Below the pieces are notes generated by a model. The model saw only the letters and a list, made by a program, of their open reading frames with translations. It was not told the origin of the DNA and did no database searches. A DNA stretch of 64,000 nucleotides from an uncultured Actinomycetes bacterium (GTDB lineage Bacteria > Actinomycetota > Thermoleophilia > UBA2241). This document shows, piece after piece, positions 1 to 64,000 of this stretch. The first letter of the stretch is position 1; every line of letters begins with the position of its first letter. The DNA lies in the NCBI GenBank assembly GCA_963755025.1, contig CAVWIH010000033.1:64001-128000 (forward strand), in the 5' to 3' direction. A program made the position numbers and the translations under genes.

Positions 1-1
1 G

Positions 2-94
2 CAGAGCGGCATCATCGTGGTGCGCTTTGAGAACGACGGCTCGGAGCGGCGCCTGATGGCGACGATCGCGCCGCTGCGCAAGCTCAGGGCGTAG
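2..94 (+). CDS. pcrA: C-terminal end of a PcrA/UvrD-family helicase (partial)
   Basis: Frame 2 reads QSGIIVVRFENDGSERRLMATIAPLRKLRA*, resembling the PcrA C-terminal Tudor-like end (V.F...G.R.L....APL). Confidence 0.65.
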   Translation, partial: QSGIIVVRFENDGSERRLMATIAPLRKLRA

Positions 95-95
95 C

Positions 96-644
96 TCAGG
101 GCCCAGTGCCGCTCTCGTAGACGAGCCACCTGTCGCCGACGCGGCGCAGGGTCATGAAGACCGTCGTGCGCCCGGCGCTCCAGGGCGACGACGCGCTGGG
201 CGTGATGTCGACGGTCATGTCGAACTCGATGGTGGCCCCCGCGGGCGGCGCCGGGTCGGCCGTGGCGCCGCCCGACACCACCTTGACTCGCTTGATGCCC
301 CAGAAGGCGGCGCCGTTGCCCGCACGCAGGGCGGCGGCGGCCGGGGAGTCGGGGGTGACGAGACGGAGAAGGGCGGCGTTGCGCCCGGCGTCGATCAGCC
401 GCCAGTAGCGCGTGGCGGCCTGGAGGGCCGCCGCCGGCACCGGGCCATCGGTGATGGTGGCGCTGGGCGCGGGCGTCGCGCCGCCGCCGCCGGCCGAGGC
501 TGCCGGTTTGGGTGAGGCGGCGCCGGGCGCGGACGACTGGCCGCCGGCCGGCGAGGAGACCGACGCGGCGGCGCAGCCGCCGCTCAACGCGGCGACGGCG
601 ACGCAGCCGAGCAAGGCTGTGGCGAGCTGACTGCGGTGGGTCAC
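96..644 (-). CDS. Predicted lipoprotein, DUF4829-like C-terminal domain
   Basis: GTG at 644 behind GGAGGA; signal peptide with lipobox LSGGC; Ser/Pro/Ala linker; ends W..G....F..L......W.....GTGP. Confidence 0.6.
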   Translation of the reverse strand: MTHRSQLATALLGCVAVAALSGGCAAASVSSPAGGQSSAPGAASPKPAASAGGGGATPAPSATITDGPVPAAALQAATRYWRLIDAGRNAALLRLVTPDSPAAAALRAGNGAAFWGIKRVKVVSGGATADPAPPAGATIEFDMTVDITPSASSPWSAGRTTVFMTLRRVGDRWLVYESGTGP

Positions 645-978
645 GTGCTCCTCCGGACGTGGGCGAGCAAGCGGCCCAAGCTCATCACGGGCGTATCGGC
701 TTGTAAAGGGTGACGTTCGACCGTCGCCACACGGCGTTCGAGGCCCGTCTGGGCCGGCACGCAGCGTCTCCGTGGAGCCCGCCGCGACGTCGCCGAGAGC
801 CCGCCGCGGCCGGTCCGCGACGCCGTCGCGGCGGGCCGCGGTCGGTCCGTGACGGCGCCGCGAGCCGGCCGCGGCCCCGCCGTGCTCACCCCGGCGCAGC
901 TGTGCGATTGTGTAAGGTATAGGACGGGGTATCACGGAAGTGGGAGCGGCTCCGTCTTAAACGAAAGAAAACGCACGA

Positions 979-1007
979 TTGACCACACAATCGCGCAGGT
1001 CTACAAT
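979..1007 (+). promoter_or_regulatory. Housekeeping sigma (SigA/sigma70) promoter
   Basis: TTGACC (979-984), 17-nt spacer, TACAAT (1002-1007). Confidence 0.8.
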
Positions 1008-1012
1008 GGGTC

Positions 1013-1215
1013 TTGTTCAGCACGCTTGGCGTCGCGCCCGTTGTAGCTCGAGGGGCGCTCGAGTGTGCGGGGAGCGGGCGCGAGTGGGTTGTCCTCGTGC
1101 GATGCGGAAGGTCCGCGGGCTTGAGCGAGCAGGAAGTCGACGCGTCCGCCGCCCCACGAACCTCGGCCCGTAACGGCCGAGAGAACGCGCACAGCAGAAC
1201 GCCGACTTTAAGGAG
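1013..1215 (+). ncRNA. Candidate structured ncRNA (Ms1/6S-like)
   Basis: No convincing CDS behind a near-consensus promoter; long-range pairings 1026-1032/1199-1205 and 1074-1082/1141-1149; hairpins 1047-1063, 1104-1116, 1162-1181. Confidence 0.45.
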
Positions 1216-1271
1216 TCCGCGGCAAGACTCGCCCTCCCCCCGGGCGAGCCGAGCCCCCCTCGGGCCGCGGA
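1216..1271 (+). ncRNA. 6C RNA
   Basis: Closing stem TCCGCGGC/GCCGCGGA encloses two hairpins, CTCGCCC-TCCCCCC-GGGCGAG and CCGAG-CCCCC-CTCGG, each with a six-C run, the actinobacterial 6C motif. Confidence 0.8.
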
Positions 1272-1274
1272 TGT

Positions 1275-1329
1275 AAACGAGGGTCGGGGCCGGAGGCAGT
1301 CTCTCTGCCGTCCGCCTCGGCCCTCGTTT
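1275..1329 (+). terminator. Long hairpin, probable terminator or processing stem after the 6C RNA
   Basis: AAACGAGGGTCGGGG (1275-1289) pairs with CCTCGGCCCTCGTTT (1315-1329). Confidence 0.55.
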
Positions 1330-1448
1330 GAGTCTCTGGCCCCCTTCGTTTGCCGGCCCGTCCGACCGCGACAACGGGCGTCGCGCCTGCGGTAGAGTTG
1401 CGCCTTGGGCCTGCGCGGCCCACCGACGCCCACAAGGAGGGTCCGCTC

Positions 1449-2225
1449 ATGGCTGTAGAGGTCACACGCGACGGCGCCGTCGCCGTCGTTACGATCAGCC
1501 GTCCCGACGTGCTGAACGCCCTGAACAAGGCGACCGACAAGGAGTTGCTCGCGGTCGCCCACGAGCTCACCCGCGACGACACGGTGCGCGCGGTCGTGCT
1601 CACCGGGGCCGGCGACAAGGCCTTCGTGGCCGGCGCCGACATCGCCGAGTTTCGCGACATGACTCCCGAGGAGGCGCGTCAGCTGTCGTGGCTGGGGCGC
1701 AGGGTCGTGGCCGCCATCGAGGGCGCCCCGCAGCCCTGGATCGCCGCCATCAACGGCTTCGCCCTGGGCGGTGGCTGCGAGCTCGCCCTGGGCTGCGACA
1801 TCCGCCTGGCCGCCGACACGGCGCGCTTTGGCCAGCCCGAGGTCAACCTGGGCATCACCCCGGGCTACGGCGGCACCCAGCGCCTGCCGCGCGAGGTCGG
1901 CAACGGCTGGGCGAGCTACCTCTGCCTGAGCGGCCGCATGATCGATGCGACCCAGGCTGCGGCGATCGGGCTGGTGCAGGCGGTCTTCCCGGCCGCGGAG
2001 CTCATGGCCGAGGCCCTCAAGCTCGCCGGCGAGATCGCCGCCAAGCCGCCGATCGCGGTGCGCTACATCAAGACGCAGATCCACCACGCGTTGAACGTCG
2101 ACATCGAGTCCGGTCACGAGATCGAGCGCGACCTGTTCGCGCTCACCTTCGCCACCGCCGACCGCATCGAGGGCACCGAGGCCTTCCTCGAGAAGCGCAA
2201 GCCGCGGGGCTACGAGGGCAGGTAG
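1449..2225 (+). CDS. Enoyl-CoA hydratase / crotonase family protein
   Basis: AFVAGADI, AAINGFALGGGCELALGCD and FGQPEVNLGITPGYGGTQRL motifs; AAGGAGG RBS before ATG 1449. Confidence 0.93.
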   Translation: MAVEVTRDGAVAVVTISRPDVLNALNKATDKELLAVAHELTRDDTVRAVVLTGAGDKAFVAGADIAEFRDMTPEEARQLSWLGRRVVAAIEGAPQPWIAAINGFALGGGCELALGCDIRLAADTARFGQPEVNLGITPGYGGTQRLPREVGNGWASYLCLSGRMIDATQAAAIGLVQAVFPAAELMAEALKLAGEIAAKPPIAVRYIKTQIHHALNVDIESGHEIERDLFALTFATADRIEGTEAFLEKRKPRGYEGR

Positions 2226-2261
2226 CGCGCGGCGGTACCGTACGGCGGGGAAGAGGGTGCC

Positions 2262-2606
2262 ATGCGCATCTGGGATCTCGACCCGGCCTGTCTGTGCCGC
2301 GCTCACATGCTCGGCGAGCACCGCGAGCTGCACGCCGTGTGGAGCATCCTGACCAAAAACAAGCGCGGCTACCGCGCGCACCCCGAGACCAGGCGCTGGG
2401 AAGGCAAGCTGGCGGCGCTGTACGGCCGCCACGAGGCGCTCGTCGCCGAGATGACCCGGCGCGGCTACCGCCACGCCTCGCCGCTCGACCCGGCGCTGGC
2501 CACCGGCGCCGCTGTACAGGACGTCTACGTCGACACGCCGGCGCGCCAGCGTGAGTTGCTGCGCGCCAAGGGGTGCGGCTGCCGTGTGGGGCGGCCGAGA
2601 CCTTAG
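2262..2606 (+). CDS. Pyrimidine-dimer DNA glycosylase / T4 endonuclease V-like protein
   Basis: MRIWDLDP..LCRAHMLGEHRELH, HPETRRW and EMTRRGY motifs of the DenV/Pyr_excise family. Confidence 0.8.
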   Translation: MRIWDLDPACLCRAHMLGEHRELHAVWSILTKNKRGYRAHPETRRWEGKLAALYGRHEALVAEMTRRGYRHASPLDPALATGAAVQDVYVDTPARQRELLRAKGCGCRVGRPRP

Positions 2607-3526
2607 GTCTGGGTCGCCTCGAGCAGCGCGGTGAGCACTTCGAAGACGCCGGGCGTGGCCGCCACCCAGACGTCGGCGTCGTCTTTGACCTTGCGCGGCG
2701 TCTCGGGGGTGAGCGCGGCGACGGCGAGCGCGGTGCCGCCGCCCGCCCGCGCCCACTCGTGGACGGCGGCGAAGCCGGTGCAGTCGGTGAGGTCGTCGCC
2801 CAAAAAGATGGCCGTCTGGTACGGTCCGCCGCTCTCGTCGCCGCCCCCGGCGCTCTCGTTGCCGCCCCCGGCGCCGTCGTCGCCGCCGACTCCGGGCCCG
2901 GCCCCGGGGCCAGGCCCGGAGCGCAGGAGGCTCAGCACCGCCGTGCCCTTGTCGATCGCCACGGGCGGGCGCAGCTCGACCAGGAAGTGGCCGGTCGCCA
3001 CCGCCAGGCCAAGATCGCGCGCCGGCCGCAGCACCTCGGTCTCGAGCTCGGCCAGGGTCGCGTGGGGGTCGGCGGCCTGGCGGTAGTGCAGGTCGAGCAT
3101 GGGCCCCTTGTTCTCGACGACAAGGCCGAGTCGCGCCGCGTCGAGGCCGCGCACGCGGCGCGCCATGCGCTGCACCGCCTCGACGTAGGGCTCGGCGGCG
3201 GGGTCGCGCGAGACGGCGCCGTCGGGCGCCATGCGGTCGAAGCCGTGCAGGCCGACGTACGCCACGCCCTGGAGGCCCACCATGGCGGCGGCCTGGCGCA
3301 CGTCGCGGCCGGTGACGAAGGCCAGCAGGCCCAGGCGCGGCGCGAGCGCAGCGAGCGCCGCGCGAAACGGCTCGGGCACCACGGCCTGGTAGGGGTCGGA
3401 GACGATCGGGGAGACGGTGCCGTCGATGTCGCAGAACAGCGCGGTGGCCCGCGGCGCGGCCGCCACGGCGCGCAGCGTGGCGGCGAGGGCGTCGGCGCCG
3501 CGCAGGATCGGCTGGGGTTCGTCCAT
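2603..3526 (-). CDS. otsB: Trehalose-6-phosphate phosphatase (HAD)
   Basis: DIDGT, VENKG...LHYR, ELRPP..IDKG and FLGDDLTD motifs. Confidence 0.9.
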   Translation of the reverse strand: MDEPQPILRGADALAATLRAVAAAPRATALFCDIDGTVSPIVSDPYQAVVPEPFRAALAALAPRLGLLAFVTGRDVRQAAAMVGLQGVAYVGLHGFDRMAPDGAVSRDPAAEPYVEAVQRMARRVRGLDAARLGLVVENKGPMLDLHYRQAADPHATLAELETEVLRPARDLGLAVATGHFLVELRPPVAIDKGTAVLSLLRSGPGPGAGPGVGGDDGAGGGNESAGGGDESGGPYQTAIFLGDDLTDCTGFAAVHEWARAGGGTALAVAALTPETPRKVKDDADVWVAATPGVFEVLTALLEATQT

Positions 3527-3658
3527 AGCGTCGTTCAGCCTACCCGAAACGCCGCCGCGCGCGGCAGCCTCGCCGGCGCACGGTCAGGCCCAAGATTGTC
3601 ATGCCTTTCGGCCTTGGAGTAAGGTTGCCGAGTCGACGGCGAGTGGTCGGGGGATGAG

Positions 3659-4417
3659 ATGGCAGACACATCGGGGTCCGACGCCAACAAGCAGGCTGCG
3701 TCGGGCTCGGGCCGGCAAGCAGACGAGCGGGCTGAACGCAACCTGCCCGCCCAGGGCGCCGACCCCTATCTCAAATCGATGCTGCTCGGCCTGATCGAGG
3801 ACAGCTACCTGCACACCGGCAGCTTCACCCAGTTCGCCGCCGAGATCCTGCAGGTCATCGTGTACGCGGCCACCGTGCCGGTCGCCTTCACCGAGGGCTT
3901 CCTGCGCGCCTACCTGTCGATCGACCGCATCGAAGAGACCGCCGAGGGCCAGATCAAGATCACGCCCAAGGTGGGGGCCAGCGAAGAGGACTGGATCAGG
4001 GACGTCGACGCGATCACGGCGCAGGTCGACCCCAGCGCGGTGTTCAACCCGGTGGTGCGCTCCAAGCTCACCGCCGTGCACGACGCCTCGAGCAAGGTCA
4101 TGAAGTACGACCTGAACACGCTCACCTCCATGGACGATTCGCAGCTCATGGACGTCCTGCGCCAGATGCAGGCCGAGTCCGAGAAGCTCGAGGAGCGCGA
4201 GGAACCGGCGAGCACCGCCGATTCGTCGCGCGACTACATTCGCGCGCGGCTGAACACCATCCGCAAGAACGTGCGCGCCTTCCAGGCCCAGCAGCAGGCG
4301 GCGGCGGCGCCCGAGGCGCCGCAGGCGCCGCAGGCGCCTGCGGCGACCGACGAGAGTGACGACGACGACGGCCTGAGCGCGCTCGACGACCTGTCCGACG
4401 ACTCCCCGTTCGCCTGA
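3659..4417 (+). CDS. Hypothetical acidic protein
   Basis: Clean high-GC codon usage; upstream TTGTCA-N18-TAAGGT promoter (3596-3625); no family recognised. Confidence 0.75.
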   Translation: MADTSGSDANKQAASGSGRQADERAERNLPAQGADPYLKSMLLGLIEDSYLHTGSFTQFAAEILQVIVYAATVPVAFTEGFLRAYLSIDRIEETAEGQIKITPKVGASEEDWIRDVDAITAQVDPSAVFNPVVRSKLTAVHDASSKVMKYDLNTLTSMDDSQLMDVLRQMQAESEKLEEREEPASTADSSRDYIRARLNTIRKNVRAFQAQQQAAAAPEAPQAPQAPAATDESDDDDGLSALDDLSDDSPFA

Positions 4418-4489
4418 GGGCGGCGTCGCGGTCGGGCGGAGCGCCGGCGGCAGGACTTCGCCGCCGGCCGGGCAATCAGTCAGGGTGAG

Positions 4490-5404
4490 ATGACGAACTT
4501 CTCAGACAGACTCGCCGACAGCATCGTGAGCAGGCGCAGCGTGGTGTGCGTGGGCATCGACCCCGACCTCGCCAAGCTGCCCGACGACCTGCGCGCCTCG
4601 TATGCCGCGCGGGTCGGCGAGCTGGGCGACGCCGGCGCCGTGGCGGCCTGCTTCGCCGAGTTCGCGAGCGGCCTGATCGACGCCGTCGCCGACGTGGCCG
4701 CCGTGATCAAGCCCCAGGCCGCCTTCTTCGAGCAGTACGGCGCCCCCGGCTGGGATGCGCTGCGGCGCGTCGTGGCCTGCGCCCACGAGCACGACCTGCC
4801 GGTCATCCTCGACGCCAAGCGCGGCGACATAGGCTCCACGTCGGCCGCCTACGCCGCCGCGGTGTTCGGCGGCGCGCCCGGCCTCGCCGGCGCGTCGCTG
4901 CCCGGCCTCGCGGCCGACGCGGTCACCGTCAATCCGTACCTCGGCGACGACGCCCTGGCGCCGTTCCTCGAGCGCTGCGACCAGGGCAAGGGCGTGTTCG
5001 TGCTGGCCCGCACCAGCAACCCGGGCGCGGCGAGCCTGCAGGAGCACGACAGCGACGGCCGACCCCTGTACCTGCACGTCACCGACATGATCGCCCGCCT
5101 CGGCGCGGCGCACGTGGGCGCGCACGGGTACAGCGACGTGGGAGCGGTGGCCGGCGCCACCGCTCCCACGTCGCTCGCCGCCGTGCGCGCCGCCCTGCCG
5201 CACGCCTTTCTGCTGGTGCCCGGCTTCGGCGCCCAGGGCGCCGGCCCCGAGGCGCTCGCGGGCCTTGCGTCGGGCGACGCGCGGGGCTACGTGGTCAACG
5301 CATCACGATCCATCATCTACGCCTGGCGGGAACGCGGCGGCGACTACCGGAGCGCCGCTGCCGCCGCGGCTGCCGAGATGCGCGACGCGATCGGGGGCTT
5401 CTGA
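4490..5404 (+). CDS. pyrF: Orotidine-5'-phosphate decarboxylase
   Basis: CVGIDP, KPQAAFFE, DAKRGDIGST, VNPYLG, RTSNPG and LVPGFGAQG motifs. Confidence 0.95.
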   Translation: MTNFSDRLADSIVSRRSVVCVGIDPDLAKLPDDLRASYAARVGELGDAGAVAACFAEFASGLIDAVADVAAVIKPQAAFFEQYGAPGWDALRRVVACAHEHDLPVILDAKRGDIGSTSAAYAAAVFGGAPGLAGASLPGLAADAVTVNPYLGDDALAPFLERCDQGKGVFVLARTSNPGAASLQEHDSDGRPLYLHVTDMIARLGAAHVGAHGYSDVGAVAGATAPTSLAAVRAALPHAFLLVPGFGAQGAGPEALAGLASGDARGYVVNASRSIIYAWRERGGDYRSAAAAAAAEMRDAIGGF

Positions 5405-6078
5405 TGGACGACGACAAGACTCGGCGCAGCCTGCCCGGCGACGATCCCGGGGCGACCGGCCCGCTCTGGCCGCCCGTCGACGACGACCTGCTCGACTCCG
5501 ACGAAGAGCTCGCCCGTACGCGCGGCGCCCGCTCCGGTCGGCGCGGCGCGGCCGGGTCTGGCGCCGATCGTCCCGGCAGCGCGCCCGACCTCGACTCGAC
5601 GGTCGTGCTGCCCCAGGGCGGGCCGGGCCGCCGTCAGGGCGCCGACCCCACGAGAGTCGCCGCCGACGGCGCCCGCGACTGGCTCGACGCGCCGCTGCCG
5701 GCGGCCGCCGCGCCGGCGCGCGTGCGCGCCGGACGGCCGCGCTCGCGCCGCTCCGGCCTGTCGTGGCCGCGCATCGTCGCCCCGGTCGTGCTGCTGGCGG
5801 CGATCATCACGGTGGTCACGCTGGGCGTGAACTCAGGCGTGCTCGGCCATAAGGCGACGCCGGCGCCCAGCCACCCGCTCACCTCGAGCTCGACGTCGTC
5901 GTCGCACGTCAAGGGCAAGTCGAAGTACGTGTACTACCGCGTCAAGCAGGGCGACAGCATGTCGACGATCGCCGCCAAGTACAACATCACGCTCGGCGCG
6001 CTGCTGGCCCTCAACCCCAAAGCCAGCACGAGCACGCTCTCGATCGGCCAGAAGCTGAAGGTGCCGAGACTGAAGTAG
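5404..6078 (+). CDS. Membrane-anchored LysM-domain protein
   Basis: ATG overlaps the pyrF stop (TGATG); one TM segment; C-terminal LysM YRVKQGDSMSTIAAKY...LNP...LSIGQKLKVP. Confidence 0.85.
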   Translation: MDDDKTRRSLPGDDPGATGPLWPPVDDDLLDSDEELARTRGARSGRRGAAGSGADRPGSAPDLDSTVVLPQGGPGRRQGADPTRVAADGARDWLDAPLPAAAAPARVRAGRPRSRRSGLSWPRIVAPVVLLAAIITVVTLGVNSGVLGHKATPAPSHPLTSSSTSSSHVKGKSKYVYYRVKQGDSMSTIAAKYNITLGALLALNPKASTSTLSIGQKLKVPRLK

Positions 6079-6263
6079 GTCCCGCACGGCGCGGCCGCCT
6101 CGGCCGCACGGCTCATCCCCGGCGCCGTTGGCATGTCCGGGCGGCCTCGTGCTCCTGGGAGCCCGACGCCGCCGCGCGCCGCCCCCTGTCACCCCGTCCG
6201 ACCGCTACGCGCGGCCTCTTTGTCGCCCCCCGTCCGACCGCCACCCGCCGCGCTTTGGAGCGC

Positions 6264-6351
6264 CGTGGGAGACCGTGGGAAAAAGATGTTGCGCGGTGGG
6301 GAGGATTATCGGAAAAGTGTTGCATGGTGGGGAGGAGTGGGGTAGAGTGGC
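6264..6351 (+). promoter_or_regulatory. dcw promoter with MraZ-binding GTGGG repeats
   Basis: GTGGG at 6265, 6275, 6296, 6327, 6337 and GTGG at 6347, mostly 10-nt spacing; TTGCAT(6320)-N17-TAGAGT(6343). Confidence 0.8.
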
Positions 6352-6355
6352 GACC

Positions 6356-6796
6356 ATGCAGCGCTCGGTGCTTTTGGGGGAATTCGATTTCACGCTCGAC
6401 GCCAAGAATCGCGTCGCGATCCCCGCACGCCTGCGGGCCGCCTTTGCCGAAGGCGTCTTTCTCACCCGGGGCTTCGATCGCTGCCTGGCCGCCTATCCGC
6501 CCGAACAGTGGGACGCCTTCGTCGCCGAGCAGACCCAAGACCTGCCGGCGATGAGCGAGAAGGGCAGAGAGGTCAGGCGCTTCATCTTCGCCGCGGGCAC
6601 CAGCGACGTGCTCGACCGTCAGGGGCGCATCACAGTCCCGGCGAACCTGCTTTCGTTCGCCGCGGTCTCGAAAGAGGTCACCATCATCGGCGCCGGTGAC
6701 CACATCGAGATCTGGGACCGTGAGGCGTGGGCGAAGTATCGCAAGCAGATGGAGGAGGGGGCCGATGCTGCCGCAGACCAACTTTCACGTCAGTGA
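6356..6796 (+). CDS. mraZ: Transcriptional regulator MraZ
   Basis: GEFDFTLDAKNRVAIPARLR and LDRQGRITVP repeats, IEIWD; first gene of the dcw cluster. Confidence 0.95.
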   Translation: MQRSVLLGEFDFTLDAKNRVAIPARLRAAFAEGVFLTRGFDRCLAAYPPEQWDAFVAEQTQDLPAMSEKGREVRRFIFAAGTSDVLDRQGRITVPANLLSFAAVSKEVTIIGAGDHIEIWDREAWAKYRKQMEEGADAAADQLSRQ

Positions 6797-6803
6797 GTAC
6801 GAG

Positions 6804-7736
6804 ATGGCCCTGGCTCACACGCCGGTCCTCCTCGATGAGCTCGTAGACCTGCTCAAGCCGGCTGCCGGCGAGACCGCGTTCGACGCCACGTTCGGCGCGG
6901 GCGGCCACGCCGCCGCCGTCGCTGCGCGCCTCGGCGCCGACGGCCTGCTGATCGCCTGCGACCGCGACCCCAGCGTCGCCGAGTACTTCCGCGACCTCGC
7001 CCGCGAGGCGCCGTGCCGCACCGAGCTCTTCCACGGCAACTTCGCCGAGGTGCTGGCCGAGCGCCCCGACGCCTCGGTCGACATCGTCTACATGGACCTC
7101 GGCGTCTCGTCGATGCAGCTCGACCGCCGCGAGCGCGGCTTCTCGTATGCCTGGGACGCGCCGCTCGACATGCGCATGGACCCGTCGCAGGGCGTCACCG
7201 CCGCCGACCTCGTCAACACGCTCTCGGTCGACGAGCTCACCGACGTCTTCCGCCGCTACGGCGAGGAGCGCTACGCGCACGACATCGCGCGGCGCATCGA
7301 ACGCCAGCGCGCCAAGCAGCCCTTCGAGACGACCGGGCAGCTCGTCGACGTGATCAAGTGCGCCATCCCCACGCCGGCCCGCTTCGCCGCCGGCAACCCG
7401 GCGCGCCGCGTGTTTCAGGCGCTGCGCATCGTGGTCAACAACGAGCTCGAGTCGCTGGCTCGCGGCCTCGAAGAGGCCTATCGCGTGCTGCGACCCGGCG
7501 GCCGCATGGCGGCGATCTCGTTCCACTCGCTCGAAGACCGCACCGTCAAGGAGTTCTTCAAGGGCCACGCGGCCGGCTGCATCTGCCCGCCCGGCCTGCC
7601 GATCTGCGTCTGCGGCCACGAGCCGACCATGCGCGTCCTCACCAGGAGGCCGGTGACCCCGCGCGAGCGCGAGATCGAAAGCAACCGCGCGCGCAAGGCG
7701 GCCAAGCTGCGCGCGGCGGTCAAGCTGGGGGTCTGA
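6804..7736 (+). CDS. rsmH: 16S rRNA m4C1402 methyltransferase
   Basis: HTPVLL, DATFGAGGH, DLGVSSMQLD, FQALRIVVN and SFHSLEDR motifs. Confidence 0.96.
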   Translation: MALAHTPVLLDELVDLLKPAAGETAFDATFGAGGHAAAVAARLGADGLLIACDRDPSVAEYFRDLAREAPCRTELFHGNFAEVLAERPDASVDIVYMDLGVSSMQLDRRERGFSYAWDAPLDMRMDPSQGVTAADLVNTLSVDELTDVFRRYGEERYAHDIARRIERQRAKQPFETTGQLVDVIKCAIPTPARFAAGNPARRVFQALRIVVNNELESLARGLEEAYRVLRPGGRMAAISFHSLEDRTVKEFFKGHAAGCICPPGLPICVCGHEPTMRVLTRRPVTPREREIESNRARKAAKLRAAVKLGV

Positions 7737-7739
7737 GGC

Positions 7740-8163
7740 ATGGCCGCCGCGGGCGCGCTCGGCGCGAACACTCCCGGCGCCCGAACGCGAGACCCAGGCG
7801 CGCCCTGTCGCCGCCCCGCAACGCCGCCCGGGCGCCGCCCGGCGGCCGCGCGCCGACCGCGGTCCCTCAGCGGCGGCTCTCGTGTTCGGCGTGCTGCTCG
7901 CCATGCTCTGCGGTGGGGCGCGTGGCGCTCAGCTTCGCCGTCGTGCAGAAGAACCCTCGAGACCGACACCGTCGCCGCCAAGTACCACTCGCTGGCCGCC
8001 CAGAACCAGCAGCTCGCCGAGACCGCGGCCAACGCTGTCGTCGGCGCTGGCCGTCCGCAACACGGCCATCGACCGGTACCATCTGATCGTCTCGCCCGAC
8101 GTGCAGTTCATCACCGTGCACTGCCGCGCCACGCCGGAAGACGCAGCCACTGATCGGCGATAG
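7740..8163 (+). CDS. ftsL: Cell division protein FtsL-like (several frameshifts)
   Basis: Between rsmH and ftsI; TM segment plus coiled coil (SLAAQNQQLAE..TLSSALAVRNTA) spread over three frames. Confidence 0.6.
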
Positions 8164-8204
8164 TTCGTGCCGAGCGCGCGGCAACCTCGACTTCGTCGAG
8201 CGTA

Positions 8205-9967
8205 GTGCCCACGGGGCTCGCCAGGGGGAGGCTCGGGCACACGCGGACCGCGCGACGGCGCCGGCCGGCGGCCGTCACGGCGCCGGCCCCGCACCGGCCC
8301 GGCCAAGCGTGCGCCGCACGCTCGACGGGCGCATGCGTCTGTTGCGCGTCGTCTTTCGTGGTCGCCTTCCTGGCGATCGGCGGCAAGGCGGTCGCCCTCA
8401 CCACCGGCGACGGCCAGCTGGCGGCCATCGCCCGCGACCAGCAGGTGCGCACGGTCGTGCTGCCGGCCCACCGTGGCGCCATCCTCGACCGCAACGGCGT
8501 GGCCAGCTTGCCGTCGCCCAGGCCGCCAAGACCGTCTACGCCACGCCCTACATGCTGAACGACCCGCGGACGGCCGCCAAGCGCCTCGCCGCGGTGCTCC
8601 AGCTCAAGTGGCGCCGCGTCTACCGCGCCATCGACGATCCGCAAGAGCGGCTTCGCCTACGTCGACCGCCAGGCCGACGCCGGCTGCTCGCCGACAAGGC
8701 CGACCGCGCTCGGCCTGCCGGGCGTCGCCAGCTACGCCGAAGAGAAGCGCGTCTACCCCCTGAACACGGCGGCCGCCCAGGTCGTGGGCTACGCCGGCAC
8801 CGACGGCCAGGGGCTGGCCGGCATCGAGTACAGTCGACAAGCCGCCCTGGCCGGCACGCGCCGGCCACCAGGTCGTCGTGCAAGACCCCGAAGGCCAGGC
8901 GCTGCAGGTCATCCAGTCGGTGCAGCCCAAGTCGGGCCACGACGTCCGCCTCACGATCGACAACGGCATCCAGCTCATGGCCGACCACGTGCTGGCCACC
9001 ACGGTGCGGGAGTTCCACGCCAAGGGTGGTACGGCGATCGTCGAGAACCCCAGGACCGGCGAGATCTACGCCATCTCCAACGTGCCGCTGGTGAACGCCA
9101 ATCGCTTCGGGGCGTCGCCGGCCCAGCAGGGCAACAAGGCCGTCATCTACAGCTACGAGCCCGGCTCGACCTTCAAGATGGTCACGGTCGCCGGCGCGCT
9201 GTCCGACGGCGTCGTGAACTCGAGCGTCGTTCCTGCTGCCGCCCGCCCTGCGGGTCGGCGACCGCGTCATCCACGACGCCGAGGTAGCGCGGCACGGAGC
9301 GCATGACCGTGGCCGAGATCCTCGCCAAGTCGAGCAACATCGGCGCCGTCACGATCGGCGAGAACGGCTCGGCAAGCAGCGCCTGCTCGACTGGATCGGG
9401 CGCTTCGGCTTCGGCAAGCTCACCGGCATCGACTTTCCCGGCGAGGTGCAGGGCTTCGTGCTGCCCGGCGACAAGTGGTGGTCGTCGACGATCGGCAACG
9501 TGCCCATGGGCCAGGGCATCTCGGTCACGCCCATCCAGATGGTGGCCGCCTACGGGGCCATCGCCAACGGCGGCGTCATGATGACGCCCTACCTCACGGC
9601 CCAGGTCGGCGACCACGTCGTCAAGCACAAGGCGGGCCGCCGCATCGTGAGCGCCGCGGTCGCCGCCGAACTGCGCGCCATGCTGTCCGACGTGGTCGCC
9701 GACGGCACCGGCACGCTCGCCAAGATCCCCGGCTACACCGTCGCCGGCAAGACCGGCACCGCGCAGAAGGCCCTGCCCAACGGCGGCGGCTACTCCACGA
9801 CCAACTACGTCGCCTCGTTCATCGGCATGGTGCCCGCCCGCGATCCGCAGCTCGTGGTCGCGGTGGTGGTCGATCAGCCGCACCCCTACTGGGGCGGCAC
9901 GGTGGCCGCACCCGCCTTCTCGCAGATCGCGGGCTACGCCCTGCAGCGTCTCGAGATCGCTCCGTGA
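8205..9967 (+). CDS. ftsI: Class B penicillin-binding protein FtsI (several frameshifts; start approximate)
   Basis: RGAILDRNG, YEPGSTFK (SxxK), KSSNIG (SxN) and AGKTGTAQK (KTG) motifs in successive frames. Confidence 0.9.
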
Positions 9968-9998
9968 GGGCGCCTGGTTTCTGGTATCATCGGCCCGC

Positions 9999-11541
9999 AT
10001 GAACCTAGCCGCTCTCGCCTTCGGCCTTGACCCAGGTCGCATCGACGGCGATCCCGACGTCGAGATCGGATCGCTCGCATGCAACACCCGCGACGTCGTC
10101 GCCGGCTCCCTCTTTTTCTGCATCCCCGGGCTGAAGGCCGACGGCCACGACTTCGCCCCCGAGGCGGTCGCGGCCGGCGCCGCGGCCCTCGTGTGCGAGC
10201 GCCCCCTGCCGCTGCCCGTCACCCAGCTCCTCGTGCCCGGCGCGCGGCGCGCCATGGCCCTGCTGTCGGCGCGCTTCTACGGCGAGCCCACCCGCGAGCT
10301 GCGGGTCGCCGCCGTCACCGGCACCAACGGCAAGACGACGACCGCTCACCTGCTGGCCGCCATCCTCGACGCCGCCGGCCTGCGGCCGGCGCTGCTGGGC
10401 ACCGTGGTCAACCGCATCGCCGGCGTCGAGCGCCCCGCCAAGCTGACCACGCCCGAGTCGATCGAGCTGCAGCGCCTCTTTCGCGAGATGGTCGACGGCG
10501 GCGACCTGTCGTGCGTCATGGAGGCTTCGTCGCACGCCCTCGCCCTCGAGCGCACCGCCGGCATCGAGTTCGCCTCGGTCGATCTTCACCAACCTCTCGC
10601 GCGACCACCTCGACTTTCACCCCACGCTCGACCACTACTTCGCCGCCAAGCGCTCGCTCTTTCTGCCCGGCGAGCAGCGCCGCCCGCGGGCGAGCGCGAT
10701 CGTCAACGCAGGCGACGAGCACGGCCGCCTGCTGATCGACGACTGCCGCGCGCCCTACGGCGACGACCTGTGGACCTTCGCGCTGGCCGGCGACGAGCTC
10801 GACGACACGGGCGAGGTCGACTGCCTGGCGGTCGACCTCGAGCTCTCCGCCGAGCGCTCCTCCTTCACGCTGGTCTCGCCGCGCCTCGGCCTGCGCGAGC
10901 CGCTCGCCATAGGCACGCCGGCGCGCTTCAACGTGGCCAACGCCATGGCCGCGGCCACGGCGGCGCTGGCCATGGGCCTGCCGGTCGCGACGGTGCGCGC
11001 GGGGCTCGCCGGCTCGGCCGGCGTGCCGGGGCGCGTCGAGCCCGTGCGCGCCGGTCAGCCCTTCAGCGTGCTGGTCGACTACTCCCACACGCCCGACTCG
11101 CTGGCCAACGTGCTGCGTGCGGTGCGCGCCGTCACCGGCGGCCGCCTGCTCACCGTGTTCGGCTGCGGCGGCGACCGCGACCGCGGCAAGCGCCCGCTCA
11201 TGGGAGCGGTCGCCGCCGACCTCGCCGACTTCGCCGTGCTCACCTCCGACAACCCGCGCAGCGAAGACCCCCTGGCGATCATCGCCGAGGTGGTCGCCGG
11301 CATCCCGCCCGAGCAGCGCGACCACGTCGTGGTCGAACCCGACCGGCGCGCCGCCATCCGCCTGGCGCTGCACGCGGCGCGCCCCGGCGACGGCCTGGTG
11401 ATCGCCGGCAAGGGCCACGAGCCCTACCAGATCCTGGGCGCCGAGACGATCCACTTCGACGACCGCGAGGTCGCCGCCGACGAGCTCGCGCGGCTCGGCT
11501 TCGCCGGCCCCGCGCCGGCCGACGCGAGCGACGCCTCGTGA
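9999..11541 (+). CDS. murE: UDP-MurNAc-tripeptide ligase MurE (frameshift near 10582)
   Basis: VTGTNGKTT, LTTPES, MEASSHAL, then TNLSRDHLDFH, DYSHTPD, GDRDRGKRP, DNPRSED and IAGKGHE. Confidence 0.94.
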
Positions 11542-12923
11542 TCCCCCTTACCCTCGAAGCGGTCACGGCCGCCTGCCGCGGCGTGCTCGAAGCCGGCGAC
11601 TCGCAGGCGCTGGCCACCGGCGTGGCCATCGACAGCCGGCAGGTCAAGCCCGGCGACCTGTTCGTGGCGCTGCACGGCGAGGCCTTCGACGGCGGCGACT
11701 TCGCCGCCGAGGCGCTCGGCGCCGGCGCGGTCGCCGTGGTGGTCTCGGCGCGCACGGCGGCCACCCTGCGCGCCGGCGCGCCGCGCATCGTGGTCGACGA
11801 CGGCCAGCAGGCGCTCGGCGACATCGCCGCCGCGGTGCGGCGCCGTTCCGGCGCCGCGGTCGTGGCGATCACCGGCAGCGTCGGCAAGACCTCGACCAAA
11901 GACGTGCTCGCCGCCCTGCTCGCGCCGGTGGCGCGCGTGGTGGCGACCAGCGGCAACTTCAACAACGAGATCGGCGTGCCGCTCACCGTGTTCGAGCTCG
12001 AGCCGAGCACCGAGGTGCTCGTCTGCGAGCTCGCCATGCGCGGCCCCGGCCAGATCGCCCAGCTCGCCGCCATCGTGCGCCCCGACGTGGGCGTCATCAC
12101 CAACATCGCGCCGGTCCACCTTGAGCACGTGGGCAGCATCGAGGGCGTCGCCGCGGCCAAGGCCGAGATCATCGCCGAGGTGGGCAAGGGCGCCCTCGTG
12201 GTGCCCGCCGACGAAGCGCTGCTCGAGCCCCACCTGCGCTACCACACCGGCCGTCTCGTCACCTTCGGCGCCGAGGGCGCCAACGTCTGCGTCGCCGAAG
12301 CGCAGCCGCGCGGCTTCGGCACCCACGCCCTGATCGACGCCTTCGGGCGGCGCGCGGCCTTCGACTTTCCCTTCAGCGGCGGCCACTACCTGCAAGACGC
12401 GCTGGCCGCCATCGCCGCGTTCATCGCCCTGGGCTACACCCTCGAAGAGGCCAAGCCCGGAGCCGCCACCGTGGTGTTCTCGGAGCTGCGCGGCAAGCTC
12501 GAAGAGCTGCCCCGCGGCGGCCTGCTGCTGAACGACGCCTACAACGCCAACCCGCTGTCCATGAAGGCCGCCATCGACCACCTCTGCACGGTGGCCGGCG
12601 AGCGCCCCCGCGTGGCCGTGCTCGGCGACATGTTCGAGCTCGGCTCGGGCGCGTCGGGGTTCCACCGCGAGGTGGGGCGCTACGCCGCCGCCAAGGGCGT
12701 GCGCGTGCTGGCGGTCGGCGTGCTCTCGCGCGACTACCTCACCGCCCCGGGCGGCACGTGGTACCCCACGGTCGAGGAGTGTCTCGCGGCGCTGCCCCAG
12801 GCGATCGCTCCCGGCAGCGCGATCCTCGTCAAGGCGTCGCGCGCCATGCGCCTCGAACGGGTCGCCGAGGCGATCCTTGCCCCGCCGGCTCCGGCCGCGC
12901 CGGCCGGATGCGCCGGCTGCTGA
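11538..12923 (+). CDS. murF: UDP-MurNAc-pentapeptide ligase MurF
   Basis: GTG overlaps the murE stop; ITGSVGKTSTK, NFNNEIGVP, DAYNANPLSM, LGDMFELG and VKASR motifs. Confidence 0.95.
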   Translation: MIPLTLEAVTAACRGVLEAGDSQALATGVAIDSRQVKPGDLFVALHGEAFDGGDFAAEALGAGAVAVVVSARTAATLRAGAPRIVVDDGQQALGDIAAAVRRRSGAAVVAITGSVGKTSTKDVLAALLAPVARVVATSGNFNNEIGVPLTVFELEPSTEVLVCELAMRGPGQIAQLAAIVRPDVGVITNIAPVHLEHVGSIEGVAAAKAEIIAEVGKGALVVPADEALLEPHLRYHTGRLVTFGAEGANVCVAEAQPRGFGTHALIDAFGRRAAFDFPFSGGHYLQDALAAIAAFIALGYTLEEAKPGAATVVFSELRGKLEELPRGGLLLNDAYNANPLSMKAAIDHLCTVAGERPRVAVLGDMFELGSGASGFHREVGRYAAAKGVRVLAVGVLSRDYLTAPGGTWYPTVEECLAALPQAIAPGSAILVKASRAMRLERVAEAILAPPAPAAPAGCAGC

Positions 12924-12944
12924 TACCGACGGCGAGGAGCGCTG

Positions 12945-13931
12945 ATGTTCACCGCCCTGGCCGCCGGCATCACCTCGATGGTCGTCATCCTCATCGTCGG
13001 GCCCTGGTTCATCGAGTGGCTGCGCCGCAACGAGTTCGGCCAGACGATCCGCGAAGAGGGCCCCGAGGGTCACAAGACCAAGGCCGGCACGCCGACCATG
13101 GGCGGCGTGCTCATCTGGCTGGCGGTGCTCGTGCCGTTCTTCATCTTCAGCCAGCTCTCGGTGGCCTCGTTCTCGGTGCTCGTGATCGCCCTGGGCTGCG
13201 CCCTGATCGGCTTCGCCGACGACTGGATGAAGATCATCAAGGGCCGCTCGCTGGGGCTCTCGGCGCGCTGGAAGATGCTCCTGCAGCTCATCCTGGGGCT
13301 GCTCGCCGGCTTTATCGCGCTGCACTTCGCCGGCTTAACGACGAGCGTCTCGATCCCCTTCTCGCACTCCCAGTGGCACGTGGGCACGATCGGTTTCTAC
13401 ATCCTGGTCTTCCTCGTGATCTCCGCAGCCAGCAACACCGTCAACCTGACCGACGGCCTCGACGGCCTGGCCGCGGGCAGCGTCGCCATCGTGCTCGTGG
13501 CCTACGCCGGCATCGCCTTCATCATCGGCCGCCACCTGCCCGACCCCGGGCTGCTCGACCTCTCGGTGCTCTCCACCTGCATCGTGGGCGCCTGCCTCGG
13601 CTTTTTGTGGTTCAACACGTTCCCCGCCGACGTGATGATGGGCGACACCGGCTCGCTGGGCCTGGGCGGCGCCATCGCCGGCATGGCGATCCTCACGCGC
13701 ACCGAACTGCTGCTCATCGTCATCGCCGGGCTGTTCGTGCTCGAGGGGCTGTCGGTCATCTTGCAGGTGGCGTCGTTCAAGCTCACGGGCAAGCGCATCT
13801 TCCTGATGGCACCGCTGCACCACCATTTCGAGCTGCTCAACTGGTCGGAGACCAAGGTGATCGTGCGCTTCTGGATCGTGGCGGCGATCTTCGCCGGCCT
13901 CGGCTTTGCGATCTACTACGCGACCTTCTGA
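12945..13931 (+). CDS. mraY: Phospho-MurNAc-pentapeptide transferase
   Basis: KAGTPTMGG, NLTDGLDGL, MGDTGSL and MAPLHHHFE motifs. Confidence 0.97.
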   Translation: MFTALAAGITSMVVILIVGPWFIEWLRRNEFGQTIREEGPEGHKTKAGTPTMGGVLIWLAVLVPFFIFSQLSVASFSVLVIALGCALIGFADDWMKIIKGRSLGLSARWKMLLQLILGLLAGFIALHFAGLTTSVSIPFSHSQWHVGTIGFYILVFLVISAASNTVNLTDGLDGLAAGSVAIVLVAYAGIAFIIGRHLPDPGLLDLSVLSTCIVGACLGFLWFNTFPADVMMGDTGSLGLGGAIAGMAILTRTELLLIVIAGLFVLEGLSVILQVASFKLTGKRIFLMAPLHHHFELLNWSETKVIVRFWIVAAIFAGLGFAIYYATF

Positions 13932-14270
13932 CGACCCTCACCTTCGCCTCGAGCGTGCGCGCGTCGTCGCCCTTTTGCCTGCACGCGGAGTAGCGGAACA
14001 GTCGGCCGGAGCCGGGTTCGAGTAGCGCTTCAGGGTGACCCTCAAGCACGAGTCGAGGGTGGCTCAGGGAGAGGTCGAGACCCAACGGTGCAGGGTTCGG
14101 CGTCGCGCGCCTGAACCCCCCTCTAACAGCGGCTGGCGTAGGCGCAGCCGCAGGGCCGTCGCCGGCCCGGGCGCAAGGCAGCCGCAAGGCAGCCGCCGGC
14201 CCGGGCGCAAGGCGGGCGGATGGTCGCCCAGGCAGTGCGACGGCACGAGCCGCTGCAGGAAGGAAGGAAC

Positions 14271-15698
14271 GTGACCGTACCCATCGCCGATCTGCGCTCG
14301 CTGGCCGTACTTGGGCTCGGCCGTTCCGGCCGCGCCGCCGCGCTGCTGGCGCGGCGCGCGCTGCCCGACGCCGCCGTGGCGGCGATCGACGCGAAGCCCG
14401 AGGCCGATCTGGGGACGGCGCCGGCCGAGCTGCGCGCCGCCGGCGCTCACCTGCTGCTCGGCGACGAAGCCGCGCTGCCCGAGGGCGTCGAGCTGCTCGT
14501 CAAGAGCCCCGGCGTGCCGACGAGCTCGCTGGTCGTGATCGCTGCGCTCGAGCGCGGCGTGCCGATCTGGAGCGAGGTCGAGTTCGCCGCGCGCTTTCTC
14601 ACGAACCGCTGGATCGCCATCACCGGCACCAACGGCAAGACCACGACGACCGAGCTCACCGGGCAGATCCTGCGCGACGCGGGGCGCCCGGTCGAGGTGG
14701 CCGGCAACGTCGGCCGGGCGCTCGCCGGCCTGCCCGGCGTGATCGCCCCCGACGCGGTCGTGGTGGCCGAGCTCTCGAGCTTTCAGCTGGAGCACATCGA
14801 ACGCTTCCGGCCCGACGTGGCCGTGCTGCTCAACCTGACCGAGGACCACATCGACCGCCACGGCAGCTACGCCAGCTACATCGACGCCAAGCTGCGCGTC
14901 TTCGAGAACCAGACGCCCGCCGACCTCGCCCTGGTGAACCTCGACGACCCCGACACCGCCGGCATCGCCGCGTCGCTGCCCGGCCGCGGGCGGCGCGGCG
15001 GCTTCTCGCTGGGCGCGCCGGTCGTACCGGTCGGCGCCGCCTTCGCCGCGCTCGCCGGCGTCGCCGACGGCACGCTGTGGCTGCAGGCCGGCGAGGGGCG
15101 CGTCGAACTGTGCCCGGTCGCCGCGCTCGCCCTGAAGGGCGACCACAACGTGGCCAACTCGCTGGCCGCGGCGGCCGCCGCTGCCGCGCTCGGCGTGCCC
15201 GCCGCGAGCATCGCCGCCACCCTGCAGACCTTTCCCGGCGTCGCCCACCGCCTGCAGGTCGTGGGCGAGGTCGGCGGCGTCACCTGGGTGAACGACTCCA
15301 AGGCGACCAACGTCGACGCCGCCGTCAAGGCGCTCACGGCTTACTCCGGCCCGGTCCACATGATCCTCGGCGGCTCGCTCAAGGGCGCCTCGTTCGACCC
15401 GCTGGCCGCGGCCACCGAGGGGCGCGTCAAAGAGGCCATCCTGATCGGCGCCGCGGCCGCCCCGCTGCGCGAGGCCTTCGAGCGTCGCCGCGCCGTGGTG
15501 GGGGAGAGGGCCACGCCCTTCGTCGAGCTGCCCGACCTCGAGGCCGCCGTGGCGCACGCCGCCGCGGTCGCCGTGCCGGGCGACGTCGTGCTGCTCAGCC
15601 CGGCCTGCGCGAGCTTCGACCACTACCGCAACTTCGAGCACCGCGGCGAGCACTTCGCGGCGCTCGTCGCGGCCCTCCGGGAGCGCACCGCGACATGA
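14271..15698 (+). CDS. murD: UDP-MurNAc-L-Ala-D-Glu ligase
   Basis: GLGRSG, KSPGVP, ITGTNGKTTT, ELSSFQL, NDSKATN and LLSPACASFD motifs; GTG after AGGAAGGAA. Confidence 0.96.
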   Translation: MTVPIADLRSLAVLGLGRSGRAAALLARRALPDAAVAAIDAKPEADLGTAPAELRAAGAHLLLGDEAALPEGVELLVKSPGVPTSSLVVIAALERGVPIWSEVEFAARFLTNRWIAITGTNGKTTTTELTGQILRDAGRPVEVAGNVGRALAGLPGVIAPDAVVVAELSSFQLEHIERFRPDVAVLLNLTEDHIDRHGSYASYIDAKLRVFENQTPADLALVNLDDPDTAGIAASLPGRGRRGGFSLGAPVVPVGAAFAALAGVADGTLWLQAGEGRVELCPVAALALKGDHNVANSLAAAAAAAALGVPAASIAATLQTFPGVAHRLQVVGEVGGVTWVNDSKATNVDAAVKALTAYSGPVHMILGGSLKGASFDPLAAATEGRVKEAILIGAAAAPLREAFERRRAVVGERATPFVELPDLEAAVAHAAAVAVPGDVVLLSPACASFDHYRNFEHRGEHFAALVAALRERTAT

Positions 15699-17301
15699 GC
15701 GGCCGCGTGCCCGGGACAAGCAACGAGCCCCAAAGCCCGCACTGGCTCGAGCCGGCGCCCGAGCGCCGCCGCGCCGCCGGGTCGTCTGAGCGCCGCGCCG
15801 CGCCGCGCGACCAGGCGAGCGAACGCGCTGCCTCGCGCGCAACCTCCGCCGAGCGCCGCGCCACGACCGACTCGGCTCGCGAGCGCCGCGCCGCGACCGA
15901 CTCCGCCGCCGAACGCCGCAGCGCCGAGCGCCGCAGCGCCGCGGCTGAGACGCCGGCTGAGCGCCGCGCCGCCGAGCGCCGCGCCGCCGAGCGCCGCGCC
16001 GGGCAGCGCCGCGCCTCCGCGACCGAAGAGCGCTCGCGCTCGGCGCGCGAACCGGCCGATGCGGGGCGCGCCGTCGCCGCCGCCGAGCGGCGCAGCGCAG
16101 CTCGCCGCCGCGCCGCCGTTCCGGGCCTCACCGACCGCGCCGTGCTGCTCACCACGACCTGCCTGCTGCTGCTCTTCGGCCTCGTCATGGCCTACAGCGC
16201 CTCGACCGCCAAGGCCTACTTCGCGTACGGCTCGAGCTGGTACCTGATCGAACGCCAGGCGTTCTTCGCCGTGCTGGGCGTGATCGCCATGATCGTGCTC
16301 GCGCGCGTCGACTACGTGGTCTGGCGGCGCGTCGCCACGCCGCTCTGGGTCTTCGCCCTGCTCAGCCTGCTCGTCGTGCTCGTGCCGGGCATCGGCACCG
16401 AGGTCAACGGCGCGCGCCGCTGGATCATCGTGGCCGGCTTCTCGTACTCGCCGAGCGAGCTCGCCAAGCTCGCCTGCGTCATGCTCGTCGCCGGCCTCGT
16501 CATCAAGCGTCCGGGCGAGATCGCTCACCGCCGGCGGCTTCGTGCGCACCCTCGCTCTGGGCATAGGGCCGGCGGCGGTGCTGATCATGGCCGAACCCGA
16601 CATGGGCACCACCATCATCCTGGTGCTGGCCGTGGTCGCGGTCGTCGTGGCGGCCGGGGCCCGCGTGCGCCACCTGGTCACGGCTCGGCTCGCTGGCGGT
16701 GGCCGCGATCGCCCTCGCCATCGTGGTCGAGCCCTACCGCATGCAGCGCCTGACCTCGTTCGTGAACCCCTGGAAGGACCCGCGCGGCGCCGGCATGCAG
16801 ACCGTGCAGTCGCTCATCTCGATCGCCTCGGGCCACCTGTTCGGCGTGGGTCTGGGCAACTCCATCCAGAAGTTCGGCTTTCTGCCGGAACAGACCACCG
16901 ACTCCATCACAGGTATCATCGGCGAGGAGCTCGGCCTGGTCGGGCTGCTCGTGCTGATCGCCCTGTACGTGGCGCTCGTGTGGACCATCTTCCGCATAGC
17001 GCTGCGCAGCCAGGAGCCCTACGGCAAGCTGCTCGCCGCCGGCATCGGCAGCGCCATCGGCGTGCAGGCCGCCGTCAACATCGGCGCCGCGCTCGGCGTG
17101 CTGCCGCTCACCGGCGTGCCCCTGCCGCTCGTCTCGTTCGGGGGCACCAGTCTCGTCGTCGTCTTAGCGGGCGTCGGCATCGTGGCCAACATCGCAAGCA
17201 ACCGCAGGAGTTACATCGTTGCCAGCACTGAACGACATTCGCGTCCTCGTGGCGGCGGGAGGGACGGGGGGGCATCTCACCCCGGCTCTCGCGGTCGCTG
17301 A
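15695..17301 (+). CDS. ftsW: SEDS peptidoglycan polymerase FtsW with a long charged N-terminal extension (frameshifts near 16524 and 16685)
   Basis: GLVMAYSAS, NGARRWI, PSELAK, EPDMGT, LPEQTTD, GEELG and TGVPLPLVSFGGTS motifs. Confidence 0.92.
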
Positions 17302-18334
17302 CGAGCTCACCGCGCGGGGCGCTCTCGTCACGTTCGTCACCACCCCGTCGCAGCTCGAGCGCGTCGCCGCGCGCTTTCCGGCCTACGCGCTCGCGATGCG
17401 CGGCTTCGAGCGCCGCCTGCTGGCCCGCGAGAACGCCCTCACGCTGTGGCGCCTGGCGGCTGCCGCGCCGCGCTCGTGGGGCATCGTCACGGCGGCGCGG
17501 CCGCAGGTCGCGGTGGGCGGCGGCGGTTACCTGAGCGGACCTGTCGTGGCGGCGGCCGCCCTGCGCCGCGTGCCGTCCCTCGCCATCGAGAGCGACGCCC
17601 ACCTGGGCGTCACCAACCGCCTGCTCTCCGCGGTCGTCTCGCGCGTCTGCCTGAGCTTTCCCATAGAAGGGCGCGAGCCGCCCCGCTTCGTGCTCACCGG
17701 ACGGCCCCTGTCGGCCGCGCAGCTCGACGCCGACGCCGCATCGGGCCGCGCCGCCTTTGGCCTTCGCCCTGCGCAGCCGGTGGTCCTTGTCTTCGGCGGC
17801 AGCCAGGGCGCGCAGAGCCTGAACCGCGCCTGCCTCGAGGCCTTCGGCACGGGGCCGCTCGCGCTGCAGGTGCTGCACGTCTGCGGGCCGCGCCACTTCG
17901 ACGAGATGACGGCGGCGCTCGCCGCGCGCGGCGCCGACGTTGAGCACTACCGTCTGCTGCCCTACACTGACGATCTGGCGCACGCCATGGCCGCGGCCGA
18001 CCTGGTCGTCGGTCGCGCCGGCGGTTCGGTCGCCGAGATCGCGGCCCTTGGGCGGCCCGCCGTCCTGGTCCCCTATCCCTTCGCCACCGCCGATCACCAG
18101 AGCAAGAACGCGGCCTTCATGGCCGCCGCGGGAGCCGCCGTCGTGGTCGCCGACGCCGACTTGAGCGGAGCGCTGCTGGGCCGCCTGGTCGGCGAGCTGC
18201 TGGGCGACGCCACCCGTCTGGCCCGCATGGCGGCCGCCAGCCGGGCGGCCGGTCGTCCCGACGCCACGCAGCGCGTCGCCGACCAGGTCGAGGCGCTGCT
18301 GGCCGGCCCCGAACGAGCGAGGAGTCGAGCGTGA
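17219..18334 (+). CDS. murG: Lipid II GlcNAc transferase
   Basis: GGTGGH, GGYLSGP, FGGSQGA and PYPFATADHQ motifs. Confidence 0.95.
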   Translation: MPALNDIRVLVAAGGTGGHLTPALAVADELTARGALVTFVTTPSQLERVAARFPAYALAMRGFERRLLARENALTLWRLAAAAPRSWGIVTAARPQVAVGGGGYLSGPVVAAAALRRVPSLAIESDAHLGVTNRLLSAVVSRVCLSFPIEGREPPRFVLTGRPLSAAQLDADAASGRAAFGLRPAQPVVLVFGGSQGAQSLNRACLEAFGTGPLALQVLHVCGPRHFDEMTAALAARGADVEHYRLLPYTDDLAHAMAAADLVVGRAGGSVAEIAALGRPAVLVPYPFATADHQSKNAAFMAAAGAAVVVADADLSGALLGRLVGELLGDATRLARMAAASRAAGRPDATQRVADQVEALLAGPERARSRA

Positions 18335-19830
18335 AGCACGACACAGGCATACCCCAGCCGGTCCACCTGATCGGCGTCGGAGGGGCCGGCATGAGCGGCA
18401 TCGCCGTCGTGCTCTCCAAGCTCGGGGTCGCCGTCACCGGCTCCGACCTCAAGGTCTCGCGCTACACGCGCCACCTGGCCGAGGCGGGGGTGCCGGTCTG
18501 CATAGGGCACGACGCCGCCCAGGTCGGCGGCGCGGCGCTCGTGGTGATCTCCTCGGCCATCCCGGCGGGCAATCCCGAGCTGCAAGAGGCGCGCCGCCGC
18601 GGCCTGCCCGTGCTGCAGCGCGCCGAGATGCTGGCCCGCATCATGGCCACGCGCCGCGGCGTGGCGGTGGCCGGTACCCACGGCAAGACGACGACCTCGT
18701 CGATGATCACCCACGCCATGCTGCGCTGCGACCGCAAACCCACGTTCCTCGTGGGCGGCGACCTGAACGACGTCGGCTCCAACGCCGACGTGGGCGACGG
18801 CGAGTGGCTCGTGGCCGAGGCCGACGAGAGCGACGGCAGCCTGCTCTTCCTGCGCCCCGAGGTCGGCGTGGTCACCAACGTCGAGCTCGACCACCACGCC
18901 AACTACCGCTGCCTGGCCGACGTGCGCGACGTCTTTCGGCGCTTCGTCGCCCTGCTGCCGCCCGGCGGCCGCCTGGTGGTGGCGCGCGACGCGAGCACCG
19001 AGTTCCTCGACGGCGAGACCGAAGCCCAGGTCGTGCGCTACGGCCTGGACGGCGAGGCCGGCGACTCCGCGTCGGCTCGGGCGCCCGGCCCCGGCCCCGG
19101 CCGCCGGTCCGTCGCGCGTGCCGCGGCGAGCCGCGACGGCGACGGGCCCGACCTCACGGCGCTCATCGAGCGGGTCGACGACCGCGGCAGCGTGTTCGAG
19201 GTGCGCGAGGGCGGCGAGCGCCTCGGTCGCGTCGAGCTGCGCGTGCCCGGCGAGCACAACGTGCTGAACGCCCTGGGCGCTCTGGGCGCGCTCGCCCACG
19301 CCGGCGTCACCTTCGACGAGGCGGCGCCGCAGCTGGCCACCTTCAGCGGCGCCGCGCGCCGCTTTCAGGAGGTCGGGCGCCGCGACGGCATCGTGGTGAT
19401 CGACGACTACGCGCATCACCCCACCGAGGTGGCGGCCACGCTCAAGGCGGCGCGCAGCGGCTCGTACCGGCGGGTCATCGCCGTCTTTCAGCCCCACCTG
19501 TTCTCACGCACGCGCTACCTGCAGCGCGAGTTCGGCCGGGCGCTGACCATGGCCGACGAGGCCATCGTCACCGACATCTTCCCGGCGCGCGAAGAGCCCG
19601 AGCCCGGCGTGACGGGCAAGCTCGTCGTCGACGCCTACCTTGTAGAGCGTCCCGGCGGGCCGGTCTACTACCTGCCGCGCCTCGCCGACGCGGTGCGCCA
19701 CCTCCAGGCCCGGGTGCACCCCGGCGACCTGGTCCTCACGATCGGCGCCGGCGACGTGGTGCACGTCGGCGAGCGGCTGCTGGCGGGCCTCGCCGGCGCG
19801 CCGCCCGGAGACGCCGGCGCCGCGCGATGA
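18331..19830 (+). CDS. murC: UDP-MurNAc-L-alanine ligase
   Basis: IGVGGAGMS, AGTHGKTTT, EADESDGS, DDYAHHPTE and FQPHLFSRT motifs. Confidence 0.96.
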   Translation: MKHDTGIPQPVHLIGVGGAGMSGIAVVLSKLGVAVTGSDLKVSRYTRHLAEAGVPVCIGHDAAQVGGAALVVISSAIPAGNPELQEARRRGLPVLQRAEMLARIMATRRGVAVAGTHGKTTTSSMITHAMLRCDRKPTFLVGGDLNDVGSNADVGDGEWLVAEADESDGSLLFLRPEVGVVTNVELDHHANYRCLADVRDVFRRFVALLPPGGRLVVARDASTEFLDGETEAQVVRYGLDGEAGDSASARAPGPGPGRRSVARAAASRDGDGPDLTALIERVDDRGSVFEVREGGERLGRVELRVPGEHNVLNALGALGALAHAGVTFDEAAPQLATFSGAARRFQEVGRRDGIVVIDDYAHHPTEVAATLKAARSGSYRRVIAVFQPHLFSRTRYLQREFGRALTMADEAIVTDIFPAREEPEPGVTGKLVVDAYLVERPGGPVYYLPRLADAVRHLQARVHPGDLVLTIGAGDVVHVGERLLAGLAGAPPGDAGAAR

Positions 19831-21017
19831 GCGAGAGCGGCGCACGCCGGCGGCACCCCGTCCTGACCGCTGTGCTGGTCGTGCTCATCGTCGCCGTGCC
19901 GCTGGGCGTCTTCGTCTGGGGGCGCACGTCGGGCACGTTCCGCGTGCGCCACATCGTCTTGAGCGGCGCCCGCCCGGCGCACGACAAGGCCCTCGACGGG
20001 GCCCTGCGGCGCAGCTTCCTGGGCTCGAACCTCTTCCTCGTCACCACCGGCCGCGTGCGCGCCGCGCTCTCGGGCTTTCCGTTCGTGGCCCGCGTGTCGG
20101 TCAATCGCGACTTTCCCGGCACGCTGCGCGTGCACATGAGCGAGTACGTGCCGGCCGCCCTGCTGTCGAGCGGCGGCAACTGGTACGTCGTCTCCAAAGA
20201 GGGCAGGGTGCTGGCCGTGGCCGTCGCCGCCCAGCCCAAGGGCGCGGCGGCGCCGCGCGCCGGCGCCTCGCCGACCACGGGCACGTCGCCCACCACGACC
20301 GCGAGCGGCTCGCCCAGCACGACCACGAGCGGCTCGCCCAGCTCCACGACGAGCGGTTCGCCGTCGACGAGCACGAGCACGCAGCCCTCAGCGAACTCGA
20401 GCACCGCGCCCACGACCAGCGCCTCGACCGGCGCCGACGCCAGCGGCTCGAACGGCACGGCGTCGCCCTCGCCCTCGTCGACCGCCATCCCGCGCCCGGC
20501 CGCCGACGTCAAGCTGCCGCGGGGCACGCGGCGCCTGCCGGCGATCGTCTCCGCGACGCCGCTCACCGTCGGGCGCCACGGTCGCCGACCCCCACGTGCG
20601 CGCCGCGCTGCTCGTGCTCGGCGCCTTGCCGACGGCGCTGCGGCGTCAGGTCCTGGGCGCCGCCGCGACCGACGCCAGCATCCGTATCTACACGTCCGGC
20701 GGCCTCACCGTCGAGTTCGGCGGGACCGCCGGACTGACCGCCAAGATGATCGCCCTCAAGGCCGTGCTGGGGCGCTACAGCGCGCGCGGCGTGGCCTGCA
20801 CGTTCGTCGACGTCTCGGTGCCCGACCGACCCCTGGCGGCGCCCGTACTGTCGAGCGGCGCCACGCAGTCGGTCGGCGGCGGTGCCACGCAGTCGGGCGG
20901 CGGCGCGACGCAGTCCGGCGGCACGACCCAGTCCGGCGGGGGCACAACGCCGACCCCGGGCGCTTCGCCGGCACGACCTCGCCCTCGCCGTCGGGCGGCT
21001 CGACAAGTACTCCCTGA
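19827..21017 (+). CDS. ftsQ: Cell division protein FtsQ/DivIB with Ser/Thr-rich insertions (frameshift near 20573; end approximate)
   Basis: TM plus POTRA (FPFVARVSVNRDFPGTLRVHMSEYVP); shifted frame gives VEFG...K...DVSVPDRP; lies before ftsZ. Confidence 0.82.
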   Translation: MSESGARRRHPVLTAVLVVLIVAVPLGVFVWGRTSGTFRVRHIVLSGARPAHDKALDGALRRSFLGSNLFLVTTGRVRAALSGFPFVARVSVNRDFPGTLRVHMSEYVPAALLSSGGNWYVVSKEGRVLAVAVAAQPKGAAAPRAGASPTTGTSPTTTASGSPSTTTSGSPSSTTSGSPSTSTSTQPSANSSTAPTTSASTGADASGSNGTASPSPSSTAIPRPAADVKLPRGTRRLPAIVSATPLTVGRHGRRPPRARRAARARRLADGAAASGPGRRRDRRQHPYLHVRRPHRRVRRDRRTDRQDDRPQGRAGALQRARRGLHVRRRLGARPTPGGARTVERRHAVGRRRCHAVGRRRDAVRRHDPVRRGHNADPGRFAGTTSPSPSGGSTSTP

Positions 21018-21034
21018 GAGAGGCTCCGAAGTGT

Positions 21035-21064
21035 TTGACACTCCGCGCAAGCGGCCCATATGCT
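21035..21064 (+). promoter_or_regulatory. ftsZ promoter
   Basis: TTGACA-N18-TATGCT. Confidence 0.7.
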
Positions 21065-21206
21065 ACGAAGGTGGCTCGGTCTCAGTTTGGCGTTCAGGGT
21101 TTGTGAGCAAGCAAAATCCCAGCAAACGAGGCGTTTCTTGAGCTATGCTCCACACGTTTTCAACAAGTCTCAGGGGCCGCTCCATGGTGGTCGCCGGCAA
21201 GACATA

Positions 21207-21235
21207 AGCCTCGACTTCAACAGGAGGGTTAGGGC
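21207..21235. promoter_or_regulatory. FtsR-like operator upstream of ftsZ
   Basis: AGCCT-N13-AGGGT (21207-21229) plus an overlapping copy offset by 6 nt; resembles the C. glutamicum FtsR site ACCCT-N13-AGGGT. Confidence 0.6.
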
Positions 21236-21238
21236 CAC

Positions 21239-22332
21239 ATGATCGAGTCTTCAGGCAACTACCTGGCGGTCATCAAGGTCGTCGGAATCGGCGGCGGCGG
21301 CATCAACGCCGTCAATCGCATGGTCGAAGCGGGCTCAAGGGCGTCGAGTTCATCGCGATCAACACCGACGCGCAGGCCTTGCTGATGAGCGACGCCGACG
21401 TCAAGCTCGACATCGGCCGCGAGCTCACCAGGGGCCTCGGCGCCGGCGCCAACCCGGACGTCGGCTGCAGGCCGCCGCCGAGGAGCACGCGAGGAGATCG
21501 AGGAGGCGCTCAAGGGCGCCGACATGGTCTTCGTCACCGCGGGCGAGGGCGGCGGCACCGGCACCGGCGCGGCGCCCGTGGTCGCCGAGCTCGCCAGCGA
21601 GCTCGGCGCGCTGACCGTCGGCGTGGTGACGCGGCCCGTTCGGGTTCGAGGGCAAGCGCCGCGCCCGGCAGGCCGAAGACGGGCATCCGCGAGCTGCGCG
21701 AGAAGGTCGACACGCTGATCGTCATCCCCAACGACCGGCTGCTGCAGGTCGTCGAGCGGCGCACGTCGATCCTCGACGCCTTCAAGGCCGCCGACGACGT
21801 GCTGCGCCAGGGCGTGCAGGGCATCACCGACCTGATCACCATCCCCGGCCTGATCAACCTCGACTTCGCCGACGTGCGCACGGTCATGTACGACGCCGGC
21901 TCGGCGCTGATGGGCATCGGCGTGGCCGGCGGCGAGAACCGCGCCGTCGAGGCCGCCAAGGTGGCGATCAGCTCGCCGCTGCTCGAAGCCAGCGTCGACG
22001 GCGCCATGGGCGTCCTGCTGTACATCACGGGCGGCGCCGACCTCGGCCTGTTCGAGATCAACGAGGCCGCCGAGATCGTCTCGAGCGCCGCCGACGCCGA
22101 CGCCAACATCATCTTCGGCGCCGTCATCGACGACGCGCTCGGCGACGAGGTGCGCGTCACGGTCATCGCCACCGGCTTCGACGGTCCGCGCAGCGCCGAG
22201 TCGCGGCCCGTACAGAAGGCGCAGACGCCCGCGCCGGCGCCGGCGGCAGGCGTCTTCGGCGCCGAGCCGCGGCCGTCGTTCGAGATCAGCGACGACGTGC
22301 TCGACATTCCCAGCTTCCTCAAGGACCACTAA
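21239..22332 (+). CDS. ftsZ: Cell division protein FtsZ (several frameshifts in the 5' half)
   Basis: [32 protein letters not shown] and C-terminal DVLDIPSFL. Confidence 0.97.
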
Positions 22333-22433
22333 GGGGTGCGCGCCGCGGTCGCGGCCGGTCGCAGTTCGTCGAGTTCCCAGCAAAAGCTATAGTTTGCAGG
22401 TAAACTGCCGATATGGTCTGCTGCGGGCGCCGA

Positions 22434-22462
22434 TTGCAATCACCAACCCCTTTCTCTATGCT
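22434..22462 (+). promoter_or_regulatory. secD promoter
   Basis: TTGCAA-N17-TATGCT. Confidence 0.65.
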
Positions 22463-22506
22463 GTAGCGCTTGACGGGCCCGTCTCGGGCTCGATCGATCG
22501 GATCCC

Positions 22507-24162
22507 ATGAAACATCGCAAGCAACGAAATATTCTCATCCTGCTCATCGTCGCGGCCCTGGTCGTGGTGTCGGGCTTCTACATCTTTCCGTTCGGCAAGA
22601 AGACGCACCTCGGGCTCGACCTCCAGGGCGGCCTCGAGATCGTCTACAAGGCGGCGCTGCTGAACGGCGACAAGCCGTCGCGCGCCCAGCTCGACCAGAC
22701 GATCAGCATCATCAACCGCCGCGTCAACGGCCTCGGCGTGAGCCGAGGCGGCGGTGCAGATCCAGGGTACCGACCAGATCTCCGTGGCGCTGCCCGGCAT
22801 CAAGAACGTCGACCAGGCCGTGCGCACCGTCGGCCAGACCGCCCAGCTGCAGTTCTTCAACGACGCCAAGCAGCGCGTGTCCGGCCCCGCCGACAGCCTC
22901 GCCGCGGCCGTAAAGACGGCCAAGACCTCGCCGCTGGTCGCCGCTGACCGGCCGGCCGACAGGCCGAGCTCCCCAAGCTGGCCAAGGGTCGAGACGTCGA
23001 CCGAAGCTACCTGACGGTGATCGCGCAGAAGGGCATGTACGGCAACAACACCGCGCCGCTCTACTTCATCTACACCCTGCCGCCGGCCATGACCGGCAGC
23101 GCCATCCACAACTCGACCCAGCGTTACGACCAGCGCAACCGCCCCGACGTGCTCATCAACTTCACGAGCGCGGGCGGCAAGCAGTTCGGTAACGTCACAC
23201 GCGAGCTGGCCACCACCGGCCAGATCACGGGCGTGTCGCAGACCTTCGCCATCGTGCTCGACAACCAGATGGAGTCCGACCCGTCGGTCGACTACACCGA
23301 GTACCCCGACGGCATCCAGGGCACGAGCGCCGAGATCACCGGCAGCTTCACCATCGGGCAGGCCAAAGACCTCGCCCTGGTGATCAACACCGGCGCCCTG
23401 CCCGTGCAGCTCAACCAGATCGAAAGCCAGGAAGTCTCGGCCACCCTGGGCAAGGACTCGTTGCACGAAGCGCTCATCGCCGGCATCGTCGGCCTTGGCC
23501 TCATCCTGCTCTACATGCTCATCTACTACCGCTTCCTGGGCCTCGTGGCCGACATCGCGCTGGTCATCTACGGCATCCTGCTGCTCGGCCTGTTCAACGC
23601 CGTGCACGTCACGCTCACGCTGCCGGGCATCGCCGGCATGATCCTCACGATCGGCGTGGCCGCCGACGCCAACGTGGTCATCTTCGAACGCATCAAAGAA
23701 GAGGTGCGCCACGGCCGCACGGTACGCTCGGCGGTCAACTCGGGCTACGCCCGCGGCTTTCGCACCATCCTCGACGCCAACGTCCTGACCCTGCTCACGG
23801 CGGCGGTGATCTTCGAGTTCGCGACGGCGCAGCCCAAGGGATTCGCCTTCACCCTCATGCTCGGTGTGCTGGTCAGCATGTTCACCGCCGTGGTCGCCAC
23901 GCGCGCCATGCTGGGCCTGCTGTCCGACTTCACCTTCTTCAACCGCGCCGAGTTCATGGGTGTGCACGCCTCCGACATCGAGGCAGCCGTCGACGACGGC
24001 GGCACCGGGCGCCGCTCACGGCCGCGGCCGGCCACCGGCAACGGCCGCCCCGGCGCCGTGCTGCGCGCCGGCGACACCGCCGGCATCACGCGCGGCGGCG
24101 ACACGCCGAGCCGCCCGGCCGCCAAGCGCCGCCCGTCGACCGCCCGAAAGAAGAAGAAATAG
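22507..24162 (+). CDS. secD: Protein translocase subunit SecD (frameshifts at about 22745-23015)
   Basis: LGLDLQGG, RVNGLGVSE-like, GALPV, TLPGIAG...DANVVIFERIKEE and KGFAFTL motifs. Confidence 0.94.
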
Positions 24163-24164
24163 CC

Positions 24165-25124
24165 ATGGCCTGGTTTCGCAAGATCTACTCGTTCGACTAC
24201 ATGGGCCACAAGTACTGGTGGTTCGCGCTTTCGGGCACGGTCATCTGCCTCGGCCTGCTCAGCATGTTCATCCGCGGCGGCGGCAACCCCATCAAGGGCT
24301 TCAACTACGGCCTCGAGTTCAAGTCGGGCTCGCGCGTCGCGGTGACCTTCGTCAAGCCGGCGACCACCTCGCAGGTGCGCGGCGTGGTCGACGCCCAGGG
24401 CTACACCGACGCCGTCATCCAGCAGGTCAAGTCGAGCACCGGGTCGAGCTTTCAGATCTCGACCGCGACGCTGTCGGCCGACCAGCAGCTCGCCCTCAAG
24501 AACGCGCTCGACAAGAGCTTCACCATCGCGCCGACCTCCAACGGCGGCACCGACTGGAACATCAACACGGTGGGCGCCTCGTTCAGCCGCGAGGTCATCA
24601 CCTCGTCGTACAAGGCCATCGGCATAGCGCTCGTCCTCATCCTCATCTACATCTCCATCCGCTTCTCGTGGAAGTTCGCGGTGGGCGCCATCGCCGCCGA
24701 GTTCCACGACCTGCTGGTCGTGATCGGCATCTACTCGCTCACCGGGCGGGTGGTGACCACCGACACCATCGCGGCGGTGCTGACCATCCTCGGCTACTCG
24801 CTCTACGACACCGTCATCGTCTTCGACCGCGTGCGCGAGAACGCGCCCAAGATGTCGCGCGCGCCGTACGGCGACATGGTCAACCGCTCCATCTGGGAGA
24901 CGCTCACCAGGTCCATCAACACGACCCTGATGACCCTCATCCCGGTGGTCTGCCTGCTGCTGTTCGGCGGCTCCACCCTTAAAGACTTCGCCTTCGCGCT
25001 GCTGGTCGGCGTGGCCTCGGGCGCCTACTCGTCGATCTTCGTGGCCAGCCCCGTGCTCACGCTGCTCAAGGAGCGCGAGCCCCTGTACCGCAAGCTCGCG
25101 CTCAAGGCCGGCGAGATCACCTGA
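24165..25124 (+). CDS. secF: Protein translocase subunit SecF
   Basis: GLEFKSG, HDLL, GYSLYDTVIVFDRVREN, RSINT and GAYSSIFVA motifs. Confidence 0.96.
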   Translation: MAWFRKIYSFDYMGHKYWWFALSGTVICLGLLSMFIRGGGNPIKGFNYGLEFKSGSRVAVTFVKPATTSQVRGVVDAQGYTDAVIQQVKSSTGSSFQISTATLSADQQLALKNALDKSFTIAPTSNGGTDWNINTVGASFSREVITSSYKAIGIALVLILIYISIRFSWKFAVGAIAAEFHDLLVVIGIYSLTGRVVTTDTIAAVLTILGYSLYDTVIVFDRVRENAPKMSRAPYGDMVNRSIWETLTRSINTTLMTLIPVVCLLLFGGSTLKDFAFALLVGVASGAYSSIFVASPVLTLLKEREPLYRKLALKAGEIT

Positions 25125-25373
25125 CGAGCGTCGCCGTCGGGGGCCGGTCGAGGTCGGCTGGCGGCTGCTGCGGGCGGCCGTCTCCGACCGGGTATTCGGG
25201 CAAAAGCCAGGCCCGGCGCCCCGCCCCGCGGAGCTCGCCAGAACCCTTCCGGGGGTCGGTCAGCCTCAAGTCGTCTCAGCCTGTCCCGACCGTCGAGGTC
25301 GAGCTCGTGGGGGCCTCAGTTCAGCCTCGTGCAGAGAATGAGGTCGCGCGTGTAGGGAACGGCAATCCGCGCC

Positions 25374-25402
25374 TTTACAACGCCTCCCGGCCACCATACG
25401 CT
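25374..25402 (+). promoter_or_regulatory. Promoter upstream of the first STAS gene
   Basis: TTTACA-N17-TACGCT. Confidence 0.55.
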
Positions 25403-25547
25403 CGGTGCCGACAACGTGATCGACCGGTGGTCGCCTGACTCGCCGGTAGCTGGCGATCGCCGCACCACCAGCCATCTTCAGTTTCGTCTTCGCCGCACCC
25501 GAGCCGTCGGGCGTGGCGGCCAGGTGATCGACCGCAGGGGGGACCAC

Positions 25548-26048
25548 GTGAGCGCTCAAGCCAAGGACCGCCCCGAAACGGCCGGCCATGCGGTCACGCT
25601 CAAGGGTGGCGGGGGAGGGCTGCGGCTGAGCTTCGTGGGCGCCGGCGAGGTGCCGGTCCTGGCCCTGAGCGGCGAGTTCGACCTCGACAACGTGCCCGAG
25701 ATCGAGCGCTTTCTGCGGCGCCACCTGGGGCCCTTCTTCTTCAAGACCCGCGACCTGGTGCTCGACCTCGCCCTGGTCGAGATGGTCGACTCGGCCTTTG
25801 TGGGGCTTGTGGTGTCGCTCGTCGTGCGGCTGCACGAGCACCGCAGAGAGCTGCTCATCACGCGGCCGGCGGGCTACGTGCGGCGCACCATCGCGCTGGT
25901 GGGCCTGCCCAACGTGGTGCCGGTCTACGAGACTCTCGACGCCGCCATAGGGGCGTTGGCCATGGGTACGCCGCTCATCCCGCCGCCCTTCGACCTGGCG
26001 CCGTGCGCGCCGGTCATGCGCCCGGTGCGGGCGTCGGCGCGCTCGTAG
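25548..26048 (+). CDS. STAS-domain protein (anti-sigma antagonist-like)
   Basis: LSGEFDL...LVLDLALVEMVDSAFVG...VRRTIALVGL; GTG after GGGGGA. Confidence 0.82.
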   Translation: MSAQAKDRPETAGHAVTLKGGGGGLRLSFVGAGEVPVLALSGEFDLDNVPEIERFLRRHLGPFFFKTRDLVLDLALVEMVDSAFVGLVVSLVVRLHEHRRELLITRPAGYVRRTIALVGLPNVVPVYETLDAAIGALAMGTPLIPPPFDLAPCAPVMRPVRASARS

Positions 26049-26109
26049 CGCAGCACCACCACGGGGCCGTGGGGCCCCCGGCGTCGCGCACCCTGCGCGG
26101 GGAACGTCC

Positions 26110-26496
26110 TTAGCTTGCCCTGCGGGCCAGCGTTTCGCTGAGCTCGGTCTGGCGAGCCGCTACCGCCCGGGCCTGGAAGGCCTTCATGCGGCAGGCGTCG
26201 CTGCAATACTTCTTGGCGGGGTTGCTCGTGACGAACTCACGGCTGCACGGCTCGAAGCTGCAGTACCGCGTCATCTCCTCGCGCGGACGCTGCTTGCGGC
26301 TGGGCCGCTTGAGCTCGTCTTTCCAACCGCCGCTATGCAGGGCGCAGATGTTGGACGGATTGTAAGTGGACAGGCGTGTCTCGCAGCCAGACACGGAGCA
26401 GACGCGCCCGCCGCCGTATTGTTTGCTCTTGCTCATGTCGTCGACCTGCACGGAAAGCCGGCGTCCCCTGAGCCCTCTGGTGGTGCGATACTCCAT
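26110..26496 (-). CDS. Small protein with two Cys/His clusters (CGNR-like Zn finger at the C terminus)
   Basis: CSVSGC...LSTYN...CALH and CSFEPC..EF......KYCSDAC. Confidence 0.72.
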   Translation of the reverse strand: MEYRTTRGLRGRRLSVQVDDMSKSKQYGGGRVCSVSGCETRLSTYNPSNICALHSGGWKDELKRPSRKQRPREEMTRYCSFEPCSREFVTSNPAKKYCSDACRMKAFQARAVAARQTELSETLARRAS

Positions 26497-26544
26497 GCCG
26501 AACACCCCTTGTCTCGAGCCGGCCTGACCGCCGGCGTCGGCTTG

Positions 26545-26904
26545 CTAGACGGTCGCGCTTTCGAGGGCCTTTTCGCGAGTGGGATAGATGCCGAAGATCC
26601 GGTCGAGTCCCGTGATCTCGAAGATCCGCGTGATGTTCTCGTCGTGGCAGACGATGTCGAGGGTGCCGTTCTGCGGCCGCACGCGCTTGGCGCCACTCAC
26701 CAGGACGCCGAGCGCCGTGGAGTCGATGAAGGTGACGCCGGCCAGATCGACGACGATGTGTTTGGCGCCTTCGTCGATGCTCTGGATCATGACCTCTTTG
26801 AACTGGGGCGCCGAGTAGATGTCGACTTCGCCCTGAAGTGCGACCACGGCTACGTCATCGCCAACGCGTACCAGTTCGACGCCGAATTGTGGCCTGTCGT
26901 CCAT
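26545..26904 (-). CDS. Anti-sigma factor antagonist (RsbV/BldG-like STAS)
   Basis: GEVDIYSAP, VDLAGVTFIDSTALGVL and IFEITGLD motifs. Confidence 0.92.
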   Translation of the reverse strand: MDDRPQFGVELVRVGDDVAVVALQGEVDIYSAPQFKEVMIQSIDEGAKHIVVDLAGVTFIDSTALGVLVSGAKRVRPQNGTLDIVCHDENITRIFEITGLDRIFGIYPTREKALESATV

Positions 26905-27211
26905 TCACTCCCCTTTTCGCCCCCGGTATGCCTGCCTCGGCGAGGGCTCCGGCCGGGCTCTTGCCCGGCACACCCGCCGATGTGTGGGTTATGGCCACGG
27001 GATTTCCCTCCTAAACGCCCGTACGCAGGAATGTGTGGGCGATCTCTGGCGCGCGAGCGTCCGGGCGCGTGAGTGTCGGGGAGCGAGCGGCAGCGCGATC
27101 CGCCTGAACGGAGCGTGCGTTGCCCGACGACGGCGGCCGGGTAGAGTGGCCTGACGGCGCCCCGCGGGGGGGAGCCCGTGGCACGGCCACAACTGCGGCT
27201 TGGGGGGACAC

Positions 27212-27676
27212 ATGGGTCTTGCGGCGATCGTGTCGGCGCTCACCACCAAAGCGCCATCCGGAGCGGTGCTGGCGCTGGTGGTCAGCCTGGTAGCCGCCGC
27301 CATGCTCACCGCCGGCTGGCGCCTTGCGGTGGCCCGGCGCTACACGGCGCACCGTGTCGTGCAGACCGCGGCGGTCGCGCTCAGCAGCGCGATCATCGTC
27401 ACCTGGATGATCAGGTCGTTCGTGCGCTATGTCGCGCCCCAGATCCCGGCCAGGCTGAGTCAGCGCGCCTACGCGGTGGCCACCGTGCACGCCGCTGTGG
27501 GCGTGGTCGCCCTCGTGCTCGGCCTGTACGTCGTTCTCGGCGCCTTCAAGGTCCTGCCGGCGCGCCTGAGCTTCACGCGCTTCAAGCCCGTCATGCGCAG
27601 CTCGTACGCGCTCTACCTGCTCGGCGCGCTCACCGGCGTGGTGCTCTACGCCGTGGCCTACGCCGGCCTGGGCTAG
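27212..27676 (+). CDS. DUF420-like four-TM membrane protein
   Basis: GWRLAVARRYTAHR, H..VG and LY...TGVVLY pattern; four hydrophobic helices. Confidence 0.65.
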   Translation: MGLAAIVSALTTKAPSGAVLALVVSLVAAAMLTAGWRLAVARRYTAHRVVQTAAVALSSAIIVTWMIRSFVRYVAPQIPARLSQRAYAVATVHAAVGVVALVLGLYVVLGAFKVLPARLSFTRFKPVMRSSYALYLLGALTGVVLYAVAYAGLG

Positions 27677-27714
27677 CCGCGGCGATCCGCGGCCGGGCGA
27701 TCTGCGACCGGGCG

Positions 27715-29149
27715 ATGGACGGGCTCGTCGGGCAGCTCCGTTACGACCGGCGCCTGCTGGCGCTCAGCGTCGCGTTGCAGCTCGCGCTCGGCCTGGTGCT
27801 CGGCCACTCCTACGACACGCGTCTCTTCATGGCGACCGGCTTTCTCGCCGGCACCGGCCGCGACCCGTACGCGGCGCTCGACCTCGTGCGCGTGTTCCAC
27901 CACGCCGGCTTCAGCCACATCACCTCGGTGGGGTATCCGCCGCCCTGGCCGCTGCTCGCCGGCCTGATCTACCGCGTGAGCTACGCGCCGACCCACGACC
28001 TGCTGCTCTACAATCTGGCCCTCAAGCTGCCGGTGATCGCCGCCAACGTCGGTCTCGCCTACCTGGTCGCGGCCATCCTGCGCGAGCGCGGCGCCTCGTC
28101 GGCCGTCGCCCGGCACGCCTGGGCGCTGCTGCTCCTGAACCCCTTCCTCGTGTACGTGGGGGCGGCCTGGGGCGAGATCGACGCCATCGTCGCCCTGCTC
28201 GCCCTGGCGGCCCTGTGGCTGCTCTACCGCGGTCGCGGTGACCTGTCGGCCGTGCTGCTGGCCCTGGCCTTCTGCGTGAAACCCATCGCCCTGCCGCTCC
28301 TGCCCGCCGCCCTGCTCTACCTGGCGTCGCGCTCGCTGCCGCGGGCGCTGCGTTACGCCGGCGTGTGGCTGGGCGCCGCGCTCCTGTTGTACGTCGCGCC
28401 GTTCTTTGCCTTCGGCTGGGACCGGACGCCGTTCACCCAGAGCCTGAACGTCCACTTCGTGCACCAGGGGGCGCTCTCGTTCATGACAGTCGTCAGGCTC
28501 TTTCGCGACCCCCTGCTCATGCAGGGCCGGTGGTGGTTGCTGGGCCTGGCCTGGGCGCCGGCCCTGGTGCTCGGCGTCGTCGTGCTCTGGGCGCGGCGCG
28601 GTCGGCCGGCGCCCGACGGCGCGGCGCAGTTCGCGCCCGACGGCGGCGCGCCGCCGGCGCGCCGCGCGGGCGGCGTCACCTCGCCGGCGCGCCGCGCGGG
28701 CAGCGTCACCCCGCCGCCGCCCGCATGATGACTTCGACGAGCTGCTCACGATGGCCACGGGGCTCACCCTGCTCGTCTTCCTGACGCGCACCTGGGTCGC
28801 CGAGCCCAACATCGTGCTGATCGTCCCCCTGGTGGCTCTGCTGACCGCCACGGGCGCCCTCGACCGCCGCGCCCTGACGGCCGTCTGGGCCCTGCCCCTG
28901 GCGTTCACGGTGTTCAACGCCTCGCCGCTGCAGCTGCTGTGGGTCTCGGCGCCGGGCCTCATGGCGCGGCTGCTGGCCGACGTCGGCCGCTACGGCCAGG
29001 CCACCCTGCTGGCGCGCGCCGCCCTGGTGGTCGCCTGGCAGGTCGCGGGCTGGTGGATCGTGGTCGTCTGCTTGCGGCGGCGCACCGTGGGCGCAGCCCG
29101 GCGCTCGAGCCCGCTCGGCGAGCGGCCGGTCGCGGAGGTGCGGTCGTGA
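27715..29149 (+). CDS. GT-C fold membrane glycosyltransferase (GT87/PIG-M-like; frameshift near 28720)
   Basis: HSYD, GYPPPW, KLP.I.A, LLNP and WGEID motifs; many TM helices continuing in the 28751-29149 frame. Confidence 0.75.
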
Positions 29150-30126
29150 AGGTCGAGGTCGTGAAGGTCGAGGTCGCGTTGCCGGAGGGGCTCGCCCTTA
29201 CCATCGCCGACGGCGCCGCGGACGCTCCCGATGCCGGCGCCGATCGCCCCGACGGCATCCCGCTCGCCCACCGCTCCGCCCATGACGTCGGCGCTCACCC
29301 CTCCGCCCACCATGCCGGCGCTCACCGCTTCGCCCGCCGCGCCGCCGCCGCGCCGGCCTACCCGACGCGGCGCCTGCAGAAGGGGCTGCTGCTCAGCGCC
29401 GACGGCGCGCAGCTCGCCGAAGAGGGCGTGGGCTTTGGCGTGCCCATCCTCAAGCGCGGCCTCACCACCGTCTTTCCGGGCGGCGTCGCGCTGGCCGAGC
29501 GGCCGGTCGCCGGCGGCCGCGAGGTGATGGCCGTTTACGCCATGGACCTGGTCGAGCGGCTCGCCACCGCCGACGGCGCCGCCGTCGGCTCGCCGGCGTT
29601 GTACGTCGCCAAGAACTCGCTGGCGGTGCTCCACCGCCGCGCGCCCGTGCTGCGCGGCCCTCTGACCGCCGCCTCGAACGCCCTGCGTCGCTCGCTCGGC
29701 TGGGAGACGACCTTCACGGCCGAACCCTCGACTATGACCCTCAAGGCGACCTATACGATCCTTGAGGGTTGCGAAGGGGCGCGCGTCGGCGTGGCGGTCG
29801 AGCTCCCCGGCCTGCCCGACGACATCACCGAGGTGGTCCTCATGAACGAGCTCGGCGCGCGGCGCTTCGACCGCTACGTCGACAGCGACGGCGCCGACCT
29901 GCGGGGCCCGGCTATCGGCACCTGGGACCTGGTCACCGCCGACCAGGCGTCGTTCGTCTGCGACTCACAGCGCGCGGCGTTCTCGCTCGCGCAGGCGGCC
30001 GGCGCCACGCTGTACCGGGGCCGCGAGCTGATCGGTACGCGCCTGGCCTGGGCGGGCTTCGGCTACTCGCTGTCTCCGTCTCTGGGCGCTTTTGCCTACG
30101 AGCTCACGATCGCGCGGACCTCGTGA
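29146..30126 (+). CDS. Hypothetical protein coupled to the glycosyltransferase and radical SAM genes
   Basis: GTGA overlaps at both ends; good codon usage; no family recognised. Confidence 0.8.
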   Translation: MKVEVVKVEVALPEGLALTIADGAADAPDAGADRPDGIPLAHRSAHDVGAHPSAHHAGAHRFARRAAAAPAYPTRRLQKGLLLSADGAQLAEEGVGFGVPILKRGLTTVFPGGVALAERPVAGGREVMAVYAMDLVERLATADGAAVGSPALYVAKNSLAVLHRRAPVLRGPLTAASNALRRSLGWETTFTAEPSTMTLKATYTILEGCEGARVGVAVELPGLPDDITEVVLMNELGARRFDRYVDSDGADLRGPAIGTWDLVTADQASFVCDSQRAAFSLAQAAGATLYRGRELIGTRLAWAGFGYSLSPSLGAFAYELTIARTS

Positions 30127-31540
30127 CGACAGTGCTCCTCATCTACCCGTTCTTCCTGGGGCGGCTCGACCGCTCGCGCTTTCGCTTTCCGCCGCTCGGG
30201 CCGGCCTACGTGGCCGCCGCGCTGCGCGCCGCCGGCCACGACGTCGACCTGCTCGACTGCACCTTCCTGAGCCGCGACGAGGCGCTCGGCCGGGCGCGGG
30301 CCTCGGGGGCGCGAGTCGTCGGCATCTACGCCATGGCTACGCTCGGCCCCGAGAGCCGCTGGTTCGCCGAGCGCCTGCGCGGGCGCTGCGACCTGCTGGT
30401 GGCCGGCGGCCCGCTGCCGACCTGCGAGCCCCTCGAGTTCGTGCAGCACTTCGACGCCGTCGTGCGCGGCGAGGGCGAGCAGGCCATGTGCGAGCTGGTT
30501 GCCGCCCACGAGGCGGGCGCCGACATCGGCGCCGTCGCCGGCGTCGTCACCCGAGCGACGGCGCCCGGCGCCGGCGCGGCGGGCCGGGCCGCCGCCGGTG
30601 GGCCGGCGCGTCCCGCGGTCGCCGCCGCCGCGGCGCCGTCGCGCCGCCCCGTCCCTTCGCCACCGACCTCGACGCGCTTGCCTTTCCGGCCCGCGACCTG
30701 CTGCCCAACGCGGCCTACATCGCCCACGGCCGCAAGAAGGACGGCCGCGCCGTCACCACGGTGATGAGCACGCGCGGCTGTCCCTTTGCCTGCGAGTTCT
30801 GCAGCAACGTGGTGTTCGGTCGCTCCTACCGCGAGCGCTCGCCGGGCAACGTGGTCGACGAGATCGAAGAGGCGCTCGCCCTGGGCTACGACCGCATCTC
30901 CTTTGCCGACGACGTCTTCACCCTCGACCGCCGCCGGGTGGCCGCCGTGTGCGACGAGATCGCGCGACGCGGCCTGCGCTTCACCTGGGAGTGCCTGGGG
31001 CGTGTCGACACGCTCGACGGCGAGACCGCACGGCGCATGCGGCAGGCCGGCTGCGACACCATCTTCTTCGGCATCGAGTCGGGCAACGACGCCGTGCTGC
31101 GCTTGATGGACAAGCAGATCACGACCGCCCAGGCGCGCGCCGCCGTCGAGGCCGCCCACGAGGCAGGGCTGCGGGTGGGCGCCTTCTTCATCGTCTACTA
31201 CCCCGGCGAGAGCGACGACACGGTGCTCGACACGCTGCGCTTCGCCGGCTCGCTGCCGCTCGACTACCTGGGCCTGACGATGCCCTACCCGCTGCCCGGC
31301 ACGGCGCTCACGGAGCGGCTCGCCGGCCGCACGCGGCGCGAGTGGCGCCAGCACGGCGGCCTGCTGACCGGCCACGCCCTCACCTTCGACGCCGACGTCT
31401 CGGCCACCAAGATGCGCGTCGCCATTCTCAAGGGGCACGTGCAGTTCGCGCTGCAGCGCCGGCTGGGGAAGAGGCTGGCGGCGCCGGCGCTGCGCGCCTT
31501 CGAGGTTCCTACCGACGCGCTCCTGCGGCGACTGCGCTGA
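30123..31540 (+). CDS. Cobalamin-dependent radical SAM protein 1 (frameshift near 30640)
   Basis: PPLGPAYVAA B12-binding N terminus, RGEGE, TRGCPFACEFC and FGIESG. Confidence 0.9.
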
Positions 31541-32873
31541 GCGCCGGCTCGAGGTCGAGACCGGGTTCCCGGCGGCGCCTGCGCCTGTTCTCGGCAAAGG
31601 CCGCGGTGGTCTCGGCGATGCGCCGCCGCAGCCAGTCGGCGTCGAACTGCGAGTGGTAGACGAAGGTCGTCTCGTTCTCTTCGTTCCAGTCGAGGCCGTC
31701 GTCGGGCCCGCCGAGGCGCCGGAAGAGCGTGGAGCCGGGCAGCGGGAAGGGCACGTTGAACGAGATCTCGTCGAGCGGCAGGGCCAGGGCCAGCGCGAAG
31801 GTCTGCTCGACCGCGGGGACGGTCTCGCCCGGGTAGCCCACGATGAAGAAGCCGGCCACCTCGATGCCGGCCTCGCGGTAGAGGCTCACGGCGCGGATGC
31901 CGTCGCCCACTGTTACCTGCTTGTTCATGAGGGCGAGCGTCGCCTGGCTGCCCGACTCGAGGCCCAGGTAGACGCGCCGGCAGCCGGCCTCCCGCATGAG
32001 GCGCACGGTGGCGCGCCTGATCCCCCGGGCGCGCGACAGGCACGACCAGGTGAGGCCGCGGCCCGCCATGCGCCGGCAGAACCCCTCGAGGTAGGCGATG
32101 TCGAGCGTGAAGGTGTCGTCGGCGATCCACAGGCCGTCGTAGCCCAGGGCGGCGATCTCGTCGACCTCGGCGAAGACCCAGTCGAGGCTGCGGCGCCGCA
32201 CGACGTTGCCGAACACCGGCTTTGAGCAGAAGTCGCAGGCGAACGGACAGCCCAGCGTGACCATGAGCGAGGTGATGGCGGCGCCGCCGGCGCGCCGCCA
32301 CACGCTCTGGTAGGCGGCGTGGTCGAAGTCGCTGCGGTCGGGCCGCGGGAACGACTCGAGGGCGGCCTCGTCGTAGTGCGTGCACGGGTTGTCGATGCGC
32401 ACGCCGTGGTTGGGGATGAACAGGCCGTCGTAGGCGGCCAGCGGCAGGTGCGCCAGGGAGTCGGGCGAGACGCGGCGAGCGAAGACGTCGCCGCAGAACT
32501 GCGGAAAGCTGAGGTCGGCCTCGCCCCGAAAGACGACGTCGAAGTGCTTGGCGAAGCGCCTGGGAAAGACGGTGGGCAGCGCGCCGCCCGCCACCAGGAG
32601 GGCGTGGGGCGCGACCTCGCGCACCATGGCGGCCACGGCGAAGGTGTTGCGCGACAGGCTGACCATCGAGGAAACGCCCACGATGTCGGGCCGGTACGCT
32701 TCGAGCTCGGCGCGCAGCGTGGCCAGATCGCTGAACGTGCAGTCGAAGACCCTGGTCTCGATGTCGCGGCCGCGCAGCTGGGCGGCCAGCGTGGCGATGC
32801 CGAGCGGCGCAAAGAGCATCTCGTTGGCCGACCTCGTGCGAACGTACGGAAAGACGAGCGCCACCCTGCCCAT
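31509..32873 (-). CDS. Cobalamin-dependent radical SAM protein 2
   Basis: APLGIATLAA, RGEAD, TLGCPFACDFC, LGLESGS and FIVGYPGET; ATG behind AAAGGAG. Confidence 0.92.
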   Translation of the reverse strand: MGRVALVFPYVRTRSANEMLFAPLGIATLAAQLRGRDIETRVFDCTFSDLATLRAELEAYRPDIVGVSSMVSLSRNTFAVAAMVREVAPHALLVAGGALPTVFPRRFAKHFDVVFRGEADLSFPQFCGDVFARRVSPDSLAHLPLAAYDGLFIPNHGVRIDNPCTHYDEAALESFPRPDRSDFDHAAYQSVWRRAGGAAITSLMVTLGCPFACDFCSKPVFGNVVRRRSLDWVFAEVDEIAALGYDGLWIADDTFTLDIAYLEGFCRRMAGRGLTWSCLSRARGIRRATVRLMREAGCRRVYLGLESGSQATLALMNKQVTVGDGIRAVSLYREAGIEVAGFFIVGYPGETVPAVEQTFALALALPLDEISFNVPFPLPGSTLFRRLGGPDDGLDWNEENETTFVYHSQFDADWLRRRIAETTAAFAENRRRRRREPGLDLEPALSAVAAGARR

Positions 32874-33023
32874 GCGGCTCCTTTGCGCGGACGACCCCTG
32901 ACCTCGGGGCTTCATACCCACGGGGCCGCTCGCGAAAGCTCGTCTCGCCGTCGCGGCCAACGGACGCGCGCTCGCAGCGGTGCCGTACACTGTGCCCGCC
33001 TGTGGGGCGACAAGGGGGCGAAC

Positions 33024-34484
33024 GTGCACGCGACAACTCGACGCAACGAAGTGCTGCTCGTCTTTCCGGGGAGGTTCAAGGCGCCCGACCCGCAGGTGCC
33101 GCTCCAGTTGCTGCACGTCGCCGGCGCCCTGCAGCGCGCCGGCTACCGGCCGCGCATCTTCGACCTGCGCCTCGCCGACTACCGCACGCTGCCGATCGGC
33201 GAGCCGGTGTTCGTCGGGCTCACCTGCATGAGCGGTCCGCAGATCCGCTACGCCCTGGAGTTCGCCGCCCGGGTGCGCGCGGAGCGGCCGCGCGTGCCCA
33301 TCGTGTGGGGCGGCGTGCACCCCACGCTGCTGCCCGAACAGACCGCCGCCAGCGCGGCGGTCGACGTGGTGGTGCGCGGCGAGGCCGAGACGGTCGTCGG
33401 CCCGCTGGCCGACCGGCTGGCCGCGGGCGCCCCGCTGGCCGACGTGCACGGCCTCACCTACGAGCTCGACGGCGCCGTGGTGAGCACGCCCGACGCCGAG
33501 CTCGCCGACCTCGACGGCATACCGGTCGAGCTGCCCTACGAGCTGCTCGACCTCGCCGGCTACCCCACGCTGCAGGCGGGTCGCGTGCACCTGCAGACCA
33601 GCCGCGGCTGCCCGAGCCGCTGCGGCTTCTGTTACAACACCGGCTTCAACAAGCGCCGCTGGCGCGGCAAGAGCCCGGAGCGCGTGGTGGCCGAGGTGCA
33701 GAGCCTGCTGCGCCGCTTTCCGCAGGTGAAGATCGTCGACCCGGTCGACGACAACTTCTTCGTCGACCGCCGCCGCGCCGAGGCGATCTGCACCGGCCTG
33801 CTCGACGGCGACGTGCGCGCCGCCTGGCGGGCGAACTGCCGCTTCGACTACCTGGCCAAGTACGACGGGGCGTTCGTGAAGCTGCTCGAGCAGGCCGGCT
33901 GCAGGGAGATCGACTTCGGCGGCGAGAGCGGCTCCGAGCGCATGCAGAGCCTGGTCTGCAAAGACGTGAGCGCCGAGCAGATCCTGCAGTCGGCGGCCAA
34001 GCTGGCCGAGTTCGCGCCCTCGATCGACCCGTTCGTCTCGTGGCTGTCGGGGCTGCCCGGCGAGACCTACGCCGACATGGAGCAGACCTTCGACCTGATG
34101 GACGCCATGGGCCGCGTCAACCCGCGCACGCAGCACTACGGCATCTTCCTGTACACGCCGTTCCCGAGCCCGCTGCTCGACTCGCTGCCGGCCACGTTTC
34201 GCCCCCCGCAGTCGCTCGAGGCCTGGGGGGCGATCGAGGTCTTCCACTTCGAGCCGCCCTGGCACACACCCGCCTACGTGCGGCGCCTGCGGGCGATCTC
34301 GGCGGTCACGCGCTACGCCTTCTATCCGCGCTCGCGCATAGACGAGCACGGCCCCGCCTTTCGCGCCGGCTACGGCGCCGTGAGCCGCGCCGCGCGCTAC
34401 CGCTGGAGCCACCGCTACTTCCGCCACCCGGTCGAGCTCGACCTGGCCAACGCCGCGGCCAAGCGGCTGCGCGGCTTTCTGTGA
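33024..34484 (+). CDS. Cobalamin-dependent radical SAM protein 3
   Basis: PLQLLHVAG, WGGVHPT, TSRGCPSRCGFC, FGGESGS and GLPGET. Confidence 0.92.
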   Translation: MHATTRRNEVLLVFPGRFKAPDPQVPLQLLHVAGALQRAGYRPRIFDLRLADYRTLPIGEPVFVGLTCMSGPQIRYALEFAARVRAERPRVPIVWGGVHPTLLPEQTAASAAVDVVVRGEAETVVGPLADRLAAGAPLADVHGLTYELDGAVVSTPDAELADLDGIPVELPYELLDLAGYPTLQAGRVHLQTSRGCPSRCGFCYNTGFNKRRWRGKSPERVVAEVQSLLRRFPQVKIVDPVDDNFFVDRRRAEAICTGLLDGDVRAAWRANCRFDYLAKYDGAFVKLLEQAGCREIDFGGESGSERMQSLVCKDVSAEQILQSAAKLAEFAPSIDPFVSWLSGLPGETYADMEQTFDLMDAMGRVNPRTQHYGIFLYTPFPSPLLDSLPATFRPPQSLEAWGAIEVFHFEPPWHTPAYVRRLRAISAVTRYAFYPRSRIDEHGPAFRAGYGAVSRAARYRWSHRYFRHPVELDLANAAAKRLRGFL

Positions 34485-34608
34485 GGGCGCAGGCACGCGC
34501 GATCTGCGCGGCGTGGCGCACCGATACGACCTCGACCATGGCCGTGGGCCGGGCCACCGGATAGCCTTGGCGGTGCGTCCGGCGTAGGTCACCCAAAAGG
34601 AGCTTCCC

Positions 34609-35076
34609 GTGCCCACCGAGCTGCGCCCCATAGGCGTCATCCACACGCCGTTTGCCGTCAAAGAAGACGCCCCCATCCAGGGCGCCTTTCACCCCGAGAA
34701 CACCGGCGTGGTCGAGGTGGCCCCCGAGTACGCCGAGGGCCTCTCCGACATCGACGGCTTCTCGCACCTGATCCTGCTCTACCAGTTCGACCGCGCGGCC
34801 CCGATCGAGATGGCGCGCCCCACGTTCCTGAGCGACGAGCCCCACGGCATCTTCGCCTGCCGCCACCCGGCACGGCCCAATGCCATCGGGCTGACCATCG
34901 TCACCCTGCTGAGCCGCGAGGGCACTGCCCTGACGTGCGGCGGCGTCGACATGCTCGACGGCACGCCGCTGCTCGACATCAAGCCCTACATCGGGCGCTT
35001 CGACTGCTTTCCCGACGCGAGCGAGGGCTGGTTCGCCGGGCGAGAGGACCGGCCCAAGCCGCCGGGCAGGGAGTAG
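34609..35076 (+). CDS. TrmO/TsaA (YaeB)-family SAM-binding methyltransferase, N-terminal domain only
   Basis: PIGVIHTPF, FSHL, GIFACRHPARPNAIGL and DMLDGTPLLDIKPY motifs. Confidence 0.9.
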   Translation: MPTELRPIGVIHTPFAVKEDAPIQGAFHPENTGVVEVAPEYAEGLSDIDGFSHLILLYQFDRAAPIEMARPTFLSDEPHGIFACRHPARPNAIGLTIVTLLSREGTALTCGGVDMLDGTPLLDIKPYIGRFDCFPDASEGWFAGREDRPKPPGRE

Positions 35077-35215
35077 CGAGCAGGCCGCCTGCCGGCGACG
35101 CAGGAGTGCGACCGCACCGCTGGCCGCGGTCCGGGTCGACCCGCCGTGGACCAGGCCGTGACTAGGGTGTAGCGTCAATCAGTACGACCAACGCAGGGGG
35201 CAATCAGGAGGGCGC

Positions 35216-35889
35216 ATGGCAGCCGACGCATATCCAAGGATTCCTGAGAGCAACTGGTGGAAACTGCGCAATCAGTTCAAGAAGACCATGCCGGCAGCGG
35301 TGACGACGCCGTACATCCGCAGCCTCTTGGGCCTGAACTCCGAAAAGGCGGCCAGTAACCTGCTCACCCCCCTTCGGCGCCTCGGACTGATCGACAAAGA
35401 CAACAAGCCGACGGCTCGAGCCAACGATTGGCGAAACGACGCCAAGTACGCTGACATCTGCAGGGACATGCTCGCTGACGTTTATCCGCAGGAACTTCGC
35501 GATTTGTACAGCGGGCCCGGCATAGACCGGCGCGCGGTCACCGGGTGGTTCGCAGACGTCGCTCGACTTGGACAGGGCGCCGCCGCCATGAACGCTCAGC
35601 TCTATGTGCTGCTCAACGAGGGCGTGCCGCGCTCAAGCGAGGGGCAGCCGAAGAAGGGGAGGTCAAGCCGAAGGCTGCGAAGGCGGCTACCGCGGTGGAG
35701 TCTGATTGGCGGAGCGCCACGTCTTCCGAGGCTCGTGAGGATGGGAGAAAGAAGCCGCTGGATCACGCGCACGAGCCGCAGGGCCCCACCGTGCACATGG
35801 ACTTCCAGATCCACATCTCTCCTGAAGCAGGTGTGGAACAAATTGACGCCATCTTCGCTTCGATGGCGAAGCACCTCTACAACAAGTAG
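35216..35889 (+). CDS. DUF5343-family protein (frameshift near 35655-35660)
   Basis: LR.LGLID.DNKPT N terminus; shifted frame gives HMDFQIHISPEAGVEQIDAIFASMAKHLY; lower GC than flanks. Confidence 0.7.
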
Positions 35890-35896
35890 GGATCGC

Positions 35897-36403
35897 ATGT
35901 TGCTCGAGGAGCTTCGCGTTCGTCTTGGTGCTCTGACGCGCGAGTTGGCCTCCGTTCCGGCCGTCACGCTGACGCGTCCGCGGCCGGTGCATAGGAAGCA
36001 GTTGAGAGACTACTTGGTGGACCGCGACCTCTTGAAGGTCGGCGAGAGGCTGTTCGCCGACGGGCACCATGCTCGTGCCGTCGAGGAGGCTTTCAAGTAT
36101 ATGAACAATCTCGTCAAGACGCGGTCGGGGCGAACGGAGCTCGATGGGGCGCAATTGATGAGGACTGCACTTAGCGCCAAGAACCCGGTTTTGAAGCTAA
36201 ATCCGGGGGCGTCCACTTCCGAGCAGGATGAGCAGCAGGGCTACATGGATATCTGTGCGGGAAGCATGACCGGAATCCGTAACCCGAGGGCTCATGAGTC
36301 CGAGTGGGAAGATTCGGAGGAGCACGCGCTCCAGCTGCTCATCTTGGCGGACCACTTGATAGGCCGCATCAAGGCCGCGACGAAGACGCCCGCGGCTCCG
36401 TAG
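35897..36403 (+). CDS. TIGR02391 (Ymh)-family protein
   Basis: LFADGHHARAVEEAFK, LDGAQLM, EQQGY and GIRNPRAH motifs; own ATG 7 nt after the DUF5343 stop. Confidence 0.85.
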   Translation: MLLEELRVRLGALTRELASVPAVTLTRPRPVHRKQLRDYLVDRDLLKVGERLFADGHHARAVEEAFKYMNNLVKTRSGRTELDGAQLMRTALSAKNPVLKLNPGASTSEQDEQQGYMDICAGSMTGIRNPRAHESEWEDSEEHALQLLILADHLIGRIKAATKTPAAP

Positions 36404-36499
36404 CAGCACCCGAGAATGTTCGAGGTCTTACGACTCCCCGAGGAGCGTTTTGGGTTCCCTCTGCGGTCCGCCAAGGTGGCGACTAGCGGGACAAAGATT

Positions 36500-36575
36500 T
36501 GGTGGAGGTAAGCGGGCTCGAACCGCTGACCTTCTGGCTGCCAGCCAGACGCTCTCCCAGCTGAGCTATACCCCC
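36500..36575 (-). tRNA. tRNA-Ala(GGC)
   Basis: GGGGGTATAGCTCAGCTGGGAGAGCG...CTGGCAG loop...GGTTCGAGCCCGC-TTACCTCCACCA; G3:U70 pair, encoded CCA. Confidence 0.97.
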
Positions 36576-36791
36576 ACCGGGTGCGCCGGCCGTGGCCGGC
36601 GGTTGTTGAGTATACCATCGGGCTCGAGGCTCGCAACTCGACCGGCCGTCCGTGGGTCGCGGACGCGCCTGAGCCTGTCGCCGGCGCCGTGACGGTCGGC
36701 GCCCGGTATACTAGGCTGCGGCGCGGGGAACCTCTGGGCTACTCAAGGTCCGGCGCCGGCAAGCGCTACTTTCGCAAGTGTTCCCCGTCGC

Positions 36792-36851
36792 GGCCAGGTA
36801 AGTCACGGCCAGGTCAGTCACGAGCGAGCAAGTCACGAGCGAGCAAGGAAC
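36792..36851. repeat. Four 15-bp tandem units upstream of leuS
   Basis: GGCCAGGTAAGTCAC GGCCAGGTCAGTCAC GAGCGAGCAAGTCAC GAGCGAGCAAGGAAC. Confidence 0.8.
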
Positions 36852-36861
36852 GGGACCCAAG

Positions 36862-39447
<2,586 letters not shown>

Positions 39448-39734
39448 ACCCTCCCGACCGGCGCCGCGTCGCGCGCGGCCGTGCCGCGGCGCGTCGTCGT
39501 CGCGTCGCGGCGCGTCGCCTTCGCGCCGCGGCCTCGGCGCGTCGCCGTCGCCGTACCGCGGCCTTGGCGCGCCGACCACCGACGCTTCTCGCAGTCCTTT
39601 GCCATCGTCCACGCCGGTCGCGAGCTATCGCGAACCGCGCACCGCCCGCGGCCCGCTGCGCGCCGCCTGGCCGACCCCTAGCCTGTAGCAGCACTGCAGG
39701 TCATCTGGTCACCCGCGTCTGCCGGAGGGGTCTC

Positions 39735-40391
39735 GTGGACATCTCGCGTCGTCAGGCTTACATCTACGTCGGTCTGGCTCTCGTGGTCGCCGCGCTGGGC
39801 GCGCGCTACCTGTTCTCGTCGCACGGCACGACGCCCGCGGGCGGGCAGTCCCTTGCCGGCCTCGCCACCTACGCCTCGAGCGCTTCGGCCTCGCCGAGCC
39901 CGTACGCCTCATCCACACCCCAGGAGCTCGTGGTCTACGTGTGCGGCGCGGTCCGCCGGCCGGGGGTCTACCACCTCGCGCCTGGGGCGCGCATCGCCGA
40001 CCTGCTCAGCGTGGCCGGCGGCTCCACGGCCAAGGCCGAGCTGCAGGCGGTCAACCTGGCCGCCAAGCTCACCGACGGCCAGCAGGTCGTGGTGCCCGAG
40101 CGCGGCGCCACCGCCGTCGCGGCGGCCGGCGACACGTCCGGTGCGAGCGGCACGAGCGGCACGACGGTGTCGGGCACGTCGGGCTCCGCCGGCGTGTCCG
40201 CCCCGGTCAACCTGAACACGGCCACTGAAGCCGAGCTCGACGCCCTGCCCGGCGTCGGTCCGGCCACCGCGCAGAAGATCATCGACTACCGCACGGCCAA
40301 CGGCGGCTTCAAGAGCGTCGACGACTTGAAGAACGTGTCGGGCATCGGCGACGCCAAGTTCGCCACGCTGCAGCCGCTCGTCACGGTGTAG
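39735..40391 (+). CDS. comEA: Competence DNA receptor ComEA
   Basis: TM, SLBB (VYVCGAVRRPGVY) and HhH (VNLNTATEAELDALPGVGP...GIG). Confidence 0.93.
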   Translation: MDISRRQAYIYVGLALVVAALGARYLFSSHGTTPAGGQSLAGLATYASSASASPSPYASSTPQELVVYVCGAVRRPGVYHLAPGARIADLLSVAGGSTAKAELQAVNLAAKLTDGQQVVVPERGATAVAAAGDTSGASGTSGTTVSGTSGSAGVSAPVNLNTATEAELDALPGVGPATAQKIIDYRTANGGFKSVDDLKNVSGIGDAKFATLQPLVTV

Positions 40392-40405
40392 ACGCGGCCG
40401 TCGCC

Positions 40406-42980
40406 GTGCGGGCGCCGCCCACCGCCTACTCGCTGCTCGTCGCCTATGTAGCGGGCCTGCTCGGCGCGCTCGCCTGGCGGCCGTCGCCGGCGGCCACCGT
40501 CGCGCTGCTCGGTGTCGGTACGGCCTGGGCGCTCCTGCGGCTGGCTTCGGCGAGCGAGCCGCCCGCCCGACCAACGCCGGCAGAGGTAGAGTCGTCGGCT
40601 CCGGTCGGGCGTGGCCTGCCGACGCCGGCCGGGCGCACGACGTCAGGTCCGGCCGAGCGCAGCCCGTGGCCGTTGGCCCGTCGTCGCGGTGTCCAGGTCA
40701 CGGCCTGGCGCCGCCGCTTGCGCGCTTCGGCCGCGGTCGCCCTGGCGCCGCTCGTCGTGGCCGCCGGCCTCGTCGTGGGCGCCGCGCGCCTCGACGCGCA
40801 GGCGCAGAGCCATCTCACCCGCTTCGTCGGTCACACGGTCACGTTGCAGGCGACGGCGCTCACGCTGCCCAAGACCGGCGACGAGCGCGTCTCGCTCGAC
40901 GTCAAGGTCACCGCGGTCGACGGCGTCGCGGTCGCCGAGCGGGCGCCGCTCACGCTCGACCTGGGCGGCGCGCCGGCGCCGGCCTTCACCTCGCTCGGGC
41001 CGCTCGTCGAAGGCACGCGCCTGCGCCTGCCGGCGGCGCAGGTCGAAGCGCTGCCGCAGCCCAAGCCGGGCGAGTTCGACTACGGGCGCTACCTCGAGCG
41101 GCGCGGCGAGCACGTCGTGCTCGCCGCGCCGCTCGCCACGCTGCGCCTCACCGGCCGCCGCGGCGGCCTGGGTGGCCTTGTCGACCGCCTGCGCCTCGCG
41201 GCCCGCAGCCACATCCGCCGCGGCCTGCGCTCGCCGGTACGCGAGGTGCTCGAGGCGATGGTGCTCGGCGACCAGCAGGCGGTGCCCACCGGCCCCGTCA
41301 ACGACATGCGGCGCAGCGGGCTGCTCCACATTCTCGCGGTGTCGGGCGAGAACGTCGTGCTGCTCTGCACCATGGGCTCGTTCGTGCTCACCCTGGCGGG
41401 CGTGCGCCGCGGCCTGCGCTCGCTGATCCTCATCCCCTCGGTCGTGCTCTATGTGGTGGTCACCGGGGCGACGCCCTCGATCGTGCGCGCCGGGGTGTCG
41501 GGCGTGGTCGCCCTGCTCGCCAACCTCACTTCACGGCCCACCGACGGCTGGTTTCTGTGGCTCGTGCCGGGGGCGTTCATGCTCACGCGCAGCCCCGCGG
41601 TCGTCTACGACGTCAGCTTTCAGCTCTCGTTCGCGGCGGTCGCCGGCTTGCTGCTGCTGGGCCGGCCGCTCACGCGCGCGCTGGCTTTCGCGCCGCGCTT
41701 TCTGGGCGAGCCGGCAGCCATCACCACGGCCGCCAGCCTCTCCACGGCGCCGGTCTCCATGGCGACCTTCGGCCAGGCGTCGCTGGTGGCCGTGCCGGCG
41801 AACATCGTCGGCGGCTTCGTGCTGGGGCCCATCATGTTCCTCGGCATGCTCAGCGTGTTCGTAGGCTTCGCCTGGCCCGGCCTGTCGGCGCCGCTCAACG
41901 TGGTGGCCGGGCTGTTCACCGGCTTTCTGCTGACCGTCGCCGCCTGGTTCGGCCACCCTTCGTTCGCCGTCTACCGCTGGCAGGGGCTCACGCTCGGCTT
42001 TCTGCTCGCCGCGCTGCTCGGGGGCGGCTTCGTCGCGGTCGCGCTGCTGGCTCACCGCGCCGGGCAGTCGCTGCGCGAGTACGCGCGTCCCACGCGGCGC
42101 CGCGGCCGCATCGCCGTCGCCGCCGTCGTGCTCGTGGCACTCGCCCTGGCCCTGGCCCCGGCGCGCCCGGCGGCGCCCACGCGGCCCACGCTCACCGTGC
42201 TCAGCGTGGGCGAGGGCGCCGCCGCCCTGCTGCAGGAGCCCGGCGGCCCCACCGTGCTGATCGACGCCGGACCCACGCCGCTGGCCGCCTGCCTGCGCCG
42301 CCACGGCGTGCGCCGCATCGACCTGCTCGTGCTCTCGCACGGCCACGCCGACCACACCGCCGGCCTCTCCGACGTGCTCGGCCAGATCCCCATCACGCTG
42401 GCGCTGGTGCCGCAGCCGGTGGTGGCGTCGGCCGCTCTCGACCACGTCGTCGCCGAGCTGCGCGCGGCGCGCGTACCGGTGCGCGCCTGCACGGCGCGCC
42501 TGTCGCTCGCCATCGGCGACGGCCGCCTGAGCGTGGTGCCCACCGGCACGCCGGGCGGCGCCGACAACCAGGACGAGAACGACTGCGCCCTGGTGGTCGT
42601 CGTCACGCTCGACGGCGACAGCGTGCTGCTGCCCGGCGACGCCGAAGCCGAGGCGCTCGAACCGCTCCACCTGGGCCCCATCGCGATCGTCGAGCTGCCC
42701 CACCACGGCTCGAGCGGCGGGCTCACCGACCGCCTGCTGGCCGAGTACCGGCCGCGCCTCGCGGTCGTCTCTGTCGGACCCGAACAAGTTCGGCCACCCC
42801 ACGGCGTCGATGCTGGCGCTCATGGCCGACCACGGCGTGCCGCTGCTGCGCACCGACTTCAGCGGCGACATCACCCTGACCGCCGGCCCGGCCGGCCTCG
42901 CCGTGGCGGCCGCACACCCGGGGCGCGCGCTCACGGCGGCGCACGCCGGGCGCGCCCTGGCGGCGGCGCGCTCGCCGTGA
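40406..42980 (+). CDS. comEC: Competence channel ComEC (frameshift near 42782)
   Basis: FDYGRYL, HILAVSG, FQLSFAA, SHGHADH and HHGS; shifted frame NKFGHP...LRTD. Confidence 0.92.
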
Positions 42981-43262
42981 AGAGGGAAGAGGGCTACAAC
43001 TCGCAGCGCGCTAAGAGCCAGACCGCCGCCGCCAGCAAGGCGGCGGCCGCGAGGGCGGTCGGTGGTGGCGAGCGGCCACAGCGGGGCGACGTCGCGGCCT
43101 CGCAGGGCGGCGCCGTTGGCCGCCATCAGGCCGGCCGGGCTGTGGTCGCGAATGAGCGGCAAGCCGGTCAAGAGGAGCGGGCCGATCCGCCTGGCGCCGG
43201 CCCCGCGGACTCTGGCGCCCGGGCCGTCGCGCCGACGGTGGTGCTATCCTATCGGGGCTCCC

Positions 43263-44249
43263 ATGGACGAACTGCCCGACCTCAAACCCGCTTACCTGAT
43301 CTGCGGCACCGACCAACCCAAGGTGCGGCGCAGCGCGGCGCGCCTGCGCAAGCGCGTCTTCGACCAGACGGCCAGCGACCTGAACGTCACCCTGTTCGAC
43401 GCACGCAGCCACACCGTCGCCGACGTGCTGCAGGCCGCCGACACGGCCACCTTCACCTTCGGCACGCGCCTGCTGCTGGTGAGCGGCGCCGACGCCTGGA
43501 AGGCCGCCGACCGCGACCGCGTCGCCGAGTACCTGGCCGACCCCGTGCCCGGCGTCTGCATAGCGCTGGTGGGCGAGACGTTCCGCAAGACCGAACGCCT
43601 CGCCAAGCTCCTCGAAAAGGGCGGCCAGGTGCTGCGCTACGACCTGCCCAAGCGCCAGTCCGACGTGGCCGAATGGGCGCGGCAGCGCGCTCGCGCGCGC
43701 GGCGCGCACCTGGGCCTGCACGAGGCTCGCCACCTGGTCTCCCAGGTGGGCGCCGACCCCGACCTGCTCGAAAACGAGGTCGCCAAGCTGGCCGCCTATG
43801 CGCTGGGCCGGTCGATCACCGCCGACGACATCGACCAGGTGTGTTCGCCCACGCTCGACGCTCGCATCTACGAGCTCACCGACGCGGTCGGCAAGCGCGA
43901 CGCTCCGGCCGCCTTTCGGGTGCTCGAGGGGCTGCTCGCGTCGGGCGGCAAGAGCTCGGGCGAGATCGCGCGCTCCACGCTGTTCAGCCTGGTGCGCTAC
44001 ATCGGCCAGCTATCGAGTGTGATGGACCTGCCCCACGAGATGCCGTCGGCCGAGGTCGCCGCCACGCTGGGCATCAAGCCCTACACGGCGCAGAAGCTGC
44101 TCGAGCAGCGCGCGCGCTTTGAGCGGCGCACCATCGAGCGCGCCCTGGCGGCGCTGGCCGACGCCCAGGCGGCGATGGTGGGCGGCAGCGAGCTCGACGC
44201 CGAGTTCAGCCTGGAGCTGGCTCTGGGACGAGTGCTGGCGAAGCGCTAG
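43263..44249 (+). CDS. holA: DNA polymerase III delta subunit
   Basis: KPAYLICG and LENEVAKL motifs; comEC-holA-rpsT synteny. Confidence 0.9.
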   Translation: MDELPDLKPAYLICGTDQPKVRRSAARLRKRVFDQTASDLNVTLFDARSHTVADVLQAADTATFTFGTRLLLVSGADAWKAADRDRVAEYLADPVPGVCIALVGETFRKTERLAKLLEKGGQVLRYDLPKRQSDVAEWARQRARARGAHLGLHEARHLVSQVGADPDLLENEVAKLAAYALGRSITADDIDQVCSPTLDARIYELTDAVGKRDAPAAFRVLEGLLASGGKSSGEIARSTLFSLVRYIGQLSSVMDLPHEMPSAEVAATLGIKPYTAQKLLEQRARFERRTIERALAALADAQAAMVGGSELDAEFSLELALGRVLAKR

Positions 44250-44407
44250 CGGCGACCGGCACGTGCCGTTCGCGTGGTGCGCGAGGCGCTAGCGGCGATC
44301 GAGGGACGACGCGTACGCGAAACGCCGGCAAACGACCGGCGCGCGGCGTGGCAGAAGAAGGCCCGCGAGCGTGCCTGCGGGCCGGGGGGAGTGCGTAGGA
44401 GCCGCCG

Positions 44408-44674
44408 TCAGGCGGTGTGGCCGGCGACCATGCGCGCGACGCGGCTCTGCTTGCGAGCTGCGTTGTTGGCATGGATGACGCCCTTGGCGGCAGCCTTGTC
44501 GATGCTCGAGGCGAGCTGCGTGGCGACTGCTGCCGTGGCCGCTTTGTCGTCGGCGGCGAGGCTGGCTTCGAGCTTGTGGAACAGAGTGCGTATGCTCGAC
44601 TTGACCTGCCGGTTACGCAACCGCTGCTGGGCGGCCAGGCGCATGCGCTTCTTCTGCTGCTTGATCTGGGGCAC
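44408..44674 (-). CDS. rpsT: 30S ribosomal protein S20
   Basis: IKQQKKRMR...RNRQVKS...IDKAAAKGVIHANNAARKQSR. Confidence 0.97.
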   Translation of the reverse strand: MPQIKQQKKRMRLAAQQRLRNRQVKSSIRTLFHKLEASLAADDKAATAAVATQLASSIDKAAAKGVIHANNAARKQSRVARMVAGHTA

Positions 44675-45003
44675 GTCGATCCTTCGTGGTCGAGGCTTTC
44701 AGCTGCTCGCTTCATGCGAGCCGAGCGTGTGATGCTAGCACAGCCGCCGCGAGCCGGGCAAGTTCCGCGGTCTGTTACACTGAATCGCTGTTTTGCCCGC
44801 CGGGCGGCGCCTTCATGCCTGCCGCGTGACGGCGCCCGCTAACCTCGTGCGCGACGCGCGACCGAAAGGCACGGCCGCCCTTCCGACGAACTAGTGGAGC
44901 GTCACGACGTCGCCACGACGTGCGACCGGCGCGTCGCGACCTCGTCATGGCCGGCGCCGCCGGCCGCGGCGCATACGGACATCGATCGAAAAGTGCAGGC
45001 TGC

Positions 45004-46605
45004 GTGACTGAACGACAGAAGAAGCTCGCCTGGGCGGCCGTGGTGGTGGCCCTGGCGACCGGCATCTCGAGGGTGGTCGGGGTCGCTCGCGAGATCCTCA
45101 CGGCGAACGCCTTCGGCGTGAGCGTGCAGCTGAACACCTTCGCGTCGGTCGCCGTCATCCCCAACCTTATCCGCCAGCTCGTCGCCGACGCCGCCGTGAG
45201 CGCCGCCTTCGTACCGGTCTTCACCGGCCTCTTCGCGAAGGGCGAGCGCGAACGCGCCTACAAGCTGGCTTCGTCGCTGCTCAGCTTCATGGTCGTCGTC
45301 GTCGGCACGGTGACGCTGGTGCTCATGCTGGGCGCGCCGCTGCTCGTGAAGATCTTCTTCCCGCAGTTCGCCGGTCAGCCCTACATCAGCCACCTCGCCG
45401 TCGACATGCTGCGCATCCTGCTGCCCACCGTGCTGCTGTTCAGCGTCTCGGGTGTGGTGATCGGCGTGCTCTACTCGTACGAGCGCTTCACCATGCCGGC
45501 GGTCGTGTCGATCGTCTGGAACCTCGTCATCATCGCCTTCATCGTGTTCTTCTCGGCGCCCGGCAGGCTGGGCATCTACGCCCTGGTCTGGGGCACCTTC
45601 TTCGGCACCGTCGCCCAGCTCCTGCTGCTCATACCGTCGCTGCGGCGCGTCGACCTCAAGTGGCGCGTGAGCTTTGCCTGGCGCGACCCGCTGCTGCGCC
45701 GCGTGCTGCTGCTCATGGTGCCGGTCACGATCACCCTCGGCATCCTCAACTTCAACGCCCTCATCGACTTCTTCTTCGCGCAGTTCGTGAGCGACCACGC
45801 CGCCGCCCAGATCAACTACGCCTTCCGCCTCTACCAGCTGCCGCAGGGCATGTTCGCCATCACCATCGGCACCGTGCTGTTCCCGACCCTGTCGCGCTAC
45901 GCCGCCGACAACGACATGGACAGCTTTCGCGAGACCCTGTCGATGGGCGTGCGGCAGATCTTCTTCGTCTCGCTGCCGTTCGTGGCCTGGTTCGTGGTGG
46001 TGCCGCACTCGATCGTGCAGCTCATCTACCAGCACGGCCAGTTCGTGCCCGCCGACACCGCGGCGGTGGCGCCCATCCTCGCCTTCTTCACGCTCGGCAT
46101 GGCCTTCGCCAACGTGAACGTCATGTTCAACCGCGGCTTTCAGAGCATGCAGCGCCCCTGGCTGCCGCTCTACGTGGGCATCGTCAACCTCGTCTTGAAC
46201 GCCCTGCTCGACTGGGTGCTCTACAAGCCGCTCGGCGCGCGCGGCATCGTGCTCTCCACCTCGATCGTGTCGGCCTTCAACTTCGTCGCGCTGCTCGTGC
46301 TCATGCGTCGCCAGATCGACTCGGTCGACGGGCGCCGCATACTCGTGAGCCTGGGGAAGATACTGACCTGCTCGGCGGCGCTCGCGGCGGTGAGCTGGGG
46401 CCTGTGGCACGGGCTGCGCTCCTTTGCCGACAGCGGACTCGTGCCGCTGATCCTCGTGGTGGGCGCTGTGTTCGGCGCCGGCGGCCTCGTCTACCTGGGG
46501 GCGGCCAAGCTGCTGCGGGTCGAGGAGCTGTCGGTCGTCAACCTGCTGATGCGGCGCGGGCGCAAACGCGTAGTGCCGCCGGCCGAGACCGAGCAGGTGC
46601 CGTGA
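45004..46605 (+). CDS. murJ: Lipid II flippase MurJ (MviN)
   Basis: SRVVGVARE, IPNLIR, SAAFVPVF and RLYQLPQG; many TM helices. Confidence 0.93.
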   Translation: MTERQKKLAWAAVVVALATGISRVVGVAREILTANAFGVSVQLNTFASVAVIPNLIRQLVADAAVSAAFVPVFTGLFAKGERERAYKLASSLLSFMVVVVGTVTLVLMLGAPLLVKIFFPQFAGQPYISHLAVDMLRILLPTVLLFSVSGVVIGVLYSYERFTMPAVVSIVWNLVIIAFIVFFSAPGRLGIYALVWGTFFGTVAQLLLLIPSLRRVDLKWRVSFAWRDPLLRRVLLLMVPVTITLGILNFNALIDFFFAQFVSDHAAAQINYAFRLYQLPQGMFAITIGTVLFPTLSRYAADNDMDSFRETLSMGVRQIFFVSLPFVAWFVVVPHSIVQLIYQHGQFVPADTAAVAPILAFFTLGMAFANVNVMFNRGFQSMQRPWLPLYVGIVNLVLNALLDWVLYKPLGARGIVLSTSIVSAFNFVALLVLMRRQIDSVDGRRILVSLGKILTCSAALAAVSWGLWHGLRSFADSGLVPLILVVGAVFGAGGLVYLGAAKLLRVEELSVVNLLMRRGRKRVVPPAETEQVP

Positions 46606-46705
46606 GCGGCGCCCCCGGCCAGGCAGGCCACGCCGCGGCGGCCGGCGCCGTGAGCGGCGCTCCCGGCTACCGGGGCCGCGCCGCGGCAGCCGCCGCCGTG
46701 AGCTT
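46599..46705. repeat. Degenerate 48-bp tandem repeat after murJ
   Basis: GCCGTGAGC recurs at 46599, 46647 and 46695 with similar units between. Confidence 0.65.
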
Positions 46706-46776
46706 GGGACTCGGCCACCAAGGCCGCGCCGCGAGAACGGGCGTCGACCCTGACCTTCCGCTAGTGTAAGGCTGCA

Positions 46777-48594
46777 ATGGACCTCGACCACATCCGCAAC
46801 TTCTCGATCATCGCCCACATCGACCACGGCAAGTCGACGCTGGCCGACCGCATCCTCGAGCTCACCGGCACCGTGACGGCGCGCGACATGAAAGAGCAGC
46901 TCCTCGACTCCATGGACCTCGAGCGCGAGCGCGGCATCACGATCAAGGCGCAGGCCGTGCGCATCGACTACCAGGCGCGCGACGGGCAGACCTACCAGCT
47001 CAACCTGATCGACACCCCCGGCCACGTCGACTTCACCTACGAGGTCTCGCGCTCGCTGGCCGCCTGCGAGAGCGCCGTGCTCGTGGTCGACACCACCCAG
47101 GGCGTCGAGGCGCAGACCGTGGCCAACGCCTACCTTGCCATCGACAACGACCTCGAGATCATCCCCGTGCTCAACAAGATCGACCTGCCCGCCTCAGACG
47201 TGGCCGAGACCGAGCTCGAGGTCCACGAGCTCACCGGCGCCACCCACGACGAGCTGCTCACCATCTCGGCCAAGACCGGCGTCGGCGTCGAAGAGGTGCT
47301 CGAGGCCGTGGTGGCGCGCACGCCGCGCCCCGGCGGCGACCCCGACGCGCCCTCGCGGGCGCTGGTGTTCGACTCGCAATACGACCAGTACCGCGGCGTG
47401 GTCGCCTACGTGCGCGTGGTCGACGGCTCGTTCGCGCGTCGCGAGATGGTGCAGATGATGGGCACCGGCCAGAAGGTCGAGGTCGAGGAGCTCGGCTACT
47501 TCGGCCCCGAGATGGTGGCCATGCCGCGCCTCGAGACCGGCGAGGTCGGCTACATCATCACGGGCGTCAAAGAGGTCGCCCAGGTGCGCGTGGGCGACAC
47601 CATCACGGCCCTCAAGCGCCCCGCCGAGCACGCCCTGCCCGGCTACAAGGTCGTGCACCCCATGGTCTTCTGCGGCTTATTCCCGACCGAGGGCGACAAG
47701 TTCGGCGAGCTGCGCGACGCCCTCGAGAAGCTCACCCTGAACGACGCCGCCCTGTCGTGGGAGCCCGAGACCAGCCAGGCCCTGGGCTTCGGATTCCGCT
47801 GCGGCTTTCTGGGTCTGCTCCACATGGACATCGTGCGCGAGCGCCTGGAGCGCGAGTACGACCTCGAGCTGATCACCACCACGCCCAACGTCGAGTACCA
47901 CGTCTATCAGACCGACGGGTCCATGGTGCCGGTGCGCAACCCCGCCGACATGCCCGACGTGCAGCGCATCGACCACGTCGAGGAGCCCTACGTGGCGGCC
48001 TCGGTCATCTTGCCCGCCGAGTTCGTGGGCACCGTCATGGAGCTCTGCCAGGGGCGGCGCTCCGACTTCGTCGACATGAAGTACCTCTCGCCCGAGCGCG
48101 TCGAGATGCACTACCAGCTGCCGCTCGGCGAGATCGTCATCGACTTCTTCGACCAGTTGAAGAGCCGCACGCGCGGCTACGCCTCGCTCGACTACGAGTT
48201 CTCGGCCTACCGCAACGGCGACCTCGTGAAGCTCGACATCCTGCTGGCCGGCGAGCCGGTCGACGCCCTCTCGCTGATCGTGCCGCGCGAGCGCGCGGCG
48301 GTGCGCGGCCGGGCGCTGGTCGAGAAGCTGCGCCAGAAGATCCCACGGCAGATGTTCGAGGTCGCCATCCAGGCGGCCATCGGCGCCCGGGTCGTGGCTC
48401 GCGAGACCGTCAAGGCGCACCGCAAAGACGTGATCGCCAAGTGCTACGGCGGCGACATCAGCCGCAAGCGCAAGCTCCTCGAAAAGCAGAAAGAGGGCAA
48501 GAAGCGCATGAAGCAGATCGGCGTCATCGAGGTGCCCCAAGACGCCTTCTTGGCCGTGCTCGAGCTCGACTCCGAGGGCAAGGACAAGGGATGA
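46777..48594 (+). CDS. lepA: Elongation factor 4
   Basis: [33 protein letters not shown] and [14 protein letters not shown]. Confidence 0.98.
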
Positions 48595-50045
48595 ACGTGG
48601 CGGCCGGCGCGGGGCGGGGGCGGCGGGACGCCGCCCCCGCCCCGCGCCACCTCTACGTGCACGTGCCGTTCTGCGCCGTGCGCTGCGACTACTGCGAGTT
48701 CTACTCGGTGCCGCTCGGCGCCGCCGGCGAGCGCCCCACGCCGCCCGTGCCGCTCGCGCCCTCGGCCGTCGAGCCACGCCCGGCGCCCGGCGCCGCCCCG
48801 GCGTCCGCTTCGCCGCCGCCCTCCGCCGACGACCGCGAGGCGCTGCTCGACCGCTTCGTGGCGGCCCTCGCCGCCGAGTGGGAACACGAGCGCGCCGCCC
48901 TGGGCATCGAACGCCTCGAGAGCGTCTTCGTGGGCGGCGGCACGCCGTCGCTGCTGGGCTGGGAGCGGCTCGAGCGGCTCCTCGAGCCGCTCGAGCCGCT
49001 CCTCACGCCGCGCGCCGAGATCACCCTCGAGACCAACCCCGGCGACGTGAGCGACACCTTCGCCGCCTGGGCGGCCGAGCGGCGCCTGCGTGTCTCGCTC
49101 GGCGTGCAGAGCTTCGACGCCCGCCGGCGGGCCGCGCTCGGGCGACACGCCTCCGCCGATCCCGAGACGGCCTTCGCCACCCTGCGGCGCGCCGGCGTCG
49201 GTGCAGCCGTGGCGTCGGTGCCCGCCGCCGGCGCCCGGGGCGGCGCCAGGCGGCGCTCCAGCGCCGCCGCGCGCCGCCCGGGGGCGCCCGGCCTGGGCAT
49301 CGACCTCATCTTCGGCCTGCCGGGGCAGCGCCTGAGCGACCTCGACGCCGAGCTCGCCGTCGTGGCCCGCCTGCGACCCGACCACGTCTCGTGGTACGAG
49401 CTCGGCATCGTGGCGGGCAGCGCCCTCGCCGCGCGCGTCATGCCGGGCGGGCCGGCCGCCGAAGCGTCGCAGGGCGGGGCGCCCGCTCACGGCGCGCCGG
49501 GCGCCGCGTCGCCGGTCGCGAGGCGTGCCGCCGCCGAGCTGCCCGACGACGACACGGTGGCCGAGATGTTCCGGCGCATCGTGACGGGCCTGGGCAGGCT
49601 CGGCTACGAGTGGTACGAGGTGAGCAACTTCGCCCAGCCCGGGCACCGCTGCTGCCACAACAGCGCGGTCTGGCGCGGGCACGACTACCTGGGCATCGGG
49701 CCCGGGGCGGTGGGCACCGTGGCCGGCCTGCGGCGCCGCGACGTGCCCGACGTCGCGGCCTGGCTCGGGGCGCTCGAAGGCGGCGTCGAGCCCGCCCGCG
49801 AGCGCGAGCTCTTAGACGGCGCGACGCGCGCTCGCGAGCGCCTTCTGCTGGCCGCGCGCACGGGCGAACGCGTGCCTCTGGCCGACCTCGCCGGCGTCAT
49901 CGACGAGGGCGCCCTGCCGGCGCTCGCCGGAGCTGGATTGGTCTCGCTCACAGGTGGTACACTCCGGGTGACGCGAAAGGGGCGGTACGTGGCCAACGGG
50001 GTCTGCGTGCGCCTGTTTCGCGATTCTTCGTTTCTGGAGGCATGA
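48591..50045 (+). CDS. hemW: Radical SAM heme chaperone HemW
   Basis: [35 protein letters not shown] and YLGIGPGA. Confidence 0.92.
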
Positions 50046-51062
50046 GTGGCTCTGACGCCCAGACAGGAGCTGGTCCTGGGAGCGGTGGTCGAGGAGTTCA
50101 TCGCCTCGGGCTCGCCGATCGGGTCTAAGCTCCTGTTCGAGTCGCATACGTTCGGCATCGCGTCCTCGACCATCCGCAACGACCTCGCGGCCCTCGAGGA
50201 CCTCGGCCTGCTCGATCACCCGCACACCTCGGCGGGCCGCGTGCCCACCGACACCGGCTACCGCTACTACGTCGACACCATCGTCAAGGAGCATCACGAC
50301 CCCTCCGCGCTGCCGCTCGACCCCGCGGCCGCGCGCAGCGAGATCGACGACGCCCTCGAAGAGACCGCCGAGGCGCTCTCGCGGGCGACCGAGCTGCTGG
50401 CCATTGTGTCGGCGCCGTCGCTCGCCACCACCGCCATCCGCCACATCGAGGTGCTCTCGCTGCAGCCGCACGTGGTCATGGTCGTCGTCATCACCACCAC
50501 GGGCAGCGTGACCAAGCGCGTCTTTCGCGTGGAGCGCCCCATCGACGAAGGGCTCGCCGACTTCGCCCGCGTCTACCTGAACGAGCGCCTCACCGGCAAA
50601 CAGATCGGCACGCGGGCCATCGACTCGGCCTTCATGAGCAGCGAGCTGGGCCCCAAAGAACGCGCCTTTCTGAGCGCCCTGCGGCCCGCCTTCGAGATCG
50701 TCGTCGACAACGACCCCGGCGGCCTGCACCTGGGCGGCACGGCGCGCCTGATCGAGCGCCTGAGCCAGCAGGGCGCCAGCCACCTGAACGACATCGTCGC
50801 CCTGCTCGAAGAACGCTACAACCTGCTGCGCCTGCTGGCCGAGGCCCTGCACGGCCCCGACCTGTACCTGCGCATCGGCCGCGAGCTGGGCGATCCGTCG
50901 CTGCAGGCCTGCTCGCTCGTGGCCGCCACCTATGGAGTGGCCAACCGCAATCTCGGCACCGTGAGCGTCCTGGGCCCGACACGCATGGACTATCACACCG
51001 CCATCTCCGCCGTACGCGGCGCCGCGGCCACGCTCAGCTCACTGCTCGAGGAGACCTGGTAG
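50046..51062 (+). CDS. hrcA: Heat-inducible repressor HrcA
   Basis: SSTIRNDL..LE, HTSAGRVPTD.GYRYYVD and GPTRMDY. Confidence 0.96.
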   Translation: MALTPRQELVLGAVVEEFIASGSPIGSKLLFESHTFGIASSTIRNDLAALEDLGLLDHPHTSAGRVPTDTGYRYYVDTIVKEHHDPSALPLDPAAARSEIDDALEETAEALSRATELLAIVSAPSLATTAIRHIEVLSLQPHVVMVVVITTTGSVTKRVFRVERPIDEGLADFARVYLNERLTGKQIGTRAIDSAFMSSELGPKERAFLSALRPAFEIVVDNDPGGLHLGGTARLIERLSQQGASHLNDIVALLEERYNLLRLLAEALHGPDLYLRIGRELGDPSLQACSLVAATYGVANRNLGTVSVLGPTRMDYHTAISAVRGAAATLSSLLEETW

Positions 51063-52202
51063 ATGAAGCGCGATTACTACGATGTGCTGGGCGTCGAGCG
51101 CGACGCCGGCGAGGCCGAGATCAAGAAGTCGTTCCGCAAGCTGGCACGGCAGTTCCACCCCGACGTGAACCCCGACGACCCCGAAGCCGAGGCCAACTTC
51201 AAGGAGCTCGCCGAAGCCTATGAGGTGCTCTCCGACGACCAGACGCGGGCGGCCTACGACCGCTACGGGTTCGACGGCCTCAAGGGCCAGGGCATGCCCG
51301 ACTTCTCGCAGTTCGGCTTCTCCGACCTGTTCGACGTGTTCTTCGGCGGCGACCCGTTCGGCGCGGTGCGCGGCGGCGGCAGCGGGCCGTTCGGCGCGGC
51401 GGCCGGCGCACCGCGGGGCGACGACGTCGAGGTCCAGGTCGACCTCGACCTGGTCGAGGCGGTCTTCGGCGTGTCGCGCGACGTCGAGGTGCGCGCCGAC
51501 GTGGCCTGCGACACCTGCGAGGGCAGCGGCGCCAAGCCCGGCACGGGCCGTGAGAGCTGCCCGCAATGTGGCGGCACCGGCCGCACGCGCGAGGTCAGCT
51601 CGCTGGGCGGTTTCGGCCAGTTCGTGCGCACCAGCACCTGCAGCCTCTGCCGCGGGCAGGGCTCCATAGTGCGCGAGCCCTGCGAGAAGTGCCGCGGCAC
51701 GGGGCGGCGGCGCGCGACGCGCACCGTCACGGTCGAGGTGCCGGCCGGCATCGACGACGGCCAGCGTCTGCGGCTCACGGGCCGCGGCGGAGCCGGCGGC
51801 CCCGGCGCGCGACCCGGCGACCTCTACGTGCTGGCGCGCGTGCGCCCCGACCAGCGCTTCGCGCGCGACGGCAACGACCTGGTCTACCGGCTCGACCTCA
51901 CCATGGTCGACGCGGCGCTGGGCATGAAGGCCGTCGTGCCGGCGCTCGACGGCGACATCGAGCTCAAGCTGGCGCCCGGCAGCCAGCCCGGCGACGTCAA
52001 GGTCTTTCGTAACCGCGGCGTGCCGGTGCTGCAGGGCTACGGCCGCGGCGACCTGCGGGTCGTGCTGAACGTCACCGTGCCGCGCCACCTGGGCGACGAG
52101 CAGCGCGAGCTCCTGCAGCGCTTCGAGGAGCTCTCGACCGACAAGAACTACCAGCCCGACGAGGGCTTTCTCGACAAGCTGCGCGCCGCCTTTCGCCAGT
52201 GA
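51063..52202 (+). CDS. dnaJ: Chaperone DnaJ
   Basis: J domain with HPD, G/F region and four CxxCxGxG repeats. Confidence 0.97.
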   Translation: MKRDYYDVLGVERDAGEAEIKKSFRKLARQFHPDVNPDDPEAEANFKELAEAYEVLSDDQTRAAYDRYGFDGLKGQGMPDFSQFGFSDLFDVFFGGDPFGAVRGGGSGPFGAAAGAPRGDDVEVQVDLDLVEAVFGVSRDVEVRADVACDTCEGSGAKPGTGRESCPQCGGTGRTREVSSLGGFGQFVRTSTCSLCRGQGSIVREPCEKCRGTGRRRATRTVTVEVPAGIDDGQRLRLTGRGGAGGPGARPGDLYVLARVRPDQRFARDGNDLVYRLDLTMVDAALGMKAVVPALDGDIELKLAPGSQPGDVKVFRNRGVPVLQGYGRGDLRVVLNVTVPRHLGDEQRELLQRFEELSTDKNYQPDEGFLDKLRAAFRQ

Positions 52203-53152
52203 GCGCCACCAGCTTCAAGCGCTGCACGCTCGAGATCGCCGCCGACCGCTACGACGAAGCGGTCGCGGCGCTGCTCGACATGGGCGTGGTGGGCTGGCAG
52301 GAGCACCTGCCCACCGTCACCTTCTGGCTCTCCGACGACACCTACGCCGTCGCCCAGCGCGACGGCGCGCTCGCCCGCCTGCGCGGCCTGGGCCGCGTCT
52401 TCGTCGAGACCGAGGTCGGCGGCTGGGAGCAGCAGTGGCGCACCTTTCACCACCCGGTCACCGCCGGCGGCGTCACGGTGCGCCCGCCGTGGTCGGCGCC
52501 CACGCCCGGCACGCTCGACGTCATCATCGACGTGGGCATGGCCTTCGGCACGGGCTCGCACGCCACGACCCGGCAGTGCCTGACCGAGCTCGCCGAGCTC
52601 GAGCCCGGCTCGCTGCTCGACGCCGGCACCGGCACCGGGGTGCTCGCTCTGGCGGCCATGCGGCTCGGCTTCGCCCCTGTCTACGCCTTCGACAACGACC
52701 CCGAGGCGCTCGTCATCGCCGAAGAGAACGCGCGCCGCAACGGCCTGCGGCCGCTGCTGTTCGGCGCCGACGTGACCGACGCCACGCTCGAGCTGCCCCA
52801 CGCCGACACCGTGGTCGCCAACATCACCTTAAAGCCGCTCGTCGCGTTGGGCGCGCGCTACTCGGAGGCCTTGGCCGCCGGGCGCGAGCACCCGCGCACG
52901 ATCGTGCTGGCCGGCCTGCTCGAAGAGCAGCTCGCGCCGGCCGCGGCGGCCTTCGTCGGCTACCGGCAGCTGCGCACGGCCTCCGAGGGCGAGTGGCACT
53001 GCGTGGTGCTCGAAGCGGCCGCCGTGGCCGCCGACACGTCCGCCCAGACCGCCGTACCGGCGCCCGACGCGACGGCCGCGGCGACTCCCACGACCGCGCC
53101 CCCGAGCGCGCCGGAGGCAACGCCCGAGAGCCCCCTCGCGCCGGGGTCGTGA
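52199..53152 (+). CDS. prmA: Ribosomal protein L11 methyltransferase
   Basis: GMAFGTGSHATT, LDAGTGTGVLA and VVANI motifs. Confidence 0.93.
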   Translation: MSATSFKRCTLEIAADRYDEAVAALLDMGVVGWQEHLPTVTFWLSDDTYAVAQRDGALARLRGLGRVFVETEVGGWEQQWRTFHHPVTAGGVTVRPPWSAPTPGTLDVIIDVGMAFGTGSHATTRQCLTELAELEPGSLLDAGTGTGVLALAAMRLGFAPVYAFDNDPEALVIAEENARRNGLRPLLFGADVTDATLELPHADTVVANITLKPLVALGARYSEALAAGREHPRTIVLAGLLEEQLAPAAAAFVGYRQLRTASEGEWHCVVLEAAAVAADTSAQTAVPAPDATAAATPTTAPPSAPEATPESPLAPGS

Positions 53153-54483
53153 CGCACGCCGCACAGCCTGACCCCGGCGACCCCGGGCGCCCAGGCGAAG
53201 GCGGCGCCGCCGCGCCGCTGCGCGTCCACGCCGCCTTTGCCGGCTGCAAGGTCAGCCAGGCCGACAGCGAAGCCGTGCTGGCGCGACTCGCGGCGTGGGG
53301 TTGTCGCGCCGTCGCCGACCCCGCCCAGGCCGATGTTCTGCTGCTCATGACCTGCGGCGTCACCGGCGAAGCCGAGCGCTCGTCGCGCCAGCTCGCGCGA
53401 CGGCTGGCCGGTCACGGCCGGCCGGTGGTGGTGGCCGGCTGCGCCGCCGCACTGCGCCCCCAGCAGTTCGCCGGCCCGGGTATCGCCGTGGCGCCGCCCG
53501 GCGGCGGCCTCGCGGCCTGCGCCGACGCGGTCGCCCTGCAGATGCTCGACCTGGCGGGCGTGGCGCCGGCGGCGCCCGGCGCGGCGCAAGCGGCGCAAAC
53601 GGCGCCCCGCGCCGGCGGTCGCACGCGTTTCACGCTCAAGGTGCAGGACGGCTGCGCCCAGCGCTGCTCGTACTGTGCCGTGCGCCTGGCCCGCGGGGCG
53701 CCCTGGAGCCTGGCCGCCGACGAGGCCGTGACCCAGGCGCGCGCCGCCCTCGCCGCCGGCTGCGGCGAGATCGTGCTGTCGGGCATCGACGTCGGCGCCT
53801 ACCGCGACGCAGACGGCGCCGACCTGGCCGCCCTCGTGCGCCGTCTGGTGGCGCTGCCCGGACTCGCCCGCCTGCGCCTCTCGTCGATCGAGCCCGGGCA
53901 CCTGACCGCCGACCTGCTCGAGGCGCTCGGCCACCCGCTCGTGGCGCGCCACCTGCACGTGCCCTTGCAGTCGGCCGACGACGGCGTGCTCGCCGCCATG
54001 CGGCGGCCCTACACCTGGGGTGAGTACCGCGCGGTCGCCGACGCCGCCCGCCGCCACCTGCCCGGCCTCGCCCTGTCGACCGACCTGATCGTCGGCTTCC
54101 CCGGCGAAGACGACGACGCCTTCGCGCGCTCGCTGGCCGCCCTCACGCCCGACGGCGGCCTGTTCGAGCGCGTCCACGTGTTCCCCTACTCGCGGCGCTC
54201 CGGCACCGAAGCGGCCGCACTCCAACCGCTGCCGGCCGCCGTGATCAAGGCGCGGGCCGGCCTCGCGCGGGCGGCGGCGGCGGCGGCGCGCAGCGCCGCC
54301 GCCGCCGCCGCCCTGGGCGCTCCCGCCCAGGTGCTGGTCGAAGAGGAGCGCGACGGCGTCTGGAGGGGGTACAGTTCGACCTACGTGCGCTACTACCTGA
54401 GGGGCGACGCCGGCCGCGGCCGCATGGTCGACGCGGTCGCCGAGAGCCTGTACCGCGACGGTGTGAGGGGGCGGATCGTATGA
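53149..54483 (+). CDS. mtaB: tRNA methylthiotransferase MtaB-like (radical SAM)
   Basis: GCKVSQADSE, KVQDGCAQRCSYC, RLSSIEP, DLIVGFPGE and HVFPYSRR; follows prmA. Confidence 0.88.
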   Translation: MTHAAQPDPGDPGRPGEGGAAAPLRVHAAFAGCKVSQADSEAVLARLAAWGCRAVADPAQADVLLLMTCGVTGEAERSSRQLARRLAGHGRPVVVAGCAAALRPQQFAGPGIAVAPPGGGLAACADAVALQMLDLAGVAPAAPGAAQAAQTAPRAGGRTRFTLKVQDGCAQRCSYCAVRLARGAPWSLAADEAVTQARAALAAGCGEIVLSGIDVGAYRDADGADLAALVRRLVALPGLARLRLSSIEPGHLTADLLEALGHPLVARHLHVPLQSADDGVLAAMRRPYTWGEYRAVADAARRHLPGLALSTDLIVGFPGEDDDAFARSLAALTPDGGLFERVHVFPYSRRSGTEAAALQPLPAAVIKARAGLARAAAAAARSAAAAAALGAPAQVLVEEERDGVWRGYSSTYVRYYLRGDAGRGRMVDAVAESLYRDGVRGRIV

Positions 54484-54866
54484 CGACGGGGCAAGAGGGC
54501 GCCGGCACACGCGGCGCCGGCTACGACGCGGACTGCATCTTCTGCCGCATCGCCGCCGGCGAGCTGCCGGCCGACGTGGTGGCGTCCGACGAGCGCTTTG
54601 TGGCCTTCAACGACCTGCACCCGGTGGCCCCGGTGCACGTGCTGATCGTGCCGCGCGCCCACGTGGCCTCGCTCGACGAGGCCGAGGCGCTGCCCGACGA
54701 CACGCGCGCGGCCATGCTGCCCTTCGTCGCCACGGTGGCCCGCAAGGCGGGCGTGGCGGGTAGCGGCTACCGGGTGATCGCCAACACGGGCCCCGACTCT
54801 GGCCAGGAGGTCATGCACCTGCACTGGCACCTGCTCGGCGGCCGGCGGCTCGGGGCCATGGCATGA
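54480..54866 (+). CDS. HIT-family nucleotide-binding protein
   Basis: DCIFCRI and GQEVMHLHWHLLGG. Confidence 0.93.
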   Translation: MTTGQEGAGTRGAGYDADCIFCRIAAGELPADVVASDERFVAFNDLHPVAPVHVLIVPRAHVASLDEAEALPDDTRAAMLPFVATVARKAGVAGSGYRVIANTGPDSGQEVMHLHWHLLGGRRLGAMA

Positions 54867-55327
54867 TCCGCGAGGCGGGCGCGCTCGAGACGCGCATCAA
54901 GGCCGACACGGTGGTCGCGCTCAAGGCCGGCGACAAGCAGCGCACCCAGGCGCTGCGGCTGCTCACGGCGGCGCTCAAGAAGGAGCGCATCGACGCGGGG
55001 GAGACCCCCGACGAGGCGGCCGAGGTCGTCGTGCTCAAGCGCGAGCGCAAGCGACGCCTCGAAGCGGCCGAGCTCTACGACGGCGCGGGTCGTGCCGAGC
55101 TCGCCGCCCAGGAGCGGTACGAAGAGGGGCTCATCGTCGCCTACCTGCCTCCCGAGCTGGGCGACGACGAGCTGGCGGCGATCGTCGACGAGACGATCGC
55201 CGAATCAGGCGCCGTCACGCCCAAAGACATGGGCAAGGTGATGGGCGCGGTCATGAAGAAGGTAGCGGGGCGCGCCGACGGCGGGCTCGTCAACAAGCTG
55301 GTGCGCAGCCGCCTCGGCGGGCACTGA
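54863..55327 (+). CDS. yqeY: GatB/YqeY domain protein
   Basis: ALKAGDK, YLPPEL and KDMGKVMG..GRADG. Confidence 0.92.
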   Translation: MIREAGALETRIKADTVVALKAGDKQRTQALRLLTAALKKERIDAGETPDEAAEVVVLKRERKRRLEAAELYDGAGRAELAAQERYEEGLIVAYLPPELGDDELAAIVDETIAESGAVTPKDMGKVMGAVMKKVAGRADGGLVNKLVRSRLGGH

Positions 55328-55367
55328 CGGGCGTGTCGGCGACGGCCGGCGCTGCCGCGAGGAGACC

Positions 55368-56378
55368 ATGACGCAAAAGACGATCCAGCTCGGCGACAAC
55401 GCCGAGGCGCTCGCCCTGGCGGGCGGGCACGACGCCAACTTGAAAGTGCTCGAGCGCGAGCTGCGCTGCCAGGTCACGCTGCGCGGCGACCAGGTGCGCC
55501 TGAGCGGCAGCGACGCCGACGTCGAACAGGCGGCCAACGTGATCGGCGAGCTGCTGCTCGTCATCCGCTCCGGCCGGCCCGTCGACGCGAGCGCCGTCGA
55601 ATCGCTCGTCGACATCGCGGTGAGCGAGAACGGCAAGCCGTCCGAGGTCTACGGCGACGTGGTCTGGAGCCACCGAGGGCGCCAGATCGGGCCGCGCACG
55701 ACCCACCAGAAGGAGTACGTCGACGCCATCCGCGCCAACACCATCACCTTCGGCATAGGCCCGGCCGGCACCGGCAAGACCTACCTCGCCGTGGCCGCTG
55801 CGGTCGAGGCCTTCTCGAACAAGCGCGTGGGGCGCATCATCCTCACGCGGCCGGCCGTCGAGGCGGGGGAGAGCCTGGGGTTCCTGCCGGGCACCGTCTC
55901 CGAGAAGGTCGATCCCTACTTTCGGCCGCTGTTCGACGCCCTCTACGACATGATGAGCGGCGACAAGCTGGCGGCGCTCGTCGAAAAGGGCGAGATCGAG
56001 ATCGCGCCGCTGGCCTACATGCGCGGCCGCACGCTGAACGACTCCTTCATCATCTTAGACGAGGCGCAGAACACGACTCCCGAGCAGATCAAGATGTTCC
56101 TCACGCGACTGGGCTTCGGCTCGCGCATGGTGGTCACCGGCGACGTCACGCAGATCGACCTGCCGCGCGGCCGTCAGTCGGGCCTCGCCCTGGTGCCGCA
56201 GGTGCTTGGCCAGATCCCCGACATCTCGTTCGTGACCTTCGACCAGCGCGACGTCGTGCGCCACAAGCTCGTGCAGCGCATCGTGGCCGCCTACAAGGAC
56301 TACGGCGAGCGCACCGAGAGCGAACGCAGCAAGAGCGAGCGCGACCGCAACGAGCGCGCCGGGCGGGAGCGTTCGTGA
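55368..56378 (+). CDS. phoH: PhoH-family ATPase
   Basis: GPAGTGKT, RPAVEAGE.LGFLPG, YMRGRTL and DEAQN. Confidence 0.96.
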   Translation: MTQKTIQLGDNAEALALAGGHDANLKVLERELRCQVTLRGDQVRLSGSDADVEQAANVIGELLLVIRSGRPVDASAVESLVDIAVSENGKPSEVYGDVVWSHRGRQIGPRTTHQKEYVDAIRANTITFGIGPAGTGKTYLAVAAAVEAFSNKRVGRIILTRPAVEAGESLGFLPGTVSEKVDPYFRPLFDALYDMMSGDKLAALVEKGEIEIAPLAYMRGRTLNDSFIILDEAQNTTPEQIKMFLTRLGFGSRMVVTGDVTQIDLPRGRQSGLALVPQVLGQIPDISFVTFDQRDVVRHKLVQRIVAAYKDYGERTESERSKSERDRNERAGRERS

Positions 56379-56935
56379 GCGAGCTCAGCGTCGACGTCGT
56401 CAATCTCACGCGCCTGGCCGTCGACCCGGCCGCGGTGACCACGCTCGTGGCCGGCGTGCTCAACGCCGAGGGCGTGCCGTCGGGCGAGATCGGCGTGCGC
56501 TTCGTGGGCGCGCGCCGCATGCGCGCCCTCAACCGCGACTACCTGGGCCACGACGAGGTCACCGACGTGCTCTCGTTCCCGCTCGAAGACGCCGACGACG
56601 AGTTCGCCGACGACGACGCTGCCTACGGCTCGCCCGACGACGACGCCCCCGACGACGACACGCCCGACGACGACACGCCCGACGACGACGCCGACGACGC
56701 CGGCGAGCCCGAGGCGCCGCGGCTGCTGGGCGACATCGTCGTCTGCCCTACGCGGGCCGCCGCCCAGGCGCGCGCCGCCGGCACGCCGCTGTCGTTCGAG
56801 GTGGCCATGCTGCTCGTGCACGGCACGCTCCACGTGCTCGGCTACGATCACGAGACCGACGCCGGAGAGATGGCCCTGCGCCAGGCGGGCTACCTCGACG
56901 ACGCGAGCTGGGAGCGCCTGCTTGGCAAAGTCTGA
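56375..56935 (+). CDS. ybeY: rRNA maturation endoribonuclease YbeY
   Basis: TDVLSFP, LGDIVV and HGTLHVLGYDH; Asp-rich repeat insertion. Confidence 0.94.
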   Translation: MSELSVDVVNLTRLAVDPAAVTTLVAGVLNAEGVPSGEIGVRFVGARRMRALNRDYLGHDEVTDVLSFPLEDADDEFADDDAAYGSPDDDAPDDDTPDDDTPDDDADDAGEPEAPRLLGDIVVCPTRAAAQARAAGTPLSFEVAMLLVHGTLHVLGYDHETDAGEMALRQAGYLDDASWERLLGKV

Positions 56936-57656
56936 CGGCAACCGGAGCTCGCTGCTGCAGAGCTTCAACTTCGCCTTCGAGGGCATCATCCACGTGGTCC
57001 GCACGCAGCGGAACATGAAGATCCACGTGGGGGTCGCCATCGTCGTGCTGGTGGCCGCCTTCTTCTTCGACCTCGACCGGCTGAGCATCGTCGCCCTGTT
57101 CGTGGCGATCTCGTTCGTGTTCATCACCGAGATGTTCAACACGGCGCTCGAGTACGCCATCGACATCTTCACCTCGCGCTACGACCCGTTGGCCAAGCTC
57201 GCCAAAGACGTGGCCGCCGGCGCCGTGCTGGTGGCCACCCTGAACGCGCTCGTGGTGGCCTACCTCGTGTTCTACGACAGGGTCACCGGCGTGCCGTACA
57301 CCGTCTTGAACAAGGTGCGCCAGACGCCGATCGACGTGGCCGCGATCACGGTGTTCCTGCTGGTGATCGTGGTGATCGCCGTGAAGGCGATCACGGGGCG
57401 CGGCTCGCCGCTGCGCGGCGGCCTGCCCAGCGGCCACGCCGCCGTGGCCTTCGGCGGCTGGGTGGCGATCACGTTCATCGCCGCGGGCACCGCCTTCGAC
57501 CTGCCGATCTCGGTGATCGCCCTGGTCATGGCCGTGCTGACCGGACAGAGCCGCGTGCAGGCCGGCATCCACACCTGGCTCGAGGTGGCGTTGGGCGGGC
57601 TGCTCGGCGCCGGCCTCACCGTGCTCATCTTTCTCATCTTCTACCCGATCACCTGA
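56922..57656 (+). CDS. dgkA: Diacylglycerol/undecaprenol kinase fused to a PAP2-like domain
   Basis: SFNFAFEG, EMFNTALE and KDVAAGAV; C-terminal GLPSGH...SRV..GIH. Confidence 0.9.
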   Translation: MAKSDGNRSSLLQSFNFAFEGIIHVVRTQRNMKIHVGVAIVVLVAAFFFDLDRLSIVALFVAISFVFITEMFNTALEYAIDIFTSRYDPLAKLAKDVAAGAVLVATLNALVVAYLVFYDRVTGVPYTVLNKVRQTPIDVAAITVFLLVIVVIAVKAITGRGSPLRGGLPSGHAAVAFGGWVAITFIAAGTAFDLPISVIALVMAVLTGQSRVQAGIHTWLEVALGGLLGAGLTVLIFLIFYPIT

Positions 57657-57670
57657 CCGAAAAGGGGCGC

Positions 57671-58144
57671 ATGACAGCCACCGAACAGACGATCCCCGGG
57701 CGACCGCCCAGCGCCGCCGAGCGCCGCCTCTGGCAGCGCGCCAGAGCGGCCGCCGCGCAGGCCTACGCGCCGTACTCGGGCCTGTGCGTGGGCGCCGCCC
57801 TCGTCACGGCCGCCGGCAACACGTTCACCGGCGTGAACGTCGAGAACGCTTCGTACCCGGTGGGGCTGTGCGCCGAGCGCGCCGCGCTGGCGGCGGCGGT
57901 CACGGCCGGCGAGCGCCACTTCGCCGCGCTCGCCGTGGCCACCGACCAGGGCGCGCCCATCCTGCCTTGCGGCGCCTGTCTGCAGGCGCTCGCCGAGTTC
58001 GGCGAGCTCGACCTCGTCGTCACGCTGCCGGCGGCGAGCTCGGCCGACCGCGGCTCGCGCCCCGACGGGCTGATCGAGCAGCGCGTGGTCGCTCTGCACG
58101 ACCTGCTGCGGGCGCCGTTCCGTTCGCCCCGCGAAACGCCATGA
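57671..58144 (+). CDS. cdd: Cytidine deaminase
   Basis: AYAPYS, NVENASY, CAERAA and PCGAC.Q. Confidence 0.94.
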   Translation: MTATEQTIPGRPPSAAERRLWQRARAAAAQAYAPYSGLCVGAALVTAAGNTFTGVNVENASYPVGLCAERAALAAAVTAGERHFAALAVATDQGAPILPCGACLQALAEFGELDLVVTLPAASSADRGSRPDGLIEQRVVALHDLLRAPFRSPRETP

Positions 58145-59028
58145 CGGCGCCGTTCCGCTCCGGCTTCGTCGCCGTGCTCGGCCGTCCCAACGTGGGCAAG
58201 TCGACGCTCGTCAACCGCCTCGTGGGTCACAAGGTGAGCATCGTGTCGGACCACCCCCAGACCACCCGGCGGCGCATCAGCGGCGTCGTCACCGGCGACG
58301 GTTTTCAGCTCGTGCTGCTCGACCTGCCCGGCTTTCAGCGGCCCTTCGACTCGCTCACCCGGCGCATGCAGGCCACGGTCGACGCCACCCTCACCGAGGT
58401 CGACGCCGCCCTGTTCATGATGAACGCGGCCAAGTCGCCCGGCGGCGGCGACCGCTACATCGCCCAGGCGGTCGCGTCGGCCCGCACGCCGTACGTGGCC
58501 GTGCTCAACAAGATCGACCTGGTCACGCGCCAGGTGCTGGCCGGGCGCGTGGCGGCCGCCGAGGAACTGCTCGGCGGGGGAGAGGTGCGGGCCATCAGCG
58601 CCCTGCGTGGCGACGGCCTCACCGACGTCGTCGAGTCGCTGGTCGACGCCATGCCCGAGGGACCCGTCTACTTTCCCGACGGCGAGGTCTCCGATCAGCC
58701 CCTCGAGATGCTGGTCGCCGAGCTCATCCGCGAGCAGGCCCTGCGCGTCACGCGCGAAGAGGTGCCGCACGCGGTGGCGGTGCAGGTCGAGTCGATCACC
58801 GAACGGCCCGGCGACTCGCTGGTCGAGATCGAGGCGTTCCTGATCGTCGAGCACGAGTCGCAAAAGGCGATCCTCATAGGCAAGGGCGGCCGCGTCGTGA
58901 AGAGCATCGGCAGCGGCGCGCGCGGCGAGATCGAGACGGTGATCGGCGCCAAGGTCTTTCTGGGGCTGCGCGTGAAGGTGCGCAAGCACTGGCGCCGCGA
59001 CGACCGCTACATCGACCACCTGCTGTAG
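58141..59028 (+). CDS. era: GTPase Era
   Basis: GRPNVGKST, PQTTR, NKID, EEVPH and KH-domain SQKAILIGKGG. Confidence 0.97.
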   Translation: MTAPFRSGFVAVLGRPNVGKSTLVNRLVGHKVSIVSDHPQTTRRRISGVVTGDGFQLVLLDLPGFQRPFDSLTRRMQATVDATLTEVDAALFMMNAAKSPGGGDRYIAQAVASARTPYVAVLNKIDLVTRQVLAGRVAAAEELLGGGEVRAISALRGDGLTDVVESLVDAMPEGPVYFPDGEVSDQPLEMLVAELIREQALRVTREEVPHAVAVQVESITERPGDSLVEIEAFLIVEHESQKAILIGKGGRVVKSIGSGARGEIETVIGAKVFLGLRVKVRKHWRRDDRYIDHLL

Positions 59029-59128
59029 GTCCGTCCGGCCGAGCCCGGCCGTGAGGGCGCTTTGATATACTGCGGCCAGATGGCAGGCGCGGCAGGCGCG
59101 CCCCAGGTACTGAAGGGACGGCTGCGCG

Positions 59129-59830
59129 TTGCAAGCTGAGGAACTCGCCAAGACGATCGACCATACCCTCTTGCAGCCCAACGCCGTGCGCCTCGACATA
59201 GAGCGTCTCTGCGCCCAGGCCGCCGAGTACCACTTCGCCGCCGTCTGCGTGCTGCCGCACTGGGTGCAGTTCGCCGCCCGCCTGCTGGCCGACTCCGACG
59301 TCAAGGTCTGCACGGTGGTCGGCTTTCCCTTCGGCGCCGACGGCATGCGCTCCAAGGTCGCGGCCGCCGAAGACGCGGTGGCCCACGGCGCCGACGAGAT
59401 CGACGTCGTCATGTGCCTGCCGGCCATGCTCTCGGGCGACTTCACCTACGTGCGCGACGAGCTCACCGGCGTGGTGCGCTCGGTGCGCATGGCGGGCGTC
59501 AACAACGGCCGCGGACTGGTGCTCGTCAAGGTCATCGTCGAGACCTGCTACCTGTCGAACAAGCTCAAGAAGATGGCCTGCCGCATAGTCGAAGACACCG
59601 GCGCCGACTTCGTCAAGACCTCGACGGGCCTGGGCCCCGAAGGCGCCACGGTGCACGACGTCGAACTGCTGCGCGACGCGCTTAGCGAGCGCGTGGCCGT
59701 CAAGGCCGCCGGCGGCGTGCGCACGTGCGACGAGGTCCTGCGCCTCATCAACGCCGGCGCCGCCCGCATAGGCACGAGCGCCGGCGACCAGATCATGCAG
59801 GAGTTCCGCAGCGGGCAGAACGGCGGCTGA
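59129..59830 (+). CDS. deoC: Deoxyribose-phosphate aldolase
   Basis: IDHTLL, VGFPFG, KVIVET, FVKTSTG and KAAGGVR. Confidence 0.96.
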   Translation: MQAEELAKTIDHTLLQPNAVRLDIERLCAQAAEYHFAAVCVLPHWVQFAARLLADSDVKVCTVVGFPFGADGMRSKVAAAEDAVAHGADEIDVVMCLPAMLSGDFTYVRDELTGVVRSVRMAGVNNGRGLVLVKVIVETCYLSNKLKKMACRIVEDTGADFVKTSTGLGPEGATVHDVELLRDALSERVAVKAAGGVRTCDEVLRLINAGAARIGTSAGDQIMQEFRSGQNGG

Positions 59831-59906
59831 CCAGAAGGCCACGGGGGCGCTCCGGCAACGGCTTTTCTTGCGCTGCGAAGGGAATAGAATCGCGCGCAGC
59901 AGACCC

Positions 59907-61625
59907 ATGGGTACTCACTCTCTCAGGCCGCTCTTGACGACAGCGGGCCGGTTCGGCCGCCGCGTGTCTGCCGGTGCGTCCCGGGCCACGGCGGCGATCG
60001 GCTGGACCGGCCTCATCCTGCTGGCCGTGCTGGCGGTGGCCGCCTTCTTGCGCTTCAAGGGCGTGAGCTGGGGCCTGCCGTACCCGTACCAGAACCCCGA
60101 CGAGAAGGTCGTGCTGGCGCGTGCCTTTCGCATAGCGCGCGGCCACTTCAACCCCGAGTTCTTCTACTACCCGTCGCTGCTGTTCAACCTCATCGGCACG
60201 GCTATCTGGGCGGTCAGCAAGGTCTACGTGCCGCACGGCGGCGCCAGCCTGATCAGCCCGGTCACCTACGTCACCGACCCCACGCCGTACTACCTGATCG
60301 GGCGCGCCGTGGTGGCCACCTGCGGCGTGGTGTCGGTGTACCTCGTCTACCGGCTCGGCAAAGAGGCCTTCTCGCGGCCGGTGGGCCTGCTGGCCGCCCT
60401 GTTCCTGGCCGTCGAGCCGCTGCACGTACGCTACTCGCACGTCGCGGTCACCGACGTGCCGGCCACCATGTTCGGCCTGCTCGCCCTGCTGCTGTTCCTG
60501 CGGGCGGCGCGCCTGCGCTCGCCGCGCACGCTGCTGTGGGGCGCCCTGGCGGCCGGCCTGGCCACCGGCACCAAGTACAACCTCGGCATGCTGGTCGTGC
60601 CCGGCGTGATCGCCTGCTGGTACGTGTACCGCGGGCAGCCGGCCGACCACCGCGTGCGCGCCCTGGCGGCGCGCGCGGCGCGCCGCATCGCGCTGCCCAT
60701 GCTGCTGGCCTTCGTGGTGAGCACGCCCTATGCGGTGCTCGACCCGCGCCACTTCCTGGGCAACTTCGCGAGCCAGAACAAGATCGTCGCCAACGGCTGG
60801 CTGGGCTTCGAGAACGTGCACAACGGCTACTGGTACAACCTGAGCGTGAACCTGCTCGGCTCGCTGGGCATCGTGCTGCTCGTGCTGGGCCTGATCGGCA
60901 TCGCCCTGGCGCTGGTCAGGCGCACCCGCGCCGACCTCATCCTCGTGCCCTACGTCATCGTCTACTACCTCTACGTGAGCTCGTGGCACGCCCTCATGGA
61001 CCGCTACCTGCTGCCCATCGTGCCGCTGCTCATCGTGCTCGCGGTGCGCGCCTGCCTGGCGCCGGTGGCCCGACCGGCCCTGCGCCGCCGGGCGGTCGTG
61101 GTCGCCCTCGCCACGGTGGTGCTGCTGGGCGCCATCGTGTTGCCCGCGCGCGCCTCGATCAACTACTCGCGCTCGCTCTCGGGCACCGACGTGCGCACCG
61201 TGGCCAAGACCTGGATCGAGCGGCACCTGGCGCCCGGCACGGTCATCGCCATGGAGCCCTACGGACCGCCGCTCGTGCCCTACTTCGACCTGCGCTTCTA
61301 CACCGACGCCCGACTGACGACGCCGAGCTACACGATCTACAAGCTGCCTCTGCCGCTGCCCGGCACGAGCAACCCCAGGGACCGCCTGCGCGCCCTCGTG
61401 CTACACCACGTCGACTACGTGGTGCTCAGCTCGCAGGTCGACAGCCGCGTGATGGCGGCGCGCGCGGTCTACCCGCTGCAGGTCGCCTTTTACCAGGAGG
61501 TGGCGCGCTTCGGGCGCATCCAGGCCACCTTCACGCCGCGGCCCGGCGAGCAGGGCCCGACGATCACGGTGTACCGCTTGCCGGCCAGTCTCACGCTGGC
61601 CTCGCTCAAGCGGCACCACTTCTAG
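59907..61625 (+). CDS. GT39/ArnT-like membrane glycosyltransferase
   Basis: PDE motif after the first TM, FYYPSL, TKY and RYLLP; many TM helices and a soluble C-terminal domain. Confidence 0.82.
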   Translation: MGTHSLRPLLTTAGRFGRRVSAGASRATAAIGWTGLILLAVLAVAAFLRFKGVSWGLPYPYQNPDEKVVLARAFRIARGHFNPEFFYYPSLLFNLIGTAIWAVSKVYVPHGGASLISPVTYVTDPTPYYLIGRAVVATCGVVSVYLVYRLGKEAFSRPVGLLAALFLAVEPLHVRYSHVAVTDVPATMFGLLALLLFLRAARLRSPRTLLWGALAAGLATGTKYNLGMLVVPGVIACWYVYRGQPADHRVRALAARAARRIALPMLLAFVVSTPYAVLDPRHFLGNFASQNKIVANGWLGFENVHNGYWYNLSVNLLGSLGIVLLVLGLIGIALALVRRTRADLILVPYVIVYYLYVSSWHALMDRYLLPIVPLLIVLAVRACLAPVARPALRRRAVVVALATVVLLGAIVLPARASINYSRSLSGTDVRTVAKTWIERHLAPGTVIAMEPYGPPLVPYFDLRFYTDARLTTPSYTIYKLPLPLPGTSNPRDRLRALVLHHVDYVVLSSQVDSRVMAARAVYPLQVAFYQEVARFGRIQATFTPRPGEQGPTITVYRLPASLTLASLKRHHF

Positions 61626-61634
61626 GCGTGCGCC

Positions 61635-62618
61635 CTACCTGATCGCCAGGTAGCTGCCGAAGCCCACCGGGATCGGTATCCAGAAGTTGATCAGCCGGTA
61701 GACGAGCACCACGGCGATCGCCTGGGGCGACGGCACGTCGAAGCTCACCAGCAGCGTGATCATCAACCCCTCGATGGCGCCTAGGCCGCCCGGCGTGGGC
61801 GCCAGGCTGCCCACCGCGTTGGCCACCGCGTAGCTCACGGTGAGGGCCGCCAGCGGCACGTGGTAGCCCAGGGCGATGAAAACGAGGTACAGGCAGAGCA
61901 GGTCGAACCCCCAGAACATGCACGAGTAGGCGACCGCCGTGCGCTTGGCGCCGCGGTGGGTGCCCATGCGGCGCATGCCGGCGAACAGGCTGTCGAGCCA
62001 CTCGTCGATGTGCTCGGGCGCTATGCGCTCGCGCCGGTAGATGCGGTTGATGAGGGCCGCCACCTGCGACACCCGGCGGCGCATCTTGGCGCGGTGGCGG
62101 TACAGGTAGAGGCCGTAGGCGGTGAGCCACAGCAGGCCGGCGATGAGCACCAGGGCGAGCGTGTAGCTCCACGGGTTCACGCGTCCGCTCGAGACCACCG
62201 ACACCAGGGCCACGAGGAACATGACCCAGAGCACGATGTAGGTGAAGAAGTTCTGCGCGGCGATGGCCACGAAGATGAGGCCGTGGGGCACCTCGCGCTT
62301 GCGCAGCGCGTTATAGCTGACCACCATGCCGGCCGCGCCGCCGGCGCCGAAGAGGTGGCTGAACGACAGGCCGGCCAGCACGACGTTCATGACCGTGCCA
62401 AAGCGCAAGCGCACGTCGAGCACGCGCAGGATGTGGCGGAACAGGTTGGCATAGCCGGCCAGCGAGACGAACTCGACGACCACGGCCAGCACGAGCAGTG
62501 GCCAGCGCGCGTGGCGCACCAGGCCGAGGGCGCGTTCGGGACCCACCAGCCGGGGGAGCAAGAGGTAGAGGACGACGACGATCAGAAGAAAGAAGATGAC
62601 CCTGCGGAGCGCTTTGAT
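61635..62618 (-). CDS. Lysylphosphatidylglycerol synthase TM-domain (flippase-like) protein; start uncertain
   Basis: PTPGGLGAIE and VLVYRLINFW motifs; frame stays open upstream of TTG 62561. Confidence 0.85.
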   Translation of the reverse strand: MKALRRVIFFLLIVVVLYLLLPRLVGPERALGLVRHARWPLLVLAVVVEFVSLAGYANLFRHILRVLDVRLRFGTVMNVVLAGLSFSHLFGAGGAAGMVVSYNALRKREVPHGLIFVAIAAQNFFTYIVLWVMFLVALVSVVSSGRVNPWSYTLALVLIAGLLWLTAYGLYLYRHRAKMRRRVSQVAALINRIYRRERIAPEHIDEWLDSLFAGMRRMGTHRGAKRTAVAYSCMFWGFDLLCLYLVFIALGYHVPLAALTVSYAVANAVGSLAPTPGGLGAIEGLMITLLVSFDVPSPQAIAVVLVYRLINFWIPIPVGFGSYLAIR

Positions 62619-62696
62619 CGTCGGTGCCTCCCGCCGTGCGCCCGCGGTTTGAGCCGGGGGGCGCTGCTTGGTCTCGTCCGGGCGTTCGAGGTTATC

Positions 62697-62752
62697 ACGA
62701 GCGGGGCGGCGGGTGAGGGCCGCTCGCGGCCCTCACCCGCCGCCCCGCTCGT
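62697..62752. repeat. Perfect 27-bp inverted repeat downstream of pfk (possible terminator)
   Basis: ACGAGCGGGGCGGCGGGTGAGGGCCGC-TC-GCGGCCCTCACCCGCCGCCCCGCTCGT. Confidence 0.85.
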
Positions 62753-62841
62753 AGGGCGTCAGGGTGTGTGCGCTTACGTCGGTCTAGTCCGTCGATACAC
62801 TTCGTCGTCGCTGCTCAGGCAGGCGTGACTTTGTCGCGCTC

Positions 62842-64000
62842 CTAGTACAGGAACATGGGCTTGTCCTGGATGTCGCGCACCTTGGGCCGGTACTGCGCGG
62901 CGTCGTAGAGCTCGGCGACGTCGATCTTGCGCTGCCCGCCGGCGACCGTGGTGAGCGGCACCGTCGTGTAGCTGCCGCCCTGCAGGGCGACGAGCTTGCC
63001 GGTGTGGCCCTTGGCGACCTCGTCGGCGGCGAGGATGCCGAACGAGTTGGCCACCATGCGGTCGAGGGTGTCGGGCGCGCCCGAGCGGATCACGTAGCCG
63101 AGCTGCTGGAACATGACGTTGGTGCCGGTGATGCGCTTGATCTCCTGCGACACCGCGAGGCCGATGCCGCCGAGCTTGCGGTGGCCGAAGGCGTCGGCTT
63201 CGCCGCCCTCGGTGATGTCGCCGCCCTCGGGCACCGCGCCCTCGGAGATGGTGACCATGGAGTAGTGCGAGGGGTTGCCCGCGCGGTCGTCGGCCAGAAA
63301 GCCGGCGAGGCGCTCCATGTTGAACGGCACTTCGGGGATGATGGCGCGGTCGACGGCCGCGAGCAGGGCGGCGTAGAGGCTGGTGCCGCCCGAATGACGG
63401 CCGAAGAGCTCGATGATGCCGATGCGCTCGTGCGAGCCCAGCGCCGTGCGGAAGTTGGTGATCATCTCGACCGAGCGCGTGATGGTGGTCGAGAAGCCGA
63501 TGCAGTAGTCGGTGCCCAGGACGTCGTTGTCCATGGTCTTGGGAATGGCGATGGCCGGAAAGCCCTCGCGGCTGAGGCGCTCGGCGAACGACAGCGTGTC
63601 CTCGCCGCCGATCGGCACGAGGGCGTCGAGGCCGAGATGGTTGAGCACGCGGATGGCGTGCTTGGTGCAGTCGACCTTGCCGTCGTCGCGGACCGTCTGG
63701 TCTTCGGCGCGCACGTACGAGGGCACGTCGGCGGCCTTCACGGCCACCGGGTTGGTGCGCGAGCTGTGCAGCATGGTGCCGCCCGTGCGGTCGATGCGGC
63801 GCACGGTCTCGTGGTCGAGCGGCAGCGTGAAGGTGGCTACGGTGGCCGGGTCGTCGGGGTCGATGCCCATGACGCTGGCCCAGCCGCGGCGCAGGCCGAC
63901 GACCTCGATGCCGTGGTCGGCCGCCCGGCCGACGACCGCCTTGATCGCGACGTTCAGCCCGGGCACGTCGCCGCCGCCCGTCAGAATGCCGATCCGCGCT
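62842..64000 (-). CDS. pfkA: 6-phosphofructokinase (5' end beyond the window), probably PPi-dependent type
   Basis: RIGILTGGGDVPGLN, GGTMLHSSR, GGEDT, PKTMDND and ELFGR. Confidence 0.93.
   Translation of the reverse strand, partial: ARIGILTGGGDVPGLNVAIKAVVGRAADHGIEVVGLRRGWASVMGIDPDDPATVATFTLPLDHETVRRIDRTGGTMLHSSRTNPVAVKAADVPSYVRAEDQTVRDDGKVDCTKHAIRVLNHLGLDALVPIGGEDTLSFAERLSREGFPAIAIPKTMDNDVLGTDYCIGFSTTITRSVEMITNFRTALGSHERIGIIELFGRHSGGTSLYAALLAAVDRAIIPEVPFNMERLAGFLADDRAGNPSHYSMVTISEGAVPEGGDITEGGEADAFGHRKLGGIGLAVSQEIKRITGTNVMFQQLGYVIRSGAPDTLDRMVANSFGILAADEVAKGHTGKLVALQGGSYTTVPLTTVAGGQRKIDVAELYDAAQYRPKVRDIQDKPMFLY

Follow-up and report, generated by a model that had tools for sequence, protein, structure and literature searches.

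The locus described here raises a simple question: what is made by three radical SAM enzymes (rSAM1, rSAM2 and rSAM3) that carry B12-binding domains and are encoded beside a membrane glycosyltransferase of the GT-C type and a protein without family assignment, here called UNK? Our tentative answer, which we consider possible while falling somewhat short of probable, is that the region is a conserved cassette for the putative tailoring of an envelope glycoconjugate, in which a lipid-linked sugar would be modified by the cytoplasmic rSAMs and then used by the GT-C. Specifically, the following genes are found in the window, by which we mean the whole 64-kb stretch of DNA that was analysed:

27212 (ATG) or 27200 (TTG) to 27676, plus strand: DUF420-like small membrane protein (Pfam PF04238, 36.9 bits against a cut-off of 30.5)
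27715 (ATG) to 29149, plus strand: GT-C glycosyltransferase, GT87-like (Pfam GT87, 38 bits against 25)
29146 to 30126, plus strand: UNK, 326 aa (0 Pfam and 0 NCBIfam matches)
30123 to 31540, plus strand: rSAM1, B12-binding-domain radical SAM enzyme (PF02310, 67.7 bits, 30123-30764; PF04055, 106.5 bits, 30632-31540)
31509 to 32873, minus strand: rSAM2, B12-binding-domain radical SAM enzyme (PF04055, 75.1 bits; PF02310, 56.4 bits)
33024 to 34484, plus strand: rSAM3, B12-binding-domain radical SAM enzyme (PF02310, 56.4 bits; PF04055, 53 bits)
34609 to 35076: TrmO gene (TIGR00104, 125 bits against 93)

Gene layout

The DUF420, GT87-like, B12-rSAM and TrmO-like genes named by the first-pass annotation were all confirmed by Pfam or NCBIfam matches and at the positions claimed, although GT-C and rSAM1 change frame in the window. 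Of the GTGA start/stop overlaps that it described, those of GT-C with UNK (29146-29149) and of UNK with rSAM1 (30123-30126) are present, the latter probably coupling rSAM1 translationally to UNK, but there is none between DUF420 and GT-C, because DUF420 ends in a TAG stop codon (27674-27676) and the GT-C ATG lies 38 nt beyond it. As described, rSAM1 and rSAM2 converge with a 32-bp 3' overlap (31509-31540), and rSAM2 and rSAM3 are divergently oriented. Hydrophobic segments are predicted in GT-C and in the DUF420-like protein (4-5 in the latter), and no membrane segments are predicted in UNK or the rSAMs. The earlier statement that NRPS/PKS, hopanoid and precursor-peptide genes are absent holds among the window ORFs scanned.

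Conservation across phyla

The genes co-occur elsewhere, a result in favour of the first-pass annotation: the comparison covers 80 related loci that belong to Chloroflexota, Actinomycetota, Bacteroidota, Fibrobacterota and Methanotrichaceae; denominators vary by gene, DUF420 for example being counted over loci with enough flank. UNK is directly preceded by GT-C in 74/77 loci and directly followed by rSAM1 in 71/71, with a UNK-rSAM1 gap of 0-9 bp in 59/79. rSAM2 was found in 62 of 65 loci and is convergent in 61 of the 65, while a DUF420 homologue is present in 50 of 60, its strand and its side of the cassette both varying. Across these 80 loci, in five phyla, one gene order is repeated, an arrangement far beyond chance. 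The conserved core is GT-C, UNK, rSAM1 and rSAM2, usually with DUF420, and the cluster, whose members travel together across phyla, appears to be a functional unit.

The cluster of three rSAMs first proposed stands for rSAM1 and rSAM2, whereas rSAM3 is a lineage-specific accessory of Actinomycetota (15/58 loci, all from this phylum and making up 15 of its 21 loci), located after rSAM2 or between DUF420 and GT-C. TrmO, originally counted as a cluster member, occurs in 1/61 loci and lies outside the cassette as local synteny only. Two Methanotrichaceae (Methanothrix) loci hold UNK and rSAM1 as their sole cassette genes, which makes this pair the irreducible module; since the archaeal loci contain no GT genes, UNK and rSAM1 can work without GT-C.

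A membrane GT2 gene was found in 38/73 loci, all of them Chloroflexota, and stands directly upstream of GT-C in 38 of the 42 loci of that phylum; it is absent from the window cluster, from the Bacteroidota, Fibrobacterota and archaeal loci, and from every one of the 28 Actinomycetota loci whose upstream flank measures 3 kb or more. Neighbouring genes outside the cassette vary by lineage, and no further family is common to more than 16 of the 80 loci. The exceptions are GT2 (38), the rSAM3 family, which was not separated from rSAM1/rSAM2 in the neighbour-family clustering, and shadow ORFs that lie antisense to cassette genes. Many of the loci belong to MAGs of peat, bog or fen origin, and conservation of the cassette extends over many uncultured bacteria of wetlands and soils; Longilinea arvoryzae KOME-1 is one named strain that carries it. 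No published description of it was found in the literature and it matches no characterised pathway found, as the first reading of its composition had suggested.

Broken reading frames in the window

In the window, the GT-C frame ends at 28728 and its last ~140, TM-rich residues continue in another frame (28721/28751-29149), a switch that is visible both in GC3 and in the translations and sits in a GC-rich linker of 30-bp tandem repeats (28651-28724). The B12 domain of rSAM1 likewise occupies one frame (30123-~30560) and its radical-SAM domain another (~30632-31540), the change falling between ~30560 and 30640 inside a GC-rich tandem repeat. Both genes are single ORFs in the relatives L036 and L001 (465 aa for GT-C), with GT-C uninterrupted in 64/76 loci and rSAM1 intact in 61/79; rSAM1 breaks of a similar kind affect 10/79 loci, mostly MAGs from one long-contig series.

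Two genes out of frame, each at a slippage-prone tandem repeat, could mean that the window copy is decaying and non-functional through real pseudogenising mutations. We regard this as very unlikely, given that essential genes in the window are equally fragmented (FtsZ over two frames with at least three shifts, and similarly FtsI, FtsW, SecD and MurE), that FtsZ and SecD are whole in the syntenic L005, that GC3 remains at ~0.9-0.98 in the appropriate coding frame flanking each break and drops to 0.81-0.93 only in intervals spanning the frame switches, and that similar rSAM1 breaks are concentrated in one MAG series. Since FtsZ is also split and both cassette genes are intact in relatives, assembly indel errors, rather than loss of function, are the most likely cause.

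UNK and the glycosyltransferases

UNK measures ~277 aa in most relatives against 326 aa in the window, where a 27-bp repeat (29265-29348) encodes a His/Ala-rich insert that is disordered in the AF2 model (pLDDT 86). At least 658 homologues were found at E<=1e-3 (565 representatives of 50%-identity clusters), each either unnamed or labelled 'hypothetical', with ~22 positions invariant across phyla and conservation spread along the whole length; UNK is probably soluble and represents a new protein family. The model shows a beta-sandwich with a weak likeness to mutarotase and glycosidase N-domains, and the Foldseek matches at E<=1e-3 are solely carbohydrate-enzyme beta-sandwiches (N-domains of GH129, GH101 and GH97) and mutarotases (aldose-1-epimerases), at TM 0.3-0.4 and ~10% identity. 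As these matches are weak and beta-sandwiches are common, sugar binding should be taken as a lead and no more. Full-length, in-frame fusions join UNK to GT-C (P0137), to rSAM1 (P0126) and to GT2 (P0122, three member sequences), and an UNK-like domain to GT2 (P0128, six member sequences); a 1198-aa protein combines a synthase-type GT2 with an UNK-like domain. These fusions are metagenome gene predictions, and an indel could create those with GT-C and rSAM1, because the partner genes are normally adjacent.

The AF2 model of GT-C (L036 orthologue; pLDDT 86, pTM 0.88) has its best Foldseek match in ALG6 (6snh, E 8e-6, TM 0.60), the other top matches being GPI-mannosyltransferase I (9wno), PimE (9dm5) and ArnT (5f15), and these nearest structures were solved with dolichyl- or polyprenyl-phosphate-sugar ligands. 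The Asp that comes after TM1 is invariant. GT-C has no PDB sequence match at E<=0.1 and no NCBIfam match; the modelled fold is a lead that would link the cassette to sugar.

The Chloroflexota GT2 matches best, among NCBIfam models, CelA (the cellulose synthase catalytic subunit; 126 bits, cut-off 699) and PgaC (92 bits, cut-off 422), and reaches 33.9 bits with Pfam GT21; it looks like a processive, CelA/PgaC-like synthase, not a polyprenyl-phosphate transferase of the GtrB/DPM1 type. Together with its position immediately 5' of GT-C and the 1198-aa protein, this would suit an exopolysaccharide or sheath glycan, where GT2 would build and export a beta-glycan polymer, the rSAMs and UNK would modify a nucleotide-sugar precursor or the nascent chain, and side branches would be attached by GT-C outside the membrane. 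Such a role is decidedly unlikely, however: the GT2 scores are far under their cut-offs, the gene is missing from the window cluster, from the 28 Actinomycetota loci with sufficient upstream flank and from the archaeal loci, and no c-di-GMP receptor, outer export component or other synthase-system partner recurs.

The radical SAM enzymes

As first described, each rSAM has a PF02310 B12-binding and a PF04055 Radical_SAM domain and one CxxxCxxC motif (CPFACEFC in rSAM1, CPFACDFC in rSAM2, CPSRCGFC in rSAM3). We infer their cobalamin use from the domain alone, and some enzymes with a 'B12' domain, such as AprD4, are described as not binding cobalamin (PMC12931638). rSAM2 is a paralogue whose orthologue group stands apart from rSAM1 and rSAM3, and rSAM3 forms its own clade (support 100). 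Among solved sequences, rSAM2 comes closest to AprD4 (6fd2, E 8e-20), whose action on an aminoglycoside sugar gives a further possible lead to sugar; the second nearest, and the nearest to rSAM3, is 9ccb, QCMT, the MCR glutamine C-methyltransferase (PMC12931638).

Among the NCBIfam matches listed (for most rSAM proteins the best 25 of 27-34), none reaches the cut-off of a curated functional family, which likewise favours the first-pass annotation. Scores are below the cut-offs for HpnJ, HpnR, BchE, PhpK, ApyD, MgmA, AprD4 and the ladderane family, and HpnP is not among the matches listed. HpnJ is the top match, or among the top matches listed, of rSAM1-3 (top, at 169.5 bits, for the Longilinea rSAM1), but all the matches lie 3-6-fold under cut-offs, so likeness to HpnJ or AprD4 says nothing specific.

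The below-cut-off matches also include ApyD, a RiPP family, and the MCR glutamine C-methyltransferase family. These, the proximity of QCMT to rSAM3 and rSAM2, and the strict pairing of UNK with rSAM1 could indicate that UNK is an rSAM substrate or scaffold, as MCR is for its methyltransferase, or that a RiPP is matured. Yet UNK is a well-folded 277-aa domain with numerous invariant positions rather than a leader-core peptide, there is no recurring peptidase, transporter or short-ORF partner, and GT-C, GT2 and DUF420 would be left unexplained, which makes protein modification highly improbable.

Sugar or hydrocarbon chain

Peat, bog and fen are known for orphan methylated membrane lipids, and the cassette is found in bacteria as well as archaea, including many MAGs from such sites. 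The product first proposed was a putative methylated or rearranged lipid, glycolipid or lipid-linked glycan. For the lipid half of that proposal, membrane lipids could have their alkyl or isoprenoid chains methylated, cyclised or cross-linked by the rSAMs, with GT-C decorating only the head group; class-B rSAMs are known agents of hydrocarbon-chain chemistry, as described for HpnP/HpnR, GrsA/B and the H-GDGT methylase (PMC13459092; bioRxiv 10.1101/2023.10.20.563219), and the matches under cut-off include HpnR and the ladderane 'lipid biosynthesis' family. These two score far under cut-off, however; no Tes/Mss-like, squalene-hopene cyclase, fatty-acid or isoprenoid gene recurs beside the cassette or was seen among the window ORFs scanned, and UNK, the obligate partner, is a soluble protein with a likeness to sugar-binding folds that also occurs fused to glycosyltransferases. 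We consider hydrocarbon chemistry unlikely. The evidence leans to sugar on account of the UNK fold, the fusion proteins that join UNK to GT2 or GT-C, and the presence in Chloroflexota of a synthase-type GT2.

In the favoured tailoring of a lipid-linked sugar, UNK would hold the lipid-carried sugar at the cytoplasmic face, a role suggested by its resemblance to sugar-binding or mutarotase-like domains. Candidates for the carrier are a polyprenyl-phosphate sugar and a glycosyl-lipid formed by GT2, whose gene belongs to the cassette in Chloroflexota and, in Actinomycetota, presumably lies at another place in the genome. rSAM1 and rSAM2, joined by rSAM3 in Actinomycetota, would then apply 5'-deoxyadenosyl radical chemistry to unactivated sugar carbons, either as cobalamin-mediated C-methylation, as by MoeK5 and GenK on sugars, or as a radical rearrangement, ring contraction or dehydration, for which HpnJ and Cds (proposed) and AprD4 (shown) are analogues. 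MoeK5 itself acts within a lipid-linked pathway. Once exposed on the outer face, the modified sugar would be transferred by the ALG6/PimE-like GT-C to a lipid or glycan acceptor. DUF420 is a candidate helper, for instance in translocation, although this role is a guess; elsewhere, the family is tied to cytochrome oxidase biogenesis. Counting against the lipid-linked-sugar reading are the Actinomycetota, Bacteroidota and Fibrobacterota loci without GT2, the archaeal loci without any GT, the synthase-like character of GT2, and the fact that no flippase family was recognised for the cassette.

Comparison with known systems

Precedent for such chemistry comes from HpnI/HpnK/HpnJ and Cds, which are described as turning lipid-bound hexoses into carbocycles (PMC13459092). 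In the hpn module, as in the proposed cassette, a lipid receives a hexose from a GT2 before a B12-domain radical SAM enzyme remodels the ring (PMC13459092). However, rSAM1-3 score 103-170 bits against the HpnJ cut-off of 578 and the Chloroflexota GT2 scores 37.8 against 310 for HpnI; the cassette has two to three rSAMs and lacks an HpnK-like deacetylase and hopanoid genes, and the hpn module lacks UNK, GT-C and DUF420. Cds, the calditol synthase of Sulfolobus, converts a GDGT-bound hexose to a carbocycle; here, too, a radical SAM enzyme works on the sugar head group of a lipid, and does so in archaea (PMC13459092). It differs in being a lone enzyme for which partners such as UNK, GT-C or DUF420 are not described, and its hosts are thermoacidophiles as opposed to peat and soil anaerobes.

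AprD4, the radical SAM diol dehydratase of apramycin C3'-deoxygenation, shares a sugar substrate and an N-terminal Rossmann-like domain with the proposed system, but the rSAMs score 80-105 bits against its cut-off of 500, it is described as not binding cobalamin (PMC12931638), and it belongs to an aminoglycoside pathway that is absent here. Class-B, cobalamin-dependent methylation of unactivated sugar carbons is described for MoeK5, GenK/GenD1 and Fms7 (PMC12931638; bioRxiv 10.1101/2023.10.20.563219); these are located in antibiotic clusters of single genera, and none of their models is among the NCBIfam matches listed for the rSAMs.

With regard to the glycosyltransferase side, the cassette resembles a Gtr system in combining genes for a small multi-TM protein, a GT-C and, in Chloroflexota, a GT2. 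Gtr-type periplasmic glycosylation comprises three components, the GtrA flippase, the GT2 GtrB and the GT-C GtrC, and is not known to include radical SAM enzymes or UNK, whereas the small protein of the cassette is DUF420, not GtrA, and its GT2 is synthase-like, not GtrB-like. GT-C itself resembles ALG6, GPI-mannosyltransferase I, PimE (GT87) and ArnT, with GT87 above cut-off and fold TM of 0.45-0.65, and shares with GT-C(B)-type transferases the compact all-membrane architecture and the Asp after TM1; it differs from the latter in that structural-alignment identity is 13-18% and some cassette members are fused to UNK.

Gene layout and conservation of the cassette

A GT-C glycosyltransferase, a new soluble protein (UNK) and two paralogous radical SAM enzymes with B12-type domains (rSAM1 and rSAM2) are inherited together, and the minimal, translationally coupled module among them is UNK plus rSAM1, whose constant company is sugar-handling enzymes (GT-C and GT2), even as gene fusions. 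The G+C content of the window is about 72%, and genes were therefore assigned by third-position GC and not by ORF length, which gives the following layout.

Cassette genes and downstream neighbour in the window
27212 (or 27200)-27676, plus strand: DUF420 protein (Pfam PF04238, 36.9 bits versus a cut-off of 30.5)
27715-29149, plus strand: GT-C, a GT87-like membrane protein (Pfam GT87), with an ATG start at 27715, a frame stop at 28728 and a tail to 29149
29146-30126, plus strand: UNK, 326 aa, without family match
30123-31540, plus strand: rSAM1, B12-binding and Radical_SAM domains (Pfam)
31509-32873, minus strand: rSAM2, B12-binding and Radical_SAM domains (Pfam)
33024-34484, plus strand: rSAM3, B12-binding and Radical_SAM domains (Pfam)
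34609-35076: TrmO (TrmO_N, Pfam; TIGR00104)

The first-pass annotation had described a chain of genes from DUF420 to rSAM1 joined by GTGA overlaps. Such overlaps are present at 29146 (GT-C/UNK) and 30123 (UNK/rSAM1), and so is the described 32-bp convergent overlap of rSAM1 and rSAM2, but DUF420 does not belong to the chain, as its stop codon is TAG and lies 38 nt before the GT-C start codon. An Rfam search of the window returned one tRNA as its sole match and no riboswitch, cobalamin riboswitches included, and promoter and terminator scans gave no excess over shuffled expectation.

At E<=1e-3, at least 658 homologues of UNK were found, with a typical length of 277 aa and all named ones "hypothetical", and a profile search returned 565 representatives of 50%-identity clusters. 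With UNK as marker, relatives were found on 102 genome stretches, of which the best 80 make up the locus set; by record title it comprises 43 from Chloroflexota (one of them the cultured Longilinea arvoryzae KOME-1), 33 from Actinomycetota (mostly Thermoleophilia), 2 from Methanotrichaceae and 1 each from Bacteroidota and Chitinivibrionales. The window proteins were placed on these loci by tblastn, and counts were restricted to loci with enough flank. The supposition that the genes co-occur elsewhere was borne out in this set: GT-C lies immediately upstream of UNK in 74/77 loci (the exceptions being both archaeal loci and L075), rSAM1 immediately downstream of UNK in 71/71, and rSAM2 is present in 62/65 and convergent in 61/65. 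The gap between UNK and rSAM1 is 0-9 bp in 59 of 79 loci, with a direct overlap of the two in one archaeal locus (L079). DUF420 is found in 50/60 loci and rSAM3 in 15/58, all of the latter in Actinomycetota (15/21). TrmO, which had been counted as a cluster gene, accompanies the cassette in only one of the 61 loci whose downstream flank measures 6 kb or more, namely L036, the closest relative.

All-against-all clustering of the locus ORFs, in which the rSAM3 family was not separated from rSAM1 and rSAM2, revealed one further recurrent gene, a 516-aa membrane GT2 directly upstream of GT-C in 38 of 42 Chloroflexota loci and absent from all loci outside that phylum. Leaving aside the rSAM3 family and shadow ORFs antisense to cassette genes, no other family was common to more than 16 of the 80 loci, and the cassette flanks vary by lineage. 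Full-length in-frame fusions join GT-C to UNK (P0137, 751 aa), GT2 to UNK (P0122, 539 aa), GT2 to a UNK-like region (P0128, 1198 aa) and UNK to rSAM1 (P0126, 760 aa). Six of the nine "longer" UNK hits (P0121, P0123, P0124, P0125, P0127 and P0129) were set aside, as they are partial neighbour-gene pieces run together, probably frameshift read-throughs.

Two local variations may be recorded here. A FAD/NAD(P) oxidoreductase (Pyr_redox_2, AIF_C-like end) adjoins the cassette in 12 of 80 loci, which belong to Chloroflexota as well as Actinomycetota (for example L023 14891-16069, L027 4907-6475 and L075 8334-9908), and is a possible electron-supply partner of the radical SAM enzymes. In a Methanotrichaceae locus (L071), a 429-aa ORF at 10792-12081 with no Pfam or NCBIfam match stands between UNK and rSAM1.

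In a tree of 121 rows, rSAM1, rSAM2 and rSAM3 form separate orthologue groups (branch support 91, 99 and 100, respectively). When the rSAM1 tree is rooted on rSAM2, the 58 bacterial sequences form a group that excludes the 2 archaeal ones (support 97), the Actinomycetota form a single clade (97) and the Bacteroidota sequence is nested within Chloroflexota (99). The latter stems from L014, the sole Bacteroidota MAG, in which a phage-type integrase (6644-7594, minus strand) flanks a five-gene cassette whose rSAM1 shares 81% identity with one from Chloroflexota. Its position in the tree and the adjoining integrase thus suggest a (recent) horizontal transfer or a mis-binned contig.

Frame breaks in the window copy

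In the window, the GT-C frame stops at 28728 and its TM-rich tail reads on in a different frame to 29149. In rSAM1, the frame of the B12 domain runs to about 30560, and a second frame, from about 30632, encodes the radical-SAM domain. Both GT-C and rSAM1 are single ORFs in L036 and L001, two close relatives colinear with the window at 87-90% nucleotide identity. Among related loci, GT-C reads through without interruption in 64 of 76 (the remaining 12 being 2 frameshifted, 7 with an internal stop as judged from an estimated start, 2 at a contig edge and 1 partial), and rSAM1 in 61 of 79 (the remaining 18 being 10 frameshifted, 6 off the contig end, 1 partial and 1 with an internal stop). Both window breaks lie inside GC-rich tandem repeats. 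Repeats of this kind are present in GT-C, UNK and rSAM1, where they specify variable low-complexity linkers whose lengths differ among the window, L036 and L001. Furthermore, several housekeeping genes of the window are broken as well.

Repeats and broken housekeeping genes in the window
28651-28724: GT-C tandem repeat, 30-bp x2.5
29265-29348: UNK tandem repeat, 27-bp x3.1
30565-30648: rSAM1 repeat, irregular 11-19-bp units
8878-9967: ftsI, fragmented by frame changes
10933-11541: murE, fragmented by frame changes
16699-17301: ftsW, fragmented by frame changes
20900-22332: ftsZ, in two frames with at least 3 alternations
23017-24162: secD, fragmented by frame changes

In the syntenic locus L005, FtsZ (361 aa) and SecD (507 aa) are both intact, and the breaks in these dcw/sec genes point to an indel-rich assembly. 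Because the relatives are intact, repeats sit at the breaks and the FtsZ, FtsI, MurE, FtsW and SecD genes are fragmentary where L005 has FtsZ and SecD whole, the "split" GT-C and rSAM1 of the window are probably assembly artefacts. The rival account, that the breaks are real slippage mutations and the window copy is decaying, is improbable, and it concerns a question separate from function.

The radical SAM enzymes

All three enzymes contain a single CxxxCxxC motif, as had been noted from the sequence (CPFACEFC in rSAM1, CPFACDFC in rSAM2 and CPSRCGFC in rSAM3), and score 106.5, 75.1 and 53.0 bits, respectively, against PF04055 (gathering cut-off 29.5). The N-terminal B12-binding region ascribed to each is likewise recovered (PF02310, 67.7, 56.4 and 56.4 bits versus 32.1), and by this domain content rSAM1-3 would be expected to bind and use cobalamin. 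AprD4 and ArsL carry a related B12-type domain without binding cobalamin (PMC12931638).

NCBIfam cut-offs, in place of a tree, served to compare these proteins with characterised enzymes. The equivalog families covered were HpnJ, HpnR, BchE, PhpK, Sden_1168, ApyD and MCR Gln C-methyltransferase, together with AprD4, BzaD, ladderane rSAM, KedN5, ArsL and TsrM-type enzymes. Among the matches listed, neither rSAM1-3 of the window nor their intact orthologues in L. arvoryzae (L031) and L036 reached a curated cut-off, the best scores being 100-170 bits (HpnJ, BchE, PhpK and ApyD) versus cut-offs of 251-775. The closest solved sequences are AprD4 and QCMT (9ccb) for rSAM2, and QCMT (9ccb) and OxsB for rSAM3, 9ccb being identified as QCMT in PMC12931638. 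Protein modification as the function of the cassette is very unlikely, the least probable of the readings weighed here.

Membrane proteins, UNK and TrmO

Hydrophobic segments are present in DUF420 and GT-C, and none were found in UNK or the radical SAM enzymes. The window GT-C (27715-28728) matches Pfam GT87 (PF09594) with 38.0 bits versus a gathering cut-off of 25, PIG-V and PMT_2 matches stay under their cut-offs, its C-terminal piece has no Pfam or NCBIfam match, and a PDB sequence search returned nothing at E<=0.1. The AF2 model of the L036 orthologue (pLDDT 86, pTM 0.88) has a predicted multi-TM architecture like that of solved GT-C members: Foldseek matched it to ALG6 (E 8e-6, TM 0.60/0.58), GPI-mannosyltransferase I (GPI-MT-I, TM 0.58/0.65) and PimE (TM 0.45/0.53), and also to ArnT, Emb, OST and PMT. 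Several of the closest structures contain bound Dol-P-Glc, Dol-P-Man or undecaprenyl phosphate, and by this analogy the donor would be a polyprenyl-phosphate-sugar. D34 (L036 numbering), invariant in 40 sequences and located just after the first long helix (12-28), may be catalytic and outward-facing.

The Chloroflexota GT2 is best matched by CelA and PgaC (NCBIfam) and scores 22.7 bits versus 529 against the undecaprenyl-phosphate transferase model. The Bacteroidota DUF420 orthologue reaches only 25.8 bits, under the PF04238 cut-off, and the cassette DUF420 is therefore a divergent branch. TrmO is a clear family member (NCBIfam TIGR00104, 125.4 bits versus 93.25).

UNK has no Pfam or NCBIfam match, and Glu, Arg and Trp occur at invariant positions. 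Its model (pLDDT 86) is a beta-sandwich in which the repeat-encoded insert is disordered; the only structures matched at E<=1e-3 are GH129 and GH65 glycosidases, through their N-terminal sandwiches, those just above this threshold are GH101, GH97 and aldose-1-epimerases, and the TM scores are 0.2-0.4. The protein Atlas offers unnamed clusters and one weak lead, DUF2264_C (score 0.92, 131 shared features), to which no weight is given here. A complex prediction for rSAM1 and UNK scored 0.00, run without controls, and counts neither for nor against binding.

Proposed function and alternatives

The cassette is rated as a candidate for radical-SAM tailoring of a glycoconjugate. In the reading tentatively preferred here, which is the leading one and still short of probable, the radical SAM enzymes would act in the cytoplasm on a sugar carried by a lipid, tailoring it via C-methylation or radical rearrangement, with UNK as their sugar-binding partner; GT-C would then use the tailored sugar at the outer face, and DUF420 would act as a membrane helper. 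Remodelling of lipid-bound hexoses by radical SAM enzymes is exemplified by HpnI/HpnK/HpnJ and calditol synthase (PMC13459092), and the breadth of possible chemistry is illustrated by AprD4 and the sugar C-methylases (PMC12931638).

Weak points of this reading are the low confidence of the predicted UNK fold match, the archaeal loci without any glycosyltransferase and the apparently synthase-like nature of the GT2. As to the last, the cassette might serve a synthase-dependent polysaccharide, which is rather unlikely. Chemistry on membrane-lipid chains is doubtful too, with somewhat more in its favour than the polysaccharide. These two readings, protein modification and sugar tailoring together take up most of the probability; other functions keep about as large a share as chain chemistry, and decay of the window copy is counted apart.

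A bolder extension of the sugar-tailoring reading, itself unlikely as a whole, is that UNK and rSAM1 would constitute a new two-protein enzyme of anaerobic bacteria and archaea (Anaerolineae, Thermoleophilia and relatives, Methanothrix and, by the Atlas listing, Bathyarchaeota), making, on a lipid carrier, a sugar that is C-methylated or carbocyclic (cyclitol- or calditol-like), and that the linked GT-C, DUF420 and rSAM2, with rSAM3 or GT2, would turn it into a new class of bacterial envelope glycolipid or glycan. If true, such a product could be a source of orphan biomarkers in peat and wetland sediments.

Relation to known systems

The components come from known superfamilies (class-B radical SAM, GT-C/GT87, DUF420 and GT2). 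In the three-component Gtr system, a GtrB-like polyprenyl-phosphate GT2 and a GtrA-family flippase stand beside a GT-C. The window cluster, in contrast, has no GT2, that of Chloroflexota is CelA/PgaC-like and not GtrB-like, and no cassette protein scanned has a GtrA Pfam match. The HpnI/K/J cyclitol-ether module differs as well, since the Chloroflexota GT2 scores only 37.8 bits against HpnI (cut-off 310), and no deacetylase and, in keeping with the first-pass annotation, no hpn gene is found among the recurrent neighbour families or the window ORFs scanned. A link to the H-GDGT bridge synthase/methylase was considered and dropped: the relevant passages of the preprint name no Chloroflexi, Actinobacteria or Methanothrix (bioRxiv 10.1101/2023.10.20.563219).

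A review of lipid-modifying radical SAM enzymes covers Tes, Mss, Gms, GrsA/B, Gmm, Cds, HpnH/J/P/R, Jaw5 and the ladderane enzymes, and its outline includes no such cassette (PMC13459092). Literature searches combining B12 radical SAM enzymes with Anaerolineae lipids, DUF420/glycosyltransferases or GT-C/methylated sugars gave no account of it, and those on brGDGT radical SAM methylation and bacterial calditol synthase homologs returned reviews and papers without this cassette. The literature searched thus describes neither the combination nor the UNK family nor the product, in agreement with the initial impression that no characterised pathway has this composition.

Anaerolineae, Thermoleophilia and Methanothrix are abundant in peat, soils and digesters and are poorly cultured. 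Known reactions exist for only a few dozen B12-domain radical SAM enzymes. The total number of such enzymes exceeds 220,000 (PMC12931638). A coherent, widespread cassette is now defined among them, in which a protein of a new family is the fixed partner, and its chemistry is directly testable because L. arvoryzae KOME-1, whose locus L031 holds GT2, GT-C, UNK, rSAM1, rSAM2 and DUF420, is a cultured host. A new envelope glycoconjugate in these hosts would be relevant to membrane adaptation, to the question of where orphan lipid and sugar biomarkers come from and to community B12 demand. For annotation, UNK merits a family model and TrmO is to be left out of the cluster.

Other genes near the cassette

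Two STAS-domain (anti-sigma-factor-antagonist-like) genes, at 25416-26048 (plus strand) and 26545-26904 (minus strand), lie between secF and the cassette; the pair is kept in L036 and L001, as judged by nucleotide colinearity, and stands outside the cassette elsewhere. Between trmO and leuS, the window carries a 1.4-kb insertion relative to L036 (35077-36498), which contains a low-GC3 gene (35216-36403) with DUF5343 and Hypoth_Ymh/TIGR02391 domains, directly adjoins tRNA-Ala(GGC) (36500-36575, minus strand) and looks like a small integrated islet. Further downstream, a second GT-C, of the PMT family (59868-61625, plus strand), faces a convergent LPG_synthase_TM-domain gene (61635-62561, minus strand) and is by position unrelated to the cassette.
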